This document shows, piece after piece, positions 1 to 64,000 of a stretch of 64,000 nt of DNA. The notes beneath the pieces were generated by a model. The model made no database searches. It was not told where the DNA came from and saw nothing but the letters and a program-made list of their open reading frames with translations. The translations under genes were made by a program, and so were the position numbers. How positions within the stretch are numbered: position 1 is the stretch's first letter; the number at the start of each line of letters is the position of its first letter. Origin of the DNA: an uncultured Candidatus Peribacteria bacterium (lineage in GTDB: Bacteria > Patescibacteriota > Gracilibacteria > RBG-16-42-10); assembly GCA_964514565.1 (NCBI GenBank), contig CAZERA010000003.1:25221-89220 (forward strand). The letters are read 5' to 3'.

Positions 1-1
1 A

Positions 2-301
2 CATGCTTTAGAAGCAATGCGTACTGTATTCAAAACTGGCATTGCTTATCACAAAGCTGGTGTGTTTTTTTATGGTATCGAGTCTAGTGCCAATAAACAA
101 TTATCTTTCTTTGATCAAGCACCGCTGGAGCAGGAGAAGACTAGTAAACTGAATTTGGCTATCAACCAGATCAATAAAAAATTTGGTACTGAAAAACTAC
201 ATTTTGCTATTCAAGGCCAACAGCAACCTTGGAATATGAAGCAAGATTTCAAGTCACCAGCTTATACAACTAAACTGAGTGAGCTAATGATTGTTCGCTA
301 A
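2..301 (+). CDS. umuC: Y-family DNA polymerase (UmuC-like), C-terminal fragment; the 5' end lies outside the window
   Basis: The frame is open from the window edge. The tail QQPWNMKQDFKSPAYTTKLSELMIVR matches the conserved UmuC C-terminal signature (W-x-M-K...SP-x-YTT...L..V). Confidence 0.6.
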   Translation, partial: HALEAMRTVFKTGIAYHKAGVFFYGIESSANKQLSFFDQAPLEQEKTSKLNLAINQINKKFGTEKLHFAIQGQQQPWNMKQDFKSPAYTTKLSELMIVR

Positions 302-304
302 CAT

Positions 305-721
305 TCAGAGCTGGATTTTGTTTAGATCTTGATGAATAACGATTGGTTCAACCGAGACAATTTCTGTCTTGTAGTAAGGGATCTCGGGAATATCATTCCA
401 CAAAAATACTTTTTGCTTGAGGACATGAGCGAAGCCAATCTCCATCAAAGTATTACCTCCGATGTAGTTTTTGATACCATGTTTGTCTAGATTGAGTACT
501 AATACAGCGTCGCCGCCTTGCATCAGTTGCCAAAACTCGGTGAGGGGATCGGCATAGGATTTCTGGGCAAGCTTGATGGTTTCTTTTTCACTATCAGATT
601 TACCTACAAAGTCAGGCGCAAAGGATGTGAGATAGGCATCGTGTCCCATGGTGATCAATTGATCCCGAATATCCATCATCTTTTCTGTATACTGCATGCT
701 ACCAATAATACCAATTCGCAT
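305..721 (-). CDS. Nucleoside 2-deoxyribosyltransferase / DNPH1-like fold protein
   Basis: 138-aa ORF. It has an N-terminal MRIGIIGS Rossmann-like strand, a GGDAVLVLNLDK segment and YIGGNTLMEIGFAHVLKQKVFLW, which resembles the ...G..ElG.A...K.v motif of the NDT/RCL family. Confidence 0.45.
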   Translation of the reverse strand: MRIGIIGSMQYTEKMMDIRDQLITMGHDAYLTSFAPDFVGKSDSEKETIKLAQKSYADPLTEFWQLMQGGDAVLVLNLDKHGIKNYIGGNTLMEIGFAHVLKQKVFLWNDIPEIPYYKTEIVSVEPIVIHQDLNKIQL

Positions 722-829
722 AGTGATAGTTGAGATACTGAGATCTTAACGAATAGATTCAAAATATAAAATAGCATTTTGCTCCGGTCGATATTTTTGA
801 TTATAGTGCTTTCTCATTTTATTTTTTGG

Positions 830-1378
830 ATGCAGGAATCTCGCGATAGCGTCGTCATTATCGGTAACTTTCGAAAGCACTTGGCTGAGATTGGCAAGGT
901 TGCTCGATTGATGCACTCACAAGGGATAGATGTTTTGTCACCTATTAGTGCGGAAGGCGTAAATCTTGACGATCCATTTGTCGTTCTGGCTACGGATGAT
1001 CCTACCAAGTCGCCTCATGATTTACAGTTTGCAGTTTTGACTAAAATATTTAGGACTAGTCTCGTGTATTTAGTGAATCCTGGAGGTTATGTAGGTCTCA
1101 GTGCTGCTGGTGAAGTGGGGTACTCCGCTCTCACAGACCAAACAGTACTTTTGCATGAACCTTTGACACAGTTTGGTGACGAAGTTCCTCAGTCTTTGCG
1201 CGAGCTCTTTCAGGGGATTCCTAATGCTCAACAGATTCATTCAGCTGCGTTTCAAGACCAATTAGTATTAGCAAAAAGTCATCACTGGAAACTAGCTGAG
1301 GAGACCAGAAAAGCAGTAAGAGCATCGGCAAAGGCATGGCTTGATTCCTTGTCTAAACAATCAATCGAAGCAAAATAA
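830..1378 (+). CDS. Second NDT-like fold protein (distant paralogue), divergent from 305..721
   Basis: Motifs are VVIIGNFRKHLAEI...GIDVLSP and LVYLVNPGGYVGLSAAGEVGYSALTDQTVLL. I prefer the ATG at 830 over the TTG at 779 given in the ORF track. Confidence 0.35.
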   Translation: MQESRDSVVIIGNFRKHLAEIGKVARLMHSQGIDVLSPISAEGVNLDDPFVVLATDDPTKSPHDLQFAVLTKIFRTSLVYLVNPGGYVGLSAAGEVGYSALTDQTVLLHEPLTQFGDEVPQSLRELFQGIPNAQQIHSAAFQDQLVLAKSHHWKLAEETRKAVRASAKAWLDSLSKQSIEAK

Positions 1379-1413
1379 TAAACTCTATTCTGGCAATTCC
1401 TGATCACTATTCG

Positions 1414-1429
1414 TCCCGCGCCTGCGGGA
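1414..1429. repeat. GC-rich palindromic hairpin, family member 1 (tcccgc-gcct-gcggga)
   Basis: Perfect 6-bp stem with a 4-nt loop, lying just downstream of CDS 830..1378. Related copies are at 14808, 19793, 28041, 46076 and 58416. Confidence 0.6.
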
Positions 1430-1488
1430 TCTTTGCTCTCCTTCCTGTTTCCTATTATTATCCTTTCGATTATTTCTCCCCTTGGTCT

Positions 1489-3123
1489 ATGGCAAAAAAA
1501 TCTAGTACCGGTGCTTTGACTCCTGAACAGCACGCAATTCAAGATGCTCGTTATGCTCAAAATCATCAGTATGATTATGTGATTGTGGGTACTGGTAGTT
1601 CTGCTCTTACTGTTGGCGCATTACTGGCTCACGCTGGCTACAAGATCTGCATGCTTGAGGCTCATGATTTGCCAGGTGGTTATTGTCATACTTTTGAGAT
1701 GGGGGGATATGAATTTTGTGCGCAAGTGCATTATATCTGGGGCTGTGGGCCAGGAGGCAAGATTTATGAATTCTTGAAGCGGATTGGTTTGGAAAAAGAA
1801 ATCACTTTTGAATTGTTGGACAAGAATGGTTATGACCGTATGGCTTTGCCAGATGGTAAGAAAGTGATGATTCCTTATGGCTGGGACAACTTAATCAAGA
1901 ATGTGGTAGAAGCATATCCTGATCAAAAGGAACCGATGGAGAAATTTGTGGGAGCGATCGAGAAATTGCGAGAAGAGTTTCAAACATTTCCTGATCGTGC
2001 TTTGACTTTGAAAGACTACTTACAAGCTTACAAGTATCCGACTATCATCAAATATCGCAATGCTACCTTGCAGGATCTTTACAATGAGACAGGGATGAGC
2101 AAAGAGGCACAGGCTGTGCTTTGCGCCAACGCTGGAGACTTTATGCTGCCACCAGAGCGACTATCACTGTTTTGTTATATCGGTCTTTTTGGTGGTTATA
2201 ATACTGGGGCTTATTATCCTACCAAGCATTTCAAATATTATATCAACCGTTTGGTTCAGTTCATTACTGATCATGAAGGTTGTCATGTTTACTTTGAGAC
2301 GCCTGTCAGCAAGATCAATGTAAGCGCAGGTAAGGTGACTAGTGTAGAGACTGCAAATGGTAAAACATTTACAGCGAAAAACTTTATTTGTAATGCTGAT
2401 CCTCAGAAAATGTCTGAGATGATTGGTTTGGAGCATTTCCCAAAAGCTGAGCAGAAGAAATTGGATTATAAATATTCTCAAGCAGGTGTAATGATTTACT
2501 TGGGATTGAAAGATATTGATTTGCGTGACTATGGTTTTGGTTCATTCAACACTTGGCATCTAGAGCAATGGGATATGAATCAAATGTGGCGAGAGATGGG
2601 ACAAGTCAATTTCAGCAAGCCTTGGATCTTTATGTCTACACCTACTCTGCATACCAATGAGCCTGGTACTACACCTAGTGAGAAGCATCAGATCTTAGAG
2701 ATAGCCGCCTATACTGAGTACAAACCATTCAAGGAAGCAAAAGATCGCAGCTATGCTGAGTATACTAAGCTCAAGTTTCAAGTAGCAGATCGGATGATTC
2801 AGATTGCTGAGAAATATATTCCAGAACTGCGTAAGCATATCGTAGTGCAAACTATCGGTACTTCTACTACCAATGAGGATTTCGTATTGGCTCCTGAAGG
2901 GAATGCTTACGGGGCTGAACTCTCACCTGAACAAGTTTCTGGTGCTCGCGTCAAAGCGAAGACACCATTTGAGAATTTCTTTTGGTGTAATGCTACTAGT
3001 GGATGGGGGGGGATGTATGGGACTGTGGCTACTGGTATGAATTTGTATATGGATCTGACGGGCGATCGGTTTTATGTGAACGCTAATTCGCCGACTGATC
3101 AACAGTTTATTGATCAGCTGTAG
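1489..3123 (+). CDS. FAD/NAD(P)-dependent oxidoreductase, phytoene desaturase (CrtI)-like family
   Basis: N-terminal dinucleotide fold YDYVIVGTGSSALTVGALLAHAGYKICMLEAHDLPGG. The 544-aa length and C-terminal ...GGMYGTVATG are typical of CrtI or retinol-saturase-like enzymes. Confidence 0.7.
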   Translation: MAKKSSTGALTPEQHAIQDARYAQNHQYDYVIVGTGSSALTVGALLAHAGYKICMLEAHDLPGGYCHTFEMGGYEFCAQVHYIWGCGPGGKIYEFLKRIGLEKEITFELLDKNGYDRMALPDGKKVMIPYGWDNLIKNVVEAYPDQKEPMEKFVGAIEKLREEFQTFPDRALTLKDYLQAYKYPTIIKYRNATLQDLYNETGMSKEAQAVLCANAGDFMLPPERLSLFCYIGLFGGYNTGAYYPTKHFKYYINRLVQFITDHEGCHVYFETPVSKINVSAGKVTSVETANGKTFTAKNFICNADPQKMSEMIGLEHFPKAEQKKLDYKYSQAGVMIYLGLKDIDLRDYGFGSFNTWHLEQWDMNQMWREMGQVNFSKPWIFMSTPTLHTNEPGTTPSEKHQILEIAAYTEYKPFKEAKDRSYAEYTKLKFQVADRMIQIAEKYIPELRKHIVVQTIGTSTTNEDFVLAPEGNAYGAELSPEQVSGARVKAKTPFENFFWCNATSGWGGMYGTVATGMNLYMDLTGDRFYVNANSPTDQQFIDQL

Positions 3124-3229
3124 GTGACGTTAGGGGCTGACGGTTTGTTTGGCTTTGGGCAGGATCTCTCCCTTTGGTCGAGATAGTGGGCGGAGAGTGC
3201 CTAGGCGGCAATGTTAGCTTGTGGGTATT

Positions 3230-3259
3230 CGATAGGCTCTGGTGTAGGTGAGCCTATCG
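3230..3259. terminator. Hairpin between convergent genes (cgataggctc / gagcctatcg, 10-bp stem)
   Basis: Perfect 10-bp inverted repeat with a 10-nt loop between the 3' ends of CDS 1489..3123 and 3270..4547. There is no clear U-tract. Confidence 0.4.
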
Positions 3260-3269
3260 AGTGTGCTGA

Positions 3270-4547
3270 TTACTTTGAACTGTTGATTCGTTCTGCCGTT
3301 CGTTTGCCACATCTCAGTGCGCCTTCTGTCCATAGAGCATTCATATAGTCGCCACAGAGGTAGACGTTGTTTTCGCCTTGGTGATTGTCTAGGAATGCTT
3401 TTACTGCTGTTAGATAGCCTGTGTAGAATTTAGGCATTGCTTCTGGCCAACGTTGGAGATCGTGGTTTTGGATTTGATCTGTGCTGCTAAACCATGGGCA
3501 TACAGTCAGTAGGTCTTTTTTTACTTGTTCGAAGATTTCTTGATCTGATAATTGCATGATGCTGCGAGCGTATTCTTCATGGAGCCAGGTACAGAGCAAT
3601 GTGTCTTCCTCATCAGTTGTCTCTTCACCTTTCATTGCTTCGTTTACATAGCCTGAGACTTTAGTACTTTCCACATATGGCACCCATACTATCGCGATTT
3701 TGGGGAGCAGTTTTTTGGGTACGCGGAAAGCGATGCTAATAGATGATGCATAGCGAGCTTTAGACATGATCTCTGCTTGAGCTGCAGAGGGATTACTGAA
3801 TATCTTTTGGGAAGCAGTTGCTGTACTAGCCAAGACTACCTTGTCGAACTTTTCGCCATCTACTAAACAGCCATCAGTCTCATTGCTGATTTGTTGGACA
3901 GGATGATCAAGCTTTACATTGAGTTTACTAGCAAATGCATTTGGTAATGCTTGCATACCACCTTTTGTACGGTACAGATCCCAATTGTCTAATTGTGTCT
4001 TTAGTGAATGAATGATGCCAAAGTTGGCCGCTTTACTGATATCTATAGCTCGGTGAAATTGGTAGGTGGTACTAAAGGCATCGACGAAATAATCAGCTAC
4101 TACTTTGCCACAAGTTTTTTTCATATATTCGTAACCATTTTCATTGTCATAGGCCACCAGGTTGCTGAGATTGAAGAAATCTTCATCTACTTTGGGCGTG
4201 CGTAGGTATTGAATAGCTAGTCTGAGATTGCCCCAAAAGCCAGCTACCTGATCACGGTTACACACTTTTTTATCTTTGATGATGCCATAAGCCAAGAAGC
4301 GCATTTGTTCCCAGTCGATTTTGAATTCGGCACAATACTTTTTCATCTCGGTGTACCACTGACAGAGATGATCAGCACCTAGATCAAAGATGAAATTGTC
4401 TTTGGTACGAGACGACATGCGGCCACCAACTTGGCTATTTTTTTCGAAGACCACTACTTCATGACCTGCTTTTTGTAATTCATAAGCACAAGTGAGGCCG
4501 GCGATACCGGCTCCGATCACCGCGATACGTTTGGGAGTAGAGGACAT
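3270..4547 (-). CDS. FAD-dependent amine oxidase / protoporphyrinogen-oxidase-like oxidoreductase
   Basis: [38 protein letters not shown] is a canonical GxGxxG-...E...GGR FAD-binding start. The C-terminal VYLCGDY is typical of the flavin amine oxidase family. Confidence 0.65.
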
Positions 4548-4610
4548 GCAATTAAAGTGAGGGAGTAATCATGCTGAACATATACTATATGAAAGAAAAT
4601 TCAATTTTAT

Positions 4611-5099
4611 TTACTCTTTTGGGCCGGCTAGGAAGATTACTTTATTTGGTAGCTTTTCGAAGACTGGCTTGAGGTCTTGGATATTGAGTTGCACTGTTTT
4701 GGTGGTAACACCGGGTGAAAAAAGATAATCAGTGTGGGTGAATATTTTGGGATCAACTACAATGATAATCTTTTCAGAAAAACCAAAAGGGGATACACAA
4801 CCGGGTACACATTCGGCGACTGTCTTCACATCTTCAGCTGAAGCGATTGAAAGCTTGACGCCTAACAGTTCTTTCAGCAGTTTAAAATCTACTTTTTCGC
4901 CTTGGACAGTCACATAGATATAGTAGTTGTCATCATTGCCTAGCATAAAGACATTTTTGCTCTCGATACCACTCCAATGAAGGCGGGCTTTTTCTCGCTC
5001 AGCATCTTCGTAAGAAAGAATTGGTTCATGATCAAATTCTTGATAGCTAATCTGATTTTGATCCAATAAAGTTTTGATGTTTTGATAGACGGTTGTCAT
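4611..5099 (-). CDS. YbaK/ProX-type aminoacyl-tRNA deacylase domain protein
   Basis: 162 aa; SKNVFM...GEKVDFKLLKELLGVKLSIASAEDV...CVPGCVSPFG matches the YbaK/EbsC editing-domain pattern. Confidence 0.7.
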   Translation of the reverse strand: MTTVYQNIKTLLDQNQISYQEFDHEPILSYEDAEREKARLHWSGIESKNVFMLGNDDNYYIYVTVQGEKVDFKLLKELLGVKLSIASAEDVKTVAECVPGCVSPFGFSEKIIIVVDPKIFTHTDYLFSPGVTTKTVQLNIQDLKPVFEKLPNKVIFLAGPKE

Positions 5100-5360
5100 A
5101 CATAGCTTTAATTATGATAAATATACACTGAACTAGTGCGGTATTTAAGACGATGTCTGATTTTAGGCGGGGGGAGCGTCTTCGATTGGCAAACGAAGTA
5201 GTTAATAGTAAGTAGTAATTTTGGGAAACTGCATTTATTTATTACTTGCTACCTACTACTTACTCACTCGTTTCTACGGCTGTTTACCTTCAAGCCAAGG
5301 GCTGTCATTGACTTTGTATTCATAACATTTTATTCTACTAATCAATATTGTTATTTATAA

Positions 5361-8300
5361 ATGACTAGACGCGTTGAAGTCACTACTGACAAACTAAATT
5401 TTGAGGCTCTCTATCAGTCTGATTTTGAGGGCTATGTACAAGCTGACAAAGGGCTACTAACGGAGGCGGTTGCTAGTTGGTGCGAGCGAGCACAAGCTCA
5501 CAATCAAACGCATGGGGCAGTGAGTTTGTCCGCAGTCACAGAGATGCATAGCTTACTCAGTACTCCTATTCAGCGAATTGCGTTTTGGCGGACAGTGAGT
5601 CAGTTGCCTGTCACAGCTGTATATTTTCAACCGGCTCATGCTGCAGCGCTTTTAGCGAAAGTACGTGAATCAGCAACCACTGGTAGTGTAGTTTTGTTAG
5701 CTGCTCTTGATGAAATCTTTGCTTTGACTGGACAAGGGGAGTCAGTCTCGGGCGAAGAGATGCAGCTTCGGCTCGAACAAGCAGCTTTACTAGCCGGTTT
5801 GGGAGACGCCGACAAAATAAAAAGATTGTTTTCGCAGTTTTTTAAAAAAGTGAAACCGCTTATTACTGATCCTCAGGATCTCACTCGCTTGATTACTTTT
5901 GCACAGCAACTACAAGCTCAGGCAAAAGCAGATCCAGCTATGTTGACTGACTTCTTGTGTGATGCTGAGAAAACCTATAAAGCTGATCCGCTTACTTTTT
6001 TGTCAGCAGTATTACTGTTAGCAACTACGAGTGCTAGCACAGCCAGAGTGAATACACGTCGAGTATTTCAACTTTTGGGAGAAGGAAAGACAAAAGTAAG
6101 TGCTGACACGTTGGTTGTGGTGGCCGAGCTAGTCGGTAGTGGGATTTATCCTACTCCTACCGTGCTGGAAAAGGCAGTGGCACTAGCTAATAAGCCTGAT
6201 CGTGAACTTTTGATTGGAGAGTTTGTTGCTGTGTCTGAAAGAATTCGTCAGCAAGAAGTTGTGAATGTCGCGGACCCAGTAGAGCTGGATATGTACTACA
6301 ATTATCTCAAAGTACCCATCCCATTTGCTACCTTTGTGGAGATCTTGCGAGAGGTACCTGCGAGTAAATTGGGGAAGAAAGCAGCTAAGTTTACCCCATT
6401 TAGAATTTCCGCTCAGGGAGTAAAAGCAATTACCAATAATACTGACCCTGCTTTGGTAGAACCCCTCAGAGCAGAGATTATTTCTCACTCTCAGGTAGCT
6501 ACTGCAAAGCAGTTTTTGCAAGCAATTCCTGGTTTGCCCAAAAAAGTGCTGAGTAAAGCAGCTAAAGATGAGCTGATGCGAGCAGTAGCATTGACTCTGA
6601 CTGACAACCTGAGTAAGGCCGGTAAGCTCAATGCTGTAGGTGAGTCACCATTCAATGATACCAATGTGCTTGGTAAAACAGAGAAGTTGCTACTTTTGCC
6701 GGCCTCGTATCAGAAGATTACGCATCTGCAGTATGCTCATTTCCAATTGGGACAATTTATTAAAGCTTCACAAAAGCTAGTCAGAGAAGGAAAATTTATT
6801 GCAGCTGAACAAGCGCTGATCAAAAAGAATATTGCTAGAGCTGAGGAGCTTCGTACTGCTTGTAGCAAGGTGACGTATATAGATTTAGAAGTTGTATTGA
6901 AAGATTTTGATAGTGATCCAGAGAATTATAAGCATCTGGATGCACTGTGTGAGTGTTATAGCCAGCTTGATCTTTTTACTGATCAAAATGAAGCTGAGGC
7001 TAAAATTACTGCAAAGTTGGCGCAGTCAATCTTTACGGCTGCCTTCCATCATATTCATGATATTGGGGTGGCCGATGCTCAGCATCTCTTGAGTGTAAGC
7101 GCCCATTATTTGTTTGCTGCTCGGTTGGATGGTAGTGAATCACAACAAGTATTATGGGAGTGTTTAGAACTCAAGGCGCTTTTGGCGACACCAGACATGG
7201 CCGATCAGGTTTCTGAGGGAAGAGCTGATGTGGTCCTGGAAAGTAGTAAAGATTTGTATGCGGAGAAGATTCCTGAACAGTTTAACCAAGTCTTGGCTGG
7301 TCAGGCGGAAGAAGATGGACTCTGGCATATTGGTAAGAAAATCAATGATCAATTTGATACTTTTGCTGTAGAAGAAGCGCAAGGGATCATGAAGAAAGTG
7401 GAGAGCCTCTTTCAAGGCAATGCAGCTTATCTGAAAAGTAGTAGCAAAAATGAAGCACTAGTTACTACTTTCGGCGGATTAGTCACCCTGATGATGGGGC
7501 GTTTAGCTAAAATTGAGAAAGAATTTACCGAGACACATCCAGGTATTGCTAGAAATTATCATGTGGATGCTATCGGCCATTTAATTGGGTCTCTTCGTTA
7601 TGTGACTGCTGGCAATCGTGATCTCAATAAAATTTTGGCGATACCGGGTCTGACAGACAAAGAGCGGAAAGTAGTAGAAGCATTGAAAGCGAAATTGCTA
7701 CTTTTTGTAGAAATATTGAGACCATTACAAAGTAGTCTGCAAGCAGTGGATAATAGCGGACTCAAAAAAGTAGATCGACAGGAAACACTGGCTGAGATCA
7801 AAGATAAGGTCAGTAAACTCGCTGATGCCCAGCAAAAAAGTTATGACGCCTATCCAGCTTATATCGCTTTTGGCCTAGCACGTGATCAACTGATGCTGGA
7901 ATGGCAAACTACCAAAGAGACAGGTAAGGACAGTCTCTACGCTGCGTATTTAGCTGAAACAAATGGTGTTTATGATGCTGCTGTTTTCCAACCAAGACTG
8001 CGTGCAGCTACAAAAGAAATTGATGCGCTTTTTAGTGCTCGTCTAAAGTTGCTTCGCCGCCAGTATGAGCAAAACAATCCTGACGTTGTTCAAGTAGTGG
8101 ACCAAATTGAAAAAATCACTGATCGGCTGCATCGATTGGCTCAGGCATTGGATCCTATTTCAGCTATTCAAAAAGATAAATTGCGACCTGTTCAAGCAGA
8201 GTTAGCCAAGATTTCTTATGAGGATTTGGGTGATGATGATTTTGAACTGGTACCTTCAAAAGCTACAGGTGATATTTTTAAAGGTTGGATATCAGATGAT

Positions 8301-10286
8301 TGTTCTACCAATGCAGGATATCGTAAGCATATAGCCAGTCCTAGTTTTATTAATTATCGAGTTTACAAGAAACAAGATGGAGAACGTACTTGGGTGGGAA
8401 ATGTCTATGTACTTGATGTGATGGTTTCTGGTCAGCCTGTGCTGATTTTGGATGCTATCCAAGTATCTCGCTCGACTTCAGTCAATCCTAAAAGCTTTCT
8501 CAAAGGCGTGCTAGCTGGGATGGGAGGAATAGCAGACAAAAATCATTATCGTTATATTATTTCCAACAAAATAACTGATGCTGCTGGTGGCTATTTAGTG
8601 TCCAATCGTACGCAGCTGCGACAGGCGTATATGATGCTTTATGATGTTTGCCAGACTATGCAGCTTGATGAGCGGTCAATTAGTGGTATTGATTCTGAGC
8701 GTCATCCATTTCAAAGCTTGACCCAGGGTGACGGTGAGTTCAAGGTTTTGTGGCAGCATCCTGAGGTGCGTCCTGCTATTAGTTTGGTTGACCTAGTGAG
8801 TTGGGCGAGTGATCATGCTGGCACTGCTTTTGGTGATGCATTGCGACAAAAAGAGAAGAAAAACTCCTTTGTTTTTGGTTTGGTTTTTCAAACCACCTCA
8901 GCTGTTGCTACTTTGCATAGTTTTGCTGTTAACCCTGATCAGCTGCGGTTTTATTTACAGTTGATGCTTGATCATTTTGAGGACAGCGCTGTCCATACGG
9001 CATTGGCTAATCCACTAGGACTGGCTTTGGTTTATCGTTTTCATCAGCTACAGTCTACTTTCGCCCCTATAGTTGTTCGACCTTTAGTTGATCTACCCAA
9101 TAGTCATGCAGTGCTAGCTGGAATGGCTGAAATTGGTGAAGAGTCTCCAGCTGGACGTGCCTTTTTAGCAAAGCTATTGGCTAATGGATTGTTTTTTCCT
9201 AAAGAGCAGTTATTACTGATTCAGAGATTAGCAATTGAGTACAACAAACTAGGATTGGAGCATTTGTTATTTCAAACATTTGAACGTGGTCATAAGCCGA
9301 ATTACAGTCATCTGTCTCGGATTGGAGAATTTATTGGTCGTAGTGCCGATACTGAGACCAATCGGAAATTGATACCGCTAATGGTGAATTATCCTTTGGT
9401 TGGTATTGATTTAGATCAATGCTTGGGGCTGCTTAATCGTATATATTTACTCAATCCAGCTGCTGATGCTGTGGGGCCGGCACTAAGTGTGGGGCAAGTG
9501 CTTTTGTGGCTTCATGATCATCGGTTGCCGAGTTTGGCTATTTTGGACAATGTCGTGACTCTCACTGAAGAGGGGGGAGCAAATAAAGCTAATTATCTAG
9601 TGTACGCAGCTAGGTTAATACGCGATGGTTTATTAGTCTCATTAGGACAGATCACGCAATTGCTTACTGACTTAGCAAAGCTAGATAATCTTGTGATGCA
9701 GGTCTCTGACCGTTTGAGTAGCGAACTTTTGTCTGGTCATGACGTATTAGATCTCTGTCGTCAGCAGCCTGATCAAATAGGAAACTTAAAAGGGCTACTG
9801 GCTGCTCTGAGTACGAGTACTGCTGTATCACCTAAGTTAGCTTTTGCTAAACAATTTGTGCAGAAGAGAGCGTCTTTTGTCCGGGCAGCGATGGTGTGTG
9901 CTGCACCTGATCAACTGCTTGATGTCCATTACTTTTTTATTTACAATTTAGACGATAATGATTTGCAGCCTGGGGATAGTTTGGCTCAGATGGAGGCTAA
10001 ATTCTTGGCCAAGAAAGTGGATGGTAGTGCATTGAAAGGTCGGCAAAGCTTAAAGCATTTAGTCATTAGTGGTCGGGATTATGCATTAACTGGCGAACAG
10101 TATCAGAAGGCCCTTGCCGCGCAGTTTGATATTTTTACTTTGAGCCAGGCGCCTCGTGCTCAACAAGGTGAATCTGCTCGGTTGCGACGAGCTGAAGCTG
10201 ACGAAGCAATTCCGACTGGGTATAGTGGGATAGCTGACTTTATTGATGATCAACCCAGTGTGTATTCCTTAGAATTTCATAAATAA
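5361..10286 (+). CDS. Giant hypothetical protein (1641 aa), no domain recognised
   Basis: Uninterrupted 4.9-kb ORF and first gene of a co-directional four-gene cluster. It appears mostly helical, and I saw no Walker A or other catalytic signature. Confidence 0.8.
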   Translation: MTRRVEVTTDKLNFEALYQSDFEGYVQADKGLLTEAVASWCERAQAHNQTHGAVSLSAVTEMHSLLSTPIQRIAFWRTVSQLPVTAVYFQPAHAAALLAKVRESATTGSVVLLAALDEIFALTGQGESVSGEEMQLRLEQAALLAGLGDADKIKRLFSQFFKKVKPLITDPQDLTRLITFAQQLQAQAKADPAMLTDFLCDAEKTYKADPLTFLSAVLLLATTSASTARVNTRRVFQLLGEGKTKVSADTLVVVAELVGSGIYPTPTVLEKAVALANKPDRELLIGEFVAVSERIRQQEVVNVADPVELDMYYNYLKVPIPFATFVEILREVPASKLGKKAAKFTPFRISAQGVKAITNNTDPALVEPLRAEIISHSQVATAKQFLQAIPGLPKKVLSKAAKDELMRAVALTLTDNLSKAGKLNAVGESPFNDTNVLGKTEKLLLLPASYQKITHLQYAHFQLGQFIKASQKLVREGKFIAAEQALIKKNIARAEELRTACSKVTYIDLEVVLKDFDSDPENYKHLDALCECYSQLDLFTDQNEAEAKITAKLAQSIFTAAFHHIHDIGVADAQHLLSVSAHYLFAARLDGSESQQVLWECLELKALLATPDMADQVSEGRADVVLESSKDLYAEKIPEQFNQVLAGQAEEDGLWHIGKKINDQFDTFAVEEAQGIMKKVESLFQGNAAYLKSSSKNEALVTTFGGLVTLMMGRLAKIEKEFTETHPGIARNYHVDAIGHLIGSLRYVTAGNRDLNKILAIPGLTDKERKVVEALKAKLLLFVEILRPLQSSLQAVDNSGLKKVDRQETLAEIKDKVSKLADAQQKSYDAYPAYIAFGLARDQLMLEWQTTKETGKDSLYAAYLAETNGVYDAAVFQPRLRAATKEIDALFSARLKLLRRQYEQNNPDVVQVVDQIEKITDRLHRLAQALDPISAIQKDKLRPVQAELAKISYEDLGDDDFELVPSKATGDIFKGWISDDCSTNAGYRKHIASPSFINYRVYKKQDGERTWVGNVYVLDVMVSGQPVLILDAIQVSRSTSVNPKSFLKGVLAGMGGIADKNHYRYIISNKITDAAGGYLVSNRTQLRQAYMMLYDVCQTMQLDERSISGIDSERHPFQSLTQGDGEFKVLWQHPEVRPAISLVDLVSWASDHAGTAFGDALRQKEKKNSFVFGLVFQTTSAVATLHSFAVNPDQLRFYLQLMLDHFEDSAVHTALANPLGLALVYRFHQLQSTFAPIVVRPLVDLPNSHAVLAGMAEIGEESPAGRAFLAKLLANGLFFPKEQLLLIQRLAIEYNKLGLEHLLFQTFERGHKPNYSHLSRIGEFIGRSADTETNRKLIPLMVNYPLVGIDLDQCLGLLNRIYLLNPAADAVGPALSVGQVLLWLHDHRLPSLAILDNVVTLTEEGGANKANYLVYAARLIRDGLLVSLGQITQLLTDLAKLDNLVMQVSDRLSSELLSGHDVLDLCRQQPDQIGNLKGLLAALSTSTAVSPKLAFAKQFVQKRASFVRAAMVCAAPDQLLDVHYFFIYNLDDNDLQPGDSLAQMEAKFLAKKVDGSALKGRQSLKHLVISGRDYALTGEQYQKALAAQFDIFTLSQAPRAQQGESARLRRAEADEAIPTGYSGIADFIDDQPSVYSLEFHK

Positions 10287-10294
10287 ACCACTAT

Positions 10295-12697
10295 ATGACT
10301 ATGAGTATGGGGTTGCATTTTGCCCAAAGAGCTGAGCTCGCTTTACGCCAAGATATGAGACTAGAACAACGTCTAGAAATGTCGGTGCGTTTATCGCTTA
10401 GGCAGCATGAGCTGATGGGGACGGAGGATGTAGATGATCCTCTACGGGTTCGTCATTTTGGGATTGGTTCAGGTCGCGGTCGGATAGGTGTAATAGCAAA
10501 ATTAGTAACGCCAGCACATGGCGTTGATCCATATCTTGAAGCGCAAAAATTAGAAATGTTCAGAGCGGCAGGTTTTGCTGCTCCCGAGTTGATGGGAGTA
10601 ATAGAAAGTAATAATAGACATTATATTATTACGAGATTTGTCGATGATGTAGCCAATCTGGCTACTTTGATGAAGAATACCAGTAGTCGCGACAAGTTTT
10701 TTGATGTCAGTGGTGTAGTACTCAATCAAGCTTTTCTGGATATAGTGCTTCAAGATATGCCTACGGTAGATCAGCTCAATTTGTTGGAGCATGTTGTGGA
10801 ACATATGCCTGCTAAGGTGAAGAAAGCTTTGAGTGAAGAGATTGAACAGGCTAAGAGTGTGTTGTTACCCGAAGAATTGGCAGTGGGGGCATTAAAAAAG
10901 ATTATTTTGGCCAACTCAGTTTCTTTGCAAACTCTACCCGCAAAGAAGTCTGATCTGATAGTGCGCACAATTGGCAAAAAGATTGGTCGTGCATTAGGTG
11001 AAGAACTCGCTCGTTTGCATGCAAGGGGTGTAATCAAGCACGATTTTCTACCCAGAAACTTGCTGGTCAAATTGGCGGAAGATACTGTCGCTCTCATGCA
11101 CACTGGTTTTAATGCCGTCGATTTTGTGGATGCTCCTTTGGAAAAAGCAAAACGGCTAGCAAATCTTCAAGAAGTTGGTGAGCACTTTGATGCTGCTGAT
11201 GTGCCACAGTCATTTAAGAAAGCATTTTTAGCAGGCTATTTCGGTAGACCTGAGCCAGATAGCGTAGCGGTGGTGGACGCCAAATCTGATACCAACGAGC
11301 ATGTTGTTGTAGAGCCTGAGGTTGTAGCCACACGATCACGTCTTACAAGGTTACTCGCGGGCACGAAGTATCAACATGGTGAACCTACTGAAGTGGTTGT
11401 GGCTCCTAGTGTGGCTAGAGTAAAGACTGCTTTGGAAAATGTGATTGCTCATTTGCCAATGAATCAGCTCAATTTGCATGCTATTCTGGTGCGTTGGGAG
11501 GATATTATCCAAAATGTTTTAGCTCAGACTACACCCACCTACCAAGAAATGCGGGTGCATAAAATGATTCTCTATATCTTTCATATGATGAAAGAAGGTG
11601 AAGAGGTCTCGTTACGAATGTTTGAAGATACTGATGATGAGGAGATCCGGATGGAGCAATCTTTAGCTAGTAGATTATTGGCGCCAGCTTTTGAAAAACT
11701 AGGTATACCGAGTATTCAGGAAGCTATGCATATGCTGCGTTTGGGCATTGTTTTACGTTTCGTAGAAGAAAACCTGACTGCTTCAGATGAAGAGTTGACT
11801 ACTATTATTGCGAACAGTGGATTCAATGATCATGAAGGTGAGAGCTTGGGTATCAATAGTCGTCGTACTGTGACCAAATATGTCACTGAATTAAAGTCTC
11901 TGGGCAAAGTAGCTTTGACTGCCAAAGATCGTCGCAAGGTGATCAGCTGTTTTGAGGTAGCTATTGCAACAGGGGATGTAGTGGAAACTAACAGTATTGC
12001 TGCTAAAGTGGGACTTCCACCAGAACCGGTAAGTATTGTTTTGGGAATTCTGAAACAAAAGTATCTTTTTGGCCGAGTAAAAGAGCTAGTATTGGCAGGC
12101 CAAGAAGTGGATGTGATTGATTTAGGAACGCGACTTGGAGTGGAATATGATTTGATTGAGCGAATGACCGATGATGTGCGAAAAACTATGCCTGCACAGA
12201 TTCCTGCTACTGTCGCTGCAGTGAGAAGTGAAGTGGCATTGGCACTACCAGTTGAAGAAGTTGAACCCGTAAGAACTCGTGAAGAGATCATCGCTGCTAT
12301 GGTACCCACTGATTTTGTTCAACCAACTGTGGTTGCGACACCAGTGATTGCGGTACCATCAGTTCAAGTAGAACCTCCAATCCAATCACCAGAACAACCA
12401 AGCAGAGACCATATTATCGATAGAATTACTGCAGATGTTGTCTATCCCACGGCATCATTGGCCAATGAGTTGGGTATGTCAGTAGCAGCTGTGGAGTCAT
12501 TGATACAGGCGATTTATGACGACTGGGGGTTGAGTGCTCGTTCACGAGAAGTTTTGGCTTTGATCATGGCCCCTGGTGGTATTGAGGATGATGGAATTCA
12601 GGCTAGAACTGGCTTGTCAGTGACTGAAATTCACTTTGTCGTGCGACCACTTTTATTGCGTGGTCAAATTCGGCCTGGTAGGCCTGATGGACGTTGA
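10295..12697 (+). CDS. Multidomain regulatory protein: RIO/Kdo-type kinase-like core with a sigma-54-like N-terminus, an RpoN-box-like HTH and further HTH-like repeats
   Basis: Kinase-fold motifs are a G-loop plus Lys (GIGSGRGRIGVIAK) and a catalytic loop (LHARGVIKHDFLPRNLLV). The N-terminus reads GLHFAQRAELALRQDMRLEQRLEM. Residues ~496-548 read ASDEELTTIIANSG...GINSRRTVTKYVTELKSLG...KDRRK, compared with the RpoN box [10 protein letters not shown]. Confidence 0.6.
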   Translation: MTMSMGLHFAQRAELALRQDMRLEQRLEMSVRLSLRQHELMGTEDVDDPLRVRHFGIGSGRGRIGVIAKLVTPAHGVDPYLEAQKLEMFRAAGFAAPELMGVIESNNRHYIITRFVDDVANLATLMKNTSSRDKFFDVSGVVLNQAFLDIVLQDMPTVDQLNLLEHVVEHMPAKVKKALSEEIEQAKSVLLPEELAVGALKKIILANSVSLQTLPAKKSDLIVRTIGKKIGRALGEELARLHARGVIKHDFLPRNLLVKLAEDTVALMHTGFNAVDFVDAPLEKAKRLANLQEVGEHFDAADVPQSFKKAFLAGYFGRPEPDSVAVVDAKSDTNEHVVVEPEVVATRSRLTRLLAGTKYQHGEPTEVVVAPSVARVKTALENVIAHLPMNQLNLHAILVRWEDIIQNVLAQTTPTYQEMRVHKMILYIFHMMKEGEEVSLRMFEDTDDEEIRMEQSLASRLLAPAFEKLGIPSIQEAMHMLRLGIVLRFVEENLTASDEELTTIIANSGFNDHEGESLGINSRRTVTKYVTELKSLGKVALTAKDRRKVISCFEVAIATGDVVETNSIAAKVGLPPEPVSIVLGILKQKYLFGRVKELVLAGQEVDVIDLGTRLGVEYDLIERMTDDVRKTMPAQIPATVAAVRSEVALALPVEEVEPVRTREEIIAAMVPTDFVQPTVVATPVIAVPSVQVEPPIQSPEQPSRDHIIDRITADVVYPTASLANELGMSVAAVESLIQAIYDDWGLSARSREVLALIMAPGGIEDDGIQARTGLSVTEIHFVVRPLLLRGQIRPGRPDGR

Positions 12698-12757
12698 TAG
12701 TAAGCTATTGTTTTTAGCTGCTTTTGTTGTAGTATGCCATCTTTGTATTTTTAATGT

Positions 12758-13546
12758 ATGTATTTTCATAAAGGGTTGGATGAATTGAGTGTGACACAAA
12801 CGGCTGCATTAAGAGAATCATTATTAGTTCAATTACCTTCGCAGGTTGCTTGCATTGAAGCTAGGTTAGAAGTAATTCGGGCTAGTGAGTGCAAAGGCAC
12901 ACGAAGAAAGGTTGCTAGGCTGGCTATGACACCTGGCGGACATCATGTGCGTGAACATTCACTTACTCGCAATCCTTATGTTGCTATGAGAAATAATATG
13001 ATGCTTGAAGAAAAAGCAGAATTGGAACGCGCTTTAATTGAAGGAGAAGTAGCTTTGCAGAAATTACAGCGCAATATGATGATCAATGACAATGTAAGGG
13101 CGGTAACCTGGGATTGTTTTCGGGTAGGGTTAGAGACATTGTTTGGTGATTTGAAGCAGGTGCTTTTGGATTTAGAGGCTAGTGAAGACAAAAATGTGTT
13201 TGTTGACGGAAATCCATCTCATTTACATGTTGAGCTTTATTTTAGATTGGTAGTATTAATGCTTCAGTCAAAGTATTTAGGTAATGATCGTTTGTTGGAA
13301 ATTACTAGAGTCATACAAGAGCATTCATTCCAAGCTATTAGGCTTGCATGTGGCCTGCCAATACCGACCTTGCTGAGACCAATAGCTGACCATACAATTA
13401 GTCCATTAGGATTTAATCCAGATCAGATTTTATTTGAGTTAATCAGAAAGGGACAAGAACTGGGGATGCTTGATCCAGCTGTGAAGCGCTCTGAATATTG
13501 CGCGCGATTACATAGAGCCGAGGCAGAAATGACTAGCAATAAGTAA
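12758..13546 (+). CDS. Hypothetical protein (262 aa)
   Basis: ORF in an operon-like position. No motif recognised. Confidence 0.6.
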   Translation: MYFHKGLDELSVTQTAALRESLLVQLPSQVACIEARLEVIRASECKGTRRKVARLAMTPGGHHVREHSLTRNPYVAMRNNMMLEEKAELERALIEGEVALQKLQRNMMINDNVRAVTWDCFRVGLETLFGDLKQVLLDLEASEDKNVFVDGNPSHLHVELYFRLVVLMLQSKYLGNDRLLEITRVIQEHSFQAIRLACGLPIPTLLRPIADHTISPLGFNPDQILFELIRKGQELGMLDPAVKRSEYCARLHRAEAEMTSNK

Positions 13547-13577
13547 TTTCTTACTATTTCCAATAAACTAACTCTTG

Positions 13578-14747
13578 ATGAGATTTGACCATAACCACGA
13601 CATCATCAGCAAATGGTTGGAGTTACCAGTGTATGTGGCTTCCAGTTCACAAGTTCGTCGACAGGCAGTTGCTAGTATTTTAGAGGGCGGTGATATTGTG
13701 CCAGTTAGTGTGCCTGATAACGAAGAAGGTGAAAAATGGCGAACGATTGGGGATGGAAGACTCTGTCGGGTAGATTTTTGCGGTAGTGTGCATAAAGTAG
13801 CGGAAACAAAATTGCGCTGGGTATTGGATCACCACAATGCAAAAGGAAACTTGGCATTTGCGATGGATACAGTGCCTTTTGTTTTAGAGGTACCACACCT
13901 GAGTGGAGTGAAAGATTACGATAGAAGTGCAGACTATCCATACCAATTTAGAGTTTTTCATAAGCCCAGATCAGAGGAGGCGGCGTTGGCTCAACTAGAG
14001 TTTATTTTTGGGCAGCTAGTCGAGGGATACAAACAAAGAAAAGAATTATTGAACTTACTGGGACATAAGCGATCTGTAATTGATCCGTTAATCTTAAATC
14101 TCAAGGGTAAAGCTTGGTTTGATGGTCAAGCTGAGTCAGAACGGCTCTTGGCAGATTTTAAATTACGTCAAAACTATTTAGCCTGTAGTGTACGTGTTGT
14201 CACCGGAATAGCACTCAATGTGCCTGAGCTGGATCGTATCATTACTGCCAGTCCCTATTTTGATGTGACATTTGGTACTATTGCTGCTTGGATTGATCTA
14301 GGACTTAGTGATAGTGATATTGCTAAAAGAATCAGTATCTTAGCTAGAGAGGTTCTGCATGTTCAAAAAGCTAGCGGTGGTAATCCTATTATGATTCCTG
14401 GAACTATTGATTATAGTGGTTTGGGTGACCACAAAGGACTAGCTGATCTTCTTGATTGGCAGCTCATCAATCCTCAGTTTGGATCCGTGGAAAGCGCCCA
14501 GGGGATTGCTCGCGGTGCACCTGTCGAGGCACTACAAGAATTAGTACAAGGTGCTGCATCACAAGCAAAAAATGCCGCTTATCTACCTTTTCCTGAGGGG
14601 TTTTTGCTTGGATATTCATTAGATGATGACCAAAAGATTCAAGCGTTTAATTCTGAAACGCAATGGGACATGCTGCAAAAAAGGCTAGCCAGTATGCTGC
14701 TTGAATCAAAGCGTGATTTAGAAACGATGATGGCGGGTGACGAATAA
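13578..14747 (+). CDS. Divergent Maf-like nucleotide pyrophosphatase domain protein with insertions and a C-terminal extension
   Basis: Four segments fall in the same order as B. subtilis Maf: PVYVASSSQVRRQAV.. (Maf LILAS.SPRR), AFAMDTVPFV (ADT), FHKPRSEEAALAQLE (GKP..EEA..ML) and VRVVTGIAL (H.V.TGV.L). I prefer the ATG at 13578 over the TTG at 13575. Confidence 0.4.
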   Translation: MRFDHNHDIISKWLELPVYVASSSQVRRQAVASILEGGDIVPVSVPDNEEGEKWRTIGDGRLCRVDFCGSVHKVAETKLRWVLDHHNAKGNLAFAMDTVPFVLEVPHLSGVKDYDRSADYPYQFRVFHKPRSEEAALAQLEFIFGQLVEGYKQRKELLNLLGHKRSVIDPLILNLKGKAWFDGQAESERLLADFKLRQNYLACSVRVVTGIALNVPELDRIITASPYFDVTFGTIAAWIDLGLSDSDIAKRISILAREVLHVQKASGGNPIMIPGTIDYSGLGDHKGLADLLDWQLINPQFGSVESAQGIARGAPVEALQELVQGAASQAKNAAYLPFPEGFLLGYSLDDDQKIQAFNSETQWDMLQKRLASMLLESKRDLETMMAGDE

Positions 14748-14763
14748 TATCCAAGTGTTTTAC

Positions 14764-14797
14764 AAAAAAGCTTTGTACTGAAATCGATAGTACAAAG
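14764..14797 (-). terminator. Rho-independent terminator downstream of tRNA-Glu
   Basis: 9-bp stem (ctttgtact / agtacaaag) with a 9-nt loop, followed on the minus strand by c plus T6. It also closes the plus-strand operon that ends at 14747. Confidence 0.65.
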
Positions 14798-14807
14798 AAC
14801 TACAATA

Positions 14808-14827
14808 CATCCCGCATGCGCAGGATG
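14808..14827. repeat. GC-rich palindromic hairpin, family member 2 (catcccgcatgcgcaggatg, imperfect)
   Basis: Near-palindrome containing the gcatgc core. It abuts and slightly overlaps the 3' CCA end of tRNA-Glu. Confidence 0.5.
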
Positions 14828-14900
14828 GTAGGGCCAGGGGGAATTGAACCCCCGTTTACAGGATGAAAACCTGTTGTCCTAACCACTAGACGATGGCCCC
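14826..14900 (-). tRNA. tRNA-Glu (anticodon UUC)
   Basis: Hand-folded cloverleaf: GGGGCCA/TGGCCCT acceptor stem (G1-U72), D arm GTC-TAGTGGTTAG-GAC, anticodon arm ACAGG-TTTTCAT-CCTGT, T arm GGGGG-TTCAATT-CCCCC, encoded CCA. Confidence 0.9.
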
Positions 14901-15042
14901 ATATGATTTTCTGCGAGCAGACTATAATCAAGGCCCCCTGTCTTGTAAAGCTACTAGCACATGGATGAGTCAAGCCCGTAAATAGAAAGTGCTTGAGTGA
15001 TTGCGCTGAGTCTCATACTATAGCCCGGTATAATCACTCTTT

Positions 15043-16236
15043 ATGAAACGTATTTTTAGTACATTGTGTGTGATGGGTATGTTGATTCCCGCCCAACTAG
15101 TATTGGCAGATACTTTCACTGCCCCTACTATTCCTGCCGGCACTATCTCTGATCAAACAAGCAAAGAAATCACTGATGTTTATGCGTTGATCAATGGAGC
15201 CCCAATCACTTGTACTGCTGATTGTCCTAGCTGGGAACAAACTGAGACTGATTTGAAAGATGCAAAAAGCAAAGTAGAACATTTACTAGATACTTTGGAT
15301 AGCCAAGCTAAAGTAATGGTGCCCGAATTGACTAATCTAGCTATCAACAAAAACGCCTTTGAGACTATGGTTCAAGGTGCCAATGGTGAAACTCGCGCTG
15401 AGTGTCCTGCTACTGGAGATTTAGTGTTCCATTTTGAAAGCCTTGCGTATTGTTTTGATCGTAGTAGCGATGTGGATGGTCTACTGACCTCACTATCAAA
15501 CTACGGCCAGAATAAACCTTCTAGTACACCAACTCGTTCATTTCTAGTCATTCTCAATATTCTCACTGATCTATCAAACCTATCTCGTCAGGTCAATGCT
15601 AATGTACTGGCTGCTACGCAAGCTAAAGCAGCATGTGCTAACAATGTTTTAGATACTCGCTGTACAGTCAACGCGCTCAAGCAACCTCGGATTGATACAC
15701 ATGAGACTGGTACTTTGCTTTTCCAAGATGTGCAAGATCACTGGGCTGGACAGTATATTCAAACCTTATTTGCCAAGGGTATTATCAAAGGACGTACTGC
15801 GACCACCTTCGCCCCAGACTTATCAGTAACTCGAGCTGAGTTGCTCAAAATGGTTATTTTAGCGACTGAAAAAGATGTTAGCCAATTCACTACTCGTGAT
15901 ACTGGCTTTTCTGATGTGCCGCATAGTCATGATCTTTCTGTTTATGTCACCTATGCTCGTTTGCAAGGTTGGGTCACAGGTCAAAATGGTTTATTCTATC
16001 CAGATAGACCGGTCAGTAGTTTTGAAGCAATCAAAATTGTCTTCAATGCCTTTGGTGTAGCTCTCGGTTCTAGTGAACATTCTACTTTGCCTGGGGTACA
16101 GGATGGTGAACAAGCAAAATATATCGAGACTGCTCGGATCAGAAATCTGACGACCTCACCTGATATGCCTCAGCTTCGTCCAAACGAGCCAATTTCACGC
16201 GCAAATATCGCTAGAATTATTGCGTCCCTTTTATAG
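15043..16236 (+). CDS. Secreted SLH-domain envelope protein
   Basis: Signal peptide MKRIFSTLCVMGMLIPAQLVLA. The C-terminus carries SLH repeats (FQDVQDHWAGQYIQTLFAKGIIKG...FAPDLSVTRAELLKMV; FSDVPHSHDLSVYVTYARLQGWVTG). Confidence 0.8.
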   Translation: MKRIFSTLCVMGMLIPAQLVLADTFTAPTIPAGTISDQTSKEITDVYALINGAPITCTADCPSWEQTETDLKDAKSKVEHLLDTLDSQAKVMVPELTNLAINKNAFETMVQGANGETRAECPATGDLVFHFESLAYCFDRSSDVDGLLTSLSNYGQNKPSSTPTRSFLVILNILTDLSNLSRQVNANVLAATQAKAACANNVLDTRCTVNALKQPRIDTHETGTLLFQDVQDHWAGQYIQTLFAKGIIKGRTATTFAPDLSVTRAELLKMVILATEKDVSQFTTRDTGFSDVPHSHDLSVYVTYARLQGWVTGQNGLFYPDRPVSSFEAIKIVFNAFGVALGSSEHSTLPGVQDGEQAKYIETARIRNLTTSPDMPQLRPNEPISRANIARIIASLL

Positions 16237-16246
16237 TTCTCGTTGA

Positions 16247-17251
16247 TTAACGAGTTTTATTAGTACTAAGCATCTTGGTCAAAGTCGCTTCACTGATCAG
16301 CTTGAGATAGTGGAGTGCTTTGCTTGGATGATCGCCGACCGTGGTCTCATCTGATAGCATCACTCCGTTTGCGCCTTGGCGCACTGCGAGAGCAATGTCA
16401 TTGATCTCAGCACGAGTAGGCATGGGATTTTTGACCATAGAGTAAAGCATCTGAGTGGCCACGATTACTGGCTTGTGTTGTTTTCGGCCCTCATTGATGA
16501 TTTCTTCTTGGTTGCTAGGTAGGTCTACTAATTCAGCTTCCAAAGCTAAGTCACCACGAGCTACCATCAACATATCGCTTTGGGCTGTGATCTCAGCAAT
16601 ATTGTCTACTGCAGCTTGGGTTTCAATTTTACTAAGTAGCAAGACTTTTTTGCCACGCTGAGCTAAATATTCTTTTACTTCGACTACAGGTTTGCTGTTT
16701 TGGATGAAAGAGAGGGCGACGATATCGATTGGTTTGTCCAAGACATAGGCCAGATCCTGCCAGTCTTTTTCAGTCAGTGCTGCCGTATGAATTGGCGCAC
16801 TGGTATGCAAATGCATCTTGTGTTTGATGGTGAAGCTACCTTCACATTGCAGTAGCACTTTGTCATCATCTTTTTCAATAATACGGCCACTACCATAACC
16901 TTCACCAAAAATAATCTTACTTTCCACTGGGAGCTGTGCGAGCACATCAGCCAGTGAGAGGCGATAGTCAGTAGCTTGATTACTAATTGTAATGAGATCA
17001 CCGTCATTAACAGTGAGTGTAGCCTCTGCTGGAGTCATGATGCGCAGTGATGGCCCAGAGATATCGGCTAATACTTTGATATGAGGGTATTGGGCTTTGA
17101 GCATGATGATGTCACGGAACAATTCGTCGTACCATTCATGGGTACCATGAGAGAAATTAAGTCGCAAAATAGTAGCGCCTTGTTCTATCAGTTGCATGAG
17201 GGTGGGGAGGGGGCGAGAAGCAGGACCAATGGTGATGACGTATTCGAGCAT
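16247..17251 (-). CDS. pyk: Pyruvate kinase, short form (334 aa, apparently without the C-terminal regulatory domain)
   Basis: ITIGPAS...ILRLNFSHGTHEW...KVLADISGPSLRI and ...MVARGDLALE... are canonical PK motifs. The ORF ends soon after the A-domain. Confidence 0.8.
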   Translation of the reverse strand: MLEYVITIGPASRPLPTLMQLIEQGATILRLNFSHGTHEWYDELFRDIIMLKAQYPHIKVLADISGPSLRIMTPAEATLTVNDGDLITISNQATDYRLSLADVLAQLPVESKIIFGEGYGSGRIIEKDDDKVLLQCEGSFTIKHKMHLHTSAPIHTAALTEKDWQDLAYVLDKPIDIVALSFIQNSKPVVEVKEYLAQRGKKVLLLSKIETQAAVDNIAEITAQSDMLMVARGDLALEAELVDLPSNQEEIINEGRKQHKPVIVATQMLYSMVKNPMPTRAEINDIALAVRQGANGVMLSDETTVGDHPSKALHYLKLISEATLTKMLSTNKTR

Positions 17252-17303
17252 AGATTTTTATATTCATACTATTCTACTCGTTTCTAGCTAGCCTGTCATG
17301 ATC

Positions 17304-18677
17304 TTACCCTTGCTTACTGAGCACAACGATGTTTTCGATATGGTAAGTATGGGGAAACATGTCTACCGGTTGGATTGCCTTTACTTGGTATCCAGAAGCG
17401 ATTAATAACTTGAGATCACGTGCCTGAGTGGTGGGATTGCAAGAAATGTACACGAGCTTCTTGAGTGGCATAGCAATGATTTGTTCTAGGGCTTCAGGTA
17501 GCAATCCTGCTCTAGGTGGATCAATAATGGCTATAGTAGGGGATAGTTTTAATTCGGTCAGTACTTCTCCTGCATCGCCTACATAGAATTGGGCATTGCT
17601 GCAGTTATTTTTTTGAGCATTTTCTTGAGCACTTTTAATCGCATCGGGCACATTGTCGATACCCACTACTTGTTTGGCTTTGCGACTAGCAAATAAACCA
17701 AGTGTCCCAGTACCACAATAAAGATCTAAGACAACATCTTCTTTGCTGATCTCAGCGAAATTGAGTGCTTGTTGGTACAGCAATACTGCTTGGCGAGGAT
17801 TTGGTTGAAAGAAAGCATCTGGGTAGATATCGAAGTGCAAAGTGTCCCAAGGTTTGGCGAGCTCTAGTGATTCAGCGATGAATTTCTCACCCCAGAGGTC
17901 AGTACTGACTCGGCGAGTAGGTTTACCTTTTTCGCTAATGATTTGGGTATGCAGAGCACTTTTGATTTGGGCCACTGCCATGGTGCGCTTTTCTAGGTCT
18001 TCTACATTGGTCAATTTGCCGCCTTTGGTAATGATATGGATCATAAACTCGTCTTTTTGATTGTGACGAATGATAACACTCATCAATAGCCCTCCATCAT
18101 TACGTTGTTCATAGATAGAGATATTATTTTCATCAGCCCAGTCACGCACTACCTTTACCAAGGCTGCATAATAAGGGTGGGGGAGGAAGCATTCCTGTAG
18201 GTCGATCACATCGTAGTGATAGCCCTTTGGATGGAGACCTAGTCGTTTTTTTTGTTCTGGGTCCACAGCGAAACTAAACTCCATCTTGTTGCGATAGAAC
18301 CATGGATTGGTACAGCCAATGATAGGCGAGATGGGGAAGTCCTTGATACCGCCAAGGTGATCTAGGCTTTCAGCTACAATTTGTTGTTTGTAAAAAAGCT
18401 GGTCCTCATAAGAAAGAAACTGCCAGGTACAACCGCCACAAGTACCGAAATGTTTGCATCGAGCTTGGATCCGTTGTTCTGCTGGTTTCAAGATTTCCAT
18501 AATCTTGCCCTCAGCATAACTATTTTTCTTTTTGCTGATGCGAATAGTTACTTCATCTCCTGGTACTGCTTCAGCTACGAATATCTTTAATCCTTCATAC
18601 TCAGCAATGCCTAGTCCACCAAAGGCCAGCTTGGCAATCGTACAATTAAGAACTTGGCCTTTTTTTAAAGTAGACAT
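17304..18677 (-). CDS. rlmD: 23S rRNA (uracil-C5)-methyltransferase, RlmD/RumA family (TRAM plus SAM methyltransferase)
   Basis: Three features support the call: an N-terminal TRAM-like domain, a Cys cluster CKHFGTCGGCTWQ, and the SAM motifs VLDLYCGTGTLG and IIDPPRAG. Confidence 0.75.
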   Translation of the reverse strand: MSTLKKGQVLNCTIAKLAFGGLGIAEYEGLKIFVAEAVPGDEVTIRISKKKNSYAEGKIMEILKPAEQRIQARCKHFGTCGGCTWQFLSYEDQLFYKQQIVAESLDHLGGIKDFPISPIIGCTNPWFYRNKMEFSFAVDPEQKKRLGLHPKGYHYDVIDLQECFLPHPYYAALVKVVRDWADENNISIYEQRNDGGLLMSVIIRHNQKDEFMIHIITKGGKLTNVEDLEKRTMAVAQIKSALHTQIISEKGKPTRRVSTDLWGEKFIAESLELAKPWDTLHFDIYPDAFFQPNPRQAVLLYQQALNFAEISKEDVVLDLYCGTGTLGLFASRKAKQVVGIDNVPDAIKSAQENAQKNNCSNAQFYVGDAGEVLTELKLSPTIAIIDPPRAGLLPEALEQIIAMPLKKLVYISCNPTTQARDLKLLIASGYQVKAIQPVDMFPHTYHIENIVVLSKQG

Positions 18678-18814
18678 GGAGAAGTAAAAAAGATGAACTC
18701 GGTGCAGATCTTATAGATTTTTATCCTAGCTGTCACAAGTATTAGTTTTTAATGCATGTTTAATTGCCAGATGTGTCAAATTGAGTTATAAAGTATTCTA
18801 CTATTTAATTGCGT

Positions 18815-19204
18815 ATGGCTCTAGAGAGTACACGGAAACCAATCTTATTAGTTGAAGACGACGCTTTTATGCCAATTATTGTGCGTGAGCGTTTTAAAGA
18901 TCAGCTTGAGGTTGTGATTTTAGCTACCACACTTACGGACGCATTAGACGCATTAGAAGCATTAGCAAGACTAGATACCCGTGCGGGGATTATCAGTGAT
19001 CTTAAATTAACTGAAAATGGTTTGGAAGGAATGCAGGTACTTGAACAAGCAATTAGTCGGGGGTTCCGTGATCTTATCTTATTCACTAGTACTCCAGAAG
19101 AAGTGCCGGCGGGATGGCTAAAAGAACATCCTCAGGTACAGCTAGTGAGTAAAAAGGGGTTGCAACCGATCGTTACTGCTGTGGATAATTGGAACAGAAA
19201 ATAG
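18815..19204 (+). CDS. Stand-alone response-regulator receiver (CheY-like) protein
   Basis: ILLVEDDAF (acidic pocket), IISDLKL (phospho-acceptor Asp), LFTST and VSKKG fall at the expected spacing. No output domain is present. The ATG at 18815 lies inside the TTG-started track ORF. Confidence 0.6.
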   Translation: MALESTRKPILLVEDDAFMPIIVRERFKDQLEVVILATTLTDALDALEALARLDTRAGIISDLKLTENGLEGMQVLEQAISRGFRDLILFTSTPEEVPAGWLKEHPQVQLVSKKGLQPIVTAVDNWNRK

Positions 19205-19207
19205 TGG

Positions 19208-19771
19208 CTAATTATAATGGTATCGCCATAGTTTGTCTTGGCCTACTTTGATGCCAACTCTGGCTGTTGTACTGTAGGTAGAGATTCGTTTGCCACTTGG
19301 TTCAATGCGTAATTCGCTGGTGTTGAGGTCAAGTGCGTTTTGAGCCTTTGTAAGCCCAAATGCTGTGCAAAGTTTACCTGGCCCATTGGTAAGTTGCTGA
19401 TCAGTGATTGGCTTGGCTCCTAGTTTTTGACGATTACTTCGCATGATTTCTTGGCCTTGAACCGGAATTACACTGCGAATCAAAATAGCAGCAGGACAAT
19501 CTAGTCCTTCAGTTACCACATTGAGACAGTAGTACATTCCGTAAATGAAATAGATATACGAGTAGCCTCCGTGGCGGTACATGATTGCTGTCCTGGGTGT
19601 TTTTCCTCGTGCAGCATGACAGGCAGGGTCATCCTCACCTATATAGCTTTCTACCTCATTGATTTCACCGATCAATGTACCCTGAGGACTGTCATATACT
19701 AAATATTGTCCTAATAAATCTTTGGCTACTTCAAGGGTGGGGCGTTGGTAAAATTCGGGAGAGAAAGACAT
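19208..19771 (-). CDS. mpg: DNA-3-methyladenine glycosylase (Mpg/AAG family)
   Basis: FYQRPTLEVAKDLLG...EVESYIGEDDPACHA...GKTPRT..M....G..YIYFIYGMYYCLNVV is the canonical AAG-family signature. Confidence 0.85.
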   Translation of the reverse strand: MSFSPEFYQRPTLEVAKDLLGQYLVYDSPQGTLIGEINEVESYIGEDDPACHAARGKTPRTAIMYRHGGYSYIYFIYGMYYCLNVVTEGLDCPAAILIRSVIPVQGQEIMRSNRQKLGAKPITDQQLTNGPGKLCTAFGLTKAQNALDLNTSELRIEPSGKRISTYSTTARVGIKVGQDKLWRYHYN

Positions 19772-19792
19772 ACAATTAGATCAGAGATACGA

Positions 19793-19808
19793 TCCCGTGT
19801 CTGCGGGA
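19793..19808. repeat. GC-rich palindromic hairpin, family member 3 (tcccgt-gtct-gcggga)
   Basis: Stem of 5 bp plus a G-U pair with a 4-nt loop, flanked on both sides by direct agatcagagat words. Confidence 0.5.
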
Positions 19809-19950
19809 AGAGATCAGAGATTAGTTTACAATTTACAAGTCACAATTAACAATCAGGTCGGAAAATTTAGGATTTAGAATTCAAAATTTACAATTAAGTC
19901 CCAGCCTGATTTGTCATTTTGTTGTTTCTGTTTTAGATTGGGGGCGGTCG

Positions 19951-20027
19951 CGGGGTGTAGCGCAGTTGGCTAGCGCGCTTGCATGGGGTGCAAGAGGTCG
20001 GAAGTTCGAGTCTTCTCACCCCGACCA
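19951..20027 (+). tRNA. tRNA-Pro (anticodon GGG)
   Basis: Hand fold: acceptor CGGGGTG/CACCCCG, D arm GCGC-AGTTGGCTA-GCGC, anticodon arm CTTGC-ATGGGGT-GCAAG, T arm GGAAG-TTCGAGT-CTTCT, encoded ACCA. Confidence 0.9.
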
Positions 20028-20054
20028 CGAGATCATCAGATCTCGTCTCTTTCC
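20028..20054 (+). terminator. Hairpin directly after tRNA-Pro(GGG): cgagatc-atca-gatctcg followed by tctctttcc
   Basis: 7-bp perfect stem with a pyrimidine-rich tail. The same structure follows the second tRNA-Pro. Confidence 0.55.
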
Positions 20055-20118
20055 CATTTCCTCTTTCCTAATCTGATGAGCATCTTTCCGGTGCTCGCAG
20101 AATAAGGATAAGAATGAT

Positions 20119-22695
20119 TTAGCTCACTACAACACTTGTATGCATTGCTTCAATATATTTTTTTAGCATTGTTGCCATTGATTGGCGGTTTAAAGTGGCT
20201 TTCTCTAAGAAAGAGAGAGCGCTATTGGGCATAATTTTTAGCATCTGGGAATAGGCTATGTATTGGCCAAAGGATTGGTCGGTGAGATTGAGGTTTTTTA
20301 TAGGGAGCGGTTGGATTACCTGACCGTTACTAAAGAATATACTGGAGCCTACGAGCATTTTGATGCTTTCAGCTAGGCTTACTGCTTGATTGGGATAGAA
20401 TTTATTGCCAATACCATGAACGATGCCTTGAAAGTAAGCTTCACCAATAATCATTGACTGCTCAGAATTATCTTGAGGTACATCAGTAAAGAAATGATTG
20501 GGATGAGTAAATACGCCTTTACTAATACAATTGGCTGTGAGCGATAGTTTTAATAATTCAAACCGGCTTAAATTTCGGGCTGGCAAGAACTGTTGGTTTT
20601 TGTAACCACTAACTAATCTTTTTTGTTTATCATGAAGTAGGGTGATGCTACTGAGATAGTCAATATCACTATTGCTAGGAACAACATCTAAAAAGTCCAA
20701 AGGAGTAGTAGATCTAACTTGTAAGCATTGAGTAGTGGTTGTTGTGCTAGTTGATGAACTATTTTGAGTGACACTACGTGTGCCGATCTCTACGCCAGAT
20801 GGGTTGACGATTGAGCTACCACCTCCGCTCGACCCGCTAGGTGATCCAGCATTTTCGATAGTAAAGCTGACTGATTTTAAATCATCTTGATCGATACCAT
20901 CTCCATATATGTGGCTAATGGGCTCTGGGTCTGTAGAAAGTGCAGATACAATTTCAGCTGTATTAATAATAGTCCCACTAGAAGCTATTAGCGTTGCTGT
21001 GATACTGAGAGTTGCGCTATCACCTGGAGCGATGCTCGGTATTATCCATTGTCCGCCAGGTAAGATATAGCTGCCACTGCCGGTAGGATTAGTAAAGAGT
21101 ATGCCAGTAGGGGGGATATATTGTACCAGGATGCTCGTGGCCTCATCTGGCCCTTGATTTTCTACTGATAGAAAATAGTGGAATGTCTCAATGTTGTGTG
21201 CTGAGACATCAGAACTGAGCCGTAAAACCAAGCGAGCGTGACTCGCACCATAGTACACTCCAGCATCAAGGTGATCATAACTAACACCTGCTGGTGAGTT
21301 AAAAGGATCTAGATTCCCGGTTGCATCAATATCACTATCGATAGTGTCATCTATACCAGCATTGGAGGGAGAGAAAATAGGATTTTCGTTGAGATTCCGG
21401 ACAGAAATCTTGGTGTTTTTGTAGGTCCAATACATATTACTAATATTGATTATTGGTGTGTCACTAGTAATAACTAAGTGCATAGTGCCCGGTATGCCAC
21501 TACTACCAAATAGCATTTCTCTATAAGACTCGTGATCATTTAATCCGCCACTGCTATTAGTGCAGGTGCTACTAAATAATTCACTGCCATCGGTATCTGT
21601 CAGAGTGATCGTAGTGTTATTCGCTGTGCAGTCACCTCCCGTAGTAAAGTTGAGTAATGTGATACCACCACTGCCACCAAAGTCAGCGATTGGACAATCA
21701 TAGCTTAAGCTCACTGCACCTGTGCTGGATTGGAAATTAGGTACTAAACAGCCTGTATTAGGCACAGAAAACTGATAATGCCCATCACTGTCAGTGCTAC
21801 CTGAGCCGATCACTAAATTGGTTTGTTTGTCGATCATTACAATCTCGGCAGGATCTTCAATTCCTGGCTCACCGGACTGTTGAATACCATCATGATTTTG
21901 GTCATCCCAAACTCTTCCCCCAATGCCCACATCAGTAACATAAGCGCCTGCATCAATGTTGTTATACTGGGCACTATTTTCCACAAGCATGTAGGGTGAT
22001 TGGCCAGAATAGGACACATCGCTATCAATACTATCGTCGCTACCTTGATCTGATTGAGTAAAACGATAGTAAATAGGCAGCTCGTTGAATAAAATATAAT
22101 AATAAGCATCGGTCGTAATATCATAATGATAGTGACCTGTGTCATCAGTAAATGTATTGTCACAACTCACTCCGCCCTCTGATGTAATCTGACAAAGTAC
22201 TACATTGATATTAGTAATCGGTCCCTCCCCGACATCTCGGATACCATTGTTGTTGGTATCGTAAAATAATTGTCCGGAAATAGAACTTTGTCGTGCTATT
22301 CCTAAGAGTGGTATCGAAATAGCATCATCAGCATGAATAATGGCAATAGGATTACTAATGGCTCCAGTAGTAATAGCCAATGTGGACCATGTTGGGGGAG
22401 TGATCATTACTGTATAAGCATTCTCAGGTACTATGTCAGCATTATTATTATCAAAAAGGTAAAAGCCGCTGCTATTGGTATAGACCGTACCAACTGGATC
22501 GATTTCGGAATCACGAAAGAGTTGCACCTGAAGCCCCTCAATACCTGGTTCACTGTCGTTGCTACCATTGTGATTGAGGTCTTCAAAAACATTACCGCTC
22601 ACTGTTTCACTGGCATCGGCATGCACAATATGGATTGAAAACATCCCAATCAGTCCAGTAACTAAACCAATTAAAATATATAAATATCTTTTCAT
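20119..22695 (-). CDS. Large secreted surface protein: SdrD-B-like repeats, a DUF11-like domain and C-terminal SLH domains
   Basis: The signal peptide MKRYLYILIGLVTGLIGMFSIHIVHA starts at an internal Met, so I place the start at 22695. Repeated G.V..D.N.NG..D..E.G motifs are present (GNVFEDLNHNGSNDSEPGIEG, GQLFYDTNNNGIRDVGEG, GRVWDDQNHDGIQQSGEPGIE). A Ser/Gly/Thr linker precedes the SLH-like FTDVPQDNS...FYPNQAVSLAESIKMLV. Confidence 0.8.
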   Translation of the reverse strand: MKRYLYILIGLVTGLIGMFSIHIVHADASETVSGNVFEDLNHNGSNDSEPGIEGLQVQLFRDSEIDPVGTVYTNSSGFYLFDNNNADIVPENAYTVMITPPTWSTLAITTGAISNPIAIIHADDAISIPLLGIARQSSISGQLFYDTNNNGIRDVGEGPITNINVVLCQITSEGGVSCDNTFTDDTGHYHYDITTDAYYYILFNELPIYYRFTQSDQGSDDSIDSDVSYSGQSPYMLVENSAQYNNIDAGAYVTDVGIGGRVWDDQNHDGIQQSGEPGIEDPAEIVMIDKQTNLVIGSGSTDSDGHYQFSVPNTGCLVPNFQSSTGAVSLSYDCPIADFGGSGGITLLNFTTGGDCTANNTTITLTDTDGSELFSSTCTNSSGGLNDHESYREMLFGSSGIPGTMHLVITSDTPIINISNMYWTYKNTKISVRNLNENPIFSPSNAGIDDTIDSDIDATGNLDPFNSPAGVSYDHLDAGVYYGASHARLVLRLSSDVSAHNIETFHYFLSVENQGPDEATSILVQYIPPTGILFTNPTGSGSYILPGGQWIIPSIAPGDSATLSITATLIASSGTIINTAEIVSALSTDPEPISHIYGDGIDQDDLKSVSFTIENAGSPSGSSGGGSSIVNPSGVEIGTRSVTQNSSSTSTTTTTQCLQVRSTTPLDFLDVVPSNSDIDYLSSITLLHDKQKRLVSGYKNQQFLPARNLSRFELLKLSLTANCISKGVFTHPNHFFTDVPQDNSEQSMIIGEAYFQGIVHGIGNKFYPNQAVSLAESIKMLVGSSIFFSNGQVIQPLPIKNLNLTDQSFGQYIAYSQMLKIMPNSALSFLEKATLNRQSMATMLKKYIEAMHTSVVVS

Positions 22696-22914
22696 CACAG
22701 ATAATAAAATCCCTGTTACTATGGATGATAAAGTAGCTTCTCGCATCCAATCACTACAAGATTGCTTTGCTAGAAGGGATAATACTGGTGCGGTGGCTCT
22801 ATGTGAGAGCTCATATATTATGAGGTCACATTTGAGTTCAATGATATCTTTCTTATTATATATTGGCTTATCGACTGCTTTTCTTTATAGTGCAGCTACT
22901 TAAGCTTGTCTCGT

Positions 22915-24690
22915 ATGTCCAAATCTGCAAGCGCTAAATCGATGATTGAGTATTCTTCTTGGCAGTTGGTGAAGGATATATATGAGCTGATGGGCAAGTA
23001 TCGAGGAAAGTTTGCTTTGGCTACTTTTATTCGTTTCATTTGTGATCTAGCTGGTCTAGTTCCTGCTTTTGCTGTGGCTGAAGCAGCTAATTTTTTTGCT
23101 AGTTATCAAACGGGGCAAAGTGTGGCCTATGTTTTATGGTTGATGGCTGCTTTTGCACTGGCGATTGTGGTGCGTAGTTCCGGTCAGTTTTTTTCTAAGT
23201 GGCTGGGGTATCAAGTGGCTGAATCAATGGGGATTGATCTTACTTTGAAATCTGTTCAGCACCTATTTCTGTTGGATATCGCGTGGCATGAGGAAGAGAA
23301 TGCTGGTAATAAAGTAAAACGGATTCAGAATGCTAGTGACGCAATTAATAAAATCATCCAGCTTTGGTTTAACTGTGTGGTAGAAATAGCTGTCAATATT
23401 GTGGCGATCAATGTCATCATAGCTAGTTTTGATCACACTGTTGTTAGCTTATTATTAGCTTTCTTAATCCTTTATTTTTTATTCTCCCGGTTGCTCACCA
23501 AAAAGGCTGCGGAGGCTTCATTTGCAGTCAATGCTCAAGAAGAAAATGTGAGTGGTATTTTATTTGAATCGATCAACAACATTCGTACTGTGAAGGTGAT
23601 GTCTATGCCCCACACATTGATGGGTATTATTCGTACCCATACAGACAAGCTTTACCAAAAGATTCTTGGTAAGATTTTTACATACCAGTTTCGAAATAGC
23701 ATTCTTGCTTTCTGGGGGGGGATTTCTAAAGTTGGTATTCTGTTAGTGATAGTTTATGGCATCCTGCATGGGTACTACCAATTAGGATTTTTAGTTTTGT
23801 TCAATGGTTATTTTTCCAATATTCGTGAATCAATTGATGAATTGGCTGGAGTTACCCAGGATTTTATTAGTGCTAAATTTAGTGTAGCTAGATTAAAAAA
23901 GGTTTTGGATAAACCGATTACAATTGATAATGAGAGCGGTAAAGTCGCTTTCCCTAAAAAATGGGAGACGATTACTTTCAAGAAAATTTCATTTGCTTAT
24001 GGTGAGAATAAAGTACTGAAGAATATTTCTTTTGAAGTAAAACGCGGTCAAAAAGTGGGGATTGTGGGATTGTCAGGGGCGGGGAAATCTACTGTGCTCA
24101 AGCTCTTGCTCAAAGAGCGGGAAGAGTTCACAGGAGATATTCTGTTTGATGGGATCTCCATCAAAGACATCAGTAAATCTGACTACTTTCAAAATGTCTC
24201 AGTAGTGCTACAAGACACTGAGGTATTCAACTTTTCTTTGAAAGACAATATCACTATTACTAATGCGACCAAGAAGAGTAATCATAAATTGTTCAAACAA
24301 TCTTTAGAAATTGCGCATATTACAGACTTTGTGCAAAAGCTGCCACAAGGTCTTGATACTATTATCGGAGAAAAGGGGATTAAACTTTCTGGTGGAGAAA
24401 GACAACGACTAGGTATTGCCAGAGCTATATTTAAGCAGCCACAGATTTTATTGCTCGACGAAGCTACTTCGCACTTGGATCTAGAGTCTGAAGAGAAGAT
24501 TAAAGATTCCCTACATACTTTTTTTGAGCATGTCACTGCCATCGTCATCGCTCATCGTCTCACTACTATCAAAGAGATGGATCAGATCTTGGTGATTGAA
24601 GATGGGAAGCTGATTGAATCTGGTAATTTTGCTACATTGCACAAAAAGAAAGGCCGTTTCTTTGAGCTTTGGGAAAAGCAGGGACTGTAA
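22915..24690 (+). CDS. ABC exporter, fused permease/ATPase half-transporter (type I exporter, MsbA/MdlB-like)
   Basis: N-terminal six-helix TMD with a full set of ATPase motifs: Walker A GLSGAGKST, signature LSGGERQR, Walker B ILLLDEATSHLD and H-loop IAHRL. The ATG at 22915 aligns with the N-terminus of the paralogue. Confidence 0.9.
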   Translation: MSKSASAKSMIEYSSWQLVKDIYELMGKYRGKFALATFIRFICDLAGLVPAFAVAEAANFFASYQTGQSVAYVLWLMAAFALAIVVRSSGQFFSKWLGYQVAESMGIDLTLKSVQHLFLLDIAWHEEENAGNKVKRIQNASDAINKIIQLWFNCVVEIAVNIVAINVIIASFDHTVVSLLLAFLILYFLFSRLLTKKAAEASFAVNAQEENVSGILFESINNIRTVKVMSMPHTLMGIIRTHTDKLYQKILGKIFTYQFRNSILAFWGGISKVGILLVIVYGILHGYYQLGFLVLFNGYFSNIRESIDELAGVTQDFISAKFSVARLKKVLDKPITIDNESGKVAFPKKWETITFKKISFAYGENKVLKNISFEVKRGQKVGIVGLSGAGKSTVLKLLLKEREEFTGDILFDGISIKDISKSDYFQNVSVVLQDTEVFNFSLKDNITITNATKKSNHKLFKQSLEIAHITDFVQKLPQGLDTIIGEKGIKLSGGERQRLGIARAIFKQPQILLLDEATSHLDLESEEKIKDSLHTFFEHVTAIVIAHRLTTIKEMDQILVIEDGKLIESGNFATLHKKKGRFFELWEKQGL

Positions 24691-24741
24691 GGTTGGCCAA
24701 ATAAAAAGTTTTGTTTATAGTGCAATTACTTAAGATGCGAG

Positions 24742-26517
24742 ATGGCAAAGAGAGCTAGTAGTAAAGAAAAGATCGACTATCCATCTACCCTATTGGTGAA
24801 GGATATTTGGGCAATGATGAAAGGGCGTCGTCGTACTTTTTTGGTTGCTACCTTACTACGTACTATTTCAGATATCGCAGGTCTCTATCCAATTTATGCT
24901 ATCGCTGCGCTGACCAATTTCTTTGTCGCTTACCATCCAGGAGATTCAGTTCGTACTGTATGGTGGATTATAGCCGGCTATGCTTTAGCTATTTTAACGC
25001 GTTCATGTACTAAGTACACTGGTCAGTTTCTTGGATACCGTATCGGAGAAATGGTTGGTGTAGATAATACCCTGTTTTCTGTGAATCATTTGTTTCAGCT
25101 GGATATTGCGTGGCATGAACAAGAAAATGCAGGTAATAAAATTAAACGGATTCAGAATGCTAGCGAAGCGATCAACAAGATTATTGGCATGTGGTTTGAC
25201 TCAGGAGTCTCTATCCTAGTAAACGCTTTTGCAGTTTATGTAATTTTTATTAGTTTTGATTGGTTAATCTTAGTATTAATTATTTTGTTTTTAGTAGTTT
25301 ATTTTTGTTTGGCTCGTGTTTTGACTAGTAAAGCGGCCGCGGCAGCATTACGAGTAAATGCTGAGGATGAACAGGTCACTGGTCTGGTCTTTGAAGCGGT
25401 CAGTAATATCAAGACAGTCAAAGTGATGTCGATGCGGGAGGTATTTGTTGATTTGATCAAAAGAGCCAATGAAAAGTTAGTGGGTATGATTACCAATCGT
25501 ATTTATTCATACCAATCCCGCAATGCCACGCTCAGTGTATTGGCTGGTATGACACGAGTAGGAATTATTGCCGTTATTATTTATGGCATTTCACAAGGGA
25601 AATATCAGTTAGGTTTTTTGATTCTTTTCAATAGTTACTTTTCCGCCATCAATGGTTGTATTGAAGATCTCTCCAGCATGACTCAGAATTTTGTGTCCGG
25701 AAAGTTTAGTATTGCTCGGCTCAAGAAGATGCTCGATCAACCAATTACTATCGATAGTGAATTAAATAAAAAGGCATTTCCTCAAGACTGGCAAAAGATT
25801 ACCTTTCAGAAAGTCTCGTTTTCTTATGGCGATAATCAAGTACTGAAGAATATTTCTTTTGAAGTGAAACGTGGAGAGAAAGTAGGAATAGTAGGTTTGT
25901 CTGGTGCTGGGAAATCAACCATCTTTAAACTATTGCTCAAAGAGCGTGAAGAGTTTACTGGAGATATTTTATTTGATGGCGTCTCGATTAAAGACATTAG
26001 CAGGAAGGCGTACTTTCATTTTGTGTCTGTGGTCTTACAAGATACTGAAGTGTTCAATTTTTCTTTGCAGGACAATATCACTATTACCAATATCGATAAG
26101 AAAAATAATACCAAGCTTTTTAAACAGTCATTGGAGATTGCCCATATGACGGAGCTAGTGAAGAAATTGCCTGATGGACTGAAGACTATTATTGGTGAAA
26201 AAGGAGTAAAACTGTCTGGGGGAGAGCGTCAGCGGTTGGGTATAGCTCGAGCTATTTTTAAGCAACCGCAAATCTTACTGCTCGATGAAGCTACTTCACA
26301 TTTGGATTTAGAATCTGAAGAGAAAATCCGTGATTCACTGCATACCTTCTTCGAAAACGTGACTGCGGTAGTGATTGCTCATAGACTGACTACTATTCGT
26401 GAAATGGATCAGATTTTAGTAATTGAAGGTGGGAAATTAATCGAGTCAGGTACTTTTGAAGCTTTGCGCAAAAAGAAAGGAAGGTTTTCAGAATTGTGGG
26501 AGAAACAGGGATTATAA
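24742..26517 (+). CDS. ABC exporter half-transporter, tandem paralogue of 22915..24690 (probable heterodimer partner)
   Basis: Same architecture and motifs as its neighbour. The NBDs are nearly identical at protein level, yet their codons differ at many synonymous sites. Confidence 0.9.
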   Translation: MAKRASSKEKIDYPSTLLVKDIWAMMKGRRRTFLVATLLRTISDIAGLYPIYAIAALTNFFVAYHPGDSVRTVWWIIAGYALAILTRSCTKYTGQFLGYRIGEMVGVDNTLFSVNHLFQLDIAWHEQENAGNKIKRIQNASEAINKIIGMWFDSGVSILVNAFAVYVIFISFDWLILVLIILFLVVYFCLARVLTSKAAAAALRVNAEDEQVTGLVFEAVSNIKTVKVMSMREVFVDLIKRANEKLVGMITNRIYSYQSRNATLSVLAGMTRVGIIAVIIYGISQGKYQLGFLILFNSYFSAINGCIEDLSSMTQNFVSGKFSIARLKKMLDQPITIDSELNKKAFPQDWQKITFQKVSFSYGDNQVLKNISFEVKRGEKVGIVGLSGAGKSTIFKLLLKEREEFTGDILFDGVSIKDISRKAYFHFVSVVLQDTEVFNFSLQDNITITNIDKKNNTKLFKQSLEIAHMTELVKKLPDGLKTIIGEKGVKLSGGERQRLGIARAIFKQPQILLLDEATSHLDLESEEKIRDSLHTFFENVTAVVIAHRLTTIREMDQILVIEGGKLIESGTFEALRKKKGRFSELWEKQGL

Positions 26518-26583
26518 GAACTGCTAACTGCATGTTTTAAAATTAGCTGATATAGTGACAGCGTATTTTTTGTTAAAGATCAT

Positions 26584-27804
26584 ATGTCTAGCGATCAAGC
26601 TGTTTCAGCTGTCATTCTCAAATATATCGGAAGTAGTAATGATGTTTTAAAGGCTTCTTTTTCTGGTATTCTGAAAGATATAAACAATCCTTGGATCCGG
26701 GTAACTTTGCGTCCAATTTTGATCAAAGCTGAAGAGTATGTACAGTTTTCTTTTTATGATGAGAAGAAATGTATCGTCAAAAATTATCGTGGTCCTGAGT
26801 ATGTCACTGCAATCCATGACCTAATAGCTTTGTCTTTTAAGAATATTTTTATTGAAAGTACTAAAGGCACTTTGCAGATTCAGACTAGTAAGAAAGGAAA
26901 ATTGTTAATTAACGAAAGTGCAAAGGTAAAAGCCAAGGAGGAAGTGGACCTGAAGCATAATCGCACCAAGCAATATATCCTACCTGAAGATGTTCCTAGT
27001 GATTTTTTGGAAGCAGTGGGGATTATGACCAAGGAAGGCAAAGTAAAAGCAGACAAACAACATAAGTTTCGTCAGCTCAATGGCTTCCTCAAAATCATTG
27101 ATGAAACTTTGACCAAGGCTGATAAAGTATTGGATCTGAAAAAAGGGGAGTTGTTAGCAATTGATTGTGGCTGTGGCAATGCTTATTTAACTTTTGCTGT
27201 TTATAATTATTTCAATTATATCCTCAAGCGTCCTTTAACTTTAGTTGGGGTTGATTCCAATAAGCCCTTATTAGAAAGGCACTTACAGCAAATTGAAAAG
27301 CTGGAATGGGATAAGCTGCAATTTGAAGGAGTCAAGATTAGTGAATATGTGCCACCGAAAAATCCTGATATTGTCTTGGCTCTCCATGCTTGCAATACTG
27401 CTACTGATGATGCTTTATTCCAAGCAATTACTTGGGAATCACAGATGGTATTCGCTTCACCTTGCTGCCATCACAATCTTCAGGTGCAGCTAGAAAAACA
27501 GCTGGGAAACTTGGCACTCTTTGCGCCCTTATTTCGCTATGGCGTGTTGAGTGAGCGATTGGGAGATATTATTACCGACTCTTTCCGTGCTTTGATTTTG
27601 CGTATCATGGGGTATCAAACCGATGTCATTGAGTTTGTCAGTACTGATCACACTAATCGCAATCTGATTATTAGAGCAATTAAGTGTTTGGAGCCAGGCG
27701 ATAAGAAATTTGTTGAGGAATATAAGGCACTCAAAGAGGTTTGGCATGTGACGCCTTATTTGGAGGAATTGTTGGGGGAAAGATTGACGCAGTATTTAGT
27801 TTAA
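26584..27804 (+). CDS. SAM-dependent methyltransferase (class I, Methyltransf_32-like) with an N-terminal extension
   Basis: LAIDCGCGNAYLTFAVY (motif I) ... LVGVDSN ... DIVLALHACNTATD. Confidence 0.6.
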   Translation: MSSDQAVSAVILKYIGSSNDVLKASFSGILKDINNPWIRVTLRPILIKAEEYVQFSFYDEKKCIVKNYRGPEYVTAIHDLIALSFKNIFIESTKGTLQIQTSKKGKLLINESAKVKAKEEVDLKHNRTKQYILPEDVPSDFLEAVGIMTKEGKVKADKQHKFRQLNGFLKIIDETLTKADKVLDLKKGELLAIDCGCGNAYLTFAVYNYFNYILKRPLTLVGVDSNKPLLERHLQQIEKLEWDKLQFEGVKISEYVPPKNPDIVLALHACNTATDDALFQAITWESQMVFASPCCHHNLQVQLEKQLGNLALFAPLFRYGVLSERLGDIITDSFRALILRIMGYQTDVIEFVSTDHTNRNLIIRAIKCLEPGDKKFVEEYKALKEVWHVTPYLEELLGERLTQYLV

Positions 27805-27840
27805 TAACGTTGATTTCAACTGGTTAGGAATGAGGACATA

Positions 27841-27867
27841 GGAAAGAGACGAGATCTGGTGATCTCG
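27841..27867 (-). terminator. Hairpin directly after tRNA-Pro(CGG): cgagatc-acca-gatctcg followed by tctctttcc (minus-strand reading)
   Basis: Inverted copy of the hairpin and tail at 20028..20054. Confidence 0.55.
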
Positions 27868-27943
27868 TGGTCGGGGTGAGAAGACTCGAACTTCCGGCCT
27901 CAGCGTCCCGAACGCTGCGCGCTACCAACTGCGCTACACCCCG
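27868..27943 (-). tRNA. tRNA-Pro (anticodon CGG)
   Basis: Hand fold of the reverse complement: the CGGGGTG/CACCCCG acceptor and the D and T arms are almost identical to tRNA-Pro(GGG). The anticodon arm is CAGCG-TTCGGGA-CGCTG, and ACCA is encoded. Confidence 0.9.
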
Positions 27944-28040
27944 TTACTTTATGACAATAATGTATCAATATCGGGGATACAAGAGTGACTTGGGAAGTAA
28001 GAGTTAAAAGTGAAGAGGTAAGAAGTTTATTGGCTGTTTG

Positions 28041-28053
28041 TCCGCATTGCGGA
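28041..28053. repeat. GC-rich palindromic hairpin, family member 4 (tccgc-att-gcgga)
   Basis: 5-bp stem; a shorter variant of the same family, upstream of CDS 28139. Confidence 0.4.
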
Positions 28054-28138
28054 GGGGATTAAGGAATGGGGGATCGTAGCTGCTAGATTAGTTTCTCTGG
28101 ATCTGAGATAATAGAGAGATACATTTATTATCCGTCAT

Positions 28139-29365
28139 ATGGATGGGGCTAATAGAGAGGTGGTACTAGCTGCTTCAAATCAACACAAACGGGAGTTTTT
28201 AGAGCCTGAGGAATCTGGTGTACATGATCTCAAGGAGCTTGTCTCAGATCAGTTGGAGATTGGTACTTTGCGTCAGCTGACCAGCGCTATTATTCAAGGG
28301 TTTGATTATGATCGTCTAGCTCGGAATTTCTCTGTAGAAGAGTGGGTGATTGGAGATCTGAAGGAACAGATATCAATGCTCGGTCATACGTTACGTATTC
28401 ACAATGCTTTACGTAATAATACTGCTCAATGTTTAGCAATCAGTAGTAAGTTGGTGGCTATTTTGACCCAATATCAAGTCATGTTGCGCTCAACTGGAAT
28501 GTTGAAGCTAGTCGATAGTAGCCAATTGGCTCATGAAATTACTATTTGTTCAATCCCTGATTTCAATGGTGTTCGATCTCAATTGTCTCAGTGTGTGCAG
28601 CTGGCGAGATCTTTTCGAACTGATGCACATTTTGTTGAGGTTCAGGCTTCTGAACTAATGGAAGTTCTGGATGATCTCCAAAGTGGTCAAGCAGTGTCTT
28701 CACTTGATCAACCGGTAGGAGTGGTTGCTAATGATAGAATGCTTCAGTCGATTACAAATGGTGTTTGGGGAGCATATAACTCCCTACCTTCACATGATTT
28801 TGGTCTGGATCCCAAAAAGAGTACTGATACTAAAGCTCTCGCTCTTGGCAAGCAGGAATGGCATGACAGTACCAACTCCTTGAGTGCAGATGTTTTAAGC
28901 AAACTGCAGGAGCAGATCCAGTCTCTTTGTCCGGCGCGGTTTCGTAAAATTGTGGAAAGGATTGTGTTTATGAATCTGATGCCGGAATCATCTTCTTTAG
29001 GTTGGCATAAAGCTGGTAGCTACCTTTTAGATGTAGTTAGTGGTTTGGCTTCTATTCGAATCAACCTTGTGCCATTCAAAGATAAACCAGAGCAGATCTT
29101 GGGTGTGATTGTGCATGAGATTGGCCATGCTGGTCATGATTCTTTTCCTGTATTGCTGCTGAAGATTTGGTATGATGCAATCGAACAAGAACGTAGTTTA
29201 GATGTGACTCCTTATGTAGCTAAAGTCCGAAAAAATAAGCCAGATCATCTTGATGCGGAAGATTTTGCTGAGTCATTTCGGTTGTTTTGTTTGGAGCCAG
29301 ATCAGCTCAAGTCTTTGTCGCCGTTACGATACCAAGCAATGCTTACAATCTGTACACAACTTTGA
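28139..29365 (+). CDS. Hypothetical protein with a zinc-metalloprotease-like C-terminal module
   Basis: VIVHEIGHAGHD (HExxH) is followed ~55 aa later by AEDFAESFRLF, a pattern I associate with ATLF or minimal gluzincin-type proteases. The N-terminal 300 aa have no recognisable motif. Confidence 0.45.
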   Translation: MDGANREVVLAASNQHKREFLEPEESGVHDLKELVSDQLEIGTLRQLTSAIIQGFDYDRLARNFSVEEWVIGDLKEQISMLGHTLRIHNALRNNTAQCLAISSKLVAILTQYQVMLRSTGMLKLVDSSQLAHEITICSIPDFNGVRSQLSQCVQLARSFRTDAHFVEVQASELMEVLDDLQSGQAVSSLDQPVGVVANDRMLQSITNGVWGAYNSLPSHDFGLDPKKSTDTKALALGKQEWHDSTNSLSADVLSKLQEQIQSLCPARFRKIVERIVFMNLMPESSSLGWHKAGSYLLDVVSGLASIRINLVPFKDKPEQILGVIVHEIGHAGHDSFPVLLLKIWYDAIEQERSLDVTPYVAKVRKNKPDHLDAEDFAESFRLFCLEPDQLKSLSPLRYQAMLTICTQL

Positions 29366-29371
29366 TCGTGT

Positions 29372-30004
29372 TTACCCTGCCAAGTAAATCAGCGCGGTAA
29401 TCGCATCTACTGGTTTACTGATGATATAACTGATGATTGGAAATCCAATGAAGTTGCTGAGGATGATCGTGGCAAATAAAATTGGTGGACCATTGGTTTC
29501 TAACCACTCGCTGATGCCAATTCCTCTTTGACCTAAAGCTAGAAAAAGTAATTTTGAACCATCTAAAGGTGGGATTGGGATGAGGTTGAAGATCATTAGG
29601 ACAATGTTGATCGATACCGTAATGGCTAAGGTAGTAATCACAAAAGTACTGCCTGGTCCCTGCCAAAGAGGTAATAAGTGTTTTACAGGAATAGCTAATA
29701 TTGCTGCGGTAAGGAAGTTGGAAGTGGGTCCCGCTAGCGCGATCAAGGCATTGTCTCGCAAAGGATGATTGAGATTCTGACTATTCACTGGGACTGGTTT
29801 ACCCCAGCCGAAGTGAACTAGTAATAAAGTAATTGTGCCTAAAGGATCTAGATGACGAAGAGGATTGAGGCTTAGTCTGCCGGCGTGTTTTGCCGTAGGG
29901 TCACCAAGTAAATTGGCAACCCAAGCATGGGCACATTCGTGCACACTGATCGCGATCAAAAAGCCGATGATGACGCTGATGATATCTGTAAGGCCAAAGC
30001 TCAT
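29372..30004 (-). CDS. Site-2 protease family (peptidase M50) membrane metalloprotease
   Basis: VHECAHAWVANLLGDPTAKHAGRLSLNPLRHLDPLGT and a later NLIPIPPLDGSK are the conserved M50 motifs. The protein is polytopic and hydrophobic. Confidence 0.8.
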   Translation of the reverse strand: MSFGLTDIISVIIGFLIAISVHECAHAWVANLLGDPTAKHAGRLSLNPLRHLDPLGTITLLLVHFGWGKPVPVNSQNLNHPLRDNALIALAGPTSNFLTAAILAIPVKHLLPLWQGPGSTFVITTLAITVSINIVLMIFNLIPIPPLDGSKLLFLALGQRGIGISEWLETNGPPILFATIILSNFIGFPIISYIISKPVDAITALIYLAG

Positions 30005-30057
30005 GACAAAAGAGATAACAAAATAAAACTGCTTACCTTCTTACTATACTACAAAGT

Positions 30058-31584
30058 TTAAATCTCTCGTATTACTCGTATCTTGGCGCCAAGGCTATTG
30101 AGTCTTTCCGCAATTTCTTCATATCCACGATTGATCGAGTAGACATTGCGCAAGATTGATTTGCCTGGTGCTGCCAACATCGCAATCAGTACAATCATGG
30201 CTGGACGTAGGGCTGGAGGACAGACTAGTTGTGTGGCTTTGAATGGAGTGGGTCCTTCAATAAAGACACGATGCGGATCAGCTAGAATAATTTGTGCACC
30301 TAGTTTAGTGAGCTCCATAAAGTAAATCGCCCGGTTCTCATATGTCCAGTCGTGAATCAATGTGGTGCCTTTTGCTTGAGCTACGATTGGTACAAAGAAA
30401 GGAAGATTGTCTTGGTTGATACCAGGATAGGGGAGCGCGTGAAGCTTTTCTTCTGGTGCTTTGAGCTGAGAAGGGAATACCTCGATATCTACTAACTTGG
30501 TGAAGCCATTTTTGGAGAGATATTCTTTGGAACGTTTGAATTTCAGGCCCATCTTTTTGAGCTTGTAAAGTTCGAGTTCCAAGAAATCAATTGGACATCG
30601 GCGAATGGTGATTTGAGAATTGGTAGTAATTGCGGCACTCAAGAACATCATTGATTCAATTGGGTCTTCGCTATTGTAGTATTCTACTTTCTTGTTGATT
30701 TCTTTGACACCTTCGATCGTAATCGTACCAGTACCGATACCGTCTACTTTCACTCCCAATGTTTGGAGGAAGTGGCATGTTTCTTGCACCATGTAGTTAG
30801 CTGTAGCAAATTTGATCACTGTTTTGCCTGGAATCTTCGCGGCAGCAATTACAAGATTTTCACAAGCAGTATCTCCTGCTTCATACATTACTACTGTAGC
30901 TGGTTTGAGCTTTTTAATGGTGACGTCATAACTATTGGTAGTGACCTTGGTTTTTACGCCCATCTCTTCGAGGCCAAATAAATGTGCACTGACAGTTCTT
31001 TTACCCAGCTTGCAACCAGAAGCGTGTGGTAGACTAAAGCTTTTGAAAAGATGGATGAGTGGTCCCATCAACATGATTACTGAACGAGTCTTGATTGCTG
31101 AGCTCTTATTGATCTTCTCCCATTGGATCACTGCTGGAGGAGTAATTTCTAATGTATTCTTTGCTGTCCATTTTGTTTGCACGCCAATACTATTGAGTAC
31201 CTCAAGCATTCTATTCACTTCTTCGATTCGGGGAATGTTGTGAAGGGTGGTGACATTTCGGTTGAGTAAAGCAGCACACAATAATCCCATTGCGCCATTT
31301 TTTGAGGCATTCGTTGTGATCTCCCCATGGAGCTTTTGACCGCCTTCGATTTCAAAGTCGATAGAATCTTCAGCGAGACTGACAATTTTGTGATTGAGCG
31401 CTTTGCTGATTCTGCTGAGCATTTCCGTAGTCAGATTCTGTTCACCCTTTTCCATTCGAGCGACAGCGCTCTGACTGCTGGCGATACGTACAGCAAACTC
31501 TTCCTGAGTCAGTCCACGTAGCTCTCGTAGCTCTTTAATAAAAGTGCCAATTTTCAGTTGTTCTTTCTCCAAAGTGATAGACAT
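30058..31584 (-). CDS. murA: UDP-N-acetylglucosamine 1-carboxyvinyltransferase (MurA) fused to an N-terminal XRE-type HTH domain
   Basis: Residues ~10-70 read IKELRELRGLTQEEFAVRIASSQSAVARMEKGEQNLTTEMLSRISKAL, which is Cro/C1-type. The rest carries MurA motifs: GGQKLHGEITTNASKNGAMGLLCAALL and the Cys loop HASGCKLGKRTV. Confidence 0.85.
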   Translation of the reverse strand: MSITLEKEQLKIGTFIKELRELRGLTQEEFAVRIASSQSAVARMEKGEQNLTTEMLSRISKALNHKIVSLAEDSIDFEIEGGQKLHGEITTNASKNGAMGLLCAALLNRNVTTLHNIPRIEEVNRMLEVLNSIGVQTKWTAKNTLEITPPAVIQWEKINKSSAIKTRSVIMLMGPLIHLFKSFSLPHASGCKLGKRTVSAHLFGLEEMGVKTKVTTNSYDVTIKKLKPATVVMYEAGDTACENLVIAAAKIPGKTVIKFATANYMVQETCHFLQTLGVKVDGIGTGTITIEGVKEINKKVEYYNSEDPIESMMFLSAAITTNSQITIRRCPIDFLELELYKLKKMGLKFKRSKEYLSKNGFTKLVDIEVFPSQLKAPEEKLHALPYPGINQDNLPFFVPIVAQAKGTTLIHDWTYENRAIYFMELTKLGAQIILADPHRVFIEGPTPFKATQLVCPPALRPAMIVLIAMLAAPGKSILRNVYSINRGYEEIAERLNSLGAKIRVIREI

Positions 31585-31677
31585 GAAAAATAGTTAAGAC
31601 GATATTTATATATCATATGTGATATTATTTCTTCAAGCGAAGATGCTGTATGGTGATGACAGTTAAATCTTTTTATC

Positions 31678-31881
31678 ATGGAATGTAATATTGGTATTAA
31701 ACACAAGATTAGCCGAGCGGTGACTGGTTTTATTCTCAATGCTCTTTTGATTTTCTTCCAAGCGTCTTTACCACTGTGGCTTTTCTGGGTAGGTGTAGTA
31801 GTAAGCTATGTGGTGATCTTTCAAGGTGTAGTAGGTGTTTGCTACTTTTACGCAATGTTGGGTATTAAAAGAATGAACTAG
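31678..31881 (+). CDS. Small membrane protein, DUF2892 (YgaP-like) family
   Basis: 67 aa. The pattern N.G...+..R...G..L followed by two hydrophobic helices ending GVCYFYAMLGI matches the DUF2892 consensus. Confidence 0.55.
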   Translation: MECNIGIKHKISRAVTGFILNALLIFFQASLPLWLFWVGVVVSYVVIFQGVVGVCYFYAMLGIKRMN

Positions 31882-31966
31882 AGTCGAGGTTTTGTATGAT
31901 AAGTAATGTTAAAAACTTCTTCAGTCCACAACCTCTGCCCTAGCACCTTTGACCTCTGACCTAAAA

Positions 31967-31994
31967 TTGACTTTCTTGTTTGCAAGAGTATATT
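31967..31994 (+). promoter_or_regulatory. Candidate sigma-70 promoter for the RRM protein gene (TTGACT, 16 nt spacer, TATATT)
   Basis: Near-consensus -35 and -10 hexamers about 90 nt upstream of the GTG start at 32082. Confidence 0.35.
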
Positions 31995-32081
31995 TACCCA
32001 CGGTTTGTGTACGTTCACCAAGGTTTCTTTTAAGGGTCTGCGGTGTAGAACTCAAGCCGCATATCTTTAACCCATTATGCT

Positions 32082-32384
32082 GTGTCTAACGTTTCTGATT
32101 CAGGTTCAAATGGCAAGAAATTGTTTGTAGGTGGACTTCCTTACAGTATGACTGCTGAGCAAGTTCAAGAGCTCTTTACAGATGCTCAAGATCTTAATCT
32201 TGCAGTAAGTTCTGTATATCTTCCAGTAGATCGTATGCAAGGCAATCGCCCTCGTGGCTTTGGCTTCGTAGAATACGTAACTGCTGAAGATGCTCAAAAG
32301 GCTATTGCTAAATTCAATGGCTTTGATGTTCAAGGTCGCAAATTGACTGTGAACGAAGCACGTCCTCAACAGGATCGTAATTAA
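32082..32384 (+). CDS. RNA-binding protein with an RRM domain (RNP-1/RNP-2)
   Basis: KLFVGGLPY (RNP-2) and RGFGFVEY (RNP-1). 100 aa with a GTG start. Confidence 0.85.
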   Translation: MSNVSDSGSNGKKLFVGGLPYSMTAEQVQELFTDAQDLNLAVSSVYLPVDRMQGNRPRGFGFVEYVTAEDAQKAIAKFNGFDVQGRKLTVNEARPQQDRN

Positions 32385-32396
32385 TTTAGCTATTCA

Positions 32397-32453
32397 CTAG
32401 TAAGTCAGCTTGCTTTTTGTGAGCTGACTTACTAGAATCTGTCCGTCTTTTTT
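32397..32453 (+). terminator. Rho-independent terminator after the RRM gene
   Basis: Perfect 14-bp stem (ctagtaagtcagct / agctgacttactag) with an 11-nt loop and a downstream T-rich run (gtcttttttat). Confidence 0.7.
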
Positions 32454-32468
32454 ATAAAGTATATTATT

Positions 32469-32663
32469 ATGGCTCGACGTTGTGATTTGACTGGTAAACA
32501 ACCCAGTGTAGGAAATAATCGCCCGTTCTCACTCAAGGCTACAAGACGTCGTTTCCTGCCAAATTTGCAGAAACGTCGTATCCAAATTGGTCCTGGTCAA
32601 TATATTACCCTCAAGGTGTCTACTAAAGCATTGCGTACTTTGACCAAAGACTTGGTAAAGTAA
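32469..32663 (+). CDS. rpmB: 50S ribosomal protein L28
   Basis: MARRCDLTGKQPSVGNNRPFSLKATRRRFLPNLQKRRI is the canonical L28 sequence. Confidence 0.9.
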   Translation: MARRCDLTGKQPSVGNNRPFSLKATRRRFLPNLQKRRIQIGPGQYITLKVSTKALRTLTKDLVK

Positions 32664-32669
32664 GCTTTT

Positions 32670-34256
32670 GTGAAAGCATTACTTTCTCTAGGTGGTGAAG
32701 TCGGTTATGTGCTCAGTAGTGATTTTGTAGAAGGAATTGTTGTTCGTGTGGTCAATACGGAGGCGATGGCGCTCTTGCGCATTGGTCAATTACTCATTAT
32801 CGAAGCTGATAATGGTGAATTGATTTTTGCGCAGGTCGCCAATTTGCGTACTGATTGGTTTCCCGAGCTCAAGGATCAACCTCGACCGCTGACCGTCCCT
32901 CGCGATAGTCGGCTTCTACAAGATGTCTTTATCCAAAAAGAGATCACACTCAAAGCGATGAAGGCCTATCGTGACGGTACATTGATGGCTGTGCGTTCTT
33001 TGGCTATGCCGGGTGCTCGGGTACGTTTTGCTACTGATGAAGACATTGCTCTTATTTATGGTCCTCGTGATGACGAACATATTTACCTGGGTGAACCATT
33101 AGAAATGGAGACACCGATTGTGATTCCTACCAAGGAGTTCATTGAACGAAGTAATGGTATTTTCGGTAAATCTGGTACTGGTAAGTCATTCCTGGCTCGA
33201 ATTGTTTTAGCTGAGCTGATCAGGATGAAGAAAGTCGCTACTCTGATTTTTGATATGCACAGCGAGTACGGCTGGGAAACAACTAGTGAACAAGGTGTTG
33301 GTAAAGTGAAAGGTTTGCGGCAGCTTTTCCCTAGCCAAGTATTGATTTTTGCTTTGGATGAGAATGCCTCAAAGGCTAGGGGAGTAAAACCGGATTATAT
33401 TTTGCATATTCCACAAGAAATGATCACGGTTACTGATATTGCTTTATTGGCTGAAGAACTAGATTTGTCTCAAGCAATGCTCGACGCTTTGGAAGTAATG
33501 ACCAAGAGAATGGGTAAGGATTGGTTGAAGCAAATTGCTGAGCTCAATCCAATGGATATCAAGAATCAAGCGGAATACTTTGGGGTGATGGAAGGGACTT
33601 TGCAAGCTTTATACCGCAAGCTCAACCGAGTCGCTTCTTTGCCATTTTTGCAAAGTGAGAATGCTACTTCTTGGGATCAGCTAGTTGGGGCACTTGAACA
33701 AGGTAAGAGTGTGGTGTTGGAATTTGGTCACTACAATTCGTTGATGACTTATATGTTGGTATCTAATATCCTCACTCGTCATATCCATCGTCACTATGTG
33801 CGCGCTACTGAGAAGTTTTTACAATCAGGTGATATTCGAGACAAAGTGACTCCACTGATGATCGTGATTGAAGAAGCACATAAATTTTTGCAAGGTAGAG
33901 TAGCTCGCAATACTACGTTTGGTACTATTGCTCGTGAGATGCGTAAGTTCTCAGTTACGCTACTAGTAATCGATCAGCGACCATCTTCAATCGATCGGGA
34001 GATTCTATCTCAGCTTGGTACTAGAATTGTGGCCATGCTCAATGATCCTGATGATATTGAAGCGGTCTTTACTGGTGTAGCTGATAAACAACTTTTGCGT
34101 TATTGGTTGGCTACTTTGGACAGCAAGAAACAAGTATTGCTTTTGGGTCATGCTGTGCCGATTCCTACTATGGTACGAGTACGTAATTATGATGAAGAGT
34201 TTTACCGCGCCATGCGAAGTGGTGATGACGCAACTGTAGAAGAACTTTTTGGCTAG
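32670..34256 (+). CDS. HerA-like (DUF87) P-loop ATPase
   Basis: N-terminal barrel-like region, Walker A GIFGKSGTGKSF, Walker B-like LMIVIEEAHKF, and LLVIDQRPSSIDREILSQLGTRIVAMLNDPDD typical of HerA/FtsK-class ATPases. GTG start. Confidence 0.65.
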   Translation: MKALLSLGGEVGYVLSSDFVEGIVVRVVNTEAMALLRIGQLLIIEADNGELIFAQVANLRTDWFPELKDQPRPLTVPRDSRLLQDVFIQKEITLKAMKAYRDGTLMAVRSLAMPGARVRFATDEDIALIYGPRDDEHIYLGEPLEMETPIVIPTKEFIERSNGIFGKSGTGKSFLARIVLAELIRMKKVATLIFDMHSEYGWETTSEQGVGKVKGLRQLFPSQVLIFALDENASKARGVKPDYILHIPQEMITVTDIALLAEELDLSQAMLDALEVMTKRMGKDWLKQIAELNPMDIKNQAEYFGVMEGTLQALYRKLNRVASLPFLQSENATSWDQLVGALEQGKSVVLEFGHYNSLMTYMLVSNILTRHIHRHYVRATEKFLQSGDIRDKVTPLMIVIEEAHKFLQGRVARNTTFGTIAREMRKFSVTLLVIDQRPSSIDREILSQLGTRIVAMLNDPDDIEAVFTGVADKQLLRYWLATLDSKKQVLLLGHAVPIPTMVRVRNYDEEFYRAMRSGDDATVEELFG

Positions 34257-34304
34257 GAGGGGGAAGGGGGATATGCTAACCTGTCGGTATATTGAGTTGT
34301 TTAT

Positions 34305-34751
34305 ATGTACCGTCAGAATGTAGCTGCTGTAGTGATCAATCATGATAAGAAAGTGCTGATTTGTAAGCGCAATGTTCCTCAGGATCATTGGCAATTTCCC
34401 CAAGGTGGAGTTGAGGAAACTGAAAGTGAAGAACAGGGCTTGTTGCGTGAATTGCAAGAAGAACTGGGGTCTACTAAATTTTCTTTGTTGTACAAATCAG
34501 AGCATTTGTATCGTTTTGATTGGCCCAAAAATCAGCTACGAAATGATGGTTTGATCGGTCAAGAGCAGCGTTATTATTTGGTGTTGTTTTGGGGAGCTGA
34601 TAGTGAAATTACATTGGAACAGCGCTCGCTAACTGATTTTATGTGGGTGGATTGGGATGTGGTCTTGGATAAGATCTTTCCTACCCGTCGTAAGATTTAT
34701 GAAGCAGTGCTTCAAGAATTTAATCCTGTCATTAAAGTTGCATCAACATGA
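34305..34751 (+). CDS. NUDIX hydrolase (RppH-like)
   Basis: Nudix box GGVEETESEEQGLLRELQEELG. 148 aa. Confidence 0.75.
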   Translation: MYRQNVAAVVINHDKKVLICKRNVPQDHWQFPQGGVEETESEEQGLLRELQEELGSTKFSLLYKSEHLYRFDWPKNQLRNDGLIGQEQRYYLVLFWGADSEITLEQRSLTDFMWVDWDVVLDKIFPTRRKIYEAVLQEFNPVIKVAST

Positions 34752-37210
34752 AAAGAAAGATCAGAGATCAAAGATCAGAGAGCAGAGATTTTTCGCTCTT
34801 TAGTTTCACTTTTGTTAGCAGTAGGTTTGTTGTTGGTCTGTGTGCAGTTGCGATTTTATTCTCTACCAGTATTCATTTAGTACAAGCTGCTGATAGTTTT
34901 CCTGATGTTTCGGCTGATTATCAGTATGGGCAGAGTATTCAGGTGCTCAAGGACCGGCATATAGTGCAAGGGTTTCCTGATGGTACTTTTGGACCTGATC
35001 GGTTGATTACTCGGGCTGAGTTACTCAAGATTGCTTTGGAAGGAGCTGGTGTTGCTACTGCTGATTGGTCTCACAAGACTTCTCTGTTTCCGGATGTGTC
35101 AGATACGCATAGTTTGAGACAATATGTGCTTTATGCTCGTGAAAAAAACATTGTGGGTGGTTATCCAGATGGTACGTATCGTCCTGATGACCCTACTACT
35201 CGAGGGGAGGCAATTAAGATGTTGCTTAATATCAATAATGTGACTACATCTAGTGGTAGTGCCTTTACTTGGCATTATCAAGATGTGGATGATGCTGATC
35301 CTTTGGCTCGTTTTGTTTATGCTGCACGAGATCAGAAAGTGGTACCTAATAAATATAAGTCTACCGATGTCGGTATTGGAGAAAAGATTACGCGTGGTGA
35401 GGTCGCAGAAATGATGTATCGTTTGCTGATCTTGAGAGAACAACATCTCACCCAGTTTCCTGAGGTGATTCAGGATATCAATATAGTGACCGGGGCATAT
35501 CCTACTACCACATTTACCAATGTGACCTTGCAATCTACTTTGCCCAAAACCATGGTAGCTCATACATATTATGCAATTAACGCTACTACTACAGCTAGTA
35601 TGGTGAAGTTGTTGTTACAAAATGAAGCTGGTAAACAGTGGCTTTGGGAATATAAACCAGATCAAGGTCAAGTGCGTTTTGACTTACAATTTCCTGATGC
35701 CGGTACCTACAAAGTAGCGATCATTGCTGACAATGTGACCAAAGCATCTTCAGTACCAGTAGCAGTGCGTAATAGTTGGAATGAAGCCCTTACTGACCCA
35801 CTACCTGCTTTGACCAATCCTCAGTTTGCGACGGCTGAAAGCAATATTACTGGATTAAGCTGGGCTGGTGCCGGACAAAATAGTGTAGTGAAATTAAATT
35901 GTACGCAAAATGGCAAAAGTGTAGAGCGCTTTATTGTTAGTCCCGATCAAAAGTGGCAACTAGATTATCAGATGTTTACTGGTTTTAGTGAAGGCTCCAT
36001 TTCATGTCAGTTGTCACAATCTCAATCTACTTCTAGTTTTAGTTTAGCCAAAAAGTGGAGTGCTGCTGCTAGCTGGTCCTTTGATGCCATTCAGCATCAC
36101 TTTCGTACTTGGCTCAAAAGTAATATTAGTGTAGATACTTTGCCACTCTTTACCCGAGCGACTCAGATTACCTTTACTGGCAAAGCCAGTATTCCATTAT
36201 CTAATTTTGCTGCGGTGATCAGTCCTGATGGTTCAGTAAAAGTATTTCCACTAGGAGAGCCTGATAGCCAGACATTTGCTTCCAATCGTCCTTGGTCATT
36301 GCCAGTTGATTTGAGCAAAGATGGTATTTACTATTTGGAGATCAATGACACTCAAGGAATCGCGGTGCTCAATACTCCTATTTATAAAGTGACTGGTATT
36401 CCAGTGCTACCTGACTTTGTGGATATGCAATCAGGTTTAGTAATTGATCAAAAGAGTACTATCAGTGCTCAGCAGCTAACTGCGATGACCGAAGACCTGG
36501 TGCGCAGAATCAATGTAGTACGTTCAGGACAAGGTAAGAGTCCTGTTGTATTGGACAGTGCTCTGAGCACTTTTGCTCAGGCCCATGCAGACGATATGGT
36601 CGCACAAGGGTACTTCTCTCACAGAGATAAAAGTGGCAGAGGCCCAGATGAACGCAAAGCAGCCTTCAATATTTTACAGCCTGTAGGGGAGAACATTGCT
36701 TTTACGGTAGATATTCCAGATATCGATGCTGGTCTACAACGCAGCGCCGTGCATCTACTCAACATGCTTGATTCCCGTTGGTCACGAGTGGGTATTGGTT
36801 TGGCTAGATCAAAGGATGGATTACTGTATGCAGTAGAAGAATTTTCTACGCGTTCTTTTATCAACAATCCTTTTACTGATACAGAGAAAGAACAGTTGGC
36901 TCAGCGTACTTTAGAGAGAATCAATGTCAATCGTCAGTCAGCAGGTTTGGGGGCTTTGACTCGTGGTACTGAATTCAGAGCTGCTATGCAAAGTTGGGTA
37001 ACCTCTCCTCGTAGTGTGAACTTACGATCAGCTCTACTTGATGCTGGTTTGGTGCAAGGGCGTTTATTGAGTTCTGAAGGGGATTACTCAGCAAATCTAC
37101 CTGCAGAGCTGGCATTACAAGCAGCTGTATCTGAGACTGCTATTACCAAGATGGATATGGTGACGGCGTTTGAGGGGGAGAAAATGTTAGTTTCGGTGTT
37201 ACTTTACTAA
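34748..37210 (+). CDS. Secreted envelope protein with N-terminal SLH repeats and a C-terminal CAP/SCP (PR-1-like) domain
   Basis: SLH repeats are FPDVSADYQYGQSIQVLKDRHIVQGFPDGTFGPDRLITRAELLKIAL and FPDVSDTHSLRQYVLYAREKNIVGGYPDGTYRPDDPTTRGEAIKMLL. The CAP-like module reads HADDMVAQGYFSHRDKSGRGPDER...GENIAF...W..S..H..NML. Its start overlaps the preceding gene (ATGA). Confidence 0.8.
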   Translation: MKRKIRDQRSESRDFSLFSFTFVSSRFVVGLCAVAILFSTSIHLVQAADSFPDVSADYQYGQSIQVLKDRHIVQGFPDGTFGPDRLITRAELLKIALEGAGVATADWSHKTSLFPDVSDTHSLRQYVLYAREKNIVGGYPDGTYRPDDPTTRGEAIKMLLNINNVTTSSGSAFTWHYQDVDDADPLARFVYAARDQKVVPNKYKSTDVGIGEKITRGEVAEMMYRLLILREQHLTQFPEVIQDINIVTGAYPTTTFTNVTLQSTLPKTMVAHTYYAINATTTASMVKLLLQNEAGKQWLWEYKPDQGQVRFDLQFPDAGTYKVAIIADNVTKASSVPVAVRNSWNEALTDPLPALTNPQFATAESNITGLSWAGAGQNSVVKLNCTQNGKSVERFIVSPDQKWQLDYQMFTGFSEGSISCQLSQSQSTSSFSLAKKWSAAASWSFDAIQHHFRTWLKSNISVDTLPLFTRATQITFTGKASIPLSNFAAVISPDGSVKVFPLGEPDSQTFASNRPWSLPVDLSKDGIYYLEINDTQGIAVLNTPIYKVTGIPVLPDFVDMQSGLVIDQKSTISAQQLTAMTEDLVRRINVVRSGQGKSPVVLDSALSTFAQAHADDMVAQGYFSHRDKSGRGPDERKAAFNILQPVGENIAFTVDIPDIDAGLQRSAVHLLNMLDSRWSRVGIGLARSKDGLLYAVEEFSTRSFINNPFTDTEKEQLAQRTLERINVNRQSAGLGALTRGTEFRAAMQSWVTSPRSVNLRSALLDAGLVQGRLLSSEGDYSANLPAELALQAAVSETAITKMDMVTAFEGEKMLVSVLLY

Positions 37211-37357
37211 AGTAGCTTTGGAGTTAAGAAGTAATAAGTAAGAGTTAAGAAATATATTGGCTTGGGATTTAGCGATAGGAACTCAATTGACTGAATGATT
37301 TAAAATTTAGATTTCAAGATTTAAACATTAAAATTAAACTCGCAACGTAATTACGTC

Positions 37358-38428
37358 ATGGCCAAAATCTCTTATTCTGCTCTCGAGACATTTCGCACTT
37401 GCCCTTTGAAATATAAGTTTGCTTATGTGGATAAGATTCCAGTGCAGCAAAATGGAGCGATGCAGTTTGGATCAGTGATTCATAAAGTGATGGAGGAGCT
37501 TTATGCTCATCAGATGCTCCCTATCAGCAAAGAAGAGCTGCAGCATATCTTTAGTAGCCGTTGGAAGCCGCAGCTTTATGGAGATAATACTTATCAGGCT
37601 GAGTATGATTTTCAGTCAGGTCTAGAGATTATTGGGCGTGAATGGGACAAGAAACAGTCGGTACCTGAGCCTACTACTATTGGTCGAGAGAAATACTTTT
37701 TGTTGCCTATTGCGGAAGGATTTGAATTGTCTGGCCGAATCGATCGGATCGACAAGATAGGGGAGGATAGTTTGGAGATTATTGATTACAAGACCGGTCG
37801 TACTGTGCTTACTGATGAGGAGGTGCGGAATAATTTGCAGCTTTCAATTTACTATTTAGCCCTGCTGAAGCTGTGGCCAAGTACTAAGCAGGTTACTTTA
37901 TCGCTTTATTATTTGCGACCTGATATGAAGGTTGGTTTTGTGGCCGATCCGACTTTACTCGAACAAGCTAAAGTCACTTTGCAGGACTTAGTAGAACAAA
38001 TTCGAAATACCAATTACGCTCCCACCCCAGGCAGGCACTGTGACTATTGTGACTTCAAAGATCGCTGCCCAATGATGAAACATAGTACTGATGTCGTATC
38101 CAAGCCAGAAGATGAAGTAGTGATAGAAGGTACTTTCTTGGCTGATCGATATCTGACTTTACTTGCTCAAAAAAAAGCAATTACAGAACAAACTGATGCT
38201 ACCAAAGAAGCAATTGGTAAATATTTAGATAACACCGGCTATCAACAGTTAGCAGGAAATCAAGGCTCGGTGCGTCGGATTGTCACTAAGACTAAGCGTT
38301 TGCAAGGGAAGAAAGTACAAGAATACTTGGCTAGTCAAAATGTTTTGGAACAATTTGTGGAAATAGCTGAGTCGACTAGACTATTGGCCCATGAAAAAGA
38401 GGTGCAAGATATTGAAACCATTGTATGA
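37358..38428 (+). CDS. PD-(D/E)XK nuclease family protein (Cas4/AddB-like, Fe-S cysteines)
   Basis: ISYSALETFRTCPLKYKF..., GRIDRIDK...LEIIDYKTG (D...D/E-x-K) and C-terminal CDYCDFKDRCP. Confidence 0.75.
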   Translation: MAKISYSALETFRTCPLKYKFAYVDKIPVQQNGAMQFGSVIHKVMEELYAHQMLPISKEELQHIFSSRWKPQLYGDNTYQAEYDFQSGLEIIGREWDKKQSVPEPTTIGREKYFLLPIAEGFELSGRIDRIDKIGEDSLEIIDYKTGRTVLTDEEVRNNLQLSIYYLALLKLWPSTKQVTLSLYYLRPDMKVGFVADPTLLEQAKVTLQDLVEQIRNTNYAPTPGRHCDYCDFKDRCPMMKHSTDVVSKPEDEVVIEGTFLADRYLTLLAQKKAITEQTDATKEAIGKYLDNTGYQQLAGNQGSVRRIVTKTKRLQGKKVQEYLASQNVLEQFVEIAESTRLLAHEKEVQDIETIV

Positions 38429-39348
38429 ATTTATTGATTTATGGTGATGATACCGCTCTAGTAGCTACTCGTGTCCGGGAATTGAAACAGCATTTTCTTA
38501 AAGGGAATCCTGATAGTGAAGTGAAGATTATTGATGTCACTGATCTACCCGAACCGGAACAAATTCTGGATATGCTTACTACCCTGCCGCTCTGGGGAGG
38601 TAAGCGCTGCTTTATTTTGTATGGTTTTTTAACATTTAGCTGGAAAGGTGAATATGCACAGGTGTGGGATTGGATTGATAGTATTGGGACCGAAAATATC
38701 CTGTTTTTTGTGGAATACCAAAATGATGCTCCCACCAAGGTGAAACGCGTAGCACAATGGATCGCTGAGGAGCAACTGACCAAGAAGCAGATGTTCGCTT
38801 GTCCCAAAGGTAGCAGCATCAAGACGCATATTAAATTAACTGCCGCTCAACAAAATTATCTCAACCAAGTCTATAGCCAGGATCCCTTGATGGCCTATCA
38901 GGAGCTGCACAAGGCTAGTCTGCTTACTGATGCCAATCGAGCAGATTTGATTGATGAAGTATTCAACCAGCCTGAGTTTTCTACCTCTATATTTCGTCTG
39001 ACTGATACAGTCTTTGCTCGCAATGCGCGAGGTGCAGCTGAGGCTATGCAGGACCTACTGGCTCAAGGTGAAAATGAGCATATGCTACTCAGCATGTTGA
39101 TCAATCATCTCAAGAAAATTTTGTTTATCCTCGATGCTGAGAGTAAGGGTGTGGCTAGCCAAGATGTGCTCAAAAAACTAAAGGTGCATCCGTTCGTGGC
39201 CAAAAATATGATGAAGCAGAAAAGTTTATTTAGTCTTGCGCATGCTCAAGCTTGGCTCCAAACATTACTAGAAATCGATTTGCAATCTAAGCAGGGCAAA
39301 GTGGATGCCAAAGTAGCTCTGACTCAGTTTTGTGTTAGTATAGTGTAG
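38425..39348 (+). CDS. holA: DNA polymerase III delta subunit
   Basis: N-terminal LLIYGDDTALV......TLPLWGGKRCFIL and IFRLTDTVFARNARGAAEAMQDLLAQGENEHMLLSMLINHLKKIL fit the HolA pattern. ATGA overlap with the upstream gene. Confidence 0.6.
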   Translation: MNLLIYGDDTALVATRVRELKQHFLKGNPDSEVKIIDVTDLPEPEQILDMLTTLPLWGGKRCFILYGFLTFSWKGEYAQVWDWIDSIGTENILFFVEYQNDAPTKVKRVAQWIAEEQLTKKQMFACPKGSSIKTHIKLTAAQQNYLNQVYSQDPLMAYQELHKASLLTDANRADLIDEVFNQPEFSTSIFRLTDTVFARNARGAAEAMQDLLAQGENEHMLLSMLINHLKKILFILDAESKGVASQDVLKKLKVHPFVAKNMMKQKSLFSLAHAQAWLQTLLEIDLQSKQGKVDAKVALTQFCVSIV

Positions 39349-39365
39349 TAGGTTTATTGCTTTTT

Positions 39366-39752
39366 ATGCTGCGAAAAAAGTGGCAAGAACATTTATCGAT
39401 GCGTGTCTTATTAGGCGGCTGTATAGCACTAGCTATTTATCAGATGTACACCTATGCGGTAAAAAGCTATCAAGATTTTCAAATCAATCAGCAGATTCAT
39501 CAAAGTGAAGAGGAAATTGCTAATTTGGAACGAGACAATCGTGCGATGCAGGAATACTTGAAATTTTTGGATACTGAGACATACAAAGAAAAAGAAGCAA
39601 AACGCATTAAGAATGTACAGAATCCTGGTGAAGAGGTATTCGTAATCAAGCAAGCTGGTCTAGAAAAGGTGCAGTCTGTAGATGATCAAGCAGCCCAAAG
39701 CTGGCAGGATCTTACTCCAGCTCAGAAGTGGTGGCGGTTTTTCTTACGATAA
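39366..39752 (+). CDS. Septum formation initiator (FtsB/DivIC-like) protein
   Basis: Single N-terminal TM helix, then a coiled coil (QQIHQSEEEIANLERDNRAMQEYLKFL) and the conserved E..AR......PGE.V tail (EKEAKRIKNVQNPGEEVFVI). Confidence 0.55.
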   Translation: MLRKKWQEHLSMRVLLGGCIALAIYQMYTYAVKSYQDFQINQQIHQSEEEIANLERDNRAMQEYLKFLDTETYKEKEAKRIKNVQNPGEEVFVIKQAGLEKVQSVDDQAAQSWQDLTPAQKWWRFFLR

Positions 39753-39768
39753 TTTTTACTTATTTTTT

Positions 39769-40938
39769 ATGGACGGTGCAAAAGTAGTTTTGAAATCGGG
39801 ACGAGAACAGTCTGTACTCAAGTCACATCCTTGGATTTTCTCTGGAGCGATTGGTTTGGCTACGGCAGACAATGGTGATATTGTCGATATTTATGATGCC
39901 AAAAACACCTGGCTAGCAAGAGGTTATTTTCACAATAAAAATACCATCTCTTGTCGTATCTTGACCCATCGTCAGGACGAAGTGATTGGGGATTCATGGA
40001 TGTCATACCGTTTGGCCGCTGCATACGAACGAAGAAAGCAATTCCTAACTGATACCAATGCTTACCGTTTGGTGTTTGGTGAAGCTGATGAGTTGCCAGG
40101 TCTGATTGTGGATATTTATGACAATGTAGCTGTGATTCAGATCTCTACTTTTGGTATGGAGAAATTCCGTGCTGTGTTAGTAGACGTATTGCCTACCATT
40201 ATTCCTTTGGTAGCGATTTATGAGCGTAGTGATATTGATGGACGTACGATTGAAGGTCTCAAAGAGACTACTGGTTTGCTCTGGGGCACATTGCCTCCAG
40301 TGATTAGTATTTATGAAGGTGCTGCCAAGTTTACTGTCGATGTCGAGCATGGTCAGAAGACTGGTTTCTTTTTGGATCAACGTGCCAACCGAGCTAGTAG
40401 CACCATGTATATGAAAGGCAAAAAAGTACTCAATACCTTTTCATACACAGGAGCATTTAGTGTCCATGCTGCTTTAGCTGGCGCAAGTGAGGTGACCTCA
40501 GTGGATAGTTCAGCTGCAGCAATCGAACAATGCAAAGCTCATATGGAGCTTAATAATGTCACAGCTGTCCATCATGAAGTGTGTGAAGATGTGTTTCATT
40601 ATCTCAAAGTGATTGATCAGAAGTTTGATGTGATCATCCTAGATCCACCAGGTATGGTGAAATCCAAGAAAGATCTCCAGGCTGGTACCAATGCCTACCG
40701 TGTCTTGCATCAAATGGCACTCAAGAAACTTTTACCAGGTGGTATTTTGATTACTGCTTCTTGTTCAGGCTGGGTAGATCGTGCTCTTTTTCATAAGTTA
40801 GTATTCTGGGCATGTGAAAAGGAAGGCCGGAATCTGCGTATGATCGAAGAGCGTGGTCATACATGGGATCATCCACTTTCTACTTTTTTCCCTGAAGGGG
40901 AGTATTTGAAATATGCTGTTTATCAGCAACCACGTTAG
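39769..40938 (+). CDS. rlmI: Class I SAM-dependent rRNA methyltransferase, RlmI-like (PUA plus methyltransferase)
   Basis: VVLKSGREQSVLKSHPWIFSGAI (PUA start), ..YRLVFGEADELPGLIVDIY.., QKTGFFLDQR and VIILDPPG. I prefer the ATG at 39769 over the long track ORF, which overlaps the ftsB-like gene. Confidence 0.8.
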   Translation: MDGAKVVLKSGREQSVLKSHPWIFSGAIGLATADNGDIVDIYDAKNTWLARGYFHNKNTISCRILTHRQDEVIGDSWMSYRLAAAYERRKQFLTDTNAYRLVFGEADELPGLIVDIYDNVAVIQISTFGMEKFRAVLVDVLPTIIPLVAIYERSDIDGRTIEGLKETTGLLWGTLPPVISIYEGAAKFTVDVEHGQKTGFFLDQRANRASSTMYMKGKKVLNTFSYTGAFSVHAALAGASEVTSVDSSAAAIEQCKAHMELNNVTAVHHEVCEDVFHYLKVIDQKFDVIILDPPGMVKSKKDLQAGTNAYRVLHQMALKKLLPGGILITASCSGWVDRALFHKLVFWACEKEGRNLRMIEERGHTWDHPLSTFFPEGEYLKYAVYQQPR

Positions 40939-40957
40939 TCCACTGACTTGATAGTTA

Positions 40958-43900
40958 TCAATGCTGGTCAGCACTAGAAATGCTACCAGCATTTTTTGCT
41001 GTATGCTCTTTCAGTTTGTTGATCATCTCTACTATTCCCACATATTCACCGCGGTTGAAGGTGTTGCTGACTGTTACTTGTGGAATGACTACATCAACAA
41101 GTGGTGGATTGAGTTGATAAGATAGCGAGCTAGAGTCGACCTGGTCTCTTTCTAGCGTGCGACTTTTTTGTAAGTGGTCGTACAATTTCATACCAGCTGC
41201 AACGTTGATGGACTTGTCTGGATTAGTAATTTGTTCTAAAAGCGCATCATCTAATGCTTCATATTCTTTTGGAGTTGGTTGATGTGCTCTTAACAAAAGC
41301 TCAGCTGTGTCGATTTTTTGAGCTTGTTTGTCGAAATTTTGGGCATCGAGGGTTTGGATCAGTTCTAGTAGGCGATTTAGAATAGTCTCTTTGGTATGCT
41401 CGGCTTCCAAGCGAATACGAGTTTTATTCTCGATTTCTTGCAGTTTTTCTTCTTCATCAGCTTTATCTACAAGTATATTGGACAGTTCTTGGGTGAGTGA
41501 CTGAATCAAGCTCTGTCTTTCATCCGCATCACCAATCTCGTCAGCCTGGCTGATTCTTTTTTGTAGTTGTTCAATTTCCTTTTCGAAAGGAGCCAATTGT
41601 GCTTTTCGCCACTCTTGAAACCAGCCGGGATTGCGAATCTTTAAAGCCACAGTCGCAGGTAAAGATAATCGTGACCCACTAATTGCGCTAATTGTAGTTC
41701 TTTCTTCAGCGGTACCTTTAAGCTGTGCTGCAGTGTAGTTTGCAGTGATTGGTGTACCTGCTGGCAGATAGCTCTCTACAGGAATACTTTTTAGTCCTTC
41801 TTTCGTAGTAGTAACAGCTTCTACTTGATCATCTACTAGCAAAACATGATTTACTGTAGTGGTGTTTTCAATGCCGCTCAATGCTTGTAATCCACTTGCC
41901 ACATATGCTTCATAGTTGGTTTCAGCAGCAGCACTTTTGGCTTTTGGTTTGAGAGTCCACAGACCGGTTTGGATTGGTAGACTTTTCTGACTATCATCGA
42001 CAGTTTGGTGGTTTGTAAGTGTATATCCTAGTGCTTGCGTATGTGGCGCAGTTTTTAAGATAGACCAGCCTTTACTAGTCAGTTGTGCCTGATCGGCAAA
42101 TACGCCAGTAGCATATGCATCGACAATCTCTGCAACAGGTAGGCGTTGATAAGTCTGGGTATTGATATCAAAGTGAAATACTACTAATTGGGCTAAGTCA
42201 TCAGGTTCAGCTCGGTGGTCTACTATGGCTAGTAGTCTAGTCTCATTAGCTTTGAGTACAACCCGTAGAGCTTTTCTTTCTGCTGCTTTTTCTCGTCTGG
42301 TTCTGCTACTGAGCGAGTTGACGATATCATTGAGCGCTCGGGGTCTAGCTAGGCCAGGTTCTATCACTATTGCCTCATCCCTGCTAGGTGGTGGGGGAGG
42401 AGTAGAATCTGTTAGATCTCCCACCGGTGCCGCAGCTTGGTTGTTTTTTTGTCTCACTAAAAACTGATGAGCAACATAGAGTCCGAATGATGCTAACTGC
42501 TCTTTCTCATCATTGGTCAGAGCTGGTTCTAGCGCAGCAAAGCACTCTGCATGTAGCATTTCACCATCTTTAAATACCAGCTCAATACTGGTCATGCTTA
42601 TTCCACGACTATGCTTTGTTTTGTGAATGAGTTCGACTACAAAGGAAGCTGGATTGCTGCTATCACTTTGATCAGGTGTAAGCCTATAGCCTGTTATTTC
42701 GCTATCAGACTCATCAATTGTAAATGTTTTTGGTTCCAATAAGCCAATGCTTACTTGGGCAGCTAGGTCAGTTTTGAGTTGTTGCTTGTCTACTACACCA
42801 GAGGTTTGTGCTGCTTCTTTAATTAAATTGCGGTAGTGAGCACCCGTACTCTGTTTTCGCCAAAAATTCTCTATACCAAGTTCAATCTCCTCGACAGAAA
42901 TCATACGGAAGAACTCATAGTTGCTTTGTAACGCGGTGGCTATTACTCCACTGTCACAACTAATTTCCATGCCTATTTCTGGCCAAATGTCTTTTCTTCT
43001 AATTACCTTTTCTACTATAGCTTCTGCTCTAGCACCATGTAGAAAGTAGGAAAAAAAGAGTGTGCATCGCTCCACCAAGCGGTGATCATTAAAACTTTCA
43101 CTAGTTGGGAAAAACTCTTTACTCAACTGTTCGCAGAGGTCAGCTCGTTCAGCCGCTGGCATAATCTGTATGTATGCACGTAAATATACAGTAGCTATGC
43201 CTACATTGTATGGATCAGGGCTTTCACGGAAATGTTTGATTACTTGAGCTCTAATCTTTGCTGACCGTCTCATCATCTCACCTTTGCTATCAAGCTGTTC
43301 TACTTTGAAGCCTCCAATCCCCCCCGGTAGAAAACCAGTTTGATCTGTAGACAAATATTCCTCCATGAGCGCGACATTGGTCGTAATCAGTTGGGGATTT
43401 TGAGCAGTTTTGTCTTCTGAAAACCAATTGTAATATGTACAAAAGTATTCAAAGTCGCCATGCTCGCGAGCTTTTTTAGCAATAATCTCGGTATTGGCAG
43501 CTATTTTTCTTGTTAATTCTTTACCAAAGGTACTGGCTCTGGCTTGCTCAGTCGATATATAGAGGTTACTAACTGCGCCTAAAACAATGGACCACCGACG
43601 ACAATAAAACCTTCGGTCTTTGCTCAATCTGTCTAATTCATTCAAAAGTAAAAGCCAACCTTGGGTGACCTGATTTCCTCCTGGTCTCTTACTAATGGCC
43701 ACTAATTTCTCAGCTACAAGTCTTTGCTCGCTATTACTATCTACTTCAACTGTCGGTGAGTCTTTTTCTTTTCTGGCTGCGGCAAGTAGTAATTTATCCG
43801 CGATGTTAAAAGGGTTTTTAAGTGTTCCTATTGCTGGTGAAGCAGTGCTGAGGATGATTACTAGATCGTGATCAAATGCTGCTAACTTGTCAGGGTAATA

Positions 43901-45589
43901 GGTAGCCACAAATGCTCTAGCTTCTGGACTAAAGAGTAGATGTGCTTTGGTGTAAACATTGAAAGCTTGAACTGGTTTGTCCTGCGAAAGTGCTACTTTG
44001 ATCGCTGTATGCACATAACTTTCTGGTGATGTGTCATCTTCAATTGCACAGAGAATATTCTTTTCACGGATTCTTTTAGCTCTGTTTTTTTCCGTACTTT
44101 TCTCGTCAACTCCTTGAATAGTTTTGATTGCTAATGCTGTTTTATCTAAAGTGATGCTGGTAGGTTCTACTGGTTGAAAAAACTCCAATAAATTTCTGCG
44201 TGGGTCTGCGCCTGTTTCTCCTGAAGGAATCAATTTCACTGCATCTTCCACTGCTGCTTTGAGTACATCAGTATTGATGAGCGTAAAGTAGACAAAATTT
44301 TGTTGGAAGTTATCCACTACAGCTTGGACAGCACGTTTCTTTGTATCTATCCCTCGTTGTTGTACGGTTAGATCTTTATTGATTAAAGCTTTTACCGCTG
44401 CTTGAGCAGCTATATGTGGTGGTACGCATACTTTGAGTAGAAGCTGTGCTTTATTTACTAGTTGCAGATCATTGACCGTGGTTGGAGTGGTGAATACTGC
44501 TGTCAGGAAATGTTCTACATGTTTTTGTTGTGCTGATTCATCAGCTAGTTGGATGTAGTGTCGCCAAACTTGGGCGGCATAGGCGGCTATCACTGGATCT
44601 TTTCCAGCGAAAGAAGTGCCGAAGTAGCTGAGCTGTTCATTGGAGTCAGCTAGTGAATCCACAATGCATCGCGGTAATGTGGTATGCCAGAGGTGTACTT
44701 CCGCTGTATTTCGAGGATCTTCTTCAATCATTTGCGCAAACATGCCGGCACACCATTGCGCGAATTTTGGTACTTGGTCGATCGTTTCGCCTAAGCCGGC
44801 GATTGCTATACTGAGTGCACCTTTGGTTTTTACTGTCTTACTGATAGTAGCTTGGATTCCAGCGTCACTAGTGATTGTATCTATAGCCGCTGCAGCTAGA
44901 TCTGGTGTACATATTGGATGGCGTAGTAATAAATTGACACCAATCAAAACACTGGCGATTGCATCAGTTCGTTGATGTGGTTCATGCAGTATTACTTGGT
45001 TGAAAAGCAGTTTGATTTCTGCTTTTAAAGTAGCTTGCTTAATTGTCTCGCTATTGGCTAATTGGCATATGGATATTAGTACTTCTGCCATTTTTTCAGC
45101 TAGAGCAGTTTTTGCTACATGTGAGCTTAAATCTTGCGGCTTATCAAAGAGATCAGAGGGATTGATTGGTTCCTGTTTCTTTTGTATTAATGCTGCGTTT
45201 CTAGTTTTGGCTGCTCTATCTTCTAGGGTATAGATACCAATATTGAGTGGGTCTAAAAAACCGCTTGTTTCACCTGTGCTAATTTTCTGATTGTCACTAG
45301 CAAAAGCTTCAAGTATATCTGGTGGCAGATATGGATAATCTACTTTTATATCTCCACCCCAAAGTAACATCGGGTAGTAAGGGGTAAACAAAAGAGGGTG
45401 TTCCAGTGGTCTTGCCAAGACTGCCCGGAGACATTTCATACCAAACTCCTCAGGAGTACCATGATCTAGTAGTCGTAGATCATCACTGTTTCTTACATGC
45501 TTTAGCTCACTGTATTCCTTACCACTGAGTACTAGGCGTCTCTTTTCCTGAGGATCGGGGATTAGGCCATCGTCTAGAGTATCTCTCAT
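40958..45589 (-). CDS. Giant hypothetical protein (1543 aa), no domain recognised
   Basis: Uninterrupted 4.6-kb ORF. It has a long helical central part, a PPPPP linker and a C-terminal coiled-coil-like acidic segment (EKEIEQLQKRISQADE...EEEKLQEIENK). It appears monocistronic. Confidence 0.8.
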   Translation of the reverse strand: MRDTLDDGLIPDPQEKRRLVLSGKEYSELKHVRNSDDLRLLDHGTPEEFGMKCLRAVLARPLEHPLLFTPYYPMLLWGGDIKVDYPYLPPDILEAFASDNQKISTGETSGFLDPLNIGIYTLEDRAAKTRNAALIQKKQEPINPSDLFDKPQDLSSHVAKTALAEKMAEVLISICQLANSETIKQATLKAEIKLLFNQVILHEPHQRTDAIASVLIGVNLLLRHPICTPDLAAAAIDTITSDAGIQATISKTVKTKGALSIAIAGLGETIDQVPKFAQWCAGMFAQMIEEDPRNTAEVHLWHTTLPRCIVDSLADSNEQLSYFGTSFAGKDPVIAAYAAQVWRHYIQLADESAQQKHVEHFLTAVFTTPTTVNDLQLVNKAQLLLKVCVPPHIAAQAAVKALINKDLTVQQRGIDTKKRAVQAVVDNFQQNFVYFTLINTDVLKAAVEDAVKLIPSGETGADPRRNLLEFFQPVEPTSITLDKTALAIKTIQGVDEKSTEKNRAKRIREKNILCAIEDDTSPESYVHTAIKVALSQDKPVQAFNVYTKAHLLFSPEARAFVATYYPDKLAAFDHDLVIILSTASPAIGTLKNPFNIADKLLLAAARKEKDSPTVEVDSNSEQRLVAEKLVAISKRPGGNQVTQGWLLLLNELDRLSKDRRFYCRRWSIVLGAVSNLYISTEQARASTFGKELTRKIAANTEIIAKKAREHGDFEYFCTYYNWFSEDKTAQNPQLITTNVALMEEYLSTDQTGFLPGGIGGFKVEQLDSKGEMMRRSAKIRAQVIKHFRESPDPYNVGIATVYLRAYIQIMPAAERADLCEQLSKEFFPTSESFNDHRLVERCTLFFSYFLHGARAEAIVEKVIRRKDIWPEIGMEISCDSGVIATALQSNYEFFRMISVEEIELGIENFWRKQSTGAHYRNLIKEAAQTSGVVDKQQLKTDLAAQVSIGLLEPKTFTIDESDSEITGYRLTPDQSDSSNPASFVVELIHKTKHSRGISMTSIELVFKDGEMLHAECFAALEPALTNDEKEQLASFGLYVAHQFLVRQKNNQAAAPVGDLTDSTPPPPPSRDEAIVIEPGLARPRALNDIVNSLSSRTRREKAAERKALRVVLKANETRLLAIVDHRAEPDDLAQLVVFHFDINTQTYQRLPVAEIVDAYATGVFADQAQLTSKGWSILKTAPHTQALGYTLTNHQTVDDSQKSLPIQTGLWTLKPKAKSAAAETNYEAYVASGLQALSGIENTTTVNHVLLVDDQVEAVTTTKEGLKSIPVESYLPAGTPITANYTAAQLKGTAEERTTISAISGSRLSLPATVALKIRNPGWFQEWRKAQLAPFEKEIEQLQKRISQADEIGDADERQSLIQSLTQELSNILVDKADEEEKLQEIENKTRIRLEAEHTKETILNRLLELIQTLDAQNFDKQAQKIDTAELLLRAHQPTPKEYEALDDALLEQITNPDKSINVAAGMKLYDHLQKSRTLERDQVDSSSLSYQLNPPLVDVVIPQVTVSNTFNRGEYVGIVEMINKLKEHTAKNAGSISSADQH

Positions 45590-46075
45590 GAAAAAATAAT
45601 AGTTCTTTTTATCGTAACATATTTAGCTGATTTTTTCTATGTTGTGTCTTTTCTATATGCCAACGCAGGCGCATCAATGTTGGTAATGACTCATAGTGTA
45701 TTTTTGTCTAACACTAATCATTGGTATTTGTGAAGCAATTGAGTAAAGTACTCTCCTTACCAAATTTCTATGGCTATGGCATTGTCTGAGTTATCTGGTC
45801 CTACTGGTCCGTTTCAACATCGTCCATTAGAAAAGAGTCGATCTCCTAGAGAGTTATTAGCGGTTGAGACTTCAGTAACAAGAGCTCGAGTGCGTGCTCA
45901 CCTTGGGCGTGCTTTTGCTAGAGCCTTACCTAGAAGACAAACATATTCCACAGGGCAATAAAACTGTTCCCCAAACAATCAAGTACTTGCTTGCACATTT
46001 ATAAGAAGTAAGTACAATGCAGTCGATCGCTCACCGATCTGGTTTGCATCTTCAAACAGACATATTGTGGTAGAG

Positions 46076-46091
46076 TCCCGCGCATGCGGGA
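46076..46091. repeat. GC-rich palindromic hairpin, family member 5 (tcccgc-gcat-gcggga)
   Basis: Perfect 6-bp stem, 35 nt upstream of tRNA-fMet. It is almost identical to the copy at 58416. Confidence 0.6.
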
Positions 46092-46126
46092 GCAGCTCGC
46101 AATATAAGCACATTCATTCCAAATAG

Positions 46127-46202
46127 CGCGGGGTAGAGCAGTTGGCAGCTCGCAAGGCTCATAACCTTGAGGTCGCTGGTTCGAGTCCAGCCCCCGCAAC
46201 CA
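46127..46202 (+). tRNA. Initiator tRNA-fMet (anticodon CAU)
   Basis: Hand fold: the CGCGGGG/CCCCGCA acceptor has the C1xA72 mismatch and the ...CCCCCGCAACCA end typical of bacterial initiators. The anticodon arm is CAAGG-CTCATAA-CCTTG and the T arm is GCTGG-TTCGAGT-CCAGC. Confidence 0.85.
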
Positions 46203-46423
46203 AATTTTGTCGTGGAATTTTTACTGGTTTAGGTTTTAGGTTGCGGGAGAACCAGCAACCAATTTTGCTGTGGGGATCTTTTTACTATCAGCATCAATTT
46301 AATCCATACATTTCTTACATCTTCCCTCTTACTTCTTATCTCCCAGCCAGATAAGGGCATATTTAAATTGCATTTCTAACCACTATCTACTACTTTGTAG
46401 TACAAACTTAAATTTAAAACTAT

Positions 46424-47329
46424 ATGACTGATAATAAAAGACCAGGAGAGGGGGAGATTACGCCAAAATCAAATGTTGAAAATACTGGTGTTAGCGTCGT
46501 TCGAAGAAGAGTTGTGAAGCTATTGGGAGAAAATTTATTACCAAGTACTCCAGCTCCAGCTCCAGCTCCAGCTCCAGCTCCAGCTCCAGCTCCAGCTCCA
46601 GCTCATGGAGCATTAAGTGGTCACGTTTTGAGTTTTGATGAACCCTTAGATGATGGATCTACTATGTATGTTACAGCTATACCTCAACCGTTGTTAGAGC
46701 AAGCTGGAGTGGTTGTTGATTTAACGGATGAACTTGATGCAGATGATGGTGAGCTGACGTTTGTTGATGCAGAAGCTAAACCTGTGGTACCAACTGCTAA
46801 TCTTGACGCTAGTAGATTACTTGATACTCCTAAAGTGATGAGAATGGTTACTAATATGGATGTACAGTTGCGCGCGGCAACTGCAGAAGAACTTGCTAAC
46901 CCAAATCTTCAAACACTCCATCAAAATGTAATCAATGCAGTGCAACATATAAAAATATTATATGGAAAGTTATTTGGTATTGATGCTCAAGTTTCTCCCG
47001 ATACAGCGTTTCAGGTACCACGTCATATTAATTTGACCACTGCTGATGGACGTAAATTGTCAGTACAAGTAAGAATCAAGCCATTTGGTAACAGAATTGA
47101 TGTGATATTTATGCTAATGGAACGGGCACCAAAAATAACTAGAAAAGCAACATTTATGCCAATGCCTAACCCACCTGTAGCATTCAACTTTCCTAAATCC
47201 ACTCACAAACCGATAGTGATGGTCTCAGGTGATACTAATCAAGAATGGCTTATCGTTGCGTTAGATCAATTCTTGGTTCAAATGAAACAAGATCCTGAAG
47301 TGCTTTTTAGATCTAAGATTCGTGCTTAA
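46424..47329 (+). CDS. Hypothetical protein (301 aa) with a (Pro-Ala)9 linker
   Basis: ORF with an acidic middle region. No motif recognised. Confidence 0.65.
   Translation: MTDNKRPGEGEITPKSNVENTGVSVVRRRVVKLLGENLLPSTPAPAPAPAPAPAPAPAPAHGALSGHVLSFDEPLDDGSTMYVTAIPQPLLEQAGVVVDLTDELDADDGELTFVDAEAKPVVPTANLDASRLLDTPKVMRMVTNMDVQLRAATAEELANPNLQTLHQNVINAVQHIKILYGKLFGIDAQVSPDTAFQVPRHINLTTADGRKLSVQVRIKPFGNRIDVIFMLMERAPKITRKATFMPMPNPPVAFNFPKSTHKPIVMVSGDTNQEWLIVALDQFLVQMKQDPEVLFRSKIRA
46550..46603 (+). repeat. Perfect hexanucleotide microsatellite (CCAGCT)x9 inside a CDS
   Basis: Nine uninterrupted CCAGCT units counted by hand, encoding PAPAPAPAPAPAPAPAPA. Confidence 0.95.
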
Positions 47330-47334
47330 TATCT

Positions 47335-48312
47335 ATGGGAATAGATAAGAGGAAACCACGTTCAATTCGGGCAATAGCGAATATGGTGGCTATTGATACT
47401 AGTCACCCTGATCGCACAATCTTATTTGATGTTTATTATCAATTACAAAAGGCCTTGGGGACTGATAATCATACATTGGCTTTTCAGTGTGCAATTGATG
47501 GTGTGGTGTATGGTGTGACCTTGATCCGAGAGCAAGGGAAGGTGACATGTAGACTGTTTGCCTTTATTGATGAGCATCAGTCAGAGATTCTTTGGCCCTC
47601 TGTTGAGCATATTCTGCATGGTATCTACGCTATTAGCGATTTACGTACGGGCTTTGATTTTAAAGCTTTCTCTGCTGAAATTGCTAATTCGTTTGAGGAG
47701 CCAATGCCAGTTACTCGACGTAGATTAGCCTCAGTTTTAGGTCCCGAAGATGCAGAACCTGATGATTTGGCGACTCGTTTGAGACAAGCAGCAGAATTAG
47801 CCGCGGAGTTTGGTGATGAGGGACCAGCTGATCCTCGCCATGTTTCACTTGGTGTTTCTTTTCCTATCCCATCTATTGCTCCTGCGACGCCACCTAAACA
47901 GCAGCAACCTGGTCGGCGCAAATCAGTGATATTTGTTCCCAGCCCAGAATCTCTACCAACCGCAATAGCTGTTGTGAGAGCAAGAATTCATTCGGTTTTT
48001 CTAGGCAATAAAGAGGCCAAGAAAACAATTATGCTTGATGAATGTGCAATACGTGTAACGGAAGCTTTATTAAGCAGGAGAGATGAATTTGCTAAAAGAG
48101 ATGCACGCCACCCACTTCGACGAGCTTGGCCCCAGCAACAGGAACATGTCCTTTATATCCATCATACCGAGCAAGGTTTGTGGGTATATGCTGGACCAGC
48201 TGGTTTACAAAACAAGAATAGAATTTTTATTCCTTTTCAGCTGGATGGTAGTTATGTGAAAATTCCTCCTAATGCACCATGGCAATTGATTGCAGATATG
48301 TTGGGGGTGTAG
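47335..48312 (+). CDS. Hypothetical protein (325 aa)
   Basis: ORF starting 5 nt after the previous stop. No motif recognised. Confidence 0.65.
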   Translation: MGIDKRKPRSIRAIANMVAIDTSHPDRTILFDVYYQLQKALGTDNHTLAFQCAIDGVVYGVTLIREQGKVTCRLFAFIDEHQSEILWPSVEHILHGIYAISDLRTGFDFKAFSAEIANSFEEPMPVTRRRLASVLGPEDAEPDDLATRLRQAAELAAEFGDEGPADPRHVSLGVSFPIPSIAPATPPKQQQPGRRKSVIFVPSPESLPTAIAVVRARIHSVFLGNKEAKKTIMLDECAIRVTEALLSRRDEFAKRDARHPLRRAWPQQQEHVLYIHHTEQGLWVYAGPAGLQNKNRIFIPFQLDGSYVKIPPNAPWQLIADMLGV

Positions 48313-48342
48313 TAAAGAAATAGTAGTTTTAACTCTTATCCC

Positions 48343-48843
48343 ATGGCTGAGGCAACCAATCCATTTCTGCACGAAGTAGTAATTACCACCATCATTGTGC
48401 GTGATGGCAAATATTTGATTACTCGTAGAGCTGCCACTAAACGTCGTTTTCCCAGTATGTGGACTGTACCTGGTGGGAGATTGGAGACTAGTGATTACAT
48501 CAATCTACCAAAACAAACTGAGTTCTATTGGTACAATGTCCTAGAGCAAGTCGCTAAACGTGAAGTGGCCGAAGAGGTAGGTTTGCAGATTACCAATATC
48601 CGTTATGTGACTAGTCTCGCTACTATTCATGCTGATGGTAATCCATCTTTAGTGATTTCTTGTATTGCTGACTATGTCAGTGGTGATGTGAAGCTACAAT
48701 TGGAGGAGACTGATGCTGCTGAGTGGGTCAGTCTGGAAGATGCTAAAAAATATGATTTGATCGATGGTATCTATGATGAGTTAGCAATGGCTGAGAAAGT
48801 ACGACTAGGTGCTAGTAGCGGCGAATGGAGTCGCGAGCAATAA
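48343..48843 (+). CDS. NUDIX hydrolase
   Basis: Nudix box GGRLETSDY...VAKREVAEEVGL. 166 aa. Confidence 0.75.
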   Translation: MAEATNPFLHEVVITTIIVRDGKYLITRRAATKRRFPSMWTVPGGRLETSDYINLPKQTEFYWYNVLEQVAKREVAEEVGLQITNIRYVTSLATIHADGNPSLVISCIADYVSGDVKLQLEETDAAEWVSLEDAKKYDLIDGIYDELAMAEKVRLGASSGEWSREQ

Positions 48844-48856
48844 TTTTTGATTTTGT

Positions 48857-49891
48857 ATGATTTGGTCTCCTGAAAAGCGGGAATATGAAGTTGCTAAGTA
48901 TCAACAGCGTCAGCATCGGGCGATTGGCTCAAAAATAGTTGATGTGTGGCAGGAGGAGACCAATCAAGTTGTTTTGAATCGAGGGCGTTTAATGCAGTTG
49001 TTTCATCAGCTGAAGCCTTGGTTAGAGAAAGCTAGGTTGGCGCCAATGGCTACTTCAAGGGGATATCAAGTTGATGCGTCTTATGCAGCGAAAATTGAAG
49101 GATTTACCACTCAATCCCATCGCGTGAGACTAGATGATGGTAGTGAATTCTTTGCGCTTTATAATTATCCCCAAGGTAAATGGCGTCGTCGTTCGGATCG
49201 GATGACTGAGGTTCTCACTGGAGACAAAATGCGAAAACCTGCGCCTGATCAGTGGAAGAGCAGAGTAGAGTCTCGTAGCATAATCCCTACTGTACAAATG
49301 CCAGATGATTTGGGGCATCCTGATCAAGCAGATTTGGTAGTGATGCCTTATATTCCATCAATCAATGGTTATGATTTGTTTGCTCGTCCTCAGGAGATTA
49401 CTGACTGGGGTATTTTTCAGGCTATGCAAGGTCTCAATTGGGAACAATCAATGCACCTTTTACAAAAAGTAGCTGTAGCTTTGGCTTCACTGCATACCAA
49501 TAAACTGAGCTGGGGAGAGTCTATTTTGCAAAATGTAGTTTTTACTCCCGAACGAGTTCCACTGTGGGTAGATGCTGAGATGGCTTATCGCAATATGACA
49601 TGGGAGCGCGAGCAAGCGACTGATGTGCGTAATCTTGCTGTTTCCAGTCTGGGCTCTTTTTCTGATGGATATCCTCAGCATTTTGATGAAAGCGAAATAC
49701 TACACACATTGCTAACCGTGCAATCAACAGAAGTGTTGGTAGACTTGGATCGACTTTGTGCCGAGCAGATGGGATGGTTTCAAGCACGAGCATTTGAACA
49801 CTTTGGTAAATATCGACTAGGAGCCAAAAATCGCACGCATTTTGAAGCGTGTAAGCAAGCGATTAGAGGCAAATTAAAGGAATTGTTGTAA
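48857..49891 (+). CDS. Kinase-fold protein (RIO/Kdo/APH-like) with a degenerate catalytic loop; possible pseudokinase
   Basis: LVVMPYIPSINGYDLF is hinge-like. ALASLHTNKLSWGESILQNVVF occupies the place of LH..G..HGDL...N, with Asp replaced by Glu. LWVDAEMAY stands in for IDFE/DFG, and TDVRNL follows. Confidence 0.4.
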   Translation: MIWSPEKREYEVAKYQQRQHRAIGSKIVDVWQEETNQVVLNRGRLMQLFHQLKPWLEKARLAPMATSRGYQVDASYAAKIEGFTTQSHRVRLDDGSEFFALYNYPQGKWRRRSDRMTEVLTGDKMRKPAPDQWKSRVESRSIIPTVQMPDDLGHPDQADLVVMPYIPSINGYDLFARPQEITDWGIFQAMQGLNWEQSMHLLQKVAVALASLHTNKLSWGESILQNVVFTPERVPLWVDAEMAYRNMTWEREQATDVRNLAVSSLGSFSDGYPQHFDESEILHTLLTVQSTEVLVDLDRLCAEQMGWFQARAFEHFGKYRLGAKNRTHFEACKQAIRGKLKELL

Positions 49892-49954
49892 TTGACATTA
49901 TTGTAGGTTGCTTTACGATAAAGGCCCCATTGGTAGGGTGTTTATTTACGATTT

Positions 49955-50476
49955 ATGAATAACAGAACTAAATTTTTTGGTCATGAGAGGGCTCCAGTTT
50001 CAGCAACTACAGGTAGACCTTCATCCATTTTATTTCATCTCAACGAGTCACTAGAAAGATTAGTATTGGCAGAAGGACCAGATGTTACTCTATCGCGAGC
50101 TATGATGGCACAAATTTTAAAAGGTTTTCAATCAAGGTCAGTTGCCTATTCTTTGGAGACGGCATCAGGACAAACCTTTGATTTCGTTTTCATTCCTGCC
50201 AATAAAATGAGCAGGTATGGAGCAATTCAAGTGACTGAACGGATTACACCAGGTCGGTCCCGTTTAGTATGGCGTATGCCATTTATCACTCCAACAATAC
50301 TAAACGACGGCCTCACTCCAGACGCGAAATTAGCAATCTATACTATAGATGCGCAAGATGAAATGTTGTTGCGTGATCTATTCAGAAAAGAACAAACAGC
50401 ACAAAGAGAGAAGACGTACAAAGTATTAAATTTTGCCGGCCCTGGTTCTGCGCAGTCAGGACAATCAAGTCTATAA
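49955..50476 (+). CDS. Hypothetical protein (173 aa)
   Basis: ORF only. Its 3' end overlaps the convergent EVE gene by 6 nt. Confidence 0.55.
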   Translation: MNNRTKFFGHERAPVSATTGRPSSILFHLNESLERLVLAEGPDVTLSRAMMAQILKGFQSRSVAYSLETASGQTFDFVFIPANKMSRYGAIQVTERITPGRSRLVWRMPFITPTILNDGLTPDAKLAIYTIDAQDEMLLRDLFRKEQTAQREKTYKVLNFAGPGSAQSGQSSL

Positions 50477-50878
50477 ACCGCTCATAGAGGTAATCGCGTG
50501 ATAGTCTGCTTCGCTAATAGGAATAACTGAAAGCCTGCTATGTTTCACAATTAGCATTTTGCTTAGGGTAGGATGCTCTTTTAGGGTAGCTAAACTCACG
50601 GGAGTGCCTAGTTGTTTTTGGGCTCGAATATCGACACAAACCCAATTGGATTCTTCTGTCGTAGGATCTTGGTAAGCAGGTTTGATTACTTCAGCAATGC
50701 CCACGATACTTTTTTCATCACCACTATGATAAATGAAGCAGATATCTCCTTCTTTCATGGCGCGTAAGTTGTTGCGAGCTTGGTAATTACGTATGCCAGT
50801 CCAAGCCGTATGTTGGTCTTTGAGCAGATCTTGCCAGCTATAGGTAGATGGCTCAGTTTTGAGAATGAAATAATTCAT
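50471..50878 (-). CDS. EVE (PUA-like, DUF55) domain protein
   Basis: MNYFILKTEPSTYSWQDL......W.GIRNYQARNNLRAMKEGDICFIYHSG....IVGIAEV is the canonical EVE pattern. Confidence 0.8.
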   Translation of the reverse strand: MNYFILKTEPSTYSWQDLLKDQHTAWTGIRNYQARNNLRAMKEGDICFIYHSGDEKSIVGIAEVIKPAYQDPTTEESNWVCVDIRAQKQLGTPVSLATLKEHPTLSKMLIVKHSRLSVIPISEADYHAITSMSGL

Positions 50879-51009
50879 AGGGGCAAATTAACAATTTACA
50901 GTGATCAATTTACAATGAGAATTTGAAAGCGCAAAGATTCACTCTATAAAGAAGATTGCACTGCCAATTTGGCTGAAATTCTGCTACAATAAAAAGAATA
51001 CAAAAAAAC

Positions 51010-52629
51010 ATGTCCCCTGATAGTCACGATGACATTAGCGAAACACTCCGGCCAGTTCAGCCCCAAGCTAATAAAGATAAAGCTGAGCTAGGGACTGCAG
51101 ATGCGGCACAAGAAACTGTTCATCTTGTTTTGGATGCTTTGCGCGGCCTTGATGCAAAGGCCAATGTCCCGACTGATACTTTTATTGGAGGTGGTGCAGT
51201 TGGACTGATTGACCCAACACAAGTGGAGAAACTTATTAAGCTTGACGAAGAAGCACACGCTGTGCCATTGGTACGAAAAAAGGATAAGCTTGTTGCTCCT
51301 GAAGTTTCAGCTGAACCTCCTTCAAAAGACGTGATTGCTCAAGCAGTTGAGAAGCGAATGACTCTGGAAGAAGCTGAACGGTTTCGTAATGCTCGAGCTG
51401 TACAGCTGCAGTATGTTTTAGGCTTAGTTACCAATCAGAGTCCAACAAATCATTTTGATTTAGCCCACCTTTTAGCCAATGCTAAAAGCCATTGTCCAGA
51501 CTTTAGCCAAGAAGAGCTTCTGGCTATGATAAACCAGCATGATTTGGTCCGTAGTAATCTGCATCTTCAGGGAGCTTTAATTACTGGTGGCAGAAAAGTA
51601 GTAGAAGGTCCTGACCATAAGCCCGTCAGCATTTTTAGTATGAGGCTGCTAGGACAAGGTGGTTTAGGAAAGGTGACTGATGCTTATTTGCTTAAAGACG
51701 CCATGTTTGTACCTGCGGTAGTGAAAGAATCTCATCAGTGGGAAATTGACCCCAAAGATCCTGAAGCTCCAGCTAAAATGAGACAGAATCAGATTTTTCA
51801 ATCCAATTTCTTGGTGGAAATGAACAATGCTATCGACTGTTTACAGCATAATGTTCCTGGGATGATCAGGCCGTTGTTGGTAGTGCCTGGGAACGGTGCT
51901 GATGAAAGCTCACTGATAGCTTATGAAAAGATTGCTAATAAAGATGGAGAATCTTTAGACTTCGGGTATTTAGCTACTGATCCACGCTTTTTAATTTCAA
52001 AAAAGGTAGCTGCTTTTGCTGGTGCTGCTACTATTTTGGCGGATTTACATGCGTCGGGTAGAGCTCACTTAGATTTCAAACCAGAGAATGTAATGGTAAA
52101 TGAAAAAGGGGAGCCGATAATAATCGATATTGGTAGCAGAATTGCTTTAACCGATGAAGTTCATGTCGATCCTGATGCTGACCCAAAACCTTATGGCAGT
52201 ATTACTAAGCGCTTTGATTATGGTATGCAAGGACTAGGATTTACGCCTGATATGGTACCACTTGCTAGAGTAAAAAATGCTTTAGGACAAGGCAAAGGTC
52301 TAGAAGTGATAGATCGTATCGCTTTAGGTAATAGTCTTGTTACACTGTTGCAATATGCCAATTTTCTGACTAATCCTAATTTCCCAGATTTAATTTCCTA
52401 TCAGAAATATTTCAACCTACCAGATGATCAGTATCCACCGCAGTCGCTAAAGGATATGCTTGCGCTAGCAGCTGAATTGCGCGATATTGATTCTGATACG
52501 CCACTCCGATCACTACGAGTGATTGCAGATGAGATTCGACTAATTGCTACCCGTTTTCAGCTAGATCTTGATTTGTTACAAATTGAGGTCGGTAAACAAC
52601 ACAATATAGTGCTTAAATCTGATTTATAG
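51010..52629 (+). CDS. Hanks-type Ser/Thr protein kinase with a ~200-aa N-terminal region of unknown function
   Basis: G-loop LLGQGGLGKV, Lys in PAVVKES, catalytic loop AHLDFKPENVMV and IIIDIGS (DFG equivalent). Confidence 0.75.
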   Translation: MSPDSHDDISETLRPVQPQANKDKAELGTADAAQETVHLVLDALRGLDAKANVPTDTFIGGGAVGLIDPTQVEKLIKLDEEAHAVPLVRKKDKLVAPEVSAEPPSKDVIAQAVEKRMTLEEAERFRNARAVQLQYVLGLVTNQSPTNHFDLAHLLANAKSHCPDFSQEELLAMINQHDLVRSNLHLQGALITGGRKVVEGPDHKPVSIFSMRLLGQGGLGKVTDAYLLKDAMFVPAVVKESHQWEIDPKDPEAPAKMRQNQIFQSNFLVEMNNAIDCLQHNVPGMIRPLLVVPGNGADESSLIAYEKIANKDGESLDFGYLATDPRFLISKKVAAFAGAATILADLHASGRAHLDFKPENVMVNEKGEPIIIDIGSRIALTDEVHVDPDADPKPYGSITKRFDYGMQGLGFTPDMVPLARVKNALGQGKGLEVIDRIALGNSLVTLLQYANFLTNPNFPDLISYQKYFNLPDDQYPPQSLKDMLALAAELRDIDSDTPLRSLRVIADEIRLIATRFQLDLDLLQIEVGKQHNIVLKSDL

Positions 52630-52637
52630 ATATTTTT

Positions 52638-53219
52638 ATGATCAATACACCATCATCAATTCCACCCGTGCAAACACCTGAGGCTTTAGCCGCAGTAAAA
52701 CGAGTAACTACTCGTATAGCAGTGACTTCAGTTTTGGCCGCTGCTGGTAATCAGCATGATCAGTTGCAAGAAATATCTTTGTCAGACTATCAAGCTGCAG
52801 TTTCTGCTGCCCCCAAAAGACTTTTGAATCCTGCGAGTTGGGCTGGTTTCTTGGCGAGATTTTCTAAGAGGCCTCTTCCATTTGGTGCCATGCCGGGTAG
52901 TAGTAAATCAAAGATTGATTGTAGTCAGTATGTAAATGGTGAATATATTTTGGCTATACTTCCCACCGACCTCAATGGTGTGGCTTGGAATGAAAGAGAC
53001 ATTGCTGCTGGTGAGCAGTTTTGTTTCCAACCAGCTGGTGGCAATCAGTTGGCCCAAGTAGCCAGTATTTTGCCAGCAGCTGTTCGAGCTGCAGGCACAT
53101 TTCAATTACAATTTTTGCCCGGTGAGGACAAAGCAACAAAAGTAACTGCTGCTCTCCAAACTGCGTACGGAAGGATTCAAGCTTTGACACTTGGTAGCGA
53201 GGGGACTGCTGCAGCTTAA
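52638..53219 (+). CDS. Hypothetical protein (193 aa)
   Basis: ORF starting 8 nt after the kinase stop. No motif recognised. Confidence 0.55.
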   Translation: MINTPSSIPPVQTPEALAAVKRVTTRIAVTSVLAAAGNQHDQLQEISLSDYQAAVSAAPKRLLNPASWAGFLARFSKRPLPFGAMPGSSKSKIDCSQYVNGEYILAILPTDLNGVAWNERDIAAGEQFCFQPAGGNQLAQVASILPAAVRAAGTFQLQFLPGEDKATKVTAALQTAYGRIQALTLGSEGTAAA

Positions 53220-53319
53220 GCGAGATTTTTTACTTGCTGTATATTCAAGCAAAGAAAAAGAACCATTTTGCTTGAACAAAACTAAATTACCTATTAAGAT
53301 GCAGTCGCTTCTGATAGAT

Positions 53320-53394
53320 GCCACTTTAGCTCAATGGTAGAGCAATCGCTTTGTAAGCGAAAGGTTGTCGGTTCAAGTCCGACAAGTGGCTCCA
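53320..53394 (+). tRNA. tRNA-Thr (anticodon UGU)
   Basis: Hand fold: acceptor GCCACTT/AAGTGGC, D arm GCTC-AATGGTA-GAGC, anticodon arm ATCGC-TTTGTAA-GCGAA (one A-A mismatch), T arm GTCGG-TTCAAGT-CCGAC, encoded CCA followed by a T-run. Confidence 0.85.
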
Positions 53395-53477
53395 TTTTTA
53401 TAAAATACGTATTGAATCGAACTAACTATTATCTTCAATAAGATAATGATAGGATTCTTTCGATTAAATCCCCATCT

Positions 53478-54137
53478 ATGAATCCTAGGGTTGCCGCTTG
53501 CATAATAATGGTCACTGCTTTTTGTGGTGTCTTGTTAGCACCACAGACCGTACTTGCAAACACCTATTCAGATGTTGCTTCTAGCGACGCTGACTTTGCA
53601 GCAATTAGTAGCTTAACGAACTGGGGTGTGATATCGGGAAGTGAAGATGGCCAGTTTCATCCTGATTCACCTCTGACTAGATGCGAACTTGCGAAAATTG
53701 CAAGGTTAGCGAATGCTCACAGACCCAATGGCCAGTTCTTACCTTTAACTGGTAGTGGTGAACCTCAAGAATTTTCAGATATTCCTACCAGTCATTGGTG
53801 TCACCATTATGTCCGTGAACTGAAATACCACAATGTGCTTAACGGCTATCCTGATGGCACATTCAGACCCAACCAAAAAGTCACTCAGATTGAGGCCTTG
53901 AAAATTTTAATCAATAGTCTGAAAGCAGGTCCACTACAGGAGGACTTTATCAATAATCGCTATACTGATGTACAAAGTACTGACTGGTGGGCACCGTATA
54001 TTCAACATGTAATGGTATACCGTCTTACATATGGCCACGATGAAGCGAGTTACGGAATTGGCAAATTAATGTCACGGCGTGAAGCGGCAAGAATCACCTA
54101 TAATCTTTTGCAAATTTTCGATTACAGCTCTAACTAA
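53478..54137 (+). CDS. Small secreted protein made of three SLH domains
   Basis: Signal peptide, then YSDVASSDADFAAISSLTNWGVISG, FSDIPTSHWCHHYVRELKYHNVLNGYPDGTFRPNQKVTQIEALKILI and YTDVQSTDWWAPYIQHV. Confidence 0.8.
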   Translation: MNPRVAACIIMVTAFCGVLLAPQTVLANTYSDVASSDADFAAISSLTNWGVISGSEDGQFHPDSPLTRCELAKIARLANAHRPNGQFLPLTGSGEPQEFSDIPTSHWCHHYVRELKYHNVLNGYPDGTFRPNQKVTQIEALKILINSLKAGPLQEDFINNRYTDVQSTDWWAPYIQHVMVYRLTYGHDEASYGIGKLMSRREAARITYNLLQIFDYSSN

Positions 54138-54181
54138 ATATCCTTATAGTTATTTAGCTTTTTGTCATTCTGATAATTTCT

Positions 54182-54628
54182 TTATTTGCCAAGTGTAGAT
54201 AGTTCAGCATTTTTTACTGCCCATCGATGGAATTCGTGTGCTGTGGATTGCAGAAATTCGTTTGGGTCAATCCACAAGACCTTATGATCTGCTTCTAGTC
54301 CTTTTGACTGTCCCTTTTTGTGCTCCACTGTGCATCGAAAATATGTACCTATTTTGTTGATAGGCCCAAGATCTGACATCGGAAAGAACTGGTTGGCATT
54401 GCCAATTATGTGGTGATCAATAACGGTTAAGCCTGTTTCTTCCTTGATTTCTCGTATTACAGCAGCAACAGGATCCTCTCCGTTATCGATTCCTCCGCCT
54501 GGCAAGTGGTATCTACCACGAACAAAAACTACCAGTAATTTTTGGGCTTTGTTGGTAATTACAGCATACGCACCAGGTCTATCTTTGAATTCACCTATTG
54601 GTGTGCCAAACTGTGGCGTGGTAGTCAT
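54182..54628 (-). CDS. NUDIX hydrolase
   Basis: Nudix box LPGGGIDNGEDPVAAVIREIKEETGL. 148 aa. Confidence 0.8.
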   Translation of the reverse strand: MTTTPQFGTPIGEFKDRPGAYAVITNKAQKLLVVFVRGRYHLPGGGIDNGEDPVAAVIREIKEETGLTVIDHHIIGNANQFFPMSDLGPINKIGTYFRCTVEHKKGQSKGLEADHKVLWIDPNEFLQSTAHEFHRWAVKNAELSTLGK

Positions 54629-54755
54629 GGGAAAGGAGTTGAAATTTTAGAGACTGTAGAACATGGCTTGGTCCTAGTCAAAATTCTAGTTCAAGCTATT
54701 ACACTTATTATATGTTGCTAGTATTACGGTGACTGAGTGTTGGTTTTGCTACAGC

Positions 54756-54905
54756 TAAGGATGATAAATGAGCTCTTTAACTGTGACTTCATCAGTGCAT
54801 TGGTTTCGGACCCTACTCCATCTTACTGACCGCTGCCTTAAGGGTTCGACATGGAAATGATACAAAATGTTACTTTGCTCACAATCTTCTCCATTTTTCG
54901 GCATA
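54756..54905 (-). CDS. Unannotated small ORF (49 aa), member A of a repeated small-protein family
   Basis: My translation is MPKNGEDCEQSNILYHFHVEPLRQRSVRWSRVRNQCTDEVTVKELIYHP. It falls below the 60-aa cutoff of the ORF track. It is homologous to the copies at 56879..57038 and 58260..58424, with substitutions concentrated at codon third positions. Confidence 0.4.
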
Positions 54906-55001
54906 CGCAAGAGAGAATACTTATACTTTAGTATAGGTTTCTTTGAGTGAGAGATTTATATTGCAAAATCTGTTAAAATGTAATGAACTAATTATTTTGC
55001 T

Positions 55002-56804
55002 ATGGATCGGGAGAAGAATAGAGAAAGTAATCATTCATCTGCACCAGATGATCGTGGAATCACGCGAAGAAGATTTTTGGGTGTACTGGGTGCTGCATTA
55101 GCGGCTAGCTGTAAGCCAAATGATAGACCCTCGGTTCAACCTAGAGCTCAACATCCCCATGTTGTTCCAGCTGTTCCACCAACTAGAAACGACGAAATAC
55201 CGAATACCTTCCAGCCAGCTCCTGACAACGAGCGTGAGACTATGCGCTATAATGACTGGCCACAGTCAACTCTTAATCCAATTGAACGCGCTGAAGCCGA
55301 AGCACGAGTACGGGAATTTATTGAAAGACTCAATAGATTAGATGGTGAGATTTTGAGGCAATTTGGTATTCGTAGCGGTATTGGTGATATGAGGCATTAT
55401 AGTATGAATGAACTACCACCAGATCCTCGATTCAACCCGGTGCGGGATATCCACGATACTTTGGAAAATCTCTCTATGTCCGAACAGGCACGTGTTAGAG
55501 CAATGGTGTCTAGCAGTGATGTTCTTGCCAGCTTTGAAAGAGTGAGTGTTGATATTTTTCGTTTGAAGGATACAGATTCATTTTGGAGAATTTTAACTGT
55601 ATTTGCGAAGGGTAATTGTGAGAGACGAGCTTTCGCTGCTGTAGCACAATATGAACGAGCTCATAATATCAAAATGGTCATGCCTCGAGATGACTTCTAT
55701 TACTCAGCTAGACTAAAGGACTATGTACCTACTGGTAATGATATTTATAGTCAGGATATTGATCCAAGAAATATTTCCGGTCGGTCAACTGTATTTGATA
55801 GCGCAGAGCTAGATAGTCTTAATGCTCATCCAGGATGGGCAGGTAGGAGAAGACAACGACAGTTTAGAGAATTAGCAGGAAATGAAGCTATTGTGCAGTT
55901 AGCAAAAAATTCTGATTTTACTCTCGCTGAGTACTTCTCGTTGATTAAAGCAATCATTCATAACCGAGAACTTGCGCCAACTAATGTTAGGGAGAACGAT
56001 ATTGTTATTGCTCAGAGACTAGTCGCAGCTAATAGAGAGTTCGCTGAATCATCTCTTCTGGATCATGAGACCGATGCGGTAATTGTTTTCCATGGTTCTG
56101 ATCATGAGCACTGGGGAGACAGCCTTACAATTCCTGGTAATCATTTGGGGCGAGCTGATGACTCTTGGGATAAAATTGCAGCTGCTGCTGGTGTGTCTAG
56201 AGGTAAAGTCCATCGATTTGGAGCCAATCCAGAGCGTCAAGGGCCGAACCAGCTACCAGCTCTCTATAGAGCAATGAGTCATTCGAGAGGAAAGACGTTT
56301 GTCGCTTTTGATACACATGGTGATACTGATTATCTACAAGTTGATGATAGAACTCCTAATATGAAGCTAACTCCTGCTGATCTTGCTCGGTCTTTGCTTG
56401 ATCGTGTAAGGGCAATGCAAGATCCAGAGACTTTAGGACAAATGACATTATGTATGGAGGCTTGTTATACCTATGATTTTACTCATAATTTACTTCAAGA
56501 AATGCAGAGGCAATGGACAGCTGATGCTGCTTCTATTTGTGCCTTCGCTAACCTAAAATTACCTACCATCATTATTCCAGTACAAGAAGGATCTTACGCG
56601 GCACATAATTTCAAAGCTTTCAGAGTGCTACTCAAACAGTTAGTAGGTATCAGACGTGACCGAGGAATAAAAGGGGAGCGCATCCTTAAGAATGTCCAAC
56701 CAATAGGTTATCGAGAGCATGATTTTACCATCTTCACTTCAGGTACTGGAAAAGTCATCGAAATAGCTCAGAGAGACAGAAGCGCGGATGCAAGAGAAGC
56801 TTAG
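55002..56804 (+). CDS. Tat-signal lipoprotein with a C-terminal clan-CD (legumain/C13-like) cysteine-peptidase-like module
   Basis: The N-terminus GITRRRFLGVLGAALAASC combines a twin-Arg motif with a lipobox Cys. Later come AVIVFHGSDHEHWGD, FVAFDTHGDTDYL (His-Gly) and, 49 aa on, MTLCMEACYTYDF. These parallel legumain VVIVAGSNGWYNY / FTDHGSTG / FYIEACESG. Confidence 0.45.
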   Translation: MDREKNRESNHSSAPDDRGITRRRFLGVLGAALAASCKPNDRPSVQPRAQHPHVVPAVPPTRNDEIPNTFQPAPDNERETMRYNDWPQSTLNPIERAEAEARVREFIERLNRLDGEILRQFGIRSGIGDMRHYSMNELPPDPRFNPVRDIHDTLENLSMSEQARVRAMVSSSDVLASFERVSVDIFRLKDTDSFWRILTVFAKGNCERRAFAAVAQYERAHNIKMVMPRDDFYYSARLKDYVPTGNDIYSQDIDPRNISGRSTVFDSAELDSLNAHPGWAGRRRQRQFRELAGNEAIVQLAKNSDFTLAEYFSLIKAIIHNRELAPTNVRENDIVIAQRLVAANREFAESSLLDHETDAVIVFHGSDHEHWGDSLTIPGNHLGRADDSWDKIAAAAGVSRGKVHRFGANPERQGPNQLPALYRAMSHSRGKTFVAFDTHGDTDYLQVDDRTPNMKLTPADLARSLLDRVRAMQDPETLGQMTLCMEACYTYDFTHNLLQEMQRQWTADAASICAFANLKLPTIIIPVQEGSYAAHNFKAFRVLLKQLVGIRRDRGIKGERILKNVQPIGYREHDFTIFTSGTGKVIEIAQRDRSADAREA

Positions 56805-56878
56805 TTCTACCTCCTACCTCAGCTATTGAAGTAGCTCAATATATTGAACGAGCATTGAACCACGACGAGAAGCCCTAA

Positions 56879-57038
56879 TTAGGCAGCTTCTTTATAATTC
56901 CATTCTTTCACCACTACTTTATCAATGCCTTGATTCTTTGTGCCATTCCATCTCACTGATCGCTGTCTCAAGAGCTCGATATGAAAATGGTACAAAAAAT
57001 TACTTTGCTTACATTCTTCTCCATTTTTTGTGTTTCAT
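56879..57038 (-). pseudogene. Member B of the small-ORF family, disrupted by a +1 frameshift in an A6 run
   Basis: The open frame NTKNGEECKQSNFLYHFHIELLRQRSVRWNGTKNQGIDKVVVKEWNYKEAA* has no start codon. An ATG at 57038..57036 (ATG AAA CAC AAA AAA TGG...) comes into frame if one A of the run at 57024..57029 is removed; copy A has A5 at this position. Confidence 0.45.
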
Positions 57039-57122
57039 AATGAGCTTATTAATATCGCCTAGGCTGCCTGTATAAGAGTAGTTGTGATATAATTACTAGA
57101 ACAGTAGTTACACATCAACGTT

Positions 57123-58055
57123 ATGTTAGACGAACAGGAAGAACAATTGGAAAAAGACTTCGAGACCTTACGAGCAACGCGCGATCGAAAAGAGCGTGAA
57201 GCATTGCGACATCTTTTCATGGAGCGCCTGGCTAGTTTGCGAGAGTTTCCTATTCACAATGCAGTAGTAAGGAAGTACCTGCGTTTATTAATGCGAGATG
57301 GAGAGCTGGAGCGAGAGGTAATGAGAAAGTCTGTAGTAAGCGAATTGGGGATGCTTGATGCCATTAAGCTGCATAAAGATGAACAAGCTCGTCTGGAAAT
57401 TTTCTATGGCAAGTATGCCAAATTATATGAGGCGGATACCGAAGCAGCATTAGCTTTTGGTGTGGATAGAACTGATGCACCTCCTTGGGAGGCAATCAAA
57501 GCGAGCATCACACCGCGAATGATAAGCTTGATAGAAAAGCTCCCCGAGAAACGTCTTATTGTTGTAAGAGCATCGCGTCAGGACCTGATTGCTGCCATAG
57601 ATAGCCGAGTGGACAGCTATGGTATTAGAAGCAATAGCTCTATATATGAAATTACTGATGATCAATTATGGAATAATGGGGAGCGTGAGGATAGCATTAA
57701 TTGGCAGGTGTTGTTTATTGATGGTCGAGAAGATATTCCTTATGATAGAACTGTACAGAGCGGTAGGGCCGGTGACCAAGTACTTGCATTGCAGGCTCAA
57801 TATAAGGCTCAAGGGTACAGTATTTTAACAGGGGCACAGGCGTACTTAGGATTACAAATGCAAGGATTGGTTAGTGGCGTAATGATTGATTCGAAGTCCC
57901 ATACTGTACTAAATAGTGATGTCGTAGCAGCTGACCAGGAAGCTTTTCTCGGTAGTGGTCATTGTTACTTTGGCCAGGTCGCCTTTACCTTCAGTTATCC
58001 GCGCATGCCGGAGATTAATCTTCATCTGCGTCGTGTGGTTAGAGTGAATCGTTAA
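57123..58055 (+). CDS. Hypothetical protein (310 aa)
   Basis: ORF with a charged helical N-terminus. No motif recognised. Confidence 0.65.
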   Translation: MLDEQEEQLEKDFETLRATRDRKEREALRHLFMERLASLREFPIHNAVVRKYLRLLMRDGELEREVMRKSVVSELGMLDAIKLHKDEQARLEIFYGKYAKLYEADTEAALAFGVDRTDAPPWEAIKASITPRMISLIEKLPEKRLIVVRASRQDLIAAIDSRVDSYGIRSNSSIYEITDDQLWNNGEREDSINWQVLFIDGREDIPYDRTVQSGRAGDQVLALQAQYKAQGYSILTGAQAYLGLQMQGLVSGVMIDSKSHTVLNSDVVAADQEAFLGSGHCYFGQVAFTFSYPRMPEINLHLRRVVRVNR

Positions 58056-58092
58056 TCTTTGATCTTAGTGTCTTGTTTTTTTAAATTCTGCT

Positions 58093-58116
58093 CTCTTGAT
58101 TGCATCAAGAGTTTTT
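58093..58116 (+). terminator. Rho-independent terminator after CDS 57123..58055
   Basis: 8-bp stem ctcttgat / atcaagag with a 3-nt loop, followed by TTTTT. Confidence 0.6.
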
Positions 58117-58259
58117 GGAACGAGTCCAATTGGGAGATAGTTACCTGAATATAGACTCTGCTTAGTGTTCTTTAGGTAGTAAGGGGAGTAGAGACGACTA
58201 CCTTAGCTATTGAATAAAATTAACACAGTGAGGGGGGCGCTGAACTATGGTTTGAAGCC

Positions 58260-58424
58260 TCATTTGGTGGTCACCTTGTAATTACATTCTTTAATCACCA
58301 CCTCATTGACACATTGATTCCTGCTACTATTCCACTTAACAAATCGCTGCTTTAAGAGCTTGACGTGAAAGTGATATAGAAAATTACTTTGTTTACATTC
58401 TTCTCCACGAGTCCCCCCGCGCAT
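58260..58424 (-). CDS. Member C of the small-ORF family (54 aa); its first six codons come from the adjacent insertion
   Basis: My translation is MRGGTRGEECKQSNFLYHFHVKLLKQRFVKWNSSRNQCVNEVVIKECNYKVTTK. The ATG lies inside the palindrome gcATGc at 58422..58424. Confidence 0.35.
   Translation of the reverse strand: MRGGTRGEECKQSNFLYHFHVKLLKQRFVKWNSSRNQCVNEVVIKECNYKVTTK
58387..58407 (+). repeat. Left 21-bp direct repeat flanking the four-helix-bundle cassette (ctttgtttacattcttctcca)
   Basis: Matches 58938..58958 (ttttgcttccattcttctcca) at 18 of 21 positions. Both match the uninterrupted copy B sequence ctttgcttacattcttctcca. Confidence 0.7.
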
Positions 58425-58429
58425 GCGGG
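58416..58429. repeat. GC-rich palindromic hairpin, family member 6 (cccgc-gcat-gcggg)
   Basis: Located at the left edge of the inserted cassette. Nearly identical to the copy at 46076. Confidence 0.6.
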
Positions 58430-58576
58430 AGGCGAGTCTCTTTCCTATCTCCTAGCTCCTTTTCCTCATCATACAGCCTGTCGGACTCAAGGACAGAGGA
58501 ACGAGGAAATAGGAAATAATCGCTCAGAGAGAATTTCATAAATTAGTTACTAAAATGTGACTGAGTAACTTTTAGT

Positions 58577-58936
58577 ATGTTCATTTTCGAAACATTTCCT
58601 GTATATCAAAAGGCTGAAGCTATATACTCTGAGCTGTTATTAATTCTGCCTTCTCTCAAAGATAAAGTTCTTTCGGATCAATTGCGGCGTGCAATGACTA
58701 GTATTGTGTTAAACATTGCAGAGGGTAGTGGGAAGTTTAGTCCAAAGGAAAAGAAGAATTACTATTTAATCTCTCGAGCCCCGGTAAGTGAATGTGTGGC
58801 TATTTTGAGATTGCTTCATCTTCAAAACGTGATTTCTGAACTGCAGTTAAATTTATGGAAAGAAGCATTTTTAGTAATCCATAAAATGCTCAGTGGGATG
58901 ATCAAGACTTTTTCACAAAGTAAAAGAGATACTTAG
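58577..58936 (+). CDS. Four-helix-bundle protein (23S rRNA intervening-sequence protein / Avd family)
   Basis: 119 aa. FPVYQKAEAIYSELLLILPSL....L.DQLRRAMTSIVLNIAEGSGKFS.KEK..YY.ISR.S..EC.. is the canonical signature of this family. Confidence 0.85.
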   Translation: MFIFETFPVYQKAEAIYSELLLILPSLKDKVLSDQLRRAMTSIVLNIAEGSGKFSPKEKKNYYLISRAPVSECVAILRLLHLQNVISELQLNLWKEAFLVIHKMLSGMIKTFSQSKRDT

Positions 58937-58937
58937 A

Positions 58938-58958
58938 TTTTGCTTCCATTCTTCTCCA
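58938..58958 (+). repeat. Right 21-bp direct repeat flanking the four-helix-bundle cassette
   Basis: Begins 1 nt after the four-helix-bundle stop codon. See 58387..58407. Confidence 0.7.
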
Positions 58959-59038
58959 TTACAATGGCTTACAAGCGCTGCTTCTTAGATTTTTGCGTGG
59001 TGGGATTTACAACGTTATAAAAATTGAATCACTGAATA

Positions 59039-59713
59039 TCAATTACTTGATTTATGAAAAAGTTTTCTGTACTCCACATAAGAATAAACAATGGTGATAA
59101 TTGCAATGATCACTACAGGAGCAATGATCAATAACATTGCTATACCACTTGGGAAAAGTAGACCTAAAAGAGAAATTAGAGCGGCAAGTTTAAAGAGTTT
59201 CCCACCAAGTTTGTGAGTCTTTTCCCAAACTACATCGCTAGAAAGAGTCCATGGTGTGCGAATGCCTACAAACCAGTTGCGTTTTGATTTTTCAATTACT
59301 ATTCCGACAAAGTACCAAAGAACCACCATTGCAGGGATGATTGCAGTACTAAAGTTAAAGCGCGTACCCAGATTCCAAGCTATTTGCAAACCAAAAATGT
59401 ATAAAAGAAAGAGAAATCCCACGATCCAGAAATAATTGTAGTATTTTCTAAAAGATTGGATATTGGATTTTTGAGGATCAATTCGAGGCACTATCCAGTA
59501 AATCAAGAATAGTCCAGCGAGCAGGATAGGCAAAAAGAATACACCCCAAAACTTAGTCATATAGCCATTCACTTCTCCTGCAGCATTCCAATGAGAGGCC
59601 ACTTGATCAGGAAGTTGGGGATAGAAAATTACCCCTACCACAAGAGCTATAGCTATAAGTAGTAAGAGAATAATATTGGTGACTTTGTTCACTGGATAGG
59701 GAGTTAATAGCAC
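59039..59713 (-). CDS. SdpI/YhfL-family membrane protein with a DUF1648 N-terminal domain
   Basis: YPQLPDQVASHWNAAGEVNGYMTKFWGVFFLPIL is the DUF1648 pattern. Further TM helices and the W..THKLGGKLF motif of the SdpI family follow. GTG start. Confidence 0.7.
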   Translation of the reverse strand: MLLTPYPVNKVTNIILLLLIAIALVVGVIFYPQLPDQVASHWNAAGEVNGYMTKFWGVFFLPILLAGLFLIYWIVPRIDPQKSNIQSFRKYYNYFWIVGFLFLLYIFGLQIAWNLGTRFNFSTAIIPAMVVLWYFVGIVIEKSKRNWFVGIRTPWTLSSDVVWEKTHKLGGKLFKLAALISLLGLLFPSGIAMLLIIAPVVIIAIITIVYSYVEYRKLFHKSSN

Positions 59714-59791
59714 TGAGGACCTATGCTGTGCTTAATATCCTTATCATAGTAGAAAATATGCTATAACAAAAGTACCAAGTCGCTTAAATTT

Positions 59792-60163
59792 ATGAATACA
59801 TTATTGTGGAAAGATGCTTTAGGGTGGGGATTTTTTCTTTGGCTTATTGGATATATTCTAGGAATAGCCTTCTTTTTTGTACTTCCAACTTCAATAATAG
59901 GGTGGGTAATTATGCCTATTGGTCTCCTGATTACGTTGTGGGTATTGCTTAAAAAAGTGAAGATGACTACTTTGAGAAATTATTTATTCTTAGCAGTAGT
60001 ATGGACATTGATAGCTATGATATTTGACTATCTCTTCATTGTAAAAGTTTTGAATCCAATAGATGGTTATTATAAGCTGGATGTATATTTGTATTACATG
60101 TTAACTTTTCTTATGCCACTTGTAGTTGGTGGTTGGAAAATAAAGCACACCACAAGGCTTTAG
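59792..60163 (+). CDS. Small integral membrane protein (four predicted TM helices), function unknown
   Basis: Strongly hydrophobic 123-aa ORF. Confidence 0.5.
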   Translation: MNTLLWKDALGWGFFLWLIGYILGIAFFFVLPTSIIGWVIMPIGLLITLWVLLKKVKMTTLRNYLFLAVVWTLIAMIFDYLFIVKVLNPIDGYYKLDVYLYYMLTFLMPLVVGGWKIKHTTRL

Positions 60164-60319
60164 CTGCTAATAGGTTAGAAAGATTCATTGGGAATTGGTG
60201 TAATGGCCTTTCTACTGAGAGTGCGCATGCTATTCGTGAACATTTAGCCCAGATTCTTTAGGCTGAGTGGATTTTTTAGCTGATTTCCATTATTTTAATT
60301 GCTCATTAGTTTCAATGAC

Positions 60320-60952
60320 ATGAGTTTGCCGGAGATTTTTGAACGGAAAATACGGGCTCTATTACCAATTGATCCTACGCGATCAGACTTCCCTGAAATG
60401 GTGGAGGTTTGGCTTCGGATTCGAGCTTTTTTGATTGTTGTTTTAACTGAAACTATTACTAGTCCATCGCGAGCGATGGTGCTTTTTGAAAGTTGGTACA
60501 CTCAAAATGCCGCTATGCTCAATGCCTTGTTTAATAGTGAGGCGGCCACTAGTGAGCTGAGAACAAATTTGAGTTACTTTTTAGATGGTTTCCAAGGTTT
60601 ACGAGAGGATGTCCATAAGGTGCTTCACACTACACCACGTCCTTCTAGTAATGCTGAGCTTTATTTAGCTCATTGCTTTTATTTGAATGCTGATGACCTC
60701 AGTATTCTCAATCGGTTGTCATTGTTTGGTGAAGAAGTTTGTCTAGTATTTGAATTTGTGCATAGTGTCAAATTCTTTGGTGACGAGATTGCTAAAAGAA
60801 AATGGCATCAAGCTAGTGATACTACTTTTGAACACACTTGGCGTGATTTTACTTTTACATTTGAGCGAACAGCACATAGCGGTGTGAGATTGATTCGGGC
60901 GGAAAGAGCGCCCTCCCTGGAAATTCCTTATTTGTCGCCAAATATTTCATAG
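60320..60952 (+). CDS. Hypothetical protein
   Basis: ORF. I prefer the ATG at 60320 over the TTG at 60299. No motif recognised. Confidence 0.5.
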   Translation: MSLPEIFERKIRALLPIDPTRSDFPEMVEVWLRIRAFLIVVLTETITSPSRAMVLFESWYTQNAAMLNALFNSEAATSELRTNLSYFLDGFQGLREDVHKVLHTTPRPSSNAELYLAHCFYLNADDLSILNRLSLFGEEVCLVFEFVHSVKFFGDEIAKRKWHQASDTTFEHTWRDFTFTFERTAHSGVRLIRAERAPSLEIPYLSPNIS

Positions 60953-60971
60953 TTAGGCTTTGTATAAACTA

Positions 60972-60994
60972 CTTGCTAGATACTTACTAGCAAG
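60972..60994. terminator. Hairpin between convergent genes (cttgctag / ctagcaag)
   Basis: 8-bp perfect stem with a 7-nt loop between the 3' ends of 60320..60952 and 61056..61556. Confidence 0.4.
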
Positions 60995-61055
60995 AGTATT
61001 TGGGTTACTCCAAAAAACACACGGAGATAGTGTGGTTTATCTATCCCTAAATTTT

Positions 61056-61556
61056 TTAGCTGAGCTTTGATGTTTGCATATGTGCTGGCACGGTAGGATC
61101 ATCGTCAGCGGCTAGCTGGAAGTTTTGCATGTTTCCATCTGTACTGGCTTCTAATCGCTGGCCAAAGTGTAATGTGGGTGCTCCAGGATTGAGCATGGTG
61201 TGATGAAAACTTTCTAGTAATACAACAGCAGTGTCGATGCTGAAGTTTCCATCAGGGGCCAATCCTGTCCACTCTTTGGGGATCATGAAGAATAAACGGC
61301 CTCCGTCTGTAGCATTGATATATGTGATATATGCCTCAGGAATTTTGGCTTCGATACTAGTATCGAACTGAATTGCTAATGGAGTTTCTTTGCCAATCAG
61401 GCCAGCTACTTCTATTGCGCGTTCAATACTAAGCGCCGACCTAGCTAGCCGGCGAATTGCGTGTAGCAAATCGCGCAAGCGTATCTCCACCAATGACATT
61501 GGTGGAGGCGTGTCTTGTAGATCAAACCTAGTGGTAGCAAAAGAGGTCTCACTCAT
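61056..61556 (-). CDS. Hypothetical protein (166 aa)
   Basis: ORF only. Confidence 0.5.
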   Translation of the reverse strand: MSETSFATTRFDLQDTPPPMSLVEIRLRDLLHAIRRLARSALSIERAIEVAGLIGKETPLAIQFDTSIEAKIPEAYITYINATDGGRLFFMIPKEWTGLAPDGNFSIDTAVVLLESFHHTMLNPGAPTLHFGQRLEASTDGNMQNFQLAADDDPTVPAHMQTSKLS

Positions 61557-61712
61557 TTGTGGGACAAAATAATTTATAGACAGGTGCCAAGGTAGCAGAT
61601 AGTGAGTCGATCAACAACACTTTAGATTGCTTGATAAAAAGTAGCGGACAGTTTTTCACAGTAATTAAGTTGTGTTAACTTGATTCCGAAAAAGCTTTAT
61701 CCTCCACACTCT

Positions 61713-62420
61713 ATGCCTACCAAAAAGTTGCGTTTCATTCCTTGGATTTTTTTAATTGTAGGTGTCGTATTGCTGTTTATTGCATACAATTTATATGCTA
61801 GCACTCAGCAATTTTTGAAAGTATCAGTGAAAGCAGTTGGTACTGTAGTAGAGATGAAAAGTGTGAGAGATAGTGATGATGATCTTACCTACAAACCCGT
61901 AATTACTTATAAAGATCGTACTGGTCTAGAGCATACATTTACCTCCAGTACTTCATCGAATCCACCTTCTTATAGTGTCGGAGACAAGGTTGAACTTTTG
62001 TATGACCCACAAAAACCAGAACAGCCAAGCATCAATACCTGGATTGATTTGTATATTGGTGTGTTGGTGTTGGGCATAATTGGTGGATTAGATGTGCTTA
62101 TCTCAACTTTGGTGCTTTACGGCATATCTCGTCGTCAGAAGAAGATTAATTGGCTCAAAGAGAATGGCAAATTGATCGAGGCCAAGGTCAATGAAGTGAG
62201 TTTAAACCAACATTACAAAGTAAATGGCCAATCACCTTATATCATCGTGGCCCAATGGCAAGACGACGCTACCAACACCGTACAAGTTTTTCAAAGCGAT
62301 AATATTTGGTTTGATCCCACTCAGTATGTCAAAGATACTATTCAGGTATGGATCGATCCCAACAATCCACAGAGCTACTACGTAAAGACCGATTTCCTGC
62401 CTACTTTAGTGAATAATTAA
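61713..62420 (+). CDS. DUF3592-type membrane protein (two DUF3592-like beta modules separated by a TM helix)
   Basis: N-terminal TM helix, then GTVVEMKSVRDSDDDLTYKPVITYKDRTGLEHTFTSS...YSVGDKVELLYDPQKPEQ. After a second TM helix comes a similar module ending VWIDPNNPQSY. I prefer the ATG at 61713. Confidence 0.6.
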   Translation: MPTKKLRFIPWIFLIVGVVLLFIAYNLYASTQQFLKVSVKAVGTVVEMKSVRDSDDDLTYKPVITYKDRTGLEHTFTSSTSSNPPSYSVGDKVELLYDPQKPEQPSINTWIDLYIGVLVLGIIGGLDVLISTLVLYGISRRQKKINWLKENGKLIEAKVNEVSLNQHYKVNGQSPYIIVAQWQDDATNTVQVFQSDNIWFDPTQYVKDTIQVWIDPNNPQSYYVKTDFLPTLVNN

Positions 62421-62428
62421 GGTCTGGC

Positions 62429-63064
62429 TTAAGAACATTTTTTGCTTTCGCAGTTTCTTGCTGATAATGGTCTCAAGATTAACAATCTAGATTCAATAGT
62501 TGCTAGCATTTCGAGTAACAATGTTTCAGTATCTGAGATTGCAGGTATGTTGCTGCTTTGGTCATCAAATTGAGTTAGGGTTGCAGCTACAGTATCCAAA
62601 AGCTTTTCTTTGGTGTAGTTGTTGACGATCACACTTCTTGTTTCCTTTGTTTTTAATACTTTCTGACTAGCTTTTCCTTTTGTTTCTCCTGTAGTGGCTA
62701 CTAAAATAGAAAAAGATCTTTTGTTCACTGAGTTGATCAGTGTTTCCCGTACTTCATAACCATATATTCCTTTTTTACCTTGTGCTTTCTTAGCCCGGAC
62801 GCGGTCGATAATGGCAGTGAGGACTCTGCGCAAAGCATAGAGTGGTTCGGCAAAGCTGAGATGTCTCCAGCTCAGGGTGAGCACTTCAAAGTCTTGCATG
62901 AATTCATATGCTTCCAGATCCCATACTACTTGGATATTAATCTCTCTGTGTATACTTGGAGGCATATCAAACTTGTGAGCAAATGTCTCTTTTTCTGCAA
63001 GGGTCTTAGCTATCAACGCTAGCACCTGTTGTTCAATGGGGGCCTGTGTGTCTGCGGTTTTCAT
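62429..63064 (-). CDS. Hypothetical protein (211 aa)
   Basis: ORF only. Confidence 0.5.
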   Translation of the reverse strand: MKTADTQAPIEQQVLALIAKTLAEKETFAHKFDMPPSIHREINIQVVWDLEAYEFMQDFEVLTLSWRHLSFAEPLYALRRVLTAIIDRVRAKKAQGKKGIYGYEVRETLINSVNKRSFSILVATTGETKGKASQKVLKTKETRSVIVNNYTKEKLLDTVAATLTQFDDQSSNIPAISDTETLLLEMLATIESRLLILRPLSARNCESKKCS

Positions 63065-63176
63065 ATAGATGATTGGAACGCATTCTATCAGGAAATCCTT
63101 CTCAGTCCATCTGGTGTTTCAACTAGTCAGTGTGAGCTGCATTTGCTAGGGTGATTCTGTCGTAACGCCTTCCTCC

Positions 63177-64000
63177 ATGGACAACAATGACCTGTCATCT
63201 CCGACCTCTCCTGGTTCTTCTGGTTCGCCTCACTCTGGTAGTATGGTTAAGTGGCTTTTGGGTGTTGTGGCTATACCGTTTGGCCTCTTGGTTTTCAGTA
63301 TCGTTTTAATGGTTGTGAGCTATAAAGTGGGGACGAGTTACTTTAGTAATCCTCAAGTAATAGATAATTTGCAGCAAACGATCGAGGGGGCAATTGGTAA
63401 AGTTTCTACAGTATTAGATGTACCCAATCCAATTGCACAGTTTTCCACTCCCACCAAAACTAATTCAGCATTAGATAATGCGGCGCAAAAAGTGACTACC
63501 GTTTTGATCTGTATCAATTATGCTGACGAATCTATTCGTGACACTATTACACTTTATAAGCGCAATGTTGATTTCGCTATACCAGCTAAAACCAAATTTT
63601 TGGGTTTGTCGTCTGATGCTTCTTGGCAAGCGTGTGACAAGGCTCTCACATCCGCACTGTCCTTAGCAACTAATACTCTCGATTTAGATCAAGCTCTGCG
63701 TGATTTCCAAGTCCAAGGTAATGCGATAGTCGCTGCATTTAGAGATGTCACGTCGTACTATAAACAAAAAGACTACCTTGATGACAATTTTACTTTTGGT
63801 AAGGCAAAAGATGCTGCGTTGATTCCACTGTCACTTGCTTATCTCAAAGCCTCCGATATTTTCCGTGATGCAGTAGATGCGCAAGAGGATAGCAATAATA
63901 AGGCATATATTGCAGCACTAAGCGCAGATCCTGCTACCAAAAACCAACTGCTGGCTTTGCAAATGTTTATGCAATCCAAAGCTGTGCTACATGAGCTTTA
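63177..64000 (+). CDS. Membrane-anchored hypothetical protein, 3' end outside the window (weak YiiG/DUF3829-like resemblance)
   Basis: The frame stays open from the ATG at 63177 to the window end, and the ORF is absent from the track because it has no stop. It has a TM helix WLLGVVAIPFGLLVFSIVLMVV. The segment ...YYKQKDYLDDNFTFGKAKDAAL... resembles DUF3829 only loosely. Confidence 0.5.
   Translation, partial: MDNNDLSSPTSPGSSGSPHSGSMVKWLLGVVAIPFGLLVFSIVLMVVSYKVGTSYFSNPQVIDNLQQTIEGAIGKVSTVLDVPNPIAQFSTPTKTNSALDNAAQKVTTVLICINYADESIRDTITLYKRNVDFAIPAKTKFLGLSSDASWQACDKALTSALSLATNTLDLDQALRDFQVQGNAIVAAFRDVTSYYKQKDYLDDNFTFGKAKDAALIPLSLAYLKASDIFRDAVDAQEDSNNKAYIAALSADPATKNQLLALQMFMQSKAVLHEL

Follow-up and report, generated by a model that had tools for sequence, protein, structure and literature searches.

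The locus and its repeat modules

We analysed a window of 64,000 nucleotides (64 kb) from a Candidatus Peribacteria metagenome-assembled genome. Downstream of a tRNA-Thr gene, it contains an island with three copies of a repeat (modules A to C) and the remnant of a fourth (stub D). Related Peribacteria loci are cited by their labels (such as L007). The features of the island are:

53320 to 53394, plus strand: tRNA-Thr(UGU) (ARAGORN, Rfam)
53395 to 58197: cargo between the modules, interpreted as captured; no integrase is left
53478 to 54137, plus strand: SLH protein
54182 to 54628, minus strand: NUDIX protein
54686 to 54893, minus strand: module A, read as a relic of an integrase 3' end; core (proposed P half-site) 54870 to 54893, conserved 40-codon block 54773 to 54892, stop codon 54755 to 54757
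55002 to 56804, plus strand: C13-like lipoprotein (weak Peptidase_C13 match)
56804 to 57023, minus strand: module B; Block 2 56804 to 56828, reading frame 56879 to 57022, core 57000 to 57023
57123 to 58055, plus strand: 310-aa protein of unknown function (no Pfam match)
58198 to 58407, minus strand: module C; Block 2 58198 to 58212, reading frame 58260 to 58406, core 58384 to 58407
58408 to 58936, plus strand: native sequence downstream of the tRNA (B' arm), from junction comparisons
58577 to 58936, plus strand: PF05635 four-helix-bundle gene (Pfam, 2.3e-19)
58937 to 58958, minus strand: stub D, 22 nt, a core-only remnant of a fourth module

An initial annotation of the window had reported three repeat copies that encode related peptides. 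With a repeat search, we recovered all three as a 150-nt family (54744 to 54893, 56874 to 57023 and 58258 to 58407) with 65–73% identity, and their minus-strand peptides are exactly those quoted before. As described there, a different plus-strand gene lies about 100–170 nt downstream of each copy (at 55002, 57123 and 58577). One correction concerns copy B, which lacks a start codon in frame; its ATG is shifted from the frame by a single A within an A6 run. The sequence ctacctYagctattgaa shared by copies B and C, here named Block 2, was found again, and module A has a weak Block-2-like motif at 54686 to 54701. Module B is 91.6% identical to the module of L001 over 225 nt, and both flanks differ. 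Stub D, which comes immediately after the four-helix-bundle gene and its stop codon, agrees with the core consensus in 19 of 24 positions; in a shuffled control, 0 matches turned up when as many as 6 mismatches were allowed. Beyond modules A to C and stub D, there is no further repeat copy in the 64-kb window.

The modules are confined to the variable island 3' of tRNA-Thr, and their polarity is always the same. The island starts at 53395, as the syntenic loci L007, L008 and L009 are homologous to the window only up to 53394–53397. L008 and L009 lack the island or have other sequence in its place; in L008, the flanks are the same, the content differs and there is no module. A cassette or hotspot organisation with variable cargo, which the initial annotation had suggested, is borne out by other Peribacteria, where we found arrays of one to four copies next to different cargo (Fic, KAP NTPase and unknown proteins) in mixed orientation.

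The tRNA-Thr end and its native flank

In every copy, the repeat begins exactly at TGGAG, which on the other strand reads CTCCA, the 3' end of tRNA-Thr. Furthermore, the alternative flanks of the module edge are also found at this tRNA end. Judging from these sequences, the CTCCA 3' end of tRNA-Thr(UGU) is probably the chromosomal attachment point (B arm). What adjoins this tRNA end differs between loci: in L007 it is the gene of a large serine recombinase (LSR), in L004, L005 and L008 a native hairpin.

The B' arm holds a short GC hairpin (58408 to 58440) and a long hairpin (about 58440 to 58521). Together with the PF05635 gene, these hairpins form a block that follows the tRNA directly in L004 and L005. 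In the window, the end of module C is an attR-type junction with this native sequence normally found downstream of the tRNA, and the region from module C to the four-helix-bundle gene is 82–86% identical to L003, L005 and L007. The junction sequence of module A is CTCCA|TTTTTCGG (a vertical bar marks the junction); where the tRNA, module A and module B have their junctions, the CCA is followed by nothing but a T-run.

Coding signal of the module family

We sampled 13–14 copies of the module from seven Peribacteria loci; the whole comparison covers about nine loci, all of them metagenome assemblies. A coding constraint is directly visible in this family. The excess of synonymous differences, previously noted from a hand alignment, is real and strong, with pairwise differences at codon positions 1/2/3 of 12/9/20, 13/11/25 and 9/6/21, and a column entropy of 0.45/0.26/0.92 at these positions across 13 copies. 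Median dN/dS, which had been proposed as a check, is 0.09–0.10 with dS near saturation and thus indicates purifying selection on a translated sequence. The 40-codon frame is open in every copy. Random stops, which would have spoken against translation, occur in 0 of 13 copies in the module frame compared to 8–13 of 13 in the other five frames. The first ~25 nt of the repeat are near-invariant across 13 copies, also at synonymous sites, in agreement with the earlier description. Even the closest module pairs have a pN/pS of 0.13 and differ in both flanks, which fits independent captures from active elements. For the peptide, AlphaFold2 predicts a beta-meander with moderate confidence (mean pLDDT 79).

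Recombinase genes and junctions in related loci

The LSR gene is observed directly in L007, whose left flank is syntenic with the window (79–85% nucleotide identity). Its features are:

7641 to 7715: tRNA-Thr
9370 to 7694, minus strand: LSR gene, 558 aa (Pfam and PDB matches)

The encoded protein contains a Resolvase domain (PF00239, 5.7e-38) and a Recombinase domain (PF07508, 6e-15), and its catalytic domain matches serine recombinases in the PDB (Gin DNA-invertase, gamma-delta and Tn3 resolvases, TP901-1 integrase). The C-terminus reads ...KRPSDSQKDGN|GATCRT*, where the last 22 nt of the gene are antisense tRNA. The frame at this junction, xxT|GGA, is that of the repeat, xxT|GGA GAA GAA TGT. 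Continuity of the two frames can be seen directly in L001 and L004d, where the last 12–14 LSR codons (~36–40 nt) run in frame into the repeat (...KRPSDSQKDEN|GEECKQSNF...). LSR remnants are present in L009, L004, L001, L004d and L003; in the window, a tblastn search with the L007 LSR found none. In L009 and L004, the LSR end adjoins a GC hairpin that starts with TGGCC, not TGGAG.

Across these loci, the junction sequences themselves contain all four site configurations, with the exchanged arms joined at ...CCA|. The tRNA is joined to the native hairpin (attB type) in L004, L005, L003 and L008 and to the LSR end (attL type) in L007. The module is joined to the native hairpin (attR type) at module C of the window and in L003, L004a, L005, L006a, L006b and L007, and to the LSR end (attP type) in L001 and L004d. 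We found an intact reading frame of LSR plus module neither in any of the loci nor among 5.8 billion clustered proteins or 1.84 billion representatives, and phage, plasmid and viral collections yielded neither such a frame nor a free element.

A split integrase gene as the likely origin of the modules

We propose that the repeats are most likely the severed last ~45 codons of an LSR gene and not a new small gene. As left-behind integrase ends, they would therefore mark a graveyard of captured foreign genes. We consider it likely that attP lies inside the LSR frame, that integration at tRNA-Thr splits off the 3' end of the gene, and that the window contains three or more decayed elements in tandem that have no integrase and whose cargo was captured. 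The initial annotation had stated that its small gene would be refuted if the repeat turned out to be what is left of a known transposase or IS after decay of its end. Because the repeat appears to be a detached integrase gene end, our result comes close to this in spirit.

In the proposed mechanism, a family of integrative elements would target the 3' end of tRNA-Thr(UGU) in Peribacteria. The attP of the element would be located inside the integrase reading frame, and recombination with the tRNA end at the shared core TGG(AG)/(CT)CCA would split the gene. The body of ~550 codons would remain beside the tRNA, where the antisense tRNA would supply six further codons and a stop. The last ~45 codons would be moved to the far end of the element, where they would form a start-less, recently functional frame; this detached 3' end would comprise the ~45 codons, a stop, a trailer of ~70–90 nt and Block 2 as edge motif. 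The invariant first ~25 nt of the repeat would represent one attP half-site and the conserved LSR gene end the other. Repeated insertion followed by decay would then leave three relics and a 22-nt stub in the window, with trapped cargo and no integrase. We infer that crossover takes place at the core and that the arrays grow by successive integration; presumably, a full-length integrase (~600 aa) exists in the free element.

Coding constraint in a sequence that lacks the hallmarks of an independent gene counts for a split integrase, as do the shared TGGAG/CTCCA edge, the continuity with the LSR frame, the four site configurations and the confinement of the modules to the island beside tRNA-Thr. 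Against it counts that the window would need three clean losses of a 1.7-kb gene, that we found neither an intact LSR-plus-module frame in the sets searched nor an LSR remnant in the window, that the LSR end meets a TGGCC hairpin in L009 and L004, and that the sample is small. Furthermore, in standard LSR biology no second integration into an occupied site takes place, which is difficult to reconcile with the growth of arrays, and the L007 module beside the native hairpin could pre-date the LSR element, which also speaks against this explanation.

More tentatively, the ~600-aa integrase of the free element may have a conserved 45-aa beta-strand C-terminal domain whose coding sequence spans attP, so that integration at the CCA end of tRNA-Thr would replace this domain by a 6-aa tail from the antisense tRNA; we regard this as a possibility that falls somewhat short of probable. 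If true, the swap of C-termini would be a built-in switch of activity or directionality that is set by the integration state, and it would explain why elements become trapped and how captured genes build up into cassette-like islands in the small genomes of CPR bacteria.

Alternative explanations

The initial annotation interpreted the repeat as a free-standing family of ~50-aa proteins paired with cargo. Such a gene (~45–58 aa, three beta strands) would accompany each cargo gene, for example as a regulator, an excisionase-like factor or an addiction module. It would account for the open frame in all copies, for the dN/dS of ~0.1 and for the predicted beta-meander, and one copy is indeed called as a protein (P0001, 77 aa). 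However, P0001 is the sole called ORF in the search of 5.8 billion clusters, its N-terminal 27 aa include LSR-derived codons, and the module peptide has 0 matches in 1.84 billion representatives; billions of called proteins include no homologue. Only 6–7 of the 13 copies have an ATG, GTG or TTG start in frame, and neither the start codon nor a Shine-Dalgarno or other ribosome-binding site is conserved. In L003, L004a and L006a, the start is a GTG in the flanking hairpin stem, and the same stem also lies beside the tRNA. In copies B and L004b, a stop precedes the conserved block by 2–4 codons, and the interval offers no possible start. The start codons of the modules look incidental. Furthermore, the orientation to neighbouring genes is not fixed, as the head-to-head placement with cargo described initially is true of only 9 of 13 copies, and the module frame is continuous with the LSR reading frame. 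We conclude that the repeat is probably not a stand-alone small gene, and an origin as a small gene accompanying cargo is unlikely.

Alternatively, the modules could be chromosomal decoy or secondary attachment sites for LSR elements (pseudo-attB, mimics of the tRNA end) that lie outside the integrase gene. The CTCCA end and the right-hand flanks are common to modules and tRNA, a count by eye shows that 10 of the first 25 nt of the module agree with the tRNA end, and both the window and L005 have modules but no LSR. Decoy sites leave unexplained why a start-less frame in phase with the LSR frame is under strong amino-acid constraint, and the module|native-hairpin junctions occur exactly where an element-borne arm is expected after insertion between tRNA and hairpin; we thus rate them as rather improbable. 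A recombination or structural repeat without coding function (for instance an attC-like site as in integrons, a MITE, a tRNA-like RNA or a template or variable repeat of a diversity-generating retroelement, DGR) would agree with the direct-orientation arrays between cassettes, the core that is invariant at the nucleotide level and the nearby Avd-like PF05635 gene. Yet the 3-nt periodicity and the dN/dS of 0.1 signify coding, and the copies are clustered at one locus, not dispersed; such a repeat is largely excluded and very improbable. Among its specific forms, an integron or CALIN array was rejected on a single-strand folding z of only about -1.5 (both strands) and mixed cargo orientation, and neither IntI nor a tyrosine integrase is present in the 64 kb. 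A DGR was rejected as the differences between copies are not adenine-specific and the PF05635 gene is native flank downstream of the tRNA; the window contains no reverse transcriptase. For a structured RNA, the alifold energy is within the range of column-shuffled controls. Rfam gave no match for the repeat at gathering or E-value thresholds, and ARAGORN detected no tRNA or tmRNA at the repeats.

Comparison with known systems

The split integrase gene that we propose resembles the archaeal SSV-type 'suicidal' tyrosine integrases (SSV1, pTN3, pT26-2), where attP lies inside the integrase frame and integration into a tRNA gene splits the gene (PMC7253208, PMC8371274). There, the gene fragments flank the element, relics and captured genes accumulate and the att site is translated (PMC7253208, PMC8371274). 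Similarly, the Peribacteria LSR frame crosses the junction, in L007 into antisense tRNA and in L001 and L004d into the module, which would place attP within the gene. The SSV-type split results in a pair of inactive pseudogenes (PMC7253208); here, in contrast, the split would remove no more than the final ~45 of ~600 codons and leave the catalytic and recombinase domains whole. SSV-type integrases are tyrosine recombinases (PF16795) that were reported in 2020–21 as restricted to archaea, and a review from 2021 describes the self-splitting principle as exclusive to archaea and tyrosine recombinases (PMC8371274). Here, in contrast, we find a large serine recombinase in Candidatus Peribacteria, a CPR bacterium; it is therefore an analogue and not a member of the SSV/pTN3 family. 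In bacteria, the RAP44-like phages of Riemerella have a 19-bp attP within the gene of a tyrosine integrase (nt 25–43, at the 5' end), where integration at tRNA-Ser detaches a 43-bp fragment to the other prophage end (PMC12169736). Unlike for Peribacteria, arrays of relics are not described in the passages considered.

Like the LSR integrases of phiC31, Bxb1, TP901-1, A118 and SCCmec (Ccr), the L007 protein has Resolvase and Recombinase domains. As in phage and island LSR systems, attP and attB share only a short core, with distinct B, B', P and P' arms. SCCmec forms composite tandem islands at one site. To our knowledge, attP lies outside the integrase gene in the phiC31, Bxb1, TP901-1, A118 and Ccr systems, whose usual targets are protein-coding genes. 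In Peribacteria, however, attP apparently lies in the 3' part of the coding sequence, and a tRNA is targeted at its CCA end.

In the mycobacteriophages BPs and Brujita, which show integration-dependent immunity, the repressor gene is split instead of the integrase gene, and integration relies on a tyrosine recombinase. There, attP is located in a phage gene, and integration removes the 3' end of this gene and alters the C-terminus and behaviour of its protein (PMC4557955). Tycheposons and tRNA-linked islands of Prochlorococcus result from successive integrations at one tRNA that displace older elements outward (bioRxiv 10.1101/2020.12.28.424599). They include degraded elements, fragmented integrases and repeated att relics, and a minority carry large serine recombinases (bioRxiv 10.1101/2020.12.28.424599). 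Their relics are partial tRNAs, whereas the Peribacteria relic is a piece of integrase coding sequence that shares only 3–5 nt with the tRNA. Like integron attC arrays, the modules separate variable genes by a recurring element at one locus; unlike an integron, the window has no IntI and no attC-like hairpin, its cassettes have mixed orientation, and the repeat is coding sequence.

Implications

With the proposed origin, what appeared to be an orphan micro-protein family becomes a readable record of integration events, and a tRNA-Thr-linked hotspot of gene capture is identified in Peribacteria, a CPR lineage. If confirmed, an LSR gene that spans attP would extend the self-splitting integrase principle to bacteria and to serine recombinases. 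Serine integrases are widely used in genome engineering. A natural LSR with an integration-dependent C-terminus would offer a testable model of how directionality can be controlled when no separate directionality factor is involved. In practice, the repeat core can be used as a probe that delimits captured cassettes in related genomes.

A coding repeat family

A repeat search of the window recovered one family with three in-register copies (54744-54893, 56874-57023 and 58258-58407; identity 65-73%) and a fourth, partial copy of 22 nt directly past the gene at 58577-58936. Sensitive blastn and tblastn searches revealed no further module copies in the 64-kb window, which is part of a 116-kb contig. 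The full module is ~210-225 nt long, and a variable tail precedes its terminal motif CAATAGCTGAGGTAGGAGGTGA (Block 2). Translation yields exactly the three minus-strand peptides of the initial annotation, and all three copies lie, as it described, near the start of a different plus-strand gene, at a distance of ~100-170 nt.

Repeat modules and adjacent genes in the window
54686-54893, minus strand: module A
56804-57023, minus strand: module B
58198-58407, minus strand: module C
58937-58958: stub D, core-only remnant of a fourth module
Module-adjacent gene, plus strand: lipoprotein, 600 aa, weak Peptidase_C13 match
Module-adjacent gene, plus strand: 310-aa protein, no Pfam family
Module-adjacent gene, plus strand: four-helix-bundle protein, PF05635 (23S_rRNA_IVP)

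A terminator-like hairpin with a T-run (58093-58111) intervenes between the 310-aa gene and Block 2 of module C; thus, module C is probably outside the transcript of that gene.

Third positions dominate the pairwise differences among the three window copies (12/9/20, 13/11/25 and 9/6/21 at codon positions 1/2/3). With back-translated pattern scans, we located extra copies in three Candidatus Peribacteria MAGs (loci L003, L004 with four copies, and L005), one metagenome contig (L006, three copies) and two short contigs (L001/L002); locus L007 carries one additional copy. Coding statistics were calculated for an ungapped 40-codon block in 13 copies. Column entropy is 0.45/0.26/0.92 at codon positions 1/2/3, and dN/dS, proposed as a check in the initial annotation, has a median of 0.09-0.10, with dS close to saturation. 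The module frame contains a stop in 0 of 13 copies, and each of the other five frames is interrupted in 8-13 of them. Even for the closest copies pN/pS is 0.13, and both their flanks differ. The first ~25 nt, TGGAGAAGAATGTAAACAAAGTAA, show almost no variation, synonymous sites included. The third-position excess, the low dN/dS and the lack of stops bear out the earlier claim of a translated sequence under purifying selection. We conclude that the repeat is real and was translated in the past.

Evidence against a stand-alone small gene

Several features speak against a free-standing micro-protein family, as which the repeat had initially been annotated. An in-frame start is present in only 6-7 of the 13 copies, no Shine-Dalgarno sequence is conserved across them, and profile searches of 5.8 billion clustered proteins returned a single called ORF, the 77-aa P0001; 1.84 billion representatives, searched exhaustively by HMM, gave zero matches. 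In copy B and L004b, a stop precedes the conserved block by 2-4 codons, and the interval contains no possible start codon. The start in L003, L004a and L006a is a GTG within the stem of a flanking hairpin, and the same hairpin adjoins the module-free tRNA. Head-to-head placement with cargo is not a rule either, as it applies to only 9 of 13 copies and neighbour orientation varies. The suggested structure prediction (AlphaFold2) did yield a fold for the peptide, a three-strand beta-meander at mean pLDDT 79; a Foldseek search of the PDB gave no match with E < 0.3.

Two further details concern possible starts. Upstream of copy B (57024-57045, minus-strand ATGAAACACAAAAAATGG), one A in an A6 run puts an ATG out of frame. 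If the run were A5, copy B would read MKHKNGEEC..., matching the layout of MPKNGEDC in copy A; coincidence, a homopolymer error and a frameshift mutation are all conceivable. In 13 of 13 copies an ATG or GTG opens an 18-aa peptide in an alternative frame (MEKNV...), but its codon positions lack a coding pattern and its start is a side effect of two flank types.

An island next to tRNA-Thr

At all loci the modules are arrayed on one strand with a spacing of 1-3 kb. The genes between them vary (Fic, KAP NTPase and many proteins of unknown function), which extends to further copies the variable cargo first noted in the window. The arrays lie 3' of tRNA-Thr(UGU) with constant polarity in the window (tRNA at 53320-53394), L003, L004, L005 and L007. 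Homology between genomes breaks within or at the edges of the module: the identity of L004 and L006 (95.6%) stops 55 nt into the block, and copy B and L001 have the 225-nt module alone in common, with different DNA on either side. Three syntenic loci were reached via homologues of the kinase-like gene of the window. L007, L001 and L008 stem from samples ERR14369873, SRR25018348 and DRR545329, respectively. Compared to L008, which has the same flanks and is module-free, nucleotide homology is lost at 53395 and regained at ~61414. The window as a whole contains no integrase or transposase gene. Exact-match look-ups with its proteins gave no hits, so its genome is missing from the collection queried.

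The left flank of the island (50471-53219) is conserved in the syntenic loci L005, L007, L008 and L009. It encodes proteins of 539 aa (weakly kinase-like) and 193 aa (function unknown) as well as one with an EVE domain, and tRNA-Thr lies directly downstream. As the kinase-like protein shares only ~26% identity with its L004 and L005 counterparts whereas the four-helix-bundle block has 82-86% nucleotide identity to L003, L005 and L007, the comparison suggests that parts of the island moved horizontally. Furthermore, the C13-like lipoprotein gene with its upstream region (54934-55302) is 86% identical to L007 16577-16945; it directly follows the four-helix-bundle gene in L007 and module A in the window, thus cassette order is permuted among related genomes. 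The region past stub D (59039-60163) encodes an SdpI/DUF1648 membrane protein and a 123-aa membrane protein, which are probably island cargo as well, since they fall within the stretch that cannot be aligned with L008. Elsewhere, the window contains three very large ORFs without a Pfam family (5361-10286, 1641 aa; 10295-12697, 800 aa; 40958-45589, 1543 aa) and several SLH-domain surface proteins (at 15043, 20119, 34748 and 53478).

Junctions and a large serine recombinase

On the coding strand, homology begins exactly at TGGAG, which is the tRNA end CTCCA in reverse complement, and the same alternative flanks adjoin tRNA and modules alike. L007, with 79-85% nucleotide identity to the left flank of the window, carries a 558-aa large serine recombinase (LSR) gene immediately after the tRNA on the opposite strand (Pfam Resolvase, 5.7e-38; Recombinase, 6e-15); PDB matches to its catalytic domain include Gin, resolvases and TP901-1 integrase. 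The final 22 nt of this gene are antisense of the tRNA end (C-terminus ...KRPSDSQKDGN|GATCRT*), and its junction xxT|GGA shares phase with the module frame (xxT|GGA GAA GAA TGT). The inserted DNA (7716-16043) contains AAA_21/DUF4276 and other cargo and has a module at its end. That module adjoins the hairpin and four-helix-bundle block, which directly follows the tRNA in L004 and L005. In L001 and L004d, ~36-40 nt 5' of the module are an LSR 3' end, in frame (...KRPSDSQKDEN|GEECKQSNF...). Thus, all four configurations that one site-specific exchange would be expected to produce are present across the loci.

Junction types across loci
attB type, tRNA/native hairpin: L004, L005, L003, L008
attL type, tRNA/LSR end: L007
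attR type, module/native hairpin: window C, L003, L004a, L005, L006a, L006b, L007
attP type, module/LSR end: L001, L004d

In the window no LSR remnant is detectable, and the tRNA, A and B junctions show just a T-run after CCA. An intact gene joining LSR and module was not found in the profile searches of clustered proteins, the exhaustive HMM search, phages, plasmids or viral contigs, and the latter three sets contained no relevant free element.

The L007 region 7694-16043 (LSR, small ORFs, a DUF4328 protein and an AAA_21 ATPase + DUF4276 pair) looks like a complete integrative element, and the ATPase pair looks like anti-phage defence cargo. The common core may be as short as TGG/CCA, since the LSR end of L009 and L004 adjoins a GC hairpin that starts TGGCC. 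This GC-rich palindrome of 30-40 nt separates the LSR 3' end from the tRNA in L009 (plus strand, 6745-6774) and from the four-helix-bundle gene in L004 (~9463-9503); it represents a small hairpin element that inserted there, or else an alternative attachment arm.

The module as the probable end of an integrase gene

The repeat is best interpreted as a C-terminal end cut from an integrase gene rather than a new micro-protein, an origin that we consider quite probable. The attP would lie inside the LSR reading frame, ~45 codons ahead of the stop (...GAAAA|TGGAGAAGAATG... at the junction of LSR 3' end and module), within an intact ~600-aa frame (...KRPSDSQKDEN-GEECKQSNFLYHFH...). Integration at the CCA end of tRNA-Thr (empty attB, tRNA ...CTCCA|CGAGTCC hairpin) would split the gene, with the crossover expected within TGG/CCA: the LSR body would stay beside the tRNA with a short foreign tail, and the 3' end would be carried to the far side of the element. 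In the window, tRNA-Thr would be followed by three decayed elements of which modules A, B and C survive, the native hairpin/four-helix-bundle block and stub D.

Such a split would account for the strong amino-acid constraint in a start-less frame, the sharp left edge at TGGAG, the polarity fixed relative to the tRNA and, if they act as a recombinase half-site, the invariance of the first ~25 nt. The lack of protein homologues would follow as well, since the truncated integrase is all that gene callers see. The pN/pS of 0.13 in the closest copies with differing flanks would also be expected, and fits independent captures from active elements. The model offers no explanation for the clean loss of three integrase genes from the window or for array growth, which is a puzzle because LSRs ordinarily do not integrate again at an occupied site. 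If true, a C-terminal swap regulating the recombinase would raise the interest of the system.

Modules serving as decoy attachment sites would be compatible with the observed junctions; this reading conflicts with the in-phase coding constraint. An internal translation start, by a start-stop (ATG-TAA) with +1 frameshift from the conserved GGAG, is superfluous given an upstream LSR frame. The Avd-like PF05635 neighbour raised the possibility of DGR template and variable repeats, but the substitutions show no adenine specificity and a reverse transcriptase is lacking. An integron attC or single-strand hairpin site is contradicted by a folding z of ~ -1.5 and the lack of IntI, and an ncRNA or tRNA-like element by this z, by Rfam (no match), by ARAGORN (negative) and by consensus folding (alifold) no better than in column-shuffled controls. 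By eye, the copies have no terminal inverted repeats or target duplications and they cluster at one locus, which argues against a MITE. Scans for promoters and terminators showed no enrichment.

The closest principle to the split LSR gene comes from archaea, to which it was described as restricted: in SSV-type "suicidal" integrases, attP lies within the gene and tRNA integration yields int(N) and int(C) (PMC7253208, PMC8371274). Unlike the Peribacteria LSR, SSV-type enzymes are tyrosine recombinases, and both of their fragments are inactive. In a bacterial case reported in 2025 for Riemerella phages, attP occupies nt 25-43 of a tyrosine integrase gene (PMC12169736). A limited literature search found no report of a serine integrase gene spanning attP, which is not proof of absence. 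Islands built through repeated integration and decay at a tRNA have a parallel in tycheposons (bioRxiv 10.1101/2020.12.28.424599).

The hairpin and four-helix-bundle block

One block recurs across the loci. It combines two hairpins, a short GC one and a long imperfect one, with a four-helix-bundle gene (PF05635), and it follows tRNA-Thr directly in some loci and a module in others.

Copies of the hairpin/PF05635 block
Window: 58408-58936
L004: 9504-10020
L005: 8869-9394 and 5412-5999
L003: 2067-2588
L007: 16044-16572

The short hairpin stem is kept by compensatory changes (CCTCAC/GTGAGG, CCTCG/CGAGG, CCCGC/GCGGG). As the two block copies in L005 have only 51% amino acid identity to each other, the block itself may be mobile.

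Follow-up and report, generated by a model that had tools for sequence, protein, structure and literature searches.

A four-helix-bundle gene between two similar 21-mers

How a four-helix-bundle (4HB) gene came to lie between two nearly identical 21-mers is the question raised by the right-hand part of the window (the whole 64-kb stretch of DNA analyzed here, from the genome designated G000). The left 21-mer (ctttgtttacattcttctcca, 58387..58407, + strand) forms the last 21 nt of a repeat module, module C, and 18 of its 21 positions are identical in the right one (ttttgcttccattcttctcca, 58938-58958, + strand), so that the earlier note was right to describe direct repeats with 3 differences around 530 bp. 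The likeness that it saw between the right repeat and module B is also present (21 of 22 positions), with the sequence continuing as 'att', as in modules A and B. Likewise, everything it placed within the 530 bp was located, namely, a hairpin palindrome (58416-58429), a pyrimidine arm opposed by a purine arm, and an intact open reading frame (58577-58936) for a 119-aa PF05635/TIGR02436 protein. Its statement that module C breaks off at 58407 needs amending: the break is present, but it is the ordinary end of a module and not an interruption, because modules A and B also lose their likeness 2-5 nt after ...ctcca.

A repeat search of the 64-kb window returned four copies of the 22-mer, i.e., the ends of modules A, B, and C and positions 58939-58960, and BLAST found no further copy in the 1.12-Mb genome. 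Over a 25-mer core, the right copy matches at 20 of 25 positions, compared with a chance best of no more than 18 of 25 in 2000 random 350-nt genome windows (real copies aside). We consider it reasonably likely that the 530 bp represents a resident unit of tRNA trailer and 4HB gene, belonging to an array that recombines precisely after CTCCA. As part of this explanation, the two 21-mers would be the terminal sites of successive cassettes (c3 and c4) and not a target-site duplication, since the right 21-mer ends one more module and the left one ends module C.

The unit consists of a tRNA-type trailer and a 4HB gene

Directly after the left 21-mer lies a trailer of the tRNA-Thr type (T1; 58408..58527, + strand), which shares 84% identity with the one behind tRNA-Thr(GGT) and was aligned with the T1 of genomes G001, G002, and G006. 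Specifically, the 84% applies to positions 58405-58520 (116 nt) against C1:519693-519808, starting at CCA; in addition, CTCCACGAGTCC is common to the trailers of three tRNA-Thr genes. T1 comprises a foot, cgagtcc (58408-58414), which pairs with ggactca (58483-58489) in the proposed model, the small palindromic hairpin noted above, a pyrimidine arm of four NNNTCCT heptamers (58440-58467), and a purine arm reading AGGACAG AGGAACG AGGAAAT AGGAAAT (58490-58517). In the consensus fold of G000, G001, G002, and G006, the two arms form a predicted and conserved helix of ~30 bp, and compensatory changes keep the small hairpin. For the trailer of this genome, the minimum free energy is -52 kcal/mol (z, -2.74). 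Trailers of this design belong to about 18 of the 42 tRNA/tmRNA genes of the genome. Hairpin and ORF are separable, as ORF-less hairpins trail about 18 tRNA genes here and tRNA-Thr(TGT) in genome G003, where T1 stands behind the tRNA but lacks the ORF.

The ORF-less T1 of G003 breaks off directly before a box, gaatttcataaatt (58531..58544, + strand), which lies ~33 nt upstream of the ATG and is common to the 4HB genes of G000. The pattern RATTTCATWWWT has 16 matches in the genome versus about 8 expected, four of them preceding 4HB genes, and the box may be a promoter or an operator. Between the box and the start codon there is a short hairpin, AGTTACT...AGTAACT (58545..58570, + strand), and a sigma-70 promoter and terminator scan of 58100-59100 gave nothing above shuffle expectation. 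The 4HB gene would normally be expressed within or beside the tRNA transcription unit, and the transcript could be processed at the long hairpin, in the manner of 23S rRNA intervening sequences. A search of RNA-seq runs found the locus in none of them.

The 119-aa protein (58577..58936, + strand) is a member of the PF05635/TIGR02436 family, with whole-domain profile matches above the curated cut-offs (PF05635: E = 2.3e-19, 70 bits with the cut-off at 33.8, covering 4-106 of the 106 profile positions; TIGR02436: 68.5 bits against 24). At the amino-acid level, the G001 copy behind tRNA-Thr is 87% identical to it, the copy in G006 is 90% identical, and P0001 is 95% identical; among solved structures, no sequence-level PDB match was obtained at E <= 0.001. 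PF05635 genes are very common, but we know of no function for them outside diversity-generating retroelements (DGRs) and of no means by which they spread. Among 80 sampled subfamily relatives from many phyla, 56 have a co-oriented tRNA or tmRNA gene just upstream, with a strongly folded spacer between; in these 56, the left boundary of the unit is the first base after the tRNA CCA, which ties the family to stable-RNA units and not only to 23S rRNA. A full-text literature search found no papers linking PF05635/TIGR02436 genes to tRNA 3′ flanks.

Three cassettes lie between tRNA-Thr(TGT) and the trailer

Upstream of the unit, 5,013 bp (53395-58407) made up of three cassettes extend back to the gene for tRNA-Thr(TGT) (53320..53394, + strand; ARAGORN and Rfam), which ends in ...GGCTCCA, is 100% identical across all 8 genomes of the family, and would serve as the array anchor, i.e., the attB-like left partner. 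Cassette c1 (53395..54893, + strand) opens with tttttataaa straight after the tRNA CCA, carries a 219-aa ORF (+) and a 148-aa NUDIX ORF (−), and is closed by module A, whose ...TCTTCTCCA ends at 54893. Cassette c2 (54894..57023, + strand) consists of a 600-aa lipoprotein-like ORF and module B, and cassette c3 (57024..58407, + strand) of a 310-aa ORFan and module C (conserved part, about 58288-58407; CTCCA, 58403-58407). Each of the three thus ends in a module of ~120 nt. All outer and inner junctions of the array fall exactly after CTCCA, the sole sequence that the end of the tRNA shares with those of the modules.

The variable cargo comprises NUDIX, Fic, and KAP NTPase domains. Pfam and NCBIfam gave no recombinase domain in the cassette ORFs, and no recombinase was found in or beside the array. 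The genome, which is 93% complete, has a single tyrosine recombinase (PF00589), XerC/D-like and on another contig (C2:109625, in a gene at C2:109184-110203); searching it yielded no serine recombinase (PF00239), Y1 transposase (PF01797), or reverse transcriptase (PF00078). With respect to transposases, the search covered PF01797, PF00239, and PF00589.

Junctions after CTCCA recur in relatives and metagenome contigs

The anatomy of the array, its homologies, the positions of its junctions, and the variation of cassette order among strains and species are matters of observation. Modules are confined to the region downstream of tRNA-Thr(TGT) in G000, G001, G002, and G006. Synteny upstream (47335-53394) is kept with G001 and G002, and the downstream content is different in every genome; since no genome pair keeps downstream synteny, the search for an empty module at a strictly orthologous position gave none. 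The trailer and 4HB gene directly abut tRNA-Thr(TGT) in three sister-genome contexts and two metagenome contigs, including G001 (where 58404-58942 of the window matches L045 9408-9943 at 84.7%, contiguous with the tRNA), G002 (contiguous as in G001), L164, and L166; after the tRNA, metagenome contigs read ...CTCCA|CGAGTCCTCACATC. In related Peribacteria (candidate phyla radiation, CPR), the unit, i.e., small hairpin, long hairpin with four opposed heptamers per arm, family-specific box, and 4HB gene, begins immediately 3′ of the CCA of tRNA-Thr(TGT), and in G000 the 5,013-bp array separates the tRNA from its trailer.

Our junction table lists 11 module or 22-mer ends and 6 tRNA-Thr ends, all breaking after CTCCA, with ttttt... 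or cga...-type trailers as right partners. Both reciprocal products occur within G000 itself (tRNA|ttttt at 53394/5 and module|trailer at 58407/8). The module|trailer junction falls at the same nucleotide in G006, which belongs to another genus and is colinear at 81.6% over 613 nt, and again in G001 with a paralogous gene. To the right of CTCCA, contigs L161 (module|T1) and L164 (tRNA|T1) agree at all but 1 of 581 nt, and their left sides are unrelated, with the reservation that L164 is a single 900-nt metagenome contig and may be a chimeric join through the repeated trailer. As the two are also alike to the right of the 22-mer, their difference is a left-side change only. The tRNA-linked state is also seen independently of L164 (in G001, G002, and L166). 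Near-identical strains differing by a clean exchange at CTCCA point to a candidate recombination site in the CPR, where mobile elements are poorly known.

Cassette order varies: the array opens with the 4HB unit in L164, L166, G001, and G002, whereas in G000 the unit stands last. It is joined to the 600-aa gene in L165, at a point 58 nt inside c2, and to the NUDIX gene in L166, where the 4HB gene is truncated. The suggestion in the earlier note of a site-specific recombination product stands in spirit, the left boundary being a precise and recurrent point after CTCCA and the unit behaving like one of several cassettes whose order varies between strains.

Conservative site-specific recombination after CTCCA would account for these junctions, with circular cassettes integrating and excising through an enzyme encoded outside the array. 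As to the direction of events, the array could have been inserted to the left of the 4HB unit, or the 4HB unit could have been excised and re-integrated. Points against the array model are that no recombinase was found in or next to the array, that the shared core is just 5 nt, and that the module is not an attC-like palindrome (z, -1.6 to +0.2) and shows a coding-type constraint that the model does not explain.

Origin of the right 21-mer and competing explanations

The locus also occurs in four wastewater samples (X1, X2, X4, and X6). The right repeat is present in G000, L161-L164, and the X2/X4/X6 contigs and absent after the 4HB gene in G001, G002, G006, L165, and L166. It is probably the tail of another module, fused to the 3′ flank of the 4HB gene by a deletion at the microhomology TTTGCT. 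Specifically, a longer cassette (trailer-4HB ... module), as still in G001, would have lost its interior between the TTTGCT after the 4HB stop codon and a TTTGCT inside the module, so that positions 58938..58960 (+ strand; CTCCA, 58954-58958) would be the surviving 3′ end of a fourth module and the proposed deletion junction would lie at 58938-58944, within ttttgct. At the matching position G001 reads tagatttttgct|agcg; there, ttttgct (the first 7-8 nt of the right repeat) already follows the stop codon, with no module at that site. The flank to the right of the repeat in L161/L164 is 88.7% identical over 62 nt to the flank of a full module, m1, in G002. A point against the deletion step is that the microhomology (TTTGCT) may instead represent what is left of a 22-mer in G001.

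It is also conceivable, though we think it unlikely, that the segment 58408-58958 (trailer, 4HB gene, and 22-mer) is itself the mobile cassette. Through the same recombination chemistry, it would have left its place after tRNA-Thr as a circle and integrated anew at the module C CTCCA, and the final 22 nt of the module would suffice as a recombination site. The motif ...TCTTCTCCA does bound the unit on both sides, its place in the array changes from first to last as described above, and the identity of 90% between the 4HB proteins of G000 and G006, compared with 59% for a neighboring conserved gene, suggests horizontal movement. However, L161 and L164 differ on the left side only, the right-hand boundaries of the unit in other genomes are scattered (58912 to 58960) and not fixed, and the 22-mer is absent from most units.

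That no dedicated system is involved, and that illegitimate deletions, homologous exchange among module copies and among similar tRNA trailers, and selection for a trailer after a CCA-type end together produced the locus, appears improbable. Imprecise deletions are clear in several joins (L165, L166, and the microhomology of the right 22-mer), no recombinase was found, and the CTCCACGAGTCC of the three tRNA-Thr trailers would be enough for some homologous exchange. Nevertheless, the same phosphodiester bond is involved in at least 17 cases with two unrelated classes of right partner, only CTCCA being common to tRNA-Thr and the modules; moreover, both reciprocal products are found in one genome, and deletions alone are insufficient for the changed cassette order.

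Finally, transposition of a 530-bp 4HB cassette into module C with duplication of 21 bp of target, the reading put forward in the earlier note, is attractive (the 21-mers lie to either side of the piece as direct repeats, the second of them runs on as modules A and B do, and module m1 of G002 with its right flank resembles an 'empty' version of the site filled in L161) but very improbable and, in our view, wrong: L164 has the right copy with tRNA-Thr and no module on its left; G006 and G001 (the latter with a paralogous gene) share the identical left junction, and the unit lacks the right copy in G001, G002, G006, L165, and L166; the left end of the supposed insert is a tRNA trailer that elsewhere follows the CCA of tRNA genes; at the module-free G001 site, the sequence 3′ of the 4HB gene already includes what would be the first 7-8 nt of the right copy; and no transposase was found (PF01797, PF00239; the only PF00589 match is Xer-like). 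Since the T1-adjacent module of L161 is nearer to module B (89%) than to module C (about 83%; last 65 nt, by eye), the junctions do not stem from one insertion into one module. Both outcomes that the earlier note named as refuting its reading were observed: boundaries of this kind are lacking at other 4HB loci, and module copies independent of the gene explain the repeat.

Relation to known systems

ORF-bearing 23S rRNA intervening sequences are known from Leptospira and from Coxiella burnetii (S23p). Like them, the present unit ties a PF05635 gene to a long imperfect stem in a stable-RNA transcription unit and is dispensable and patchy. Unlike them, it follows a tRNA/tmRNA 3′ end, with no rRNA nearby (Rfam at gathering thresholds gave only 5 tRNAs in the 64-kb window), and the stem of this subfamily precedes the ORF instead of surrounding it, its arms being arrays of a 7-nt unit. 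Membership among 23S rRNA intervening sequences was rejected, as these interrupt helix 25 or helix 45 of a 23S rRNA gene and the unit does not; the predicted heptamer-arm helix of ~30 bp is a candidate for a long stem excisable by RNase III. The Avd accessory protein of DGRs belongs to the same superfamily, PF05635, but the genome has no reverse transcriptase (PF00078) and the repeat search found no TR/VR pair near the gene, and a DGR was likewise rejected.

IS200/IS605-type elements resemble the cassettes in inserting directly 3′ of a short fixed word (a pentanucleotide) without target duplication, and they could form tandem arrays because each element ends in the fixed word. In contrast, the genome lacks a Y1 transposase (PF01797), and the cassette ends have no subterminal hairpins of that type. 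A transposable element with a target-site duplication was rejected as well, the repeats not being linked to the insertion (L164, G006, and G001). With genomic islands and integrative elements that target tRNA 3′ ends (P4-type and SSV-type integrases), the array has in common its site of insertion, accretion in tandem, a cargo that varies, and attL/attR-type junctions (the two G000 junctions at 53394/5 and 58407/8, versus uninterrupted tRNA-Thr|T1 in G001, G002, L164, and L166). Here, however, the crossover lies after the last tRNA base with 5 nt of identity, and therefore no tRNA segment is duplicated; in addition, no integrase gene or remnant was recognized at the locus.

Integrons (IntI, attI, and attC) offer tandem unrelated genes, a repeated end site (here ~120 nt), exact junctions at a conserved core, a fixed anchor, and an array whose order and content vary between strains. 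The differences are that no IntI-type integrase lies beside the array (the only PF00589 match is on another contig), that the module does not fold like attC and behaves as coding sequence, and that the anchor is a tRNA CCA end. Integron membership was rejected: the tandem array with exact junctions is present, but neither an adjacent IntI nor attC-like folds were found.

A speculative wider reading, to which we give only a small chance, is that Peribacteria possess an integrase-less, integron-like system at the CCA end of tRNA-Thr(TGT), with the last ~22 nt of the module as its site and the hairpin-4HB unit as one cassette, always right after a CTCCA end. More broadly, the 4HB subfamily and its heptamer-array hairpin would then form a cross-phylum element colonizing the first base after tRNA/tmRNA genes, with the 23S rRNA intervening sequence as a special case, and the Avd-like protein and/or the heptamer arrays might help placement. 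If such an integron-like system were true, the recombination site would lie in a module that also encodes a conserved 44-aa frame without a start codon.

The module carries a conserved reading frame

That frame spans 44-48 codons and runs on the (−) strand (in module C, GEECKQSNFLYHFHVKLL..., 58263..58406). Among 9 copies, mean pairwise differences at codon positions 1, 2, and 3 were 0.197, 0.110, and 0.382, respectively, and no start codon is conserved among the module copies compared. Folding of modules B and C as DNA, each strand in turn, gave z values of -1.59, -1.52, +0.20, and +0.22. A structured RNA or attC-like site was rejected, since the module folds no better than shuffles and every plus-strand frame contains stops.

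A search for a larger known protein of which the module might be a piece gave no match in Pfam, and a profile of 6 module copies searched against 1.84 billion representative proteins gave one spurious repeat match and nothing else; tblastn in the genome's own class returned only weak small-ORF look-alikes (E, 0.004-0.1). Derivation from a HUH transposase, suggested by 'YHFH', was rejected, since a single His is all that the distant look-alikes conserve and the peptide is not long enough. A start codon supplied by cassettes circularized in silico proved inconsistent (c2 gains MPKN, c3 gains none), and for a frameshift from the ATG/GTG always formed at the junction, no slippery site is conserved. 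For module C, the donated start codon reported in the earlier note is real: an ATG borrowed from the trailer hairpin (58422-58424) lengthens small ORF C (58260-58424, − strand).

Flanking repeats and the 530-bp piece

Analysis of the G000 genome (1.12 Mb in 7 contigs, 41% GC), in which the window occupies positions 25221-89220 of contig C3, confirmed the features from which the earlier note had read a 530-bp insertion of a four-helix-bundle (4HB) gene into module C, one of three ~120-nt repeats (A, B, and C) ending in CTCCA. Specifically, 21-bp direct repeats are present at 58387-58407 and 58938-58958 (agreement at 18 of 21 positions), the ORF at 58577-58936 encodes a clear PF05635/TIGR02436 protein, and the pyrimidine-rich stretch and its inverted purine partner are real, each made up of four heptamers (NNNTCCT, 58440-58467; AGGANNN, 58490-58517), and pair in a predicted helix of ~30 bp (MFE −52 kcal/mol; z −2.74). 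The 22-mer family to which the repeats belong has four members in the window, one closing each of modules A, B, and C and one 3′ of the 4HB gene, and a genome-wide search revealed no copy in the rest of the genome. Over the 25-mer core, the right copy matched at 20 of 25 positions, compared with a chance maximum of 18 of 25 in random 350-nt windows.

The trailer-4HB unit in strain-level contigs and related genomes

The protein cluster nearest to the 4HB protein of the window (P0001, 95% identity) is encoded on four contigs. Contig L161 contains a 313-aa gene, module-CTCCA, the trailer T1, the 4HB gene, and 22-mer-CTCCAtt followed by tccgtcc..., and contig L164 contains tRNA-Thr(TGT)-CTCCA followed by T1, the 4HB gene, and the same 22-mer-CTCCAtt and tccgtcc...; the two are unrelated on the left of CTCCA, and on its right a single mismatch occurs in 581 nt. 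Because L164 lacks a left-hand module yet has the right 21-mer, target duplication cannot yield its arrangement, and an insertion with a 21-bp target duplication is not borne out. On other contigs, tRNA-Thr and T1-4HB are fused to the NUDIX gene found in the first G000 cassette, c1 (L166), and the 4HB gene is fused 58 nt inside the second, c2, ahead of a 600-aa gene (L165). Contigs from metagenome runs X2, X4, and X6 confirmed 4HB-22-mer, continuing with ttcgtccttctgag..., and those from X4 and X6 confirmed a cgag-type trailer directly after tRNA-Thr, which in X4 reads as T1.

The orthologous trailer and 4HB gene lie immediately 3′ of tRNA-Thr(TGT) in both same-genus relatives, G001 and G002. 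Window positions 53296-53395 and 58404-58942 matched adjacent segments of the G001 locus L045 (9311-9412 and 9408-9943, the second at 84.7%), which overlap by 5 nt, CTCCA, and the 4HB proteins of G000 and G001 are 87% identical. In G000, tRNA-Thr(TGT) (53320-53394) runs into tttttataaa..., with 5,013 bp separating the tRNA from T1 (58408-58527). Synteny is kept upstream of this tRNA, and the content downstream of the 4HB gene is different in every genome. G006, from another genus, has a tRNA-Thr with its own trailer and, 2 kb on, a module joined to T1-4HB exactly as in G000; it is colinear with 58301-58912 (81.6% over 613 nt), running through the supposed insertion point. In G001, the junction between another module copy and a paralogous trailer-4HB unit (56% amino acid identity) falls on the same nucleotide. 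Since the 4HB protein is 90% identical between G000 and G006 (L082), compared with 59% for a neighboring conserved 135-aa gene (50471-50878), horizontal exchange of the module-T1-4HB piece between genera is suggested. The family genome G003 (L169, G003:C40) carries tRNA-Thr(TGT) followed by T1 without a 4HB ORF, its similarity to the window ending at ~58528, just before the box gaatttcataaatt; the hairpin and the 4HB gene are therefore separable, and L169 and the window represent the empty and the filled state, respectively, of the hairpin with respect to the gene.

Cassette array and CTCCA junctions

We consider it fairly probable that the native place of the 4HB unit is directly behind tRNA-Thr(TGT), as its trailer, and that the unit now closes an array of four cassettes in which recombination occurs after CTCCA. 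On this reading, the cassettes are c1 (53395-54893, the first after tRNA-Thr), c2 (54894-57023), c3 (57024-58407), and c4 (58408-58958, the last), with the two 21-mers terminating c3 and c4. Four genomes contain modules, in each case exclusively downstream of tRNA-Thr(TGT). All 17 tabulated ends (11 module or 22-mer ends and 6 tRNA-Thr(TGT) ends) break after CTCCA, with right partners of two classes: T-runs into unrelated genes (5 different) and cga...-type trailers (T0, T1, T2, a T1 remnant, and cgatg...). G000 holds both reciprocal products, tRNA-ttttt and module-T1, and the inner junctions (module A-ttttt and module B-tttttt) have the same form as tRNA-ttttt. Since the exchanges are exact, recurrent, and reciprocal even though CTCCA is the only sequence common to tRNA-Thr and the modules, and since cassette order varies between strains, we infer that conservative site-specific recombination may act after CTCCA. 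No recombinase domain was recognizable among the proteins encoded in the array; searches of the G000 genome recovered a single tyrosine recombinase, which is Xer-like, and none of the serine type, nor any Y1 transposase or reverse transcriptase. Cassette c1 carries a gene for a NUDIX protein, and a Fic protein and a KAP NTPase occur as cargo elsewhere; such content is typical of variable islands. The locus is a variant both of tRNA-anchored island/cassette systems and of IVS-type 4HB units, and it offers a clear experimental handle.

Origin of the right 21-mer

The right 21-mer is confined to the G000/L161-L164 lineage, and in L161 and L164 the sequence to its right matches that flanking the complete module m1 of G002. 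After the same 4HB gene, G001 retains 2.7 kb and a full module; the stop codon there is followed by tagatttttgct and then agcg. The corresponding sequence is ..ttactttgct and then tacattcttctcca in modules, and tagattttgct and then tccattcttctcca in G000. Judging from these junctions, the simplest account would be an internal deletion at TTTGCT, converting a cassette of the form T1-4HB ... module into T1-4HB-22-mer; alternatively, the G001 sequence could be a decayed 22-mer.

A reading frame in the modules

The minus strand of the module contains a frame of 44-48 codons (GEECKQSNFLYHFHIELLRQRSVRWNGTRNQGIDEVVVKE) with a clear coding signature, the mean pairwise differences among nine copies being 0.197, 0.110, and 0.382 at codon positions 1, 2, and 3, respectively, and the plus strand has stops in all frames. 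Copies lie at 54758-54892, 56882-57022, and 58263-58406 in the window (all minus strand) and elsewhere at L045 12687-12807, at L046 9619-9834, 11729-11849, and 12678-12797, and on L058 and L161. Conservation begins exactly at the junction, with the first 27 nt almost invariant. No start codon is conserved across copies in this frame; the junction itself invariably gives rise to an ATG or GTG, in another frame (MEKNVSKVIFCTIFISSS*). Searches of Pfam and 1.84 billion representative proteins revealed no relatives. The module was also considered as an attC-like site and rejected, as it is not an attC-like palindrome.

tRNA trailers and 4HB genes

A BLAST search of the 530 bp against the genome matched 58405-58520 to the 3′ flank of tRNA-Thr(GGT) on contig C1 (84% identity), starting at CCA. 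G000 has 42 tRNA/tmRNA genes, and inspection of every 3′ flank showed that ~18 have a similarly built element starting immediately 3′ of CCA. It comprises, in order, the foot CGAKC..., to which a small GC hairpin (tcccgc..gcggga family) is often added, then either a pyrimidine arm or a terminator hairpin, the foot partner ...GMTCG, and a purine arm (AAGGATA-like repeats). These ~18 trailer hairpins are ORF-less.

When GTDB genomes were searched with a subfamily profile, 56 of the 80 best loci had a co-oriented tRNA/tmRNA gene ending 80-350 nt upstream, with an estimated chance of <1% for a co-oriented tRNA within 400 nt in a genome like G000 (~22 same-strand tRNAs × 400 nt/1.1 Mb). The loci span CPR, Planctomycetota, Omnitrophota, Pseudomonadota, Margulisiibacteriota, and others. 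In the spacers, a short hairpin is combined with long opposed low-complexity arms, and 59 tRNA-to-gene spacers fold far better than shuffles (median z −3.85; 86% below −2). A full-text literature search found no paper describing PF05635/TIGR02436 genes at tRNA 3′ flanks.

The six PF05635 genes of G000 fall into two subfamilies of three. Two genes of the first (MFIFE..VY...KMLSGMIK) lie directly behind trailers, of tmRNA and tRNA-Met, and the third is 58577-58936. Each gene of the second (C2:66335-66643, C1:78166-78465, and C2:61158-61412) has a purine arm on its 5′ side and the complementary pyrimidine arm on its 3′ side (e.g., gaaagtggaaagtggaaa and tttccactttccactttc), an IVS-like layout, and none of this subfamily in eight family genomes has a tRNA nearby. 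The box RATTTCATWWWT precedes 4HB start codons of both subfamilies by ~33-45 nt in 4 of its 16 genome matches (window 58531-58544; C1:18896, C1:78527, and C2:61486). At C1:479064, a further copy follows the tRNA-Tyr trailer but precedes no gene, perhaps as a scar left by the loss of a 4HB gene.

Several minor observations concern other tRNA loci. Outside the window, C3:109150-109340 carries a trailer of the same design behind a ...gttcaaaatccatccacaagcgtccacca end, where ARAGORN calls no tRNA and which may belong to another stable RNA or a degenerate tRNA. Locus L070 (G175:C2, ~1630-1760) contains a tRNA-like sequence (gggggggtatagctcaatggtagagc...ggttcgattcccgttacctccacca) beside a weak look-alike of the module peptide. 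ARAGORN does not call this sequence, which has an additional ~35 nt past the anticodon region and could be a tRNA with an intron. In the window, near-identical trailer copies (20028-20110 and 27790-27867) follow the two inverted tRNA-Pro genes. Finally, three tandem tRNA-Ser(GGA) genes at C1:479357-479870 are spaced by ~215 nt with repeated flanks, and in two of the three the anticodon position assigned by ARAGORN (30) is unusual.
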